A DNA stretch of 32,000 nucleotides from the NCBI RefSeq assembly GCF_000012805.1, contig NC_007484.1, positions 1,920,001-1,952,000 of the forward strand, written 5' to 3'. Each line of letters opens with the position of its first letter. The stretch's first letter is position 1. This DNA comes from Nitrosococcus oceani ATCC 19707. GTDB lineage: Bacteria; Pseudomonadota; Gammaproteobacteria; Nitrosococcales; Nitrosococcaceae. The translations under genes and the position numbers were made by a program. Positions 1 through 32,000 of this stretch are shown piece by piece. The notes below the pieces were generated by a model. The model did not search any database. It saw only the letters and a program-made list of their open reading frames with translations, and was not told where the DNA came from.

Positions 1-120
1 ACCGTAACGCTCAAGAGCGCTTAGAAATTCATAACGTAAAAAAGGATTATCGGTTCCCTCCAAGGCATTCCACTGCCCCGAGGCAACGGTTTCAATAGAT
101 TCGGTAACCTTAAATTCCAC
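1..120 (-). CDS. Partial CDS (first 40 codons; the gene runs off the left edge). Probably a COG3146/DUF482-type GNAT-like N-acetyltransferase family protein.
   Basis: Too short in-window to appear in the ORF track. The reverse complement of 1..120 reads GTG-EFKVTESIETVASGQWNALEGTDNPFLRYEFLSALERYG with no stop before the edge. The W-x-AL...NPFLR-x-EFL-x-ALE pattern matches my recollection of this family's N-terminus. An AGGG Shine-Dalgarno-like element sits 5 nt upstream of the GTG at 120..118. Confidence 0.5.
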   Translation of the reverse strand, partial: MEFKVTESIETVASGQWNALEGTDNPFLRYEFLSALERYG

Positions 121-231
121 GACAACCCTATCCCCTATAGATTATTCAAAATTTTACAACCAGGACATTCATTATTTTTTGGCGCTTTTGTGCTATTATT
201 TTAGCAAGTACAGTCATGTAATTAGTTGCCT

Positions 232-657
232 ATGAGATTTTCCAACCGCCCCCGTTACGCCATCAGCGCGATGATGAATTTGGCCTTAGTCAAACAGCAA
301 AAATCAATTACTTTGGGCGATATCGCCCAACTAGACAATATTTCTGTTTCTTATCTAGAACAAATATTTGCCAGCCTGCGCCACCATGGCTTAGTAGAAG
401 GAATACGTGGGCCGGGAGGAGGTTATCATCTTACACGCGCTGCTGAAAAAATTACCATTGCGGAAATTATTGCCGCAGTGGATAAACAACCAGGCAAGCT
501 CAACCCCCTGGCAATTGCCACTAATTCCGTAAGTGAAGCAGAGCGCCTTTGGCATGATTTCAGTATGCGGCTTTACGATTTCCTTAACCAAATCACGCTT
601 GCGGATCTAGCACGACGCTGGCCTCACTCGCACCTCGGAATTAAACATGGATGTTGA
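232..657 (+). CDS. Rrf2-family winged-helix transcriptional regulator
   Basis: The ORF track gives 226..657 with a TTG start. I prefer the ATG at 232 (MRFSNRPRYAISAMMNLA...), which looks like the usual Rrf2 N-terminus. The HTH/wing segment is ITLGDIAQLDNISVSYLEQIFASLRHHGLVEGIRGPGGGYHL. There is no Cys triad in the C-terminal half, so it is probably not an Fe-S-sensing IscR/NsrR type. Confidence 0.85.
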   Translation: MRFSNRPRYAISAMMNLALVKQQKSITLGDIAQLDNISVSYLEQIFASLRHHGLVEGIRGPGGGYHLTRAAEKITIAEIIAAVDKQPGKLNPLAIATNSVSEAERLWHDFSMRLYDFLNQITLADLARRWPHSHLGIKHGC

Positions 658-680
658 ATGCCCCCCAGCGAGTGTGCCTG

Positions 681-706
681 CCTGTGCGTGCCCGCACGCA
701 GACAGG
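681..706 (+). terminator. GC-rich hairpin 24 nt after the Rrf2 stop codon; possible weak terminator.
   Basis: CCTGT-GCGTG-[CCCG]-CACGC-AG-ACAGG forms a two-part stem with a 2-nt bulge. The 3' tail is only aaacttt, not a clean U-run. Confidence 0.3.
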
Positions 707-718
707 CGAAGTGAAACT

Positions 719-755
719 TTGCTGCGAGCGCGAGGGCCAACATTCCTCGCGTTTC
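719..755. repeat. Copy 1 of a short hairpin-containing repeat (TTGCTGCGAGCGCGAGG ... CGCGTTTC)
   Basis: The 17-mer at 719..735 is identical to 29524..29540, and the 8-mer CGCGTTTC at 748..755 is identical to 29549..29556. This copy contains a perfect 7-bp stem, CGCGAGG (729..735) / CCTCGCG (745..751). Confidence 0.5.
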
Positions 756-1033
756 GCCAATAATTGGCGCTATATTTTCCCTGCTGCCAAGAGCGCGACC
801 TACCCTCGGTAGGAGGGGAAATGATGCGCGTGGAGGGTGATACCCAACCGAGGGCCTTGCGCGCTAAGTCGTGGCCAGCCCAAAGCACCCCTTGAAGCGC
901 GAATTCTCCAGGCTGATGAGGTTTTGTAGGAACAAAATCGACATCAGTCATGGCGGAACTCCAACTGGGGAGGTGTCTACCTACCCTCCCTTTAATACCC
1001 TACGCCCAGCTCCCCCTCAGCTATTAGCAAATC

Positions 1034-1651
1034 CTACGAGGAACGCCGAAGCTTGAGTACGAGGCGGGCCAATTCAGTAGGACGCCTGACTTTCATCTTA
1101 GCCATAAGGCGGGCACGGTGGATTTCTACCGTACGGATGCTCACTTCTAATTCAGCAGCAATCACCTTATTGAGCTTTCCTTCGATAACCTTATCCAAAA
1201 CATCCCTTTCCCGCGGTGTCAGGGAAGCTAATCGTTTTTCGATAGTATCCCGTTGAGCGCGCTCGGTCCGTTTAATTTGGTCTAGCTCAATTGCTTCCTG
1301 AATGGATCGCAGCAGGGTCTCAAAATCAAAAGGTTTCAACAAAAAATCCACCGCGCCCTGCTTCACGGCCCGCACTACGGTGGGCACATCCGCTTGTCCC
1401 GTAATGAATATCACAGGAATAGGGATCTGCTCGGAGACCAAATATTCTTGCAGATCCAATCCTGTGCTCTCGGGCATCTGAACATCTAAAATAATACAAC
1501 CCGGTTGATTGGGCTCATAAACTTTAAGGAAAGCTTCAGCAGATTCGCAGACCTTTACGCGATAGCCTACGGACTGAAGCGAGGGACCCAATGAGTTTCT
1601 AACCGTAACGCCATCATCGACGATAAACACCATCGGTTCCCGTGTCGCCAT
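1034..1651 (-). CDS. FixJ/LuxR-family two-component response regulator (REC + LuxR-type HTH)
   Basis: The N-terminal receiver has FIVDDG..., a phospho-Asp context IILDVQMP, and LLKPF. The C-terminal HTH is LTPRERDVLDKVIEGKLNKVIAAELEVSIRTVEIHRARLMAKM. The ATG is at 1651. No sensor kinase is present in the window. Confidence 0.9.
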   Translation of the reverse strand: MATREPMVFIVDDGVTVRNSLGPSLQSVGYRVKVCESAEAFLKVYEPNQPGCIILDVQMPESTGLDLQEYLVSEQIPIPVIFITGQADVPTVVRAVKQGAVDFLLKPFDFETLLRSIQEAIELDQIKRTERAQRDTIEKRLASLTPRERDVLDKVIEGKLNKVIAAELEVSIRTVEIHRARLMAKMKVRRPTELARLVLKLRRSS

Positions 1652-1693
1652 AGTTAAGCTTTCACCGAAGGGTCGCTTTCAATACCTTCCTGT

Positions 1694-3598
1694 CTAGTCC
1701 GCCATTGCCAGAAGCAGGCTGTTTAAGCGTTTAACGAATAAAGCAGGTTCTTCAAGGCGCCCTCCTTCAGCAAGCAAGGCCTGCTCGAATAACAAGTGGG
1801 CCCAGTCACCAAAATTTTCCTCCGACTCCTCCCCTTTGAGACGAGCAATAATGGGATGGGCCGGGTTGAGCTCGAGAATAGGCTGGATATGAGGTGCTTG
1901 CTGGCCTGCCTCCTTTAAAAGACGCTCGAGATAGCCACTCATGTCATGCTGTTCAACCACTAAACAGACCGGAGAATCCGTTAAACGATGGGTTACGCGT
2001 ACTTCTTTAACCTTATCTCCCAGGTTGTTCTTAACTCTCTCAACGAGGTTTTGAAAGTCTTCTTCCACCTCTTTTTGCTGTTGTTTTTCCTGCTCATCCT
2101 CCAAATGACCCAAATCAAGCTCTCCTTTGGTGACCGACTGTAGGGACTTACCTTCAAACTCAGGCAGAGAAGCGACCAACCATTCATCCACTCGATCGGA
2201 TAACAGCAATACTTCAATCCCCTTTTTACGGAACACTTCCAGATGGGGACTACTTTTTGCAGCGGGAAAGCTGTCCGCCGTGATATAGTAGATTTTGTCT
2301 TGCCCTTCTTTCATCCGCGATAGATAATCAGCCAGCGAGACGGTTTGCTCCGCAGTATCATGATGGGTAGAGGCAAAACGCAGCAATCGGGCTATCTGCT
2401 CTCGGTTACCGCTATCCTCCCCCACCCCTTCCTTCATGACTTGCCCAAATTCCTTCCAGAAGCTTTGGTACTTTTTGGCCTCATGCTTCGCCATATCTTC
2501 CAATAAACCTAGAATTTTCTTAACCGAGCCAGCACGAATGCTATCGATCACCCGGTTATTCTGGAGGATTTCACGGGAAATATTCAGGGGCAAATCATTG
2601 GAATCCACGACCCCCCGCACAAAACGGAGATAACGGGGCATAAGCTGCTCGGTGTCGTCCATAATAAAGACCCGTTGCACATAGAGCTTGATACCCTGCG
2701 TTCGATCCCGTTCCCAGAGATCAAATGGCGCCCGAGGTGGAATAAACAGCAGCGAGGTATACTCTAGCTTACCTTCAACGCGGTTATGAGTCCAAGCCAA
2801 GGGGTCCTCGAAATCATGGGCGACGTGTTTGTAGAAGGCTTGATATTCCTCTTCCTTGATGTCGTTTTTAGGCAAAGTCCAAAGGGCGGTGGCTTTATTG
2901 ATTTGCTCCCACTCCTCTCCGTTCTCCTCAGACTTTTCTTCATCCCCGATTTCCCGTTTTATTTCAATGGGTAAATCAATATGATCCGAGTAGCGGGTGA
3001 CAATATGGCGCAAACGCCAGCCATCTAAAAATTCATCTTCCCCTTCCCGCAGATGCAACGTCACTACAGTTCCCCGCGTCGCCTTCTCTATGGTCTCAAT
3101 AGTGTAATCTCCTGCCCCACCCGATTCCCAGCGTACCCCATGTTCCGGGCCAAACCCTGCCCGCCGCGTTTCCAGAACAACCTTGTCAGCAACAATGAAG
3201 GCAGAGTAGAAACCCACGCCAAATTGCCCGATAAGTCGCGCATCCTTAGCCTGATCGCCGGAAAGGCTTTCCAGAAAGGCGCGGGTGCCCGACTTGGCAA
3301 TCGTGCCGATATTCTCCACCACCTCCTGGCGTCCCATACCAATACCATTATCAGCAATAGTAAGGGTGCGCTTGTCTTTGTCATAGCTGAGGCGAATATG
3401 CAGAGCACTGTCGTCCTCATAGAGGGCATCATCCGTCAGGGCCTCAAAACGCAGTTTATCCGCCGCATCGGCCCCATTGGAAATCAACTCCCGCAGGAAA
3501 ATCTCCTTGTTACTGTATAAGGCGTGAATCATGAGGTTGAGCAACTGCTTAACCTCCGTTTGAAAGCCTAGCGTTTCCTTATGGCTTGCAACAGTCAT
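1694..3598 (-). CDS. htpG: Molecular chaperone HtpG (Hsp90 family)
   Basis: Hsp90 motifs are present: [30 protein letters not shown] and [14 protein letters not shown] moved the start from the ORF-track TTG (3643) to the ATG at 3598 ([13 protein letters not shown]...). That ATG is preceded by GGAGGAG and lies downstream of the sigma32-like promoter. Confidence 0.95.
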
Positions 3599-3650
3599 AG
3601 TATTGGGATCTCCTCCATATGATGTAAACTGAGTGAATACCAATCAGTTT

Positions 3651-3680
3651 ACATAAGGGCAATCCTCATAGAATCAAGGG
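3651..3680 (-). promoter_or_regulatory. Sigma32 (heat-shock)-like promoter for htpG
   Basis: The minus strand reads CCCTTGAT-N13-CCCTTATGT, compared with the E. coli-type consensus CCCTTGAA-N13-15-CCCCATNT. Position is appropriate, with the -10 about 50 nt upstream of the ATG at 3598. The -10 match is imperfect. Confidence 0.45.
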
Positions 3681-3708
3681 CTAAATTTAAAACACCCCTT
3701 ATGATTGA

Positions 3709-5400
<1,692 letters not shown>

Positions 5401-5440
5401 AATCCCTAAAGGCAATTTCTAAAGTCAAAAAAAGCATCCC

Positions 5441-6040
5441 ATGAACCTTCCTTCCCCCGCTCCGCCGACCCTCGTACTCGCCTCCAGTTCCCCTTACCGG
5501 GCAGAGTTATTAGCGCGCCTGGGATTGCCTTTTGAAATCTGCGCTCCCGATATTGATGAAACTCCTCTTCCCCAGGAGCAACCCGAAGGATTAGTTGCTC
5601 GCCTCGCAGAGACAAAAGCACGGGTCGTGGGCGCTAAATCTCCTAATGCCTTGGTGATTGGTTCCGATCAAGTGGCGGTTCTGGGACAGCAGATTCTGGG
5701 AAAGCCAAAAACCCACGAACGAGCTCTACAACAATTGCGGGCCGCTTCGGGCCAGACAGTATTTTTTTATACTGGACTTTGTCTCGTTAACACCCTTATG
5801 GGTGAAGCCAAAACCGTCGTCGAACCCTTCCAGGTCCAATTTCGCCAGCTCACGGAACAACAAATAGACAACTACCTTCAACGGGAGCAACCTTATCAAT
5901 GCGCCGGTAGTTTCCGCTCCGAAGGATTAGGGATTGCCCTCATCCAACACCTCCAAGGGGACGATCCCAATGCCTTGGTTGGCCTCCCCCTCATCCGTTT
6001 AACCGAGCTGCTGGAACAGGCCGGCTATCCAGTTTTATAG
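5441..6040 (+). CDS. maf: Maf-family nucleoside triphosphate pyrophosphatase (YceF-like)
   Basis: LVLASSSPYRAELLARLGLPFEICAPDIDE, VIGSDQV and CAGSFRSEGLG are typical Maf motifs; length is 199 aa. Confidence 0.88.
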   Translation: MNLPSPAPPTLVLASSSPYRAELLARLGLPFEICAPDIDETPLPQEQPEGLVARLAETKARVVGAKSPNALVIGSDQVAVLGQQILGKPKTHERALQQLRAASGQTVFFYTGLCLVNTLMGEAKTVVEPFQVQFRQLTEQQIDNYLQREQPYQCAGSFRSEGLGIALIQHLQGDDPNALVGLPLIRLTELLEQAGYPVL

Positions 6041-6052
6041 CTATAATCTACG

Positions 6053-6847
6053 CTATTGGGCCTTCAGCCAATACCGAGTCAGAGCAAGGTAGTCCTCCAA
6101 ACTGATCGTCTCCGGCCGTTGCCGGGGGTCAATTCCCAGGGCTATTAGCTCTGCTGAACTCAAGAGACCTTTGAGTGCGTTTGCCAAAGTCTTACGGCGT
6201 TGGGAAAAGGCCTGGGAGACCACCCGATTAAGGGCCCCATGGGAAATATTTGGCGCCAGGGAAGGTCGATGGGGTATCAACCGCACCACCATCGAATCCA
6301 CTTTCGGCGGCGGCACAAAAGCGCCGGATTTTACCGTAAATAAAGGCTCAACTTCACAATAAAATTGCACCATTACACTCAAACGACCGTAATCCTTGCC
6401 TCCAGGTTTGGCGGCCAACCGGGTAACAACTTCCCGTTGCAGCATAAAGTGCATATCCTCCAAGATGCCAATCTGACCCAGCAAATGGAACAACAGGGGC
6501 GTGGAGATATTATAGGGTAAATTGCCCACTACTCGCAGTCGCCGATTTTCATGGGCAAGGGTACGAAAATCAAAGGTTAAGCTGTCCACATTATGCAGGC
6601 GTAAATTCCCTTCCGAGGCGCATCTTTCGACCAGGTAAGCCGCCAAATCCCGATCTAATTCAATCGCCTCAAGATGTCCAAGGCAATGCAGCAAAGGAAG
6701 AGTCAAGGCTCCCTGGCCAGGGCCAATTTCCACCATCAAATCGTTCAGCTGGGGATTAATCGCCCTAAGCAAGCGTTCAATGACCCCTTTATCATGGAGA
6801 AAATGCTGCCCAAATCGCTTGCGCGCTCGATGGCCCAAGGTATTCAC
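6053..6847 (-). CDS. rsmA: 16S rRNA (adenine1518/1519-N6)-dimethyltransferase RsmA/KsgA
   Basis: [14 protein letters not shown] motif [11 protein letters not shown], and NLPYNISTP. The GTG start at 6847 overlaps the pdxA stop (GTGA), the classical position downstream of pdxA. Confidence 0.95.
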
Positions 6848-7839
6848 TTTGAAAGTTGCTCTCTCTCCGCCATCGCTAGTGCCGCCTCCACAGCCGCTTC
6901 CAAGCTGCCGCTTCCTACCGGGCCCTTGCCGGCAAGATCCAAAGCGGTGCCATGGTCCACTGAGGTGCGAATAATAGGCAGCCCCAAGGTAATATTCACC
7001 GCTCGCCCAAAACCTACATGCTTGAGCACGGGCAGCCCCTGATCATGGTACATGGCGAGCACTGCATCCGCTTCTTTCAGGTAACGGGGCACAAACAAGG
7101 TATCCGCCGGCAAGGGTCCGAATAATTGCATTCCCTGAGCCCGGAGGGTTGCTATGACCGGCTCGATGATCTCGATTTCCTCACGCCCCAAATGCCCCCC
7201 CTCTCCCGCATGGGGATTCAAGCCGCAGACTAAAATACGCGGCCTGGAAATTCCAAAGCGCTGCCTCAAATCCCGGTGCAGTATCCGCAGCGTCCCCTCC
7301 AGTCCTCGGCGGGTAATCGCGGCACTCACCTCACGCAAGGGTAAATGAGTGGTGGCTAACGCTACCCGCAGTCCAGGCGCGGTCAACATCATCACTACTT
7401 GAGAGCGGTTGCACAGCTGGGCTAAAAATTCAGTATGACCACTAAAGGAGATGCCTGCCTGATTGATAATCCCTTTGTGAACGGGACCGGTGACCAAAGC
7501 GGAAAACTCTCCTTGTAAGCAGCCTGCTACACTGCGCCGCAAACATGCTAAAACATACGCCGCATTCCCCGGAGACAAACACCCCGTGGTAACAGGGACG
7601 GGAGCCCTTAATGGTAGAACCTTCAATGTTCCGGATACCCCTGGCTCCGGCGGCTGAGCAGGATCATAGGACTCAACTATCAGGGCTAACCCCCGCTGCC
7701 GTGCCCGTTGGCGTAGAATTTCTGGATCGGCCACCACGACCAAATCATATTCCCGCCGCTGGCAGGCCAATTGGATCGAGATATCCGGGCCAATGCCAGC
7801 AGGTTCGCCAGGAGTGAGGGCCAATCGCAGGCAAGCCAT
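6844..7839 (-). CDS. pdxA: 4-hydroxythreonine-4-phosphate dehydrogenase PdxA
   Basis: [48 protein letters not shown]; synteny surA-pdxA-rsmA. Confidence 0.95.
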
Positions 7840-7857
7840 AATGAATTACCGCCTCCT

Positions 7858-9138
7858 TCAGTTATCCAAACGATACTCCACATAGGCTTCATCTCGAAGC
7901 TGGCGGAGCCAATTCTCCAGTTCTTCTTCCACCTTACGTTGGCGAATTTCCATCTTCGCCCGATTACGGTTAAATTCCTCAGTCATATTTTCTTGCCGCC
8001 GATCTAAAACTTGCACCACATGCCAGCCAAACTGGGTTTTAAAGGGTTCACTGATTTCCCCCGGTTCAAGGGAGCGCATCGCTTCTTCAAAACGGGGGAT
8101 CATCTGACCTGGACTGACCCAACCAAGATCGCCGCCTTTTAAGGCGCTGGCTTTGTCATCGGAATGGGCCTGCGCCAATTCAGAAAAATCATCCCCGCTT
8201 AAAATTCGCTGGCGGAGCTGGCTGAGCCGGAGCTGCACCTCCCGCTCACTGGCCAGCTCATCGGCGCGAAGCAGAATATGGCGGGCCTGAGTCTGGGTAA
8301 CGAGCTGTTGTTGCCCTTCGCCCCGATAATCCAGAAGTTTTACGATATGAAAACCGCTGGGACTGCGAATCAATTTACTTATATCGCCTGCTTGGAGCTG
8401 GGGAACCACATCAACGAACAAAGTGGGAAGCTGTCCCATTTTGCGCCAGCCCAGATCACCTCCCTCTAACGCTTGTTGCCCATCAGAGTAAGTGACTGCC
8501 ACCTTCTGGAAATCCGCTCCTTCCCGTAACTGCTGTAATACCTGCTCAGCCTTAGCCTTGGCCGCTTGAACCTGCTCCGGCGAAGCAGCTTCAGGCACCG
8601 TAATCAAAATATGGGCTAAATGATATTGAGCGTCTTGGTTACCCCGCTTTTTCTGGTTTGTTAAAAAATTATCGATCTCCGCCTTGCTCACGCTCACCCG
8701 GTCATTCACCTCCCGCTTATGGAGTTGAGAGATAATCAACTCTTTGCGGATATTCTCGCGAAAGGCAGGAAAATCATAGCCATCTTGCTCTAAGACATTG
8801 CGAAATTGGCTCAACGTAAGTCCATTATCCTGAGCAATCCGGCCTAAGGCTTCATTGAGGGTTTCATCACCCACTTGAATACCCGTACGGGCAGCTAATT
8901 GCAGTTGCAGCTGTTCCATTACCAGCCGTTCCAATACCTGCCGCTCTAGCACATAGCCTGGAGGAAGTGACGTTCCCTGGGCCGCCAATTGGTCCTGAAC
9001 AGTACGGACCATCTGCTCTAATTCGCTCTCCAGCACTATATCCTCGTTCACTACCGCCACGATACGATCAAGGTTAATAGCCGCAAAACTCCCAATAGGC
9101 CAGAATAGGACAAAAATAGTGACCAACACTCTTCCCAT
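7858..9138 (-). CDS. surA: Periplasmic chaperone / peptidyl-prolyl isomerase SurA
   Basis: Signal peptide MGRVLVTIFVLFWPIGSFAA, an N-terminal SurA domain, and two parvulin-like repeats (HILI...GGDLGW; HILL...GGDLGW...FGWH). The gene sits between lptD and pdxA. Confidence 0.93.
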   Translation of the reverse strand: MGRVLVTIFVLFWPIGSFAAINLDRIVAVVNEDIVLESELEQMVRTVQDQLAAQGTSLPPGYVLERQVLERLVMEQLQLQLAARTGIQVGDETLNEALGRIAQDNGLTLSQFRNVLEQDGYDFPAFRENIRKELIISQLHKREVNDRVSVSKAEIDNFLTNQKKRGNQDAQYHLAHILITVPEAASPEQVQAAKAKAEQVLQQLREGADFQKVAVTYSDGQQALEGGDLGWRKMGQLPTLFVDVVPQLQAGDISKLIRSPSGFHIVKLLDYRGEGQQQLVTQTQARHILLRADELASEREVQLRLSQLRQRILSGDDFSELAQAHSDDKASALKGGDLGWVSPGQMIPRFEEAMRSLEPGEISEPFKTQFGWHVVQVLDRRQENMTEEFNRNRAKMEIRQRKVEEELENWLRQLRDEAYVEYRLDN

Positions 9139-9218
9139 GGCTACTCCATCAGCTCCATAATAAAATTAACAATCAGGATAAAAATTTTAATCATCATCAT
9201 TACATATTCATCGGCAAG

Positions 9219-11435
9219 TTAGAACGGCTGCCCATAGCCCAATACCGAGCGCTCCAGCAACCTTTCCACGTTCTGGCCCAAATTACCTAATCCTTTTAAC
9301 TCCAATTGGACCAATACCGAATTATTCCTGTCTCCCTCGATATTGGTAATATAGCTACGACCCACCAAGCGTATTGCCCAGCAACAACTGTCATATTCCA
9401 CCCCTCCCAGGAGTTCAAGGAGGCGGCCATCGGCGATTGACTGGTACCAACGCCCCACCACACTCCAGTTATCGGCAATTGGATAGCGGCCAGAGACATT
9501 GAGTTGTTCTAGAAAATTCCGGCGGAAACGGTAATTGATATTTAGCAGACCGCCCTCATCACCACGGTAGTGCAACTCAGCCGCGCCTAAATCAGTTTGT
9601 TTTTTATGGGGATCGAAACGCAATTCGCCTCGCAGGGACCACTCCCGTGCCAGTCGTGCAGCGACTTCAGCAATAACCAGCGAGCTTGAATCCGTCTCCT
9701 TGGCGGCACCAGGCATCGTAACCCTGCGATCACGAAAAAACTGAATCTGGCCAATAGATGCACGAAGCAGCTCTGCTCCCGTATCGGACTGAAGCAAACG
9801 GGTCGTTACCGCCAGCGTGAGCTGATTGGCATCGTTAAGACGATCGGCACCTGTAAAACGGTTGGGTTGGAAAAGCCGGCTGAAATAAAAATCCAGCGGG
9901 GCGCTATCAAACACTGGAAAAGCCGATTGGTCTTCAAAAGGGACATACAGATAGTAAGCGCGCGGTTCCAGCGTTTGGCGCAAATCACTTCCCCACAAAG
10001 TCAGTGAACGCTCGAATATAGCCCCTGTATCCATACTAACAATAGGCAAGGTACGGCTTAATGTACTGTCCGTGCCTGGAGGAGCATCCTCTAGAAAATA
10101 ACGGGTATCCCGCACGCCGATACTAGGGGTAAAGAAAGTACCTGGAGTCCGAAAAGGTAAACTCACGGTCGGCCAAAAGTCTAAACGTACGCCTCCCGTG
10201 GGCGGGGCGGCATCCCGATCAAAACGTACCACTTCCCCGTGAAAATCTACATCCAGTCCTAAAAACCGATCCGGGAAAAATCCATCCACCAAGAACTGAG
10301 GCAAACGCTGGTAGGGTCGAGCAAAAGCAGGAATGCTCCGATCAATGGTTTGAAATCCCTGAAAACGCCCTAGGGCATTCCAGCCGTTACCTTGGTAGCC
10401 TATATCCAAGGAATTATTTAAGACAGTGGTGCTCGCGATACTTAGGCTATTACCAAAATCCTCAAAATATCTATCATCGGAAACAAGATTGAGATCAAGG
10501 TTAGTAAACCAGCGTGGCCGGGGGCTGCCACTATGACGATAGGAAAAAGCGCCGCGATAGTCGTCTCTTTTCGCATCATGGGGCAAAAAAGACCCCCTTA
10601 TTCGGCCAAAATTACTAGGATTGAGATAACGCACTTCTCCTTCCATCATGGGGCCTCTATCGGAGAGATAACGTGGCGTAATGGTAGCATCCATATTAGG
10701 GGCAATATTCCAATAATAGGGAGTGCTAATACCTATACCTGAATTACTGGAGCTTCCGCCTGAAGGGACAAGAAAACCGGATTTACGCCGATTATCGATA
10801 GGAAAACGCAGAAAAGGGACATAGAACACCGTCGTATCCCAGAGTCTAAGGCGGGCACCGCGGGCCCAGCCCACGCCTTCCTTATGATCCAAACTCACCC
10901 GATCCGCCTTCAATTGCCAAGCATTATCCCCAATATCACAAGTTGTAAAGGTGGCGTCTCGCAATTCGGTCTTAACCGAGCCCTCCCGTTCCACCGCTCC
11001 CGCCTCTCCACGGGCATGGTAATCCCGCAGAAAATAACGAGCATTTTCCGCCTCACCAATATCCGCCTCCAAATTTACTTTAGCGGAATCACTAATAACA
11101 TCCATTGTGGCGTCCTGATAGCGCACATCGCCAAAAGCTTCCACGGTATCATTCGGCTTGTCATAAAGCACTTCATCAGCGTCTAGCCACTGTCCCCGGC
11201 GTCTAAATTTGACCTCGCCGCTAAAAACAGAGACCCCATTTTTTTCGGATTCAACTCGATCAGCCTCAACATTCACCGGACCCCTAGGCTCAGGGTCCAG
11301 CAACTCCTCCGAAGCTGGCTCGACAAACGCTCCACATTTCTCCCATTGGGGTATCTGTGCCCGAGCTATAGAGACTAACCCTAGCAGGAGGAAAAAAAGC
11401 CCCGCGAGTAAGATATTGTTTCTTTTATGTTCCAC
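9219..11435 (-). CDS. lptD: LPS-assembly outer-membrane protein LptD (Imp/OstA)
   Basis: 738 aa with a signal peptide (LLAGLFFLLLGLVSIARA), an OstA-like N-terminal domain, and a long beta-barrel-type C-terminus rich in aromatic/Gly alternation. It lies immediately upstream of surA. Confidence 0.92.
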   Translation of the reverse strand: MEHKRNNILLAGLFFLLLGLVSIARAQIPQWEKCGAFVEPASEELLDPEPRGPVNVEADRVESEKNGVSVFSGEVKFRRRGQWLDADEVLYDKPNDTVEAFGDVRYQDATMDVISDSAKVNLEADIGEAENARYFLRDYHARGEAGAVEREGSVKTELRDATFTTCDIGDNAWQLKADRVSLDHKEGVGWARGARLRLWDTTVFYVPFLRFPIDNRRKSGFLVPSGGSSSNSGIGISTPYYWNIAPNMDATITPRYLSDRGPMMEGEVRYLNPSNFGRIRGSFLPHDAKRDDYRGAFSYRHSGSPRPRWFTNLDLNLVSDDRYFEDFGNSLSIASTTVLNNSLDIGYQGNGWNALGRFQGFQTIDRSIPAFARPYQRLPQFLVDGFFPDRFLGLDVDFHGEVVRFDRDAAPPTGGVRLDFWPTVSLPFRTPGTFFTPSIGVRDTRYFLEDAPPGTDSTLSRTLPIVSMDTGAIFERSLTLWGSDLRQTLEPRAYYLYVPFEDQSAFPVFDSAPLDFYFSRLFQPNRFTGADRLNDANQLTLAVTTRLLQSDTGAELLRASIGQIQFFRDRRVTMPGAAKETDSSSLVIAEVAARLAREWSLRGELRFDPHKKQTDLGAAELHYRGDEGGLLNINYRFRRNFLEQLNVSGRYPIADNWSVVGRWYQSIADGRLLELLGGVEYDSCCWAIRLVGRSYITNIEGDRNNSVLVQLELKGLGNLGQNVERLLERSVLGYGQPF

Positions 11436-11609
11436 ACTGTATGCGTACTATTTTAATGCGCGTAAAAATCGCACAGAATACCCTGATCTTCAGAATTTAT
11501 TAACAAATTACATGAAATTCTCAGTCTATGGCAGTGGTACCCCAACAAAAATCAGCACCCACCCCCTCAGACTTACCGGAAGTACCTTGCGTTTAAATAT
11601 AAAGAGGTC

Positions 11610-11638
11610 TTGACATATTGCCGCCAAACTCGTAAAGT
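11610..11638 (+). promoter_or_regulatory. Sigma70-type promoter of the tRNA-Ala/tRNA-Glu unit
   Basis: TTGACA (11610..11615), a 17-nt spacer, then TAAAGT (11633..11638). A GC-rich GCGCG discriminator follows, as in stringently controlled stable-RNA promoters. The tRNA starts at 11655. Confidence 0.6.
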
Positions 11639-11654
11639 GCGCGTTTCTTTTGCA

Positions 11655-11730
<76 letters not shown>

Positions 11731-11780
11731 GGTACCCGGTGCATCAAGGTGTACTACAAACCCAGATAGCAATAGAAACT

Positions 11781-11857
11781 GTCCCCATCGTCTAGACGGC
11801 CTAGGACACCGCCCTTTCACGGCGGTAACAGGGGTTCGAATCCCCTTGGGGACGCCA
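11781..11857 (+). tRNA. tRNA-Glu (anticodon UUC), CCA encoded
   Basis: GTCCCCATCGTCTAGACGGCCTAGGACACCGCCCTTTCACGGCGGTAACAGGGGTTCGAATCCCCTTGGGGACGCCA. The acceptor stem is GTCCCCA/TGGGGAC, the anticodon stem CCGCC/GGCGG with loop CT-TTC-AC, and the T arm AGGGG-TTCGAAT-CCCCT. It is nearly identical in layout to E. coli tRNA-Glu. Confidence 0.97.
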
Positions 11858-12224
11858 TTTCAGCATGCACTTACCCGCGCTTATATTAGTCCCGGCAGAA
11901 ACCCGTAAAATACTACCAAAAGCGGGCCTTTGCGGTGGTGCCGTTAGCCATAGATTGACCATCACAAGGCAGTAAGCGCTGTTCTCTCCCCAACGCTGCA
12001 AAGCCATACCTCCGATGACACACACCCTGTAAGCCATGATCTTACGAGCGGTTCGCGCAGCCAGCGCCATAAGCTCGAAGGTTACCAATGCTCGACCACA
12101 CCATGGCCCTATCGCAGAGAATTAAGGGCACGGGAGGCATGGTACGCCAGCCACCTTTGCTGCAAGCAACTATAAATCCAGGTTACAATGTGCCCAGCAT
12201 CTCAAAACTAGGTACCGATGCGGC

Positions 12225-12836
12225 ATGGCCAGCATTTATCTCTTGAAACCTGTTTTCCAAAAGATGTTAAGGCCGGTGGTCAAGCTGCTAGCCAGGGCGG
12301 GCGTAACAGCTAACGTAGTTACTCTCACCGCAGCGGCACTATCGTTCACCGTCGGCGCCTGCATCGCCCTGTGGCCATACGCAACCTGGCCAATGTTGTT
12401 ACTACCCGGCTTTCTGTTTTTGCGTATGGCGCTCAACGCTATCGACGGTATGCTAGCTCGCGAGTATCACCAAGCATCTGCATCCGGGGCGATTCTCAAC
12501 GAGCTCGGCGACGTGCTCTCCGATGCCGTGCTCTATTTGCCATTAGCGCTGGTCAGCGTATTTAACGCAGCCTGGATGGTCGTCATCGTCGTGCTGGCCG
12601 TGATCACTGAGATGGCCGGCGTAGTTGCGGTCCAAGTGGGTTCCAAGCGGCGTTATGACGGTCCCATGGGAAAAAGTGACCGCGCTCTGGTCTTTGGCGT
12701 ACTCGGTCTGTGGTTGGGATTGGGCGGGCCAGCCGGGTGCTGGATTATTTATTTGCAAATAGCAGTAACTGTATTGATGGTTGTTACCATCTATCGGCGC
12801 GCCCGCGGCGCCCTGGCCGAAGCCGAGTCAACCTGA
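12225..12836 (+). CDS. CDP-alcohol phosphatidyltransferase-family integral membrane protein (atypical signature)
   Basis: 203 aa and polytopic. The signature spacing is exact: N71-x2-D74-G75-x2-A78-R79-x8-G88-x3-N92-x3-D96 (then x3-D100), against the canonical D-x2-D-G-x2-A-R-x8-G-x3-D-x3-D. The first and third Asp are therefore Asn. Confidence 0.8.
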   Translation: MASIYLLKPVFQKMLRPVVKLLARAGVTANVVTLTAAALSFTVGACIALWPYATWPMLLLPGFLFLRMALNAIDGMLAREYHQASASGAILNELGDVLSDAVLYLPLALVSVFNAAWMVVIVVLAVITEMAGVVAVQVGSKRRYDGPMGKSDRALVFGVLGLWLGLGGPAGCWIIYLQIAVTVLMVVTIYRRARGALAEAEST

Positions 12837-13777
12837 TGGACTGGCTTGATATTCACCCGGCCGCTCTGCAAGCTCTGGGCGGCATCCTGGGTGTGCTCGC
12901 AATCGCCAACTTGATCGTATTCATCATTCGCGGCCGATTGAGCAAGTCATTGCATCATGAACTCGTAAGCCGTATCCAGTCCTGGTGGCTGATGTTCGCC
13001 GTTTTCGCCATCGCCATGGCGATTAATCGCACGGGATCACTGATATTCTTTGCCTTTGTTTCCTTCATGGCGCTCAAGGAGTATCTGTCATTGATCCCTT
13101 CGCGGCGAGCAGATCGCCGGGTAATGTTTTGGGCCTATCTGACCATTCCCGCCCAGTATTTATTAGTGGGTTACAAATGGTACGGAATGTTCATTATTTT
13201 AATTCCAGTCTATGCTTTTTTACTGCTGCCCATGCGCATGGTATTGGTTGGCGAAACGCGCAACTTCTTACGCGCTGCGGGTACCCTGCATTGGGGTGTA
13301 ATGGCAATGGTGTTCAGCATCAGCCACGTGGCGTATTTACTGGTGCTGCCAGAGCAAGTCAATCCTGCCGCCGGTGGTGCGGGCCTCGTGCTTTATCTCG
13401 TGTTTCTGACCCAGTTCAATGATGTTGCGCAGTATTGCTGGGGTAAGCTGCTGGGCCGCCGCAAGATTCTGCCCAGCGTGAGCCCAGGCAAGACCGTCGA
13501 GGGCCTGATTGGGGGCATAGCGACTACCATAGTCTTGTCCTGGTCACTAGCCTCCTGGCTAACACCCCTGAATGTTCCCCAGTCGGTAGCTGCAGGTGCG
13601 TTGATCGGCATAGCTGGCTTCGTCGGCGATGTCACCATATCCGCCCTCAAACGCGACCTAGGTGTGAAGGACTCAGGCAGCTTACTGCCAGGCCACGGAG
13701 GCATACTGGACCGCATCGACAGTCTGATTTATACGGCACCGCTATTTTTCCACTTCATCTACTACCTGCACGGCTAA
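12836..13777 (+). CDS. Phosphatidate cytidylyltransferase (CdsA/CTP_transf_1 family) paralogue
   Basis: The C-terminal CdsA signature is present: SPGKTVEG ... SALKRDLGVKDSGSLLPGHGGILDRIDS. I moved the start from the ORF-track 12710 to the ATG at 12836 (MDWLDIHPAAL...), which overlaps the upstream stop by 1 nt (TGATG). The ORF-track extension lies inside the upstream gene. Confidence 0.85.
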   Translation: MDWLDIHPAALQALGGILGVLAIANLIVFIIRGRLSKSLHHELVSRIQSWWLMFAVFAIAMAINRTGSLIFFAFVSFMALKEYLSLIPSRRADRRVMFWAYLTIPAQYLLVGYKWYGMFIILIPVYAFLLLPMRMVLVGETRNFLRAAGTLHWGVMAMVFSISHVAYLLVLPEQVNPAAGGAGLVLYLVFLTQFNDVAQYCWGKLLGRRKILPSVSPGKTVEGLIGGIATTIVLSWSLASWLTPLNVPQSVAAGALIGIAGFVGDVTISALKRDLGVKDSGSLLPGHGGILDRIDSLIYTAPLFFHFIYYLHG

Positions 13778-13784
13778 CAATTCC

Positions 13785-14432
13785 ATGCGGATGGTGACGA
13801 AAATCGCGCGCTGGTTGTTCTTTACTCTAATTGTGCGGCCACTGATCTTGATCGTGCTGGGTTTGAACGTCCGTAATCGCGAACGACTGCCGAACCGGGG
13901 CCCAGCTATCATTGCAGCCAACCACAACAGCCACTTGGACACCTTGGTGCTCATAACCCTGATGCCGCCTAGCCTATCGCATCGGGTTCGACCCGTAGCC
14001 GCTGCTGACTACTTCTTGCGTAATCGGCTGCTGGCTTGGTTCGCCAAGGATATCATCGGCATCCTACCCATCACCCGGCAGCGAATTGAGCGAGGGGTGG
14101 ATCCACTAGAGATTTGCGACGCAGCCCTAAAACGCGGTGAAATCCTGATCTTCTTTCCAGAAGGCACTCGCGGCGAACCCGAACGGATAAACCGTTTCCG
14201 CAGGGGTATCGCCCATCTCGCCGAGCGGCATCCCGACGTACCCGTGGTGCCAGTATTTATGCGTGGACTAGGCAAAGCCCTGCCCAAAGGCGAGGCGCTA
14301 CTAGTGCCTTTCCTACTAGACGTCTACATTGGCGAGCCGCTGACGGGGCGGGTGCATGCGGATTTCCTTAATACCCTGCGGGCGCGTATACGCTCCTTGG
14401 CGGAGACCGACAAAGGGCCAGAATGGGACTGA
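13785..14432 (+). CDS. Lysophospholipid / 1-acyl-sn-glycerol-3-phosphate acyltransferase (PlsC family)
   Basis: N-terminal TM helix, H-x4-D catalytic motif (AANHNSHLDT), and FFPEGTRG motif. It starts 7 nt after the cdsA-like stop. Confidence 0.85.
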   Translation: MRMVTKIARWLFFTLIVRPLILIVLGLNVRNRERLPNRGPAIIAANHNSHLDTLVLITLMPPSLSHRVRPVAAADYFLRNRLLAWFAKDIIGILPITRQRIERGVDPLEICDAALKRGEILIFFPEGTRGEPERINRFRRGIAHLAERHPDVPVVPVFMRGLGKALPKGEALLVPFLLDVYIGEPLTGRVHADFLNTLRARIRSLAETDKGPEWD

Positions 14433-14656
14433 GAACAGAGCCCTGGTAAGAGCTAACCTAAAAAGCCCGCCTAATTCTTTGATCATGCTGATTTGAGTTA
14501 AAGCGTAGCCAAAATAGGTTTCCCCGACCGTTTGTAATTTTGGTACATTGACGTTTCGTGTCGAGCAATTGTGAAAATTATCCATAAAGGGTAGGCTGTG
14601 CTTGGAAAATACGGCACTCTCGGCAAGCCTGGCAACACAAAAAATGGAGACGCTCC

Positions 14657-16393
14657 ATGGGGAAACGGGAACAAGAGACCAATGAGTTCACGACCTGGGA
14701 TGGAACCCGGTTGTTCTACCGTACTTGGCCACCGGTCAGTCCCACCGACCGGGCGTTGATACTGATTCACCGCGGACATGAACACTCCGGACGCCTTCAG
14801 GAATTGGTGGACGACTTGGATCTTCCCAGCTTCTGGGCCTTTTCGTGGGACAACCGCGGCCACGGCAAATCTCCAGGTCAACGCGGTGACGCCCCCAGCT
14901 ATTCCGCCCTAGTGCGCGATCTAGACGCCTTTGCCCGGCATTTGCAGGAAACTCACGGACTCAAGATGGAGAATATTGCTGTGGTGGCCAACAGCGTCGG
15001 CGCGGTGACTGCGGCCGCCTGGGTCCATGACTATGCGCCCCCTATCCGTTCCATGGTACTGGCGGCACCCGCGTTTCGCATCAAACTCTACGTGCCCTTT
15101 GCCATTCCTGCTCTTCGCCTGTGGCGGTGGTGGCGCCAGGCAGCGGTTATCAATAGCTATGTGAAATCGCGCATGCTCACGCACGATCCGGAACAATCCC
15201 GAGCCTACGATGAGGATAAGCTGATTACTCGCAACATATCGGTAAAAATCCTGCTGGGACTACACGACACTGCTACCCGCTTGCTGCGGGACGCCGGTGC
15301 GATCCGCACACCGACACTCGTTCTATCGGCTGGCTCCGACTGGGTGGTTAAGAATTCTGCTCAGCGGCGCTTTTTCCGGGGCCTCTCCTCCGCAGTCAAA
15401 CGTATGGAGCATTACGCCGGGTTCTTTCACGCAATATTATACGAAAAGGGGCGAGAGAAACCCATCAACGAAACGCGCCGTTTCCTGCTAGAGAGCTTCG
15501 AGCACCCGGTGGAGTTGCCTTCGCTGTTAGAAGCGGACCGGGGTGGCTACAGCCGCACAGAGCATGACCTGCTTCGCCAACCTACCGTATGGCCGCGGCA
15601 GATGTTATTCACGCTTCAAAAAAAGAGTATCGAAACGGTAGGGCGGCTTAGTAAGGGCATCCGCGTAGGGCTCCGGACGGGGTTCGACTCCGGACAATCC
15701 CTGGACTACGTTTACGAAAACCGAGCGCGGGGCCTGACGCCCGTCGGCAAATGGATCGATCACGCCTATCTGAATACTGTTGGCTGGAGAGGCATCCGTA
15801 TCCGCCGCAAGCATCTACAGGAACTGCTGCAAAAAGCCATTGAGGATCAACTCCAAAAGCACGATAAAATCGAGATCGTGGACGTGGCCACCGGTTGCGG
15901 GCGATATGTGTTGGAGGTGCTGGAAAAGCTGCCCCAAGAAAAAATACACGCCCGGCTACGTGACTGGACGCCAGCCAATCTCGAGCAAGGAAGGGCACTG
16001 GCTGCCGAAAAGGGCTTGGAGAACGTTGAGTTCGAGTTGGGCGATGCCTTTGACCGCGACGGGCTGCTGGCTATTTCCCCGCAGCCACATATCATCATTG
16101 TTTCCGGGCTGTACGAGCTGTTCCCGGAAAACGATCGGGTTGCAATATCATTGGCAGGCATCGCCGAAGTGCTGGTGGACAGGGGCTACCTGCTATATAC
16201 CTGCCAACCCTGGCATCCGCAGCTAGAGCTCATCGCTCGCACGCTGGTCAACCGTGAGGGAGAACCTTGGGTCATGCGGCGGCGAACGCAGGCGGAGATG
16301 GATGAGCTTGTGGCGGCGGCTGGCCTCCAAAAGCAGGACATGCGTATCGATGAATACGGAATCTTCACCGTTTCGGCAGCTCGCAGAGTTTGA
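14657..16393 (+). CDS. Bifunctional alpha/beta-hydrolase (lysophospholipase/monoacylglycerol-lipase-like) :: class I SAM-dependent methyltransferase fusion
   Basis: The N-terminal half has ALILIHRGHEHSGR (oxyanion HG region), a nucleophile elbow VVANSVGA (A-x-S-x-G variant) and a late His (GFFHAIL). The C-terminal half has SAM motif I, IVDVATGCGRYVLE, plus acidic loop/post-I elements (LRDWTPANL, GDAFD, IIIVSGLYELF). GGAGA sits 6 nt upstream of the ATG. Confidence 0.8.
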   Translation: MGKREQETNEFTTWDGTRLFYRTWPPVSPTDRALILIHRGHEHSGRLQELVDDLDLPSFWAFSWDNRGHGKSPGQRGDAPSYSALVRDLDAFARHLQETHGLKMENIAVVANSVGAVTAAAWVHDYAPPIRSMVLAAPAFRIKLYVPFAIPALRLWRWWRQAAVINSYVKSRMLTHDPEQSRAYDEDKLITRNISVKILLGLHDTATRLLRDAGAIRTPTLVLSAGSDWVVKNSAQRRFFRGLSSAVKRMEHYAGFFHAILYEKGREKPINETRRFLLESFEHPVELPSLLEADRGGYSRTEHDLLRQPTVWPRQMLFTLQKKSIETVGRLSKGIRVGLRTGFDSGQSLDYVYENRARGLTPVGKWIDHAYLNTVGWRGIRIRRKHLQELLQKAIEDQLQKHDKIEIVDVATGCGRYVLEVLEKLPQEKIHARLRDWTPANLEQGRALAAEKGLENVEFELGDAFDRDGLLAISPQPHIIIVSGLYELFPENDRVAISLAGIAEVLVDRGYLLYTCQPWHPQLELIARTLVNREGEPWVMRRRTQAEMDELVAAAGLQKQDMRIDEYGIFTVSAARRV

Positions 16394-17515
16394 TTGCTGC
16401 CACCTATATCCCTGCTTGTTCCCGTGAGCAAGACCTCTGTACACCCCCTCCTCTCGAGCGGCATCATAAACTACGCGAGGCTCCTAAACGCCTATGGGTT
16501 CGACATGCGGCACCTGCCTCGAGTCCTTGGCCTGGGTCTAGGTATCCTGGCGCGGGAGCCTGTTTCCTGGATCGCCGCGGCCCGCTACCATCGCCGAGTG
16601 GAACGGCAAGAAATCGCGCCGGACCCGCTATTTATCGTCGGCCACTGGCGGAGCGGGACAACCCACCTCCAGAATCTGTTGAATTGCGACCCACAATTTA
16701 GCTGTGTAACCCTGCTGCAGGCAGGGATGCCGCGCGAGTATCTGCTACTTTCCGAGGGGGTGAAGCGATGGCTCGGGCGCCTACTTCCCTCGACCCGGCT
16801 AATGGACAACGTTTCCATCGCCGCCGACGTGCCTTGGGAGGAGGAACTCGCCCTGGCCGCAGCGAGCCGGTACTCCTTTTATCACGTCTCCTTTTTTCCG
16901 CGGAGCATGGAACGTATTTTCGACGAAGCGGTGATGTTCGACTCAGTCCCGCAGGCTGCAATCCGGAAATGGTGGACTGGGTATCTTCGCTTCCTGCAGA
17001 TGGTACAATACGATCAGCCTGGGCGGCGCCTACTGCTAAAAAATCCCGCCAACACGGCACGAATCCGGCTACTGAAAAAGCGATTTCCTAAGGCGCAATT
17101 CATCCACATCCACCGTAACCCCTACAAGGTGTTCGTCTCCTCGGTCCATCTTTACCTGCAAGCACAGAACGCTTGGGGCCTACAATCGACCGACCGGCAG
17201 CGCGTGGTGGCACACGTTTTGGCATCCTATCCACAGCTGATGCGGGCATATTTCGAGCAACGTGAAGTATTGGCCGAAACCGATTTAGCGGAGGTCAGTT
17301 TCGCATCCCTCCAAAAAGCGCCACTGGAAACCCTCGAATCCATCTACTGCCGCTTGGATCTCACCGGTTTCGAAGAGGCGGTGCCGCGGTTCCGGGCCTA
17401 TCTGGAGAGACAGAAAGGATACCGTAAGAATCGCCTGGAGCTGACGGAGAGCGAACGGGCAGCCGTGGCAACCTGCTGGAGAGATATTTTTACGGGGCTA
17501 GGATATGAAATGTAG
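16394..17515 (+). CDS. PAPS-dependent sulfotransferase-family protein
   Basis: 5'-phosphosulfate-binding loop GHWRSGTTHLQNLL, and a LLLKNPANTARIRLLKKRFPKAQFIHIHRNPYKVFVSS (3'-phosphate-binding region)-type segment. The start is uncertain: TTG 16394 abuts the upstream TGA, and GTG 16424 is an alternative. Confidence 0.8.
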   Translation: MLPPISLLVPVSKTSVHPLLSSGIINYARLLNAYGFDMRHLPRVLGLGLGILAREPVSWIAAARYHRRVERQEIAPDPLFIVGHWRSGTTHLQNLLNCDPQFSCVTLLQAGMPREYLLLSEGVKRWLGRLLPSTRLMDNVSIAADVPWEEELALAAASRYSFYHVSFFPRSMERIFDEAVMFDSVPQAAIRKWWTGYLRFLQMVQYDQPGRRLLLKNPANTARIRLLKKRFPKAQFIHIHRNPYKVFVSSVHLYLQAQNAWGLQSTDRQRVVAHVLASYPQLMRAYFEQREVLAETDLAEVSFASLQKAPLETLESIYCRLDLTGFEEAVPRFRAYLERQKGYRKNRLELTESERAAVATCWRDIFTGLGYEM

Positions 17516-18245
17516 CCCCTATTTGGTGCCCAATCTCCGGATCGCCCTGTACTATGTGACAGGCGCGACAATACTAATTCTCGCGATATTCTCCCTGGGA
17601 GTTTGGGGATTGCCGCTGGCCTGGCCGGCTCTGGCCATGCTCCTTGTAGCCGCCGGATACACGACCCTGGGACCAGCAATTTACGGCAAGCGTGGCGGAC
17701 GTCTCTCCCCGCTTTCCCGTCTTTTACTTGCTCCCACGCAGTTCTGTCAATACCTGTCTTTGCTCTACTACCGGCGGCAATGCCGACCCTGGGACGAGGT
17801 GGCGCCAGGGGTGTTCATCGGAAGTATGCTCACTCGAAAAGAGGCCACCCGTTTAACTGAAGCGGGTTTGAAGGCCGTATTAGACCTGACAGCTGAGTTC
17901 TCGGAGACCCCCGATCTCCAGGTTTTGCGCTACCACAATATTCCCATCCTGGATCTGACCGCTCTGACTCCGGCCCATCTGACGGAGGCGGTACAGTTTA
18001 TACAAGCATGCCGCCAGCGGGGTGATGGGGTGTTCGTGCACTGCAAGGCGGGATACTCCCGAAGCGCCAACGTGGTAGGCGCCTACCTAATGGCTGCGGG
18101 CATCTGCCGAACCACCGGGGAAGCCATCGCCCGCCTGCGGCAAGTACGGCCCTCCATCGTCATCCGTCCGGAAGTGCGGAATTCACTGCGGCAATTCGAG
18201 CAGATGCTTCAGGCAAGCTGCTGGAGCAAGGAGGGGGAACGGTAA
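17505..18245 (+). CDS. Membrane-anchored dual-specificity (Cys-X5-Arg) phosphatase, PTPMT1-like
   Basis: Two N-terminal hydrophobic helices (residues about 13-55). The DSP fold has the P-loop VHCKAGYSRS (C180, R186; the Cys codon is 18042..18044) and a candidate general-acid Asp (IPILDLT) 30 residues upstream. The ATG overlaps the sulfotransferase gene by 11 nt. Confidence 0.8.
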   Translation: MKCSPYLVPNLRIALYYVTGATILILAIFSLGVWGLPLAWPALAMLLVAAGYTTLGPAIYGKRGGRLSPLSRLLLAPTQFCQYLSLLYYRRQCRPWDEVAPGVFIGSMLTRKEATRLTEAGLKAVLDLTAEFSETPDLQVLRYHNIPILDLTALTPAHLTEAVQFIQACRQRGDGVFVHCKAGYSRSANVVGAYLMAAGICRTTGEAIARLRQVRPSIVIRPEVRNSLRQFEQMLQASCWSKEGER

Positions 18246-18388
18246 GAATAAAAAGCAGGGATAAAGTACACTTAAATAGAGCCACTACACGGCCTCCCAT
18301 TTGTATCCCCACCCGATATGGGGCGAGGGTTTACGCGGATTTCTGCGAATAGATCCAAAAAGACAAGAGGAACCTAATTATCAACTAT

Positions 18389-18961
18389 CTACCAAATTAC
18401 CGGCGGAAACGATCTGCGAAGAAAATGTAGCGCCCTTCCCGTCCATTGCCGCTCTTGCTCGATTTGCTCACGCTGGGCGCGAATCGTAGCCTTTTTGTTT
18501 TCCAGGCTCTCCAGCAACCGATTTTTTTCCTGCTTATGCTGCGCCATCAATTGATCAAGCTCAGAACGCTTTGGGGAGCGAAAATCCGAAGCGTTGCGCC
18601 CCGTCACCAAAGCCGCCCGGTGGGCGAGCAAATCTAAAATTAACTCCCGCTTAGCTACCGGAGTCAGTTCATAAGCCAGTCCCAAACCCGCCGGCAACGC
18701 CTTGATACGTGCCAACTCCTGATCAACTAAATGCAGGTGTTCGGTCAGCAGCGTTTGGCAATTCACGGATGAGCCGCGCATCTTCAGTTCTCTTTGCACC
18801 TCCTTCGCAGGCACGGCTTGGACACCCAAGGGCGGCTGATAACCATATCTTGGCGTACCCGAGGCGTCGGTCCAACGGTAGAGTGTTGCAGCAATTGCCG
18901 GCTGAAAGATAATAAACCCAATAATTAATATTAATCTCAATCCACTACGTTTTCTATTCAT
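18389..18961 (-). CDS. Secreted DUF4124-domain protein with coiled-coil C-terminus
   Basis: Signal peptide (LRLILIIGFIIFQPAIAA) followed by LYRWTDASGTPRYGYQPP, the DUF4124-type motif as I recall it. The C-terminal half is charged and heptad-like. Confidence 0.6.
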   Translation of the reverse strand: MNRKRSGLRLILIIGFIIFQPAIAATLYRWTDASGTPRYGYQPPLGVQAVPAKEVQRELKMRGSSVNCQTLLTEHLHLVDQELARIKALPAGLGLAYELTPVAKRELILDLLAHRAALVTGRNASDFRSPKRSELDQLMAQHKQEKNRLLESLENKKATIRAQREQIEQERQWTGRALHFLRRSFPPVIW

Positions 18962-19073
18962 CTCCCCACCTCAACGCTCTCTCAACAGGAGCGAAAAAAA
19001 CAAATTGTTTATTTCGAGCTTAAATAATTAAAGTGGGAACAGCAAACGAGAAGCTAGCCTGGCAACAACTATT

Positions 19074-19102
19074 TTGACATTATTATTTTTAGAATCTAAT
19101 CT
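19074..19102 (+). promoter_or_regulatory. Possible sigma70 promoter for the 19138 gene
   Basis: A perfect TTGACA (19074..19079), a 17-nt spacer, then a weak -10 TAATCT (19097..19102), 36 nt upstream of the ATG. Confidence 0.3.
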
Positions 19103-19137
19103 TTATTTTATCCCTTCATACTTAACCGCATCACAAC

Positions 19138-20286
19138 ATGCTGCCAAGCCCAACACAGCACCTTTTCTTCATTACGCTTCATTGGATATTGGTTCTGTTG
19201 GTCCTTGCGCTAATAGGCTTGGGAGGGTATCTCCAATACTTGCCACCTACGGCCCCAAAGCAAGCATTTTCTGTCAATCTACATATCTCTCTAGGATTGA
19301 CAAGCATGATATTAGTCATTTTTCAAATTTTGCTATGGTTAGTATTGGGTAGACCTCAATCTTCAGAAACCGTTTCTCACTGGCAACAAGCCATCACCCG
19401 CAATCTATATATTTTGTTCTATGTATGCGTGATAATTTTGGGAGTCAGCGGTTTTTTTCAAGCCACTGCCAGCGGAATCTCCGTTAAATTTTGGGGTCTG
19501 CCAGTTCCCGCTGGGAAAAAAAAGGACCCTGATTTAGCAGGATTTACCGAGGCGTTACATGGGATTTCATCGCTCGCCCTGGTAGTATTGGTAGTTATCT
19601 GGATAGGCGTTATTTTACTAAAAACCTATCAGCAGAACAAAATTTTTTATGGCAATGCACTATCTAAAAAAATCAAATCGGAAGTAACATCACCGCCTCT
19701 TTCCAAAGCAATTTTAAGGCTGGTCAGAAATCTCCGTCTACTTGGATGGACGGCTTTCTGGATACAGTTCGGGCTTGCAATTGCGTCCGCGCTGCTATTG
19801 CTTTTTACTACCTCAGGCCAATCTCTTTCTCCTAACCAACTTAGCAGCGGCCTCACCTGGGCAGTTTATGATTTTATTATCCTCTGTTTAACTACCCTAT
19901 TTTTCTTTTATTACACCCGGCTTGCTAAAAAAATTACTTTGAAACCGAATTTTTATATTAATCCGGAAAAAAAATCCTCTCCTTGGTTTTTAAGACTCAG
20001 TTACAAAACCAGTCTTCTGGGAATGCTTGTTAGTTTCATCGGCATTGGAACAAGCTTATATCTGCTAATAGCGAAAACCGTTTCTCAACCACCGGGCATC
20101 GCCATTACCGATCCCAGCAAGATCGTGCGCGCCCTTGATGTCTTTATACTGCTGATAAATTTTGGTTTACTGATTGCTCACTTTATAGGCGCGGTAATCT
20201 CCATTTGGGTAACCGTCCTTGCCTCGGGCGCCCATAAGAAAATGCTGCTTGCTGACCCTCCTGCCAATAACTCTTTAATTACCTAA
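19138..20286 (+). CDS. 8-TM membrane protein: N-terminal cytochrome b561-like 4-helix module fused to a C-terminal 4-TM module (DUF3611-like by recollection)
   Basis: The N-terminal half has TM helices with His in positions typical of CybB-type b561 (ITLHWIL, VNLHISLG, EALHGISS). The C-terminal half (LLGWTAFWIQFGLAIASALLLLF ...) has four more helices. The gene is strongly AT-rich compared with its neighbours. Confidence 0.6.
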   Translation: MLPSPTQHLFFITLHWILVLLVLALIGLGGYLQYLPPTAPKQAFSVNLHISLGLTSMILVIFQILLWLVLGRPQSSETVSHWQQAITRNLYILFYVCVIILGVSGFFQATASGISVKFWGLPVPAGKKKDPDLAGFTEALHGISSLALVVLVVIWIGVILLKTYQQNKIFYGNALSKKIKSEVTSPPLSKAILRLVRNLRLLGWTAFWIQFGLAIASALLLLFTTSGQSLSPNQLSSGLTWAVYDFIILCLTTLFFFYYTRLAKKITLKPNFYINPEKKSSPWFLRLSYKTSLLGMLVSFIGIGTSLYLLIAKTVSQPPGIAITDPSKIVRALDVFILLINFGLLIAHFIGAVISIWVTVLASGAHKKMLLADPPANNSLIT

Positions 20287-20507
20287 ATCTTACTACCACA
20301 AGGATAGTAGCACCATATCGATACCCGGCTGGGTCTGTATAGTGGAGTGGAGCTGGTGTATCATTTTTTCTCTAAATATAAAAAATAAAATGAAAGGTCT
20401 TGATCAAATTATTCTTGCTGTTTTTGGGCTGGGGATGGATATAGGGATTGCGTTGGGCTTATTGTTTTTTTGCTAGTCGATAATCCCGCTTTCAAGCACC
20501 CCTTGTC

Positions 20508-22742
20508 TCAGGAAAGGGTTTTCCCTGGCGGAGGCACATTTTCATCATAAAAACCGATTCCTTGTTGGGCTAGATCAACTAGGAGAGAAGCAGGCGTAAA
20601 ACGTTTACCAAACTGCTCTTGGTAATGGACGAGTTGCTTGGAAACATTCCTCAATCCCTGGTTATCAATAAAGCGAAAAGGACCCCCTAAAAAAGGTGGA
20701 AAACCTAACCCAAAAACAGCGCCTACATCGCCGTCCCGGGCTGACCGTAAAATACCCTCGTGGTAGCAATGCACCGCCTCATTAATCATCGGTAGAAGGC
20801 AACGCATCGCAATTTCATTGGCCTCTAACTTTTTATCTGGTTTGATACCTAATGACTGATAAACGGATTGATCTACCTGCTTTCCTTTTCCTTTAAAAAT
20901 CCCATCCATTTTCTGATAACGATATAAACCCTGGCCATTTTTTTTGCCCAAGCGATGGGAACTCACTAATTTTGCGAGCACTGATGTAGGTTTCATCCGC
21001 TCACCAAAGGCTTCCTCCAGGATATGGGCGATCTTTTGCACCACATCGATACCCACCTCATCCAAAAGTTTGAGAGGTCCTACGGGAAAGCCAAAATTAA
21101 CCAATGCCTTATCGATATCCTGAATGGAGACTCCCTCGGCTAAAAGATGCGTGGCCTCATTGATATAAGGGGCCAGTATCCGCGTGGTATAAAAACCCGC
21201 CCCATCACGAACCACGATTACTGTTTTGTTTTGCTGTTTACCCAGTGCAACACAGGTGGCGACTACCTCCGGCACGGTTTTCTCAGTTACAATAACTTCA
21301 AGGAGCGGCACCTTGGGCACGGGCGAGAAATAATGCATGCCAACCACCGCCTCGGGACGATCACTCGCCTCGGCAATTTTATGAATGGGGATAGAGGAAG
21401 TATTGGAAGCAAAAATCATCTCCGGACCGCCATGGGCTTCTACTTCACGCAACACCTGCTGTTTTACCTTAAGATCTTCCACCACCGCCTCAATTACCAC
21501 ATCGGCTTGTTTAAAGCCGGTGTATTCGGTGGTGGGACGGACCAAAGCAAGTACCCGATCGCCTTCTCCCGCCGTCATGCGCCGTTTTTTAACTTGCTCA
21601 GTGACGGCATTCCATAAAGTGCGGAGCCCTTGCCGTAAGACCTCCTGCTTAAGGTCTTTTAAGCGCACCGGCAAACGCGCTTTCGCAGCGGTTACATAGG
21701 CTATGCCACTTCCCATCAAGCCCGCTCCCAAAACGCCCACTTTACGCACTAACCGGGGTGCTATCTCTTCATCGGTGCCCGGATCTTTTTTCAGCGCTGA
21801 TTTCGCCAAAAACAACGCCATGAGATTACGGGCCTTGGTGCTCACAGCCAAGTCGCCAAAAGCCTCCACTTCCGCTTTAAAGCCCGCTTCCAAGCCCTGC
21901 TCCATACCCGTCTTGATGACTTCAAGCGCCTGGAGGGGCGCCGGTAGATTGCCATGGGTATGGGAAAGCACCTTTTTCTTAGCCTGATTAAACACCATGG
22001 AGCGCCCGAGGGAATTTTTTTCCAACAACAGCGATCTAACCTTCCGCAAGCTCAACATGCTGCCGAAAATTCGGCTAACCTGTTGAAATGTGCCCGCTTC
22101 AGGCTCCTTGTTATTTTCCTGAACAAGTTCACGGGCACGGGCCAAAGCCGCTTCCAACAGCACTGGCCGAGGCACCACCTCGTCAACCAATCCCAGAGCG
22201 CAGGCTTTAGAAGCAGGATGGGTTTTACCCGTTAATATCATATTCAGAGCCGTCTCCAAACCTACCAGACGAGGTAACCGCTGGGTGCCCCCTACGCCAG
22301 GAATAACCCCCAATTTGACTTCTGGCTGGCCCAACCGGGTGCGGGCGCTATTGGTGGCCACACGCCCCCGGCAAGCCAAGGCCACCTCCAGCCCCCCGCC
22401 CAGGCAGACCCCGTGGATCGCCGCTACAATGGGGAGAGGAAAAGCTTCCAGCTGATCCATCGCTTGTTGGGCGGTGCGGGAGAGCTGCCGGGCCGCCTCA
22501 GCATCCGGCAATTGGGTCAACATCTTGATATCGGCGCCCGCGATAAAATCCTCCTTGGCCGAGGCCAGCACCACTACCTCTAAATCCTTATCCGCCGACA
22601 ATTGTTCAAGCACTCGGTTAAAATCTTGAGCAAAGTCCGCCTGCAATGTATTGACCGAAACATCAGGCACATCAAGCCAAATAATAGCTGCGTTATCTTC
22701 CCGCTTTTCAATCCGCAGTGAGCGGAACGTTCCATTTGTCAT
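20508..22742 (-). CDS. fadJ: Fatty-acid oxidation complex alpha subunit (enoyl-CoA hydratase / 3-hydroxyacyl-CoA dehydrogenase), FadJ-like
   Basis: The N-terminal crotonase fold has ASAKEDFIAGADIKML and AAIHGVCLGGGLEVALAC. The central NAD-binding motif is VGVLGAGLMGSGIA. The N-terminus aligns with my memory of E. coli FadJ. I moved the start from 22799 to the ATG at 22742 (MTNGTFRSL...), which overlaps the thiolase stop (ATGA). Confidence 0.9.
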   Translation of the reverse strand: MTNGTFRSLRIEKREDNAAIIWLDVPDVSVNTLQADFAQDFNRVLEQLSADKDLEVVVLASAKEDFIAGADIKMLTQLPDAEAARQLSRTAQQAMDQLEAFPLPIVAAIHGVCLGGGLEVALACRGRVATNSARTRLGQPEVKLGVIPGVGGTQRLPRLVGLETALNMILTGKTHPASKACALGLVDEVVPRPVLLEAALARARELVQENNKEPEAGTFQQVSRIFGSMLSLRKVRSLLLEKNSLGRSMVFNQAKKKVLSHTHGNLPAPLQALEVIKTGMEQGLEAGFKAEVEAFGDLAVSTKARNLMALFLAKSALKKDPGTDEEIAPRLVRKVGVLGAGLMGSGIAYVTAAKARLPVRLKDLKQEVLRQGLRTLWNAVTEQVKKRRMTAGEGDRVLALVRPTTEYTGFKQADVVIEAVVEDLKVKQQVLREVEAHGGPEMIFASNTSSIPIHKIAEASDRPEAVVGMHYFSPVPKVPLLEVIVTEKTVPEVVATCVALGKQQNKTVIVVRDGAGFYTTRILAPYINEATHLLAEGVSIQDIDKALVNFGFPVGPLKLLDEVGIDVVQKIAHILEEAFGERMKPTSVLAKLVSSHRLGKKNGQGLYRYQKMDGIFKGKGKQVDQSVYQSLGIKPDKKLEANEIAMRCLLPMINEAVHCYHEGILRSARDGDVGAVFGLGFPPFLGGPFRFIDNQGLRNVSKQLVHYQEQFGKRFTPASLLVDLAQQGIGFYDENVPPPGKTLS

Positions 22743-24031
22743 GAGGTTACCTCCAGCACCATAGCCGCACCCATTCCCCCCGCCGCGCAGGCGGTACACA
22801 GGGCAACTCCGCCACCGCGCCGCTTCAATTCTCCCAGAGTCTGAGCAATTTCCCGGGCGCCCGTAGCGGCAAAGGGGTGGCCCATGGCAATAGACCCCCC
22901 ATTGACATTCAATTTATCCCAATCGACTTCTCCAATCGGCTGGCTCCGGTTTAATTTTTCCCGGGCAAAGGAGACCGATTCGAAGGCTTGGATGGTCGAT
23001 AAGGTCGTGGCGGCAAAGGCTTCGTGCATATCGATCACATCCATATCTGCTAAGGTCATTCCCGCCCGCTCCAAAGCAATAGGGGTTGCATAGGCAGGCC
23101 CTAGCAGCAGCTGATCAAAGGGGTCCAGCGCTGCAAAGGCATAGCTGCGAATCTTTCCCAAAATAGGCATTCCCAAAGCTCTTGCCTTAGCCTCGTTCAT
23201 TAACAATAGGGCGCTGGCTCCATCGGTTAAAGGAGAACTATTCCCCGCGGTGACAGAGCCGTATTTCCGATCAAAAACGGGGTTCAGTTTGGCGTAATCG
23301 GCCAAATCGGACTCCGGCCGCAGCAGGTTATCCTCCTCTAAGGTATCCGTAAACTCAGGTGGAATAGGCACGGCCATCACTTCCTCGGAAAATTTCCCCT
23401 CTCGCCAAGCCTGGGCGGCGTGCTGATGGCTACGGCGGGCAAATTCATCCTGGGCTTGCCGGGAGATACCATTCTCCTTGGCCATCCGCTCCCCCGCTTC
23501 TCCCATAGTCTCTCCCGTGGTAGGTTCCGCAATCGCAGGCGGGCGGGGACGTAAGTCCCTGAGAGAAATTTCCTTGAAGGCGGCGAGGCGTTGGAGCAAG
23601 GTTTTAGCACTGGCAGCCTCGTGCAGGGCCTCTTGGAAAGGTTTAGAAACTGCGATAGGCACATCGCTTGCACTCTCCGTTCCACCCGCAATTCCACACT
23701 CAATGGCCCCTTCCTGGATGGCTTCTAATACATTGACCGTGGTTTGATAGCTGGTGATACAGGCTTTGGAGACGGTATAAGCTGGAATTTCCGCAGGCAT
23801 CCCAAGCCCTAACACAATCTCCCGAGCGACATTCGGAGCTTGCAATGACGGAATAACCTGGCCAAACACCACTTGCTCCACCGTTCTAGGATCGATATCC
23901 ACGCGTTCCAACAGTTCCCCGCACACCAGTTTCCCCAGACCCAAGGGAGAGAAATGCTTCAACGCTGTCCGCCGTTTAGCAAAGGGCGTGCGCAACCCCG
24001 CCACAATTACCGCATGCCTACTCTTGTTCAT
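22739..24031 (-). CDS. fadI: 3-ketoacyl-CoA thiolase (acetyl-CoA C-acyltransferase), FadI-like
   Basis: IVAGLRTPFAK..., active-site context VSKACITSYQ, and C-terminal NVNGGSIAMGHPFAATG ... ACAAGGMG. It is closely colinear with E. coli FadI as I recall it. The thiolase-first gene order matches fadIJ rather than fadBA. Confidence 0.88.
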   Translation of the reverse strand: MNKSRHAVIVAGLRTPFAKRRTALKHFSPLGLGKLVCGELLERVDIDPRTVEQVVFGQVIPSLQAPNVAREIVLGLGMPAEIPAYTVSKACITSYQTTVNVLEAIQEGAIECGIAGGTESASDVPIAVSKPFQEALHEAASAKTLLQRLAAFKEISLRDLRPRPPAIAEPTTGETMGEAGERMAKENGISRQAQDEFARRSHQHAAQAWREGKFSEEVMAVPIPPEFTDTLEEDNLLRPESDLADYAKLNPVFDRKYGSVTAGNSSPLTDGASALLLMNEAKARALGMPILGKIRSYAFAALDPFDQLLLGPAYATPIALERAGMTLADMDVIDMHEAFAATTLSTIQAFESVSFAREKLNRSQPIGEVDWDKLNVNGGSIAMGHPFAATGAREIAQTLGELKRRGGGVALCTACAAGGMGAAMVLEVTS

Positions 24032-24136
24032 TCAGCAGATCCCATCAATTTAAAGATATATACCAGCAACCTTAGAAGATATAACGACAAATGCAAGATC
24101 AGGGTAAAATTCCTTTGGCGCTAATCTTAGCCATCC

Positions 24137-26416
24137 TTATCCTCCGGAAAGGATTTGCTCACGCCTCAGCACCTGCTCCCCGCTGAGCTCTTCCGGGGAA
24201 AAATCATCGACCGTAATAATCTCCCAGGTGAGTTTTTCCGCTTTCTCAGCCAACTTTGCTTCCACCTCTGAAATGACTCCCCTGCTAACGGCCTCTTCCA
24301 GGGAAAGACTTTTAAGTCCCCTTTCCTTGGCTGCCCGGCGCAGTTTTTTGTTAGCCTCATCGGCCGCAATGACCGTTTTAAAAGCCTCCTCCAAATGGGC
24401 AATTGGATCTTTTTCCCTACTGCCCAGAAAAACTCCTGCCGTCAGGCGATCCCGGCTGCTCGAAGGCGACAATAATAGCGCCGCACACTGTCGCCCTACA
24501 TCATCCGAGGGTTTTCCAAATCGTCTGCCCCAAGGAAATAAAACCCACCGTAATAGCCCACCTACAGGGCGGGAAGGATAGTTGGCGAGAATCTCATCGA
24601 GTGTTTGCTGAATAAGGTAAAGCTCTCGCTGGCCACACCAATGTAACAAGGGAATATCTTCTCTAGGCTGGCCGTCATCTTTGAAACGCTTCAGGAGACA
24701 ACTCAGTAAATACAGATGGCTCAGGCAGTCACCTAGGCGGGCCGATATTTTTTCCCGCCGCTTTAATTCTCCCCCCAAAATTAACGAGGTAAGATCAGCC
24801 ACCAACGCAAATGAGGCACTCATTCGCCCCAACTGCCGATAATAGTAGTCAACCGTTACTTCCGCTTCCGGGACAGGAGACCAACGCCCCCCACTCAGGT
24901 TATGCCACCAAGCTCGGCCAAAATTACACAGCAAAAACCCCATATGACCAAATATGGCCTGGTCAAAGGCAACTAATCCTTCCTTTTCATCGGGGTTTTG
25001 CGCTGCCTGCATCTCCTTGAGCAGATAAGGATGACAACGAATGGCGCCTTGACCAAAAATAATCATGCTGCGAGTGAGGATATTTGCCCCTTCCACGGTA
25101 ATGGATACCGGAATAGCATGGTAGCTATTGGCTAGATAGTTACTCGGCCCCTCGCAAACGGCCTTGCCGCCATGGACGTCCATGGCGTCGTTAATAGTCT
25201 CCCGCATGCGCATGGTGGAGTGGTATTTGGCGATGGCGGAAAGCGTAGAAGGCTTGTCCCCCTGATCCACTGCCGCGGTGGTTGCCGTCCGAAGGGCATC
25301 TAGTAAGTAGGCATTGCCGGCAATGCGGGTTAACACCTCCTCTACCCCTTCGAACTTGCCAATGGGCAAGCGGAATTGTTTTCTCACCCGGGCGTAGGCC
25401 CCCGTAGCGCGGGCGCATAATTTGGCGGCACCGGTACTCATGGAAGGCAAAGATACGGAGCGCCCAACCCCCAGGCATTCCATCAGCATCTGCCACCCTT
25501 GGCCAGCCCGCTCCTGGCCGCCAATAATCCATTCTAGGGGCATGAATACCTCCTGACCGGTAGTAGGGCCGTTCTGGAACGCTTGGTAAGAGGGATAATG
25601 ACGCCGTCCTATTTGCACACCCGGCGTTTCTGTAGGCACCAAGGCGAGGGTAATGCCAATGTCTTCCTGCTCACCCAGTAGATGGTCTGGATCATAAAGA
25701 TGGAACGCCAATCCTAATACGGTCGCAATGGGACCTAAAGTGATATAGCGTTTATTCCAGGAGACTCTCATGCCCAAGGTACGCTTTCCTTGATAATCGC
25801 CATAGCACACCACCCCTGAGTCAGGCATGGAAGCGGCATCGGAACCCGCCGTGGGCCCCGTCATGGCAAAACAGGGTAACTCCTCGCCCCGGGCTAGCCG
25901 AGGGAGATAATGGCTTTTTTGTTCTTCTGTTCCATAGAGCAGCAAAAGCTCCGAAGGCCCCAATGAATTAGGCACCATAACGGTTACGGCGGCCGTCACG
26001 CTCCGGCTCGCTAATTTTCCGATCACCGAAGAGTGAGCCAAGGCTGAGAACTCCAATCCCCCATAAGCTTTAGGAATAATCATTCCCCAGAAACCATTAT
26101 TCTTGATAAATTGCCATGCCTCTAGGGGCAAGTCTTTTCGCTCATGGTTAATTTCCCAGTCATTAAGCAACCCGCAGAGTGTTTCCGTCGGACCCTCAAG
26201 AAATGCCTGCTCCTCCTCCGTAAGGCGTGGCTTGGGTAAATCGTGCAGGTATTGCCAATTGGGTTTACCGGAAAAAAGCTCGGCCTCCCAACCCACCGTA
26301 CCTGCATGTAACGCCTGCTCCTCCGTCTCCGAGAGAGGGGGCAATACCCGGCGTACCCTCTTGAGCACAGGCCGGCTAATCAGATTGCGCCGCAAAGACA
26401 AGAAAAAATTAACCAT
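24137..26416 (-). CDS. fadE: Large acyl-CoA dehydrogenase, FadE-like
   Basis: It is colinear with E. coli FadE from PPLSETEEQALHAGTVGWEAELFSGKPNW through HYLPRLARGEELPCFAMTGPTAGSDA, WNKRYITLGPIATVLGLAF, ITVEGANILTRSMIIFGQGAIRCHPY and ISARLGD. I prefer the ATG at 26416 (MVNFFLSL..., with GGGGA 9 nt upstream) over the ORF-track start at 26482. Confidence 0.9.
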   Translation of the reverse strand: MVNFFLSLRRNLISRPVLKRVRRVLPPLSETEEQALHAGTVGWEAELFSGKPNWQYLHDLPKPRLTEEEQAFLEGPTETLCGLLNDWEINHERKDLPLEAWQFIKNNGFWGMIIPKAYGGLEFSALAHSSVIGKLASRSVTAAVTVMVPNSLGPSELLLLYGTEEQKSHYLPRLARGEELPCFAMTGPTAGSDAASMPDSGVVCYGDYQGKRTLGMRVSWNKRYITLGPIATVLGLAFHLYDPDHLLGEQEDIGITLALVPTETPGVQIGRRHYPSYQAFQNGPTTGQEVFMPLEWIIGGQERAGQGWQMLMECLGVGRSVSLPSMSTGAAKLCARATGAYARVRKQFRLPIGKFEGVEEVLTRIAGNAYLLDALRTATTAAVDQGDKPSTLSAIAKYHSTMRMRETINDAMDVHGGKAVCEGPSNYLANSYHAIPVSITVEGANILTRSMIIFGQGAIRCHPYLLKEMQAAQNPDEKEGLVAFDQAIFGHMGFLLCNFGRAWWHNLSGGRWSPVPEAEVTVDYYYRQLGRMSASFALVADLTSLILGGELKRREKISARLGDCLSHLYLLSCLLKRFKDDGQPREDIPLLHWCGQRELYLIQQTLDEILANYPSRPVGGLLRWVLFPWGRRFGKPSDDVGRQCAALLLSPSSSRDRLTAGVFLGSREKDPIAHLEEAFKTVIAADEANKKLRRAAKERGLKSLSLEEAVSRGVISEVEAKLAEKAEKLTWEIITVDDFSPEELSGEQVLRREQILSGG

Positions 26417-26617
26417 TCTCAATCCCCTATGATTGATAACCAAGCAAGTAACCCGCTCTTTTCTAGGAATGGGCGGTAACACCCTAAAACAGGCTGCAAA
26501 AATTAAGTATAGCCAATTACCTATAATTTAGAGACCCGCTATCTCGGTTGCTCCCGCAAGAATCATGACTACAATCTTTTATATATATGCAATTAGGCAA
26601 AACATCCACAACATCCC

Positions 26618-28804
26618 ATGGTAAGAAACAGCAATAGACCCACTTATTATGCCGACGTCGAAAGTTGCGTCGAAAATATTTTATCTAAAGTGGGTAAAAA
26701 CATTGTACTGGGTATACCCATTGGTTTGGGAAAACCCAACCAATTGGTCAATGAATTCTTCCGGCGGGCAACAAAAGATCCAACGCTTCGATTAAAAATC
26801 TTTACCGCCCTTACTTTAACCAAACCACAATGGAAGAATGGACTTGAACGTAGGCTAGTGGAACCACTCTCTGCAAGAATTTTTGGTAACTATCCTGAAC
26901 TCGATTATATCTCGGCGCTCGAGAGATCCCAGCTTCCTCCTAATATAGAAGTTGCAGAATTTTATTTCCAGCCGGGTCAACTGCTCCATAATAGCCATGC
27001 ACAGCAAAATTATGTGAGCAGCAACTATACTCACGTAGTGCGCGATTCCTTAGATAGTGATATGAACGTTTTCGCCCAGCTCATTAGCAGCGCTAAACAA
27101 TGGGAAAACAAGACTTATTACAGCTTAAGCTGTAATGCCGATCTTACCCCTGATCTCATTCCGAAAATGCGCGGGTTAGAAAAATCCGGAAAAAAAATAG
27201 CCATACTCGGACAAATCAATCCTGAACTGCCCTTTATGTATGGCGATGCCCAGGTACCGTCAGAGAATTTTGACGCTATTGTGGATCACCCTCAATATGC
27301 CTTCAAACTCTTTGGCCCCCCCAATATGGCAATTAATCCTAGCGATTATATGATTGGGCTTCATGCTAGCGCGCTTATCAAGGATGGGGGCACCATTCAG
27401 CTGGGGATCGGTTCCTTGAGCGATGCCGTTACTTATCTCATTAAGATGCGGCATCAATACAACGCCGTTTATTGCGCCCTTTTATCAGAAGCAAACGTCC
27501 TCGGAAAATTTGAAAAGATGATCCACAATGTGGGAGGCAATGAACCTTTCAAGGAAGGTCTCTATGCAACCAGCGAAATGTTCGTCGACGGTTTCATGCA
27601 GCTTTATCGAAGCGGAATCCTAAAACGAAAAGTATATCCCCATGAAACCCTTCAACGGCTTCTCAATGAGAACAAACTCAGCCATCAAATTTCTCCAGCG
27701 GCTTTAACTCGTCTCATAGAAGAAAAAATTATTCATCCGCAGCTTAGTGAAAAAGAGGTTACTCTACTACAACAATGGGGTATTTTTAAAATGGAATTGA
27801 AATACCAGAACGGATTTATCTATCCACCTAACGAAATACCCATTCCTGCTGATCTGGCGGATAGCCAGTCTGCTGAAAAAATTTATCGTCATTGCTTAGA
27901 ACCCCACATAAAAGGGGGGCACCTACTCCACGCGAGCTTTTTTCTTGGACCTCAACGCTTTTATAATTTCTTACGGGGATTAAAGAAAGAAGAACGAGAA
28001 CAATTTTGTATGAAAAGAGTTGCTTATGTTAACCAACTTTATGGCAGCGAAGAACTCAAAAGACTACAAAGAAAAGATGCCCGTTTTTTAAATTCCGCCC
28101 TAATGGTGACTCTCAATGGCGCCATAATTTCAGATAAACTTGAGGATGGACGTACCGTGAGTGGAGTTGGCGGTCAGTATAATTTCGTTGCCATGGCTCA
28201 CGCCTTAGTGGATGCCCGCTCCATCATCATGCTCCGAAGCGTTCGGGAAAAACACGGGGAAATTCATTCTAATATCATTTGGAACTATGGCCATACTACC
28301 ATTCCTTGTCATCTACGGGATATGGTAGTGACCGAGTATGGTATTGCCAATCTCAGAGGAAAAAATGATCGTGAAATTATCATTGCCTTATTAAATATTA
28401 CGGATTCTAGATTTCAAGATTTTCTTCTCAGAGAAGCCCAGAAGGCAGGGAAAATATCTAAAAATTACCAAATCCCTGATGACTTTAAAGACAACTACCC
28501 AGCACGCCTTAAAAAACATTTGCGCCCTTATAAAGATCAGGGTTATCTGCCAGAATTCCCCTTTGGCACTGAATTTACCCCGGAAGAAATTGCGCTAACA
28601 AAAGCATTTGAGGCGATTCAAACCATGATAGCTAAAAAAAGGTTCCCTATACCTAATAAGCATCAGCTCAGAGCTATCCTCTCTGCCCCAGAAATCGCAA
28701 CCCCCTACCTGCAGCGGTTACAATTGGATAAACCCACCACAATGAAAGATAAACTGATGCAAAAACTGGTACTCTATGGGCTATCTCAAACTGGTGCAAT
28801 GTAA
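26618..28804 (+). CDS. Acetyl-CoA hydrolase/transferase-family protein (long form, 728 aa)
   Basis: The N-terminal IVLGIPIGLGKPNQLVNEFF and C-terminal SGVGGQYNFVAMAH ... VTEYGIANLRGK segments are typical of the acetyl-CoA hydrolase/CoA-transferase family. It is divergent from fadE. Confidence 0.75.
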   Translation: MVRNSNRPTYYADVESCVENILSKVGKNIVLGIPIGLGKPNQLVNEFFRRATKDPTLRLKIFTALTLTKPQWKNGLERRLVEPLSARIFGNYPELDYISALERSQLPPNIEVAEFYFQPGQLLHNSHAQQNYVSSNYTHVVRDSLDSDMNVFAQLISSAKQWENKTYYSLSCNADLTPDLIPKMRGLEKSGKKIAILGQINPELPFMYGDAQVPSENFDAIVDHPQYAFKLFGPPNMAINPSDYMIGLHASALIKDGGTIQLGIGSLSDAVTYLIKMRHQYNAVYCALLSEANVLGKFEKMIHNVGGNEPFKEGLYATSEMFVDGFMQLYRSGILKRKVYPHETLQRLLNENKLSHQISPAALTRLIEEKIIHPQLSEKEVTLLQQWGIFKMELKYQNGFIYPPNEIPIPADLADSQSAEKIYRHCLEPHIKGGHLLHASFFLGPQRFYNFLRGLKKEEREQFCMKRVAYVNQLYGSEELKRLQRKDARFLNSALMVTLNGAIISDKLEDGRTVSGVGGQYNFVAMAHALVDARSIIMLRSVREKHGEIHSNIIWNYGHTTIPCHLRDMVVTEYGIANLRGKNDREIIIALLNITDSRFQDFLLREAQKAGKISKNYQIPDDFKDNYPARLKKHLRPYKDQGYLPEFPFGTEFTPEEIALTKAFEAIQTMIAKKRFPIPNKHQLRAILSAPEIATPYLQRLQLDKPTTMKDKLMQKLVLYGLSQTGAM

Positions 28805-29472
28805 TGTGTGGCCGTTATACGCTCTATACTTCCCCTGCAAAGATCGCCGCCCATTTTCATCTCCATCAAGTCCAGGGCCTAATTCCCCGCTTTAACATTG
28901 CCCCATCCCAAACAGTTCCCGTCGTGCGTGGAGAGTCCTCGTATAGAGAATTAACCCTGCTACGCTGGGGGCTTATTCCCCACTGGTCCAAGGAAGAGAA
29001 ATCGCCTTATAATTTAATCAACGCCCGTGCCGAAACCGTTGCCACTAAACCCGCCTTCCGGGGGGCATTCCGGCAGCGGCGTTGCCTTATTCCCGCCGAT
29101 GGATTCTATGAATGGAAAGCAGAAGCGGATGGCAAACAGCCCTACTATATCCGCCACCACGATGGCGAAGTATTTGCTTTTGCAGGACTTTGGGAACATT
29201 GGGAAGGAGAAACGGGCCAATATATCGATTCTTGCACGATTATCGTCACCGCCGCCAATAAGCTAATCCAACCGATTCACGACCGAATGCCGGTCATCCT
29301 AGAACCCGTTGACTACGAAACCTGGCTCAACCCCAACAACAACCAAGCCACCAGTGTACTGACAGCCCTGCTAAAATCCTATCCACCGGAAAAAATGAAG
29401 GCTTACCCCGTAAGCAAAAAAGTGAATAGGCCCACAAATGATGACTCCGCCTGTATTACACCCCTGCCTTGA
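28804..29472 (+). CDS. SOS response-associated peptidase (SRAP/YedK family; abasic-site DNA-protein crosslinking)
   Basis: The hallmark N-terminus is MCGRY (catalytic Cys2). Also present are NARAET, PADGFYEW and HDRMPVIL. The ATG overlaps the upstream TAA by 1 nt (TAATG). Confidence 0.9.
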   Translation: MCGRYTLYTSPAKIAAHFHLHQVQGLIPRFNIAPSQTVPVVRGESSYRELTLLRWGLIPHWSKEEKSPYNLINARAETVATKPAFRGAFRQRRCLIPADGFYEWKAEADGKQPYYIRHHDGEVFAFAGLWEHWEGETGQYIDSCTIIVTAANKLIQPIHDRMPVILEPVDYETWLNPNNNQATSVLTALLKSYPPEKMKAYPVSKKVNRPTNDDSACITPLP

Positions 29473-29508
29473 AATTCTCCGTGGAGGGTAAACGCTTCCC
29501 TGGCGAGG

Positions 29509-31074
29509 TTACAAAGCGCTGCCTTGCTGCGAGCGCGAGGCTGATAGTCGCGTTTCTTCAACAAACTGAGCGGTAGCTTTATCAAGCACTGGCTTCTGCC
29601 GTTTGTGGACCTTATGAACATAAAGCGTTTTCCGATCAGCCGCCGTCCCTGGAGCGGAAGGCAAGGCCATTTTATAGGCGGATGGATACGCATGATCAGC
29701 CAGTAAACGCTCTAAATTATAGACTTTATTAAATTGCCAAAGCATTTTTAGAAAATTGAACTGCCCCCTAATCAGACGCTGGCTTACCAGCCCCGCTAAA
29801 TGCCCCATTGTCCGCCAGGAAATATGTTTCATGTTCATTACCCGTTGGGTTTTAAGAAGCTCACTATAAAATTCTTCCAACGGAAGCCGAGTCGGTAGCA
29901 CCGCGTGTTGAATATCAAAGAGACGGTAGTCACGGGTAGTTAAGCGATCAGATTGAGTATGCCAAATTTCCGTGCCAGGATAAGGCGTATTAATACTAAT
30001 GTTCACCACCTCCGGGACTTCAAGACACCACTGACGAACGACTTCAAATCGCTCCCGATCCCAGTCCGTGTCCGCAATAATATTGATAGCAACGGTAATG
30101 CCTAGGGAACGGGCACATTCCAGAGCTTCCATGTTCTGGTCGAGAGAGACTCGCTTGCGGAATTTCTTTAATCCTTCCTCATCGATAGCCTCAAGGCCCA
30201 GAAACATATACTCCACGCCCAATTCCCGCCAAAACTTAAAAACTTCCTTGTTACGCAAGAGTACATCGCCCCGCGTTTCAAGATAGAATTTTTTCTTGAT
30301 CCCCTTGCGAGCAATCGCCTCACCAATCTCTAGTCCGTGCTTGGATTGGATAAAGGCCACATCATCCACAATAAAAATACCCGACTCCTTTATCCGCCCC
30401 AACTCCTCAGCAGCCACCTCCGGACTAATCGTACGGTAACTCCTGCCATAAAAGGTCCAAGCGCTGCAAAAATTGCAGTCCCAAGGACACCCCCGTGAAA
30501 ATTCAATGGAAGCGCAAGGATCAAGATGGCCGATAAAGTACTTACGCCGATGCCGCACCAGATCCCGGGCAGGCCGGATATCATCAAGGCTTGGCACCAT
30601 AACGGGAGGCGGGCCATCACCCTCTAAAGTCACAACGCCAGGCACTTCCGTGATGGCTTCCCTATCCTCCTCGATCACCTCCATGAGCCGCGCCACGGAA
30701 GATTCCCCCTCCCCGCGCAGCACGCAGTCAATCGCCCCGTCACCATGTTCCAGAAGCTCATGGGCGGTAAAGGTAGCGCTGTGCCCCCCCACAAAAAGAA
30801 AACATTGAGGCAGGCGCCGCTTGGTCTCTTTTGCCAGATCAACTATCTCGGGCACATTAGCCAAGAAATTGCACGAGAAGGCCAGGGCATTAGGGCGCCA
30901 ATGTTCAATGAACTTAAAATAGGCAGCATGAGTTTCTACCTGCAAATCAATAATTCGAACCTCATGCCCAGCCCGCCGAACCGCCTCGGCGACCAGTTCG
31001 AGCCCTAGGGGCTCCAGCCGTAAAAAAACCTCAGTGTACATGAGCGGACCTGGATGAACAGCGAGAAAACGCAT
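29509..31074 (-). CDS. B12-binding-domain radical SAM enzyme (class B methylase-like; the hopanoid methylase HpnP/HpnR-like architecture cannot be confirmed here)
   Basis: The N-terminal B12-binding-type Rossmann segment is LEPLGLELVAEAVRRAGHEVRIIDLQ. The radical SAM cluster motif is FSRGCPWDCNFCSAW (C-x3-C-x2-C). I prefer the ATG at 31074 (GGAGG 7 nt upstream) over the GTG at 31077. Confidence 0.85.
   Translation of the reverse strand: MRFLAVHPGPLMYTEVFLRLEPLGLELVAEAVRRAGHEVRIIDLQVETHAAYFKFIEHWRPNALAFSCNFLANVPEIVDLAKETKRRLPQCFLFVGGHSATFTAHELLEHGDGAIDCVLRGEGESSVARLMEVIEEDREAITEVPGVVTLEGDGPPPVMVPSLDDIRPARDLVRHRRKYFIGHLDPCASIEFSRGCPWDCNFCSAWTFYGRSYRTISPEVAAEELGRIKESGIFIVDDVAFIQSKHGLEIGEAIARKGIKKKFYLETRGDVLLRNKEVFKFWRELGVEYMFLGLEAIDEEGLKKFRKRVSLDQNMEALECARSLGITVAINIIADTDWDRERFEVVRQWCLEVPEVVNISINTPYPGTEIWHTQSDRLTTRDYRLFDIQHAVLPTRLPLEEFYSELLKTQRVMNMKHISWRTMGHLAGLVSQRLIRGQFNFLKMLWQFNKVYNLERLLADHAYPSAYKMALPSAPGTAADRKTLYVHKVHKRQKPVLDKATAQFVEETRLSASRSQQGSAL
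29524..29556. repeat. Copy 2 of the TTGCTGCGAGCGCGAGG ... CGCGTTTC repeat, inside the 3' end of the radical SAM ORF
   Basis: The 17-mer at 29524..29540 and the 8-mer at 29549..29556 are identical to 719..735 and 748..755. The local 5-bp stem is CGCGA/TCGCG. Confidence 0.5.
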
Positions 31075-31187
31075 CACACCACCTCCTTCCCGTCGCAGGC
31101 AATTTCAAAGAATAAGTACCTATGGACAAAATATGGAATATGTGTGATGCGAAGGAGAGTGTGTTGAAAATTTGCTTTTTCTCCCTG

Positions 31188-31231
31188 AAAAAAAGAGCTT
31201 GATGCCCGTCCTCCTTGGCATACCTCCAGCT
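31188..31231 (-). terminator. Candidate intrinsic terminator on the minus strand
   Basis: The minus strand reads AGCT-ggaggt-ATGCC-[aaggaggacg]-GGCAT-ca-AGCT followed by C-TTTTTTT (the A-run at 31188..31194 on the plus strand). It lies about 250 nt downstream of the metE stop. Confidence 0.4.
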
Positions 31232-31482
31232 ATCTCGATTTGCCCTTGGTGAATCCCATGGGGGCTTCCCTGTCCCCTCGTACCACGCTACTCTCTCGCC
31301 CCAATACCCCAGAAATTTTGCCGAGGAATTTAAGTTATAGTAGAAACGTTTCGATTATTCTAGGGAGGAAGTAGGTAAATGGTTAAGCGAACTCAGCAAC
31401 CCCCCTGTGTGGGAGGTCCAGTCCATCGCAGTAACATAGTTAGCGTGGCCATAAGTTGGGCCATCATACCTCCCATACTCAT

Positions 31483-32000
31483 TCAAGCACTCCGCAAACC
31501 ATGGGCCGCCGCCACCATGGTGCGAAGCGCCGTTTCTACTTCTGGCCACGCGCGAGTCTTAAGGCCGCAATCAGGATTAACCCAAAGCCGCTCGGCAGGA
31601 ATATATTCAGCCGCCTTTTTTATTAATCCTACAATTTGCGCTTCAGTGGGCACCACAGGAGAGTGGATGTCATAGACTCCCGGTCCTATTTCATTGGGGT
31701 ATTCAAAGGCGGCGAATGCGGCCAGCAGCTCCCCATCGGAGCGGGACGTTTCAATGGTAATCACATCCGCATCCAAAGCTGCGATGGCGTGAATGATATC
31801 GTTAAACTCCGAGTAACACATATGAGTGTGAATCTGAGTTCCGTCCTCCACTCCACTGGAAGCCACTCGGAAACAACGTACCGCCCAAGCTAAATAGGAC
31901 TCCCATTCCACGCGGCGTAACGGCAACCCTTCCCGGAAGGCTGGTTCATCGACCTGGATAAGCTTGATGTCTGCCTGCTCCAAATCCCGAACTTCATCAC
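31483..32000 (-). CDS. metE: Cobalamin-independent methionine synthase MetE, C-terminal part (the gene continues beyond the right edge)
   Basis: [30 protein letters not shown] (Zn-ligand His/Cys region), ITIETSRSD and NPDCGLKTR are MetE C-terminal-domain motifs. The frame stays open to position 32000 (..[12 protein letters not shown]..), so the M in the ORF track is an artefact. Confidence 0.93.

Follow-up and report, generated by a model that had tools for sequence, protein, structure and literature searches.

What could a compact block of six lipid-type genes in Nitrosococcus oceani make, and has anything like it been met before? The window (the whole stretch of 32,000 nucleotides that was analyzed) holds six + strand open reading frames between 12225 and 18245, where a preliminary description had placed them, and each product scores above the curated Pfam cut-off for the domain that it had been assigned:

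12225-12836, + strand: CDP-alcohol phosphatidyltransferase-family protein, arc1 (PA2541) type (gene 1; Pfam PF01066 CDP-OH_P_transf, 37.5 bits)
12836-13777, + strand: CdsA-family CTP:phosphatidate cytidylyltransferase paralogue, PA2536 type (gene 2; PF01148 CTP_transf_1, 227 bits)
13785-14432, + strand: PlsC/Aas-type lysophospholipid acyltransferase, PA2537 type (gene 3; PF01553 Acyltransferase, 87 bits)
14433-14656, no strand: untranslated intergenic gap of 224 nt within the cluster, between genes 3 and 4
14657-16393, + strand: alpha/beta hydrolase + class I SAM methyltransferase fusion, PA2540 type (gene 4; PF12146 Hydrolase_4, 228 bits; PF12147 Methyltransf_20, 473 bits)
16394-17515, + strand: PAPS-type sulfotransferase, between the fusion gene and the phosphatase (gene 5; PF13469 Sulfotransfer_3, 113 bits)
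17505-18245, + strand: membrane-anchored dual-specificity (Cys-x5-Arg) phosphatase, short form (gene 6; PF00782 DSPc, 82 bits)

Together they form a rare version, with a sulfotransferase, of a membrane-lipid gene cluster that is itself widespread. Its genes had been described as tightly packed, and at most junctions they are: the TGA stop of gene 1 and the ATG of gene 2 overlap by base 12836, 7 nt (13778-13784) separate the cdsA-type and plsC-type genes, and the phosphatase gene, starting with ATG at 17505, overlaps the last 11 nt of the sulfotransferase gene, which stops with TAG at 17513-17515. The description fails between genes 3 and 4: the gap at 14433-14656 contains no conserved open reading frame and no Rfam match, and a promoter and terminator scan of it yields background levels; possibly it holds an internal promoter or a leader. 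(A technical note on translation starts: as had been read, the TGA stop of the fusion gene, 16391-16393, does abut a TTG at 16394; however, the sulfotransferase probably begins with GTG at 16424, a start that is favored because its 363-aa product fits the public N. oceani annotation and most homologues, and a 30-nt gap is therefore more likely than abutment. In these homologues a conserved HPL motif occupies residues 7-9. The ATG of gene 1 at 12225 is backed by homologue N-termini (MASIYLLKP, compared with MASIYQLKP at locus L042); in two other N. oceani assemblies the public annotation places this start 18 nt downstream.)

A conserved five-gene module

Five of the six genes, those for the CDP-alcohol transferase, CdsA, the PlsC-type acyltransferase, the hydrolase-methyltransferase fusion and the dual-specificity phosphatase (DSP), constitute a conserved module; neighborhood analysis finds them together across many phyla, as had been predicted, and because the same set recurs in this way, chance falls far short of explaining its arrangement. 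The fusion serves as the cluster's signature gene; its protein is 100% identical to one of N. oceani ATCC 19707 and has at least 7940 homologues, and the module adjoins this gene in Desulfobacterota and Verrucomicrobiota. Neighbors were counted at the 48 GTDB loci where each flank extends for 6 kb or more: a CDP-OH transferase is present at 43, CdsA at 41, PlsC at 40 and DSP at 36, and all four occur together at 31, in at least ten gene orders. Rosetta-stone fusions join CDP-OH, hydrolase and methyltransferase domains in one protein (P0387, followed by genes for DSP, PlsC and CdsA), CDP-OH with CdsA, and CDP-OH with acyltransferase. The expectation that all six genes keep company is borne out in a marine sub-lineage only; the sulfotransferase lies outside the conserved core. 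A gene for making a head-group alcohol is absent from the window, as had been stated, and none is recurrently linked in 80 related loci.

The preliminary description named no characterized bacterial phospholipid pathway that couples this core to a sulfotransferase. The core itself has been described: it is arc1 of Pseudomonas aeruginosa (PA2541-PA2536), known genetically since 2022: induced by Gac/Rsm, arc1 guards P. aeruginosa against the T6SS of rival bacteria (Ting et al. 2022, PMC8926400), and it defends against T6SS lipase effectors, arc1A being required for resistance to TseL and Tle1 (Nat Commun 2025, PMC12663445). Four arc1 genes are homologous to phosphatidylglycerol (PG) synthesis enzymes, according to the authors of PMC8926400. 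The literature searched, these two papers included, reports no lipid product for any member of the cluster, arc1 among them. The tie between the module and arc1 comes from the deletion primers published for PA2541 and PA2536. On a P. aeruginosa contig (L164), where the same genes run in the order PA2541 to PA2536 next to tamAB, these primers bracket precisely the CDP-OH and CdsA genes.

Homology identifies the N. oceani cluster as a variant member of the arc1-type lipid-metabolism cluster, five of its genes corresponding to PA2541 (53% identity), PA2540 (50%), PA2536 (44%), PA2537 (37%) and the DSP half of PA2539 (37%, residues 218-429). The two share the same five enzyme families, with homology over the full length, the hydrolase-methyltransferase fusion and the N/N transferase signature described below, and, like arc1, the N. 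oceani cluster is in all likelihood accessory rather than housekeeping. Unlike arc1, it has a sulfotransferase added, a phosphatase devoid of the PAP2 domain and no PA2538-like small protein, and its order is CDPOH-CdsA-PlsC-fusion in place of the CDPOH-fusion-phosphatase-PA2538-PlsC-CdsA of P. aeruginosa. Gac/Rsm regulation and the defense phenotype are features of arc1 in P. aeruginosa; by analogy, the N. oceani cluster might serve to modify or mend the membrane, enabling it to withstand phospholipase or other envelope attack.

A sulfotransferase-bearing variant

The sulfotransferase had been described as one of a self-contained block of six genes. It is a lineage-specific addition, always accompanied by loss of the phosphatase's PAP2 domain: a mainly marine sub-lineage, the window included, inserts it between the fusion and phosphatase genes, and at every locus that bears it the phosphatase is without PAP2. 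Both observations are new here. The sulfotransferase adjoins a short DSP phosphatase in ten loci, in eight of which the fusion gene is alongside on the contig, and orthologues of at least 46% identity adjoin the fusion gene and/or the short phosphatase (L003, L004, L084-L086, L088, L165-L167), their contigs agreeing in length with those that bear the fusion-gene hits; 75 homologues of 43% identity or less have neither neighbor, though many are on short contigs. Conversely, 56 of the 62 loci without a sulfotransferase have a PAP2 extension of at least 119 aa.

The protein has conserved GHWRSGTT and R231...S239 motifs. Its PDB relatives are Mycobacterium tuberculosis Stf1 (2zq5), M. avium Stf9 (2z6v) and the CurM sulfotransferase, and in one source a homologue carries the label of Stf3, the menaquinone-lipid sulfotransferase. 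These nearest solved or annotated relatives (mycobacterial Stf0, Stf1, Stf3 and Stf9, and CurM) are PAPS-dependent and act on lipid or acyl substrates, but they are distant homologues (E 3e-18, C-terminal half) from unrelated genomic contexts; the window's enzyme might act on a compound that is not a lipid.

The partner enzymes

Short and long phosphatases differ in a way that can be stated simply: the window's protein corresponds to residues 218-429 of PA2539 (BLASTP), and what it lacks, the N-terminal extension of the long forms, is PAP2_3/PAP2. Two hydrophobic segments precede its DSPc domain. Its P-loop, which is conserved in the family, reads HCKAGYSRS and resembles that of the phosphatidylglycerophosphate (PGP) phosphatase PTPMT1, which is among the PDB matches (3rgo, E 1.5e-10), in agreement with the earlier reasoning that a phosphorylated alcohol is coupled first and relieved of its phosphate afterwards.

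The hydrolase half of the fusion is monoacylglycerol-lipase (MGL)-like (Ser113/Asp228/His258, with oxyanion motif HGHEHSGR) and matches the Rv0183 MGL in a PDB profile search (E 5.5e-25). In the predicted structure (pLDDT 77) it superimposes on MGL with a TM score of 0.81; the methyltransferase domain is nearest to 3ocj and small-molecule methyltransferases, a generic fold of that type that offers no clue to a substrate. The acyltransferase carries H-x4-D (HNSHLD) and FPEGTR motifs, the latter kept in 58 family members; in NCBIfam it matches best the Aas acyltransferase domain, at 75.6 bits, and then AGP_acyltrn, at 72.2 bits (cut-off 103). Against the equivalog models for CdsA (PRK11624), PlsC and PgsA, the three proteins reach only 113 of 385, 16 of 501 and 22 of 109 bits. 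This agrees with the view of the preliminary description that the cluster is accessory, as does the homologous P. aeruginosa cluster, which is dispensable for growth, with housekeeping copies elsewhere in that genome (PMC8926400).

Aligned to M. tuberculosis (Mtb) PgsA1 and Staphylococcus aureus PgsA, the transferase shows the signature N71-x2-D74-G-x2-A-R-x8-G88-x3-N92-x3-D96, in which N71 and N92 take the places of the first and third canonical Asp. The N/N signature is found in 36 of 36 type-A cluster members, in every aligned type-B member and in 133 of the 150 best library representatives. Replacement of two of the four canonical catalytic Asp by Asn across a whole family is new here, and PgsA-like chemistry, which the preliminary description had invoked, therefore cannot be assumed: the missing residues include the usual presumed catalytic base, and the enzyme may skip standard phosphatidyl transfer. 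Also new is a resemblance, in sequence, to phosphatidylinositol-phosphate (PIP) synthases more than to PgsA. The nearest structure in a PDB profile search is Mtb PIP synthase (E 2.6e-17, compared with 1e-3 for S. aureus PgsA), with Arg residues of which the invariant R153 and R192 align.

What might the cluster make?

On the whole it is somewhat probable that the cluster supplies an anionic phospholipid, sulfated in the N. oceani variant, by way of its own private CDP-diacylglycerol; the chemistry is inferred. On the cytoplasmic side of the inner membrane, a lysolipid would be acylated to phosphatidate by the PlsC/Aas-type enzyme, and the private CdsA would turn this into CDP-diacylglycerol. 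The atypical transferase would then link the phosphatidyl group with some phosphorylated polyol of central metabolism, by default glycerol-3-phosphate, possibly an inositol-phosphate-like acceptor, and the PTPMT1-like phosphatase would remove the terminal phosphate. The lipase-like/methyltransferase fusion may then remodel an acyl ester and methylate the product or a by-product. In the variant only, the sulfotransferase would O-sulfate the freed head-group hydroxyl, the sulfate being installed where the canonical system would use the PAP2 domain of its phosphatase. That the head group is methylated and/or O-sulfated, as had been proposed, is pure inference.

The order of enzyme families is that of bacterial and mitochondrial PG synthesis (PlsC, CdsA, PgsA, then PgpA/B/C or PTPMT1), and the phosphatase P-loop is likewise PTPMT1-like. 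The window departs from that pathway in its weakly PgsA-like transferase, which is without two catalytic Asp, and in its extra hydrolase-methyltransferase and sulfotransferase. A precedent for sulfate or methyl on a PG-type head group exists in haloarchaeal phosphatidylglycerosulfate and phosphatidylglycerophosphate methyl ester, reported from haloarchaea only in the literature searched. These are the two decorations that the window's sulfotransferase and methyltransferase could install, but the archaeal compounds are ether lipids and the parallel is one of analogy, with no sequence link.

Might the cluster make no novel lipid, and instead repair damage by recycling membrane products into ordinary PG? 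The lipase-like domain would clear lysolipids and monoacylglycerols, Aas/PlsC would re-acylate, and CdsA, transferase and phosphatase would rebuild PG, leaving the methyltransferase (and here the sulfotransferase) to render by-products harmless, for instance free fatty acids or alcohols. The arc1A requirement against TseL and Tle1 is what one would expect of such a module, and so are the Aas match of the acyltransferase, an LplT-Aas-type fusion gene directly upstream of the cluster at locus L001, the close structural match of the hydrolase to monoacylglycerol lipases and the PG-synthesis homology of the four arc1 genes. However, a plain rebuilding of PG needs neither a transferase with a strictly conserved non-canonical active-site motif nor a dedicated sulfotransferase translationally packed between fusion and phosphatase, and its steps are already covered by housekeeping enzymes; we consider salvage unlikely, if worth keeping in mind.

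An inositol lipid is a weaker contender. Here the transferase would be a divergent PIP synthase, the DSP a PIP phosphatase, and the inositol head group would be O-methylated and/or O-sulfated. For all 12 family members tested, the models of archaetidylinositol-phosphate and PIP synthases give the highest scores, and an alignment of the family profile with the Mtb, M. kansasii and Renibacterium PIP synthases runs from end to end; PIP and archaetidylinositol-phosphate synthases (Mtb PgsA1, 6h53; RsPIPS, 5d92; AIPS) are the closest sequence relatives of the transferase, aligned over the full length. PTPMT1-like and PTEN-like P-loops are active on phosphoinositides as well as on PGP, which would suit the proposed phosphatase. 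Yet the scores are far under the equivalog cut-offs (71 compared with 180, and 46 with 170), motif positions D1 and D3 are Asn, and an inositol-1-phosphate synthase is linked neither in the window nor recurrently in the 80 loci. Pseudomonas is not known to make inositol phosphate de novo. The inositol reading is accordingly rated improbable.

In a single family member with the N/N signature, P0500, the transferase is joined in one protein with a TagD-like glycerol-3-phosphate cytidylyltransferase domain, which hints that some of these transferases could use a CDP-alcohol rather than CDP-diacylglycerol. Extended to the cluster, a soluble donor such as CDP-glycerol would yield, in the manner of IPCT-DIPPS, a glycerophospho-decorated or non-lipid product. 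That seems very improbable: P0500 is an isolated case on a 2-kb contig without context, the linked cytidylyltransferase is of CdsA type in 41 of 48 loci, CdsA-transferase fusions exist, and the linkage to PlsC points to a diacylglycerol backbone.

Finally, that these are ordinary housekeeping genes clustered by chance, the only cdsA, plsC and pgsA copies of their genome, is barely credible in spite of the family-level Pfam matches, given the missed equivalog cut-offs, the altered catalytic motif, the non-essential P. aeruginosa homologues with core machinery encoded elsewhere, the absence of the cluster from most bacteria, and a gene content and order unlike uppS-cdsA, the usual genomic context of cdsA.

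The gene cluster and its relation to arc1

Six open reading frames lie on the + strand at the coordinates assigned to them in the preliminary description, and each scores above the Pfam curated cut-off for the family named there:

12225-12836, + strand, CDP-OH_P_transf (CDP-alcohol transferase; PF01066, 37.5 bits, cut-off 22)
ATG start at 12836, overlapping the TGA of the gene before it by one base, + strand, CTP_transf_1 (CdsA; PF01148, 227 bits)
13785-14432, + strand, acyltransferase (PF01553, 86.8 bits)
14657-16393, + strand, hydrolase-methyltransferase fusion of 578 aa (Hydrolase_4, PF12146, 228 bits; Methyltransf_20, PF12147, 472.6 bits)
16394-17515 as first read, + strand, sulfotransferase (Sulfotransfer_3, 112.6 bits)
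17505-18245, + strand, DSP phosphatase (DSPc, 81.9 bits), with two hydrophobic N-terminal segments ahead of the domain

The junctions are as first described, but a 224-nt gap (14433-14656) breaks the tight packing that had been claimed, and the sulfotransferase probably starts not at 16394 but at GTG 16424, since the resulting 363 aa match the public annotation and most homologues. The fusion protein shows 100% identity to a protein of N. oceani ATCC 19707, and the same gene layout is found in two other N. oceani assemblies.

The original proposal of an accessory lipid pathway is broadly right; its core is already known. On the comparisons that follow, that core is arc1 ("antagonism resistance cluster 1", PA2536-PA2541 of Pseudomonas aeruginosa), a system described by genetics. 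Arc1 comprises five genes of phospholipid metabolism, four of them homologous to enzymes of phosphatidylglycerol synthesis, the core machinery being encoded elsewhere; it is induced via Gac/Rsm and required for surviving B. thailandensis's type VI secretion system (T6SS) (PMC8926400). According to a 2025 study, cells need arc1A if they are to resist the T6SS lipase effectors TseL and Tle1 fully (PMC12663445). Neither paper identifies the lipid product, and Gac/Rsm induction and T6SS protection are a phenotype known from P. aeruginosa only (PMC8926400, PMC12663445).

The P. aeruginosa contig (L164) was reached via the Pseudomonas cluster of fusion-protein homologues. Its gene order is tamA-tamB-CDP-OH transferase-fusion-PAP2/DSP phosphatase-150-aa protein-acyltransferase-CdsA, and the name arc1 can be fixed to this sequence because the published PA2541 and PA2536 deletion primers anneal exactly around its CDP-OH transferase and CdsA genes. 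(A side note: arc1 lies here directly downstream of tamA-tamB, the outer-membrane translocation and assembly module; L164 740-6141.) The window cluster shares with arc1 co-located homologues of PA2541, PA2540, PA2537 and PA2536 (BLASTP identities of 53%, 50%, 37% and 44%, respectively, over nearly the full length). Two differences concern the phosphatase and a small protein: 1) The arc1 phosphatase, PA2539, is a bifunctional PAP2 and DSP protein, while the window phosphatase is the DSP half only, 37% identical to the C-terminal half of PA2539 (residues 218-429; BLASTP). 2) Arc1 has a small protein, PA2538, for which tblastn against the window finds no counterpart. PA2538-type proteins recur in a minority of related loci. 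Small hydrophobic proteins of ~150 aa without a Pfam match adjoin the phosphatase gene at, for example, L034 13004-13450 and L164 10103-10555; one family of these occurs in 13 loci and a PA2538-like family in six Pseudomonas-type loci, neither being represented in the window.

Prevalence, linkage and gene fusions

The fusion gene is the signature of the cluster. Its product has at least 7940 homologues in a 90%-clustered protein collection (E below 1e-20), and relatives are encoded by at least 575 stretches of GTDB contigs, at one genome per species, in Planctomycetota, Verrucomicrobiota, Acidobacteriota, Nitrospira, Pseudomonas, Chromobacterium, Competibacteraceae and others. Proteins of all six genes served as queries against the ORFs of 83 loci. 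In 48 GTDB loci the fusion gene has 6 kb or more of sequence on both sides; its partners within 6 kb there were the CDP-OH transferase (43/48), CdsA (41/48), the acyltransferase (40/48) and the DSP phosphatase (36/48); all four are present in 31 of the 48, in at least ten gene orders, of which the window's own is the commonest. Pfam-annotated examples come from a Desulfobacterota MAG and from Coraliomargarita sinensis, the latter with the six genes in an order permuted relative to that of the window.

"Rosetta-stone" fusions tie the families together covalently: an 807-aa protein joins the transferase to the hydrolase-methyltransferase, with the phosphatase, acyltransferase and CdsA genes coming next, and further independent fusions join the transferase to CdsA and the transferase to the acyltransferase. 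The preliminary description had named lack of co-conservation across genomes as grounds for refuting its proposal; the recurrence of partner genes in the 48 loci, together with the fusions, shows the fusion gene and its four core partners to be co-conserved. Arc1-type clusters are to be found in hundreds of species of Pseudomonadota, Planctomycetota, Verrucomicrobiota, Acidobacteriota and Nitrospirota.

A transferase with an altered active site

In an alignment with PgsA1 of Mtb and PgsA of S. aureus, the transferase of the window reads N71-AI-D74-G-ML-A-R-x8-G88-AIL-N92-ELG-D96, which does not satisfy the canonical D-x2-D-G-x2-A-R-x8-G-x3-D-x3-D: the first and third Asp are Asn. This Asn/Asn signature is found in all 36 "type A" cluster members, those of Pseudomonas included; the more divergent "type B" members keep it and have lost the Arg of the motif as well. 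A neighbourhood-blind search of 1.84 billion representatives returns 226 transferases at E of 1e-30 or below, and 133 of the best 150 matches carry the signature. It is the third Asp of the motif that usually counts as the catalytic base; that this residue is replaced throughout the family suggests altered transferase chemistry.

To which transferases is the family closest? The PgsA equivalog is not reached (TIGR00560, NCBIfam: 22.2 bits against 109), and neither are those for PIP synthase (NF045883: 46.4 bits against 170) and AIP synthase (NF040950: 70.9 bits against 180). The archaetidylinositol-phosphate and PIP synthase models nevertheless give the best scores for all 12 members tested, above PgsA and far under the equivalog cut-offs. 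The family profile can be aligned along its full length with Mtb PIP synthase (E 2.6e-17; 1e-3 for PgsA), arginines of which lie opposite the family's invariant R153 and R192. In a 402-aa protein (P0500) encoded on a 2-kb contig (L168 478-1686), a TagD-like glycerol-3-phosphate cytidylyltransferase domain is joined to a CDP-alcohol transferase of the Asn/Asn type, a hint that some members of the family might use a CDP-alcohol donor.

The remaining core enzymes

The CdsA paralogue matches PF01148 (227 bits) and reaches 113 of the 385 bits of equivalog PRK11624, over its C-terminal half, which suggests a member of the family and not the housekeeping orthologue. The acyltransferase has its motifs in place (H-x4-D as HNSHLD, and FPEGTR, read in translation and conserved in homologues); it does not reach the PlsC equivalog (PRK15018, 16 bits against 501), and scores equally well on models of the Aas lysophospholipid acyltransferase domain and of PlsC. 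Immediately upstream of an arc1-like cluster in a Desulfobacterota MAG (L001 2591-5980) there is a gene for a 1129-aa MFS, acyltransferase and AMP-binding protein, a lysophospholipid salvage fusion of the LplT-Aas type; a similar large ORF is seen in a Nitrospira locus (L042).

Both the sequence (E 5.5e-25) and the predicted fold (TM 0.81 to Rv0183) of the fusion protein's hydrolase half match monoacylglycerol lipases; its triad (S113, D228, H258) and HRGHEHSGR motif (HG-x-x-EH-x-x-R) are invariant in 12 sequences. The methyltransferase half is of class I, and its SAM motifs are intact (D409-A-x-G-x-G, D436 and D463-A-F invariant in the 12), and the half is modelled as a Rossmann fold at pLDDT 80-95. 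Its fold neighbours are a Bordetella protein without assigned function (3ocj) and small-molecule methyltransferases of natural-product pathways; the fold search yielded no specific clue to substrate. Directly after the fusion gene in seven loci, Woeseiaceae among them, comes a second O-methyltransferase, of the Methyltransf_2 type with a dimerisation domain (e.g., L022 11710-12699).

The phosphatase P-loop is HCKAGYSRS (H-C-x5-R-[ST]), family-wide HCK[IAV]GYSR[ST] or CCALGYSRS, and it matches the loop of the PGP phosphatase PTPMT1, one of the PDB hits.

A sulfotransferase in place of PAP2

The PAPS motifs of the sulfotransferase (GHWRSGTT, R231, S239) are invariant in 13 sequences, and among solved structures the protein comes closest to Stf1 and Stf9 of mycobacteria and to the CurM sulfotransferase. 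Judged by its distribution, it belongs outside the cluster core: it is present in one of 80 GTDB loci, with Coraliomargarita as a second case. Close orthologues, at 46% identity or more, form about 120 or more clusters (at 90% identity), and their contigs match those of the fusion-protein hits in size. In the ten loci examined (the window, L003, L004, L084-L086, L088 and L165-L167) the sulfotransferase adjoins the phosphatase, and in eight of these the fusion gene is alongside as well. That sulfotransferases of this family go with the cluster in general was considered and rejected: 75 metagenome homologues at 43% identity or less show no cluster partner, although many are on short contigs, and association is confined to the close orthogroup.

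The phosphatase is of a short form (about 230-265 aa) in all ten sulfotransferase loci, and has the PAP2 extension in none; in loci without the sulfotransferase an N-terminal extension of at least 119 aa, usually 190-250 aa, is present in 56 of 62, and this extension is a PAP2-superfamily domain. This sub-lineage, which takes in Woeseiaceae, Puniceicoccaceae and Opitutales MAGs, a Coraliomargarita isolate and N. oceani, therefore has the sulfotransferase beside a phosphatase from which PAP2 is gone. In the literature searched, neither this form, with the sulfotransferase and without PAP2, nor the Asn/Asn signature appears to have been described.

Individual loci have further features. The closest relative of the window cluster, L167 (fusion protein 77% identical), has an IS481-type transposase fragment after the phosphatase gene (7088-7603). 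There is a sulfatase gene 2.5 kb downstream in L165 (13340-14752), and an upstream acyltransferase-thymidylate-kinase fusion with a DAGK_cat lipid kinase gene in L166 (1439-4266). A 54%-identical sulfotransferase orthologue in L087 (2055-3695) is split into two ORFs, without a cluster partner in the 11.7 kb present, and may be a decaying copy.

What might the cluster make?

From these enzymes we infer a private route that would run from lysolipid to phosphatidate, CDP-diacylglycerol, a phosphatidyl-(phospho)polyol and the dephosphorylated lipid, with the fusion enzyme contributing acyl remodelling or methylation and the sulfotransferase, in this variant, O-sulfating the head group. SAM and PAPS as co-substrates and the orientation predicted for the phosphatase domain argue for a site at the inner membrane's cytoplasmic face. 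When the flanking ORFs of L001-L083 (83 loci) were clustered all-vs-all, no inositol-phosphate synthase or comparable head-group gene turned up, the only recurrent flanking ORFs coding for small membrane proteins and, in seven loci, the second O-methyltransferase; the acceptor is therefore probably supplied by central metabolism, with glycerol-3-phosphate as the default candidate; the PIP-synthase affinity of the transferase makes an inositol-phosphate-like acceptor possible.

In haloarchaea, phosphatidylglycerosulfate (PGS) and PGP-Me exemplify a PG head group that can carry a sulfate or a methyl group. It is a tentative proposal, to be entertained with a good measure of doubt, that the six genes make a bacterial counterpart of PGS, a sulfated and possibly methylated anionic glycerophospholipid, with a cytoplasmic PAPS sulfotransferase functionally replacing the PAP2 domain of arc1 and the Asn/Asn transferase performing a non-canonical head-group transfer. 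The literature searched yielded no bacterial report of a sulfated phospholipid, and nothing relevant on the Pfam families, on N. oceani lipids or on this combination of enzymes.

The main competing explanation is that the module mends phospholipase damage and makes no new lipid. Repair fits the arc1 phenotype (PMC12663445), the Aas-like character of the acyltransferase and the LplT-Aas neighbour in one locus (L001), but it accounts for neither the conserved active-site variant of the transferase nor the sulfotransferase. That these are simply housekeeping phospholipid genes was rejected on the equivalog scores of the cluster's own proteins, the divergence of motifs and the P. aeruginosa data.

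If a sulfated product were confirmed, this would be the first bacterial route to a sulfated glycerophospholipid and would show what type of molecule is made by the arc1 defence cluster, a major determinant of P. aeruginosa survival under type VI attack. The comparative anatomy places testable constraints on arc1 chemistry: the Asn/Asn variant, the affinity to PIP synthase, the Rosetta-stone fusions and the clean exchange of PAP2 for sulfotransferase. The N. oceani cluster gives a compact and taggable way to the arc1 product: at 6 kb on one strand it could be expressed directly, and with a sulfate tag (loss of 80 Da, 35S labelling) the product would be easy to detect. If marine bacteria had a sulfated phospholipid, this would also matter for the substitution of sulfur for phosphorus in oceanic lipids.

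Genomic setting

The cluster is flanked by lptD-surA-pdxA-ksgA on one side and by genes for DUF4124, cytochrome b561-DUF3611 and fatty-acid beta-oxidation on the other. Its GC content is 0.54-0.62, that of upstream DNA 0.46-0.51 and that of downstream DNA about 0.40; the cluster may have been acquired as a genomic island. Directly upstream (11655-12224) lie tRNA-Ala(GGC) and tRNA-Glu(UUC), followed by a 367-nt untranslated stretch; no att-like direct repeats were found at these tRNA genes. In the 367-nt region and the 224-nt internal gap there is no Rfam match to a riboswitch or leader RNA, the two tRNAs being the only matches, and promoter and terminator scans stay at background level.

Downstream, a sharply AT-rich block (18900-20500, GC 0.39-0.43) contains the gene for a 382-aa cytochrome b561-DUF3611 fusion (19138-20286). 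The beta-oxidation set comes next (20508-26482, - strand: a FadB-like multifunctional enzyme, a thiolase and a FadE-type acyl-CoA dehydrogenase); after it, on the + strand, there is a gene for an acetyl-CoA hydrolase/transferase (26618-28804). At the end of the window, the gene for a B12-binding radical SAM protein adjoins a fragment of cobalamin-independent methionine synthase (29509-31077, - strand).
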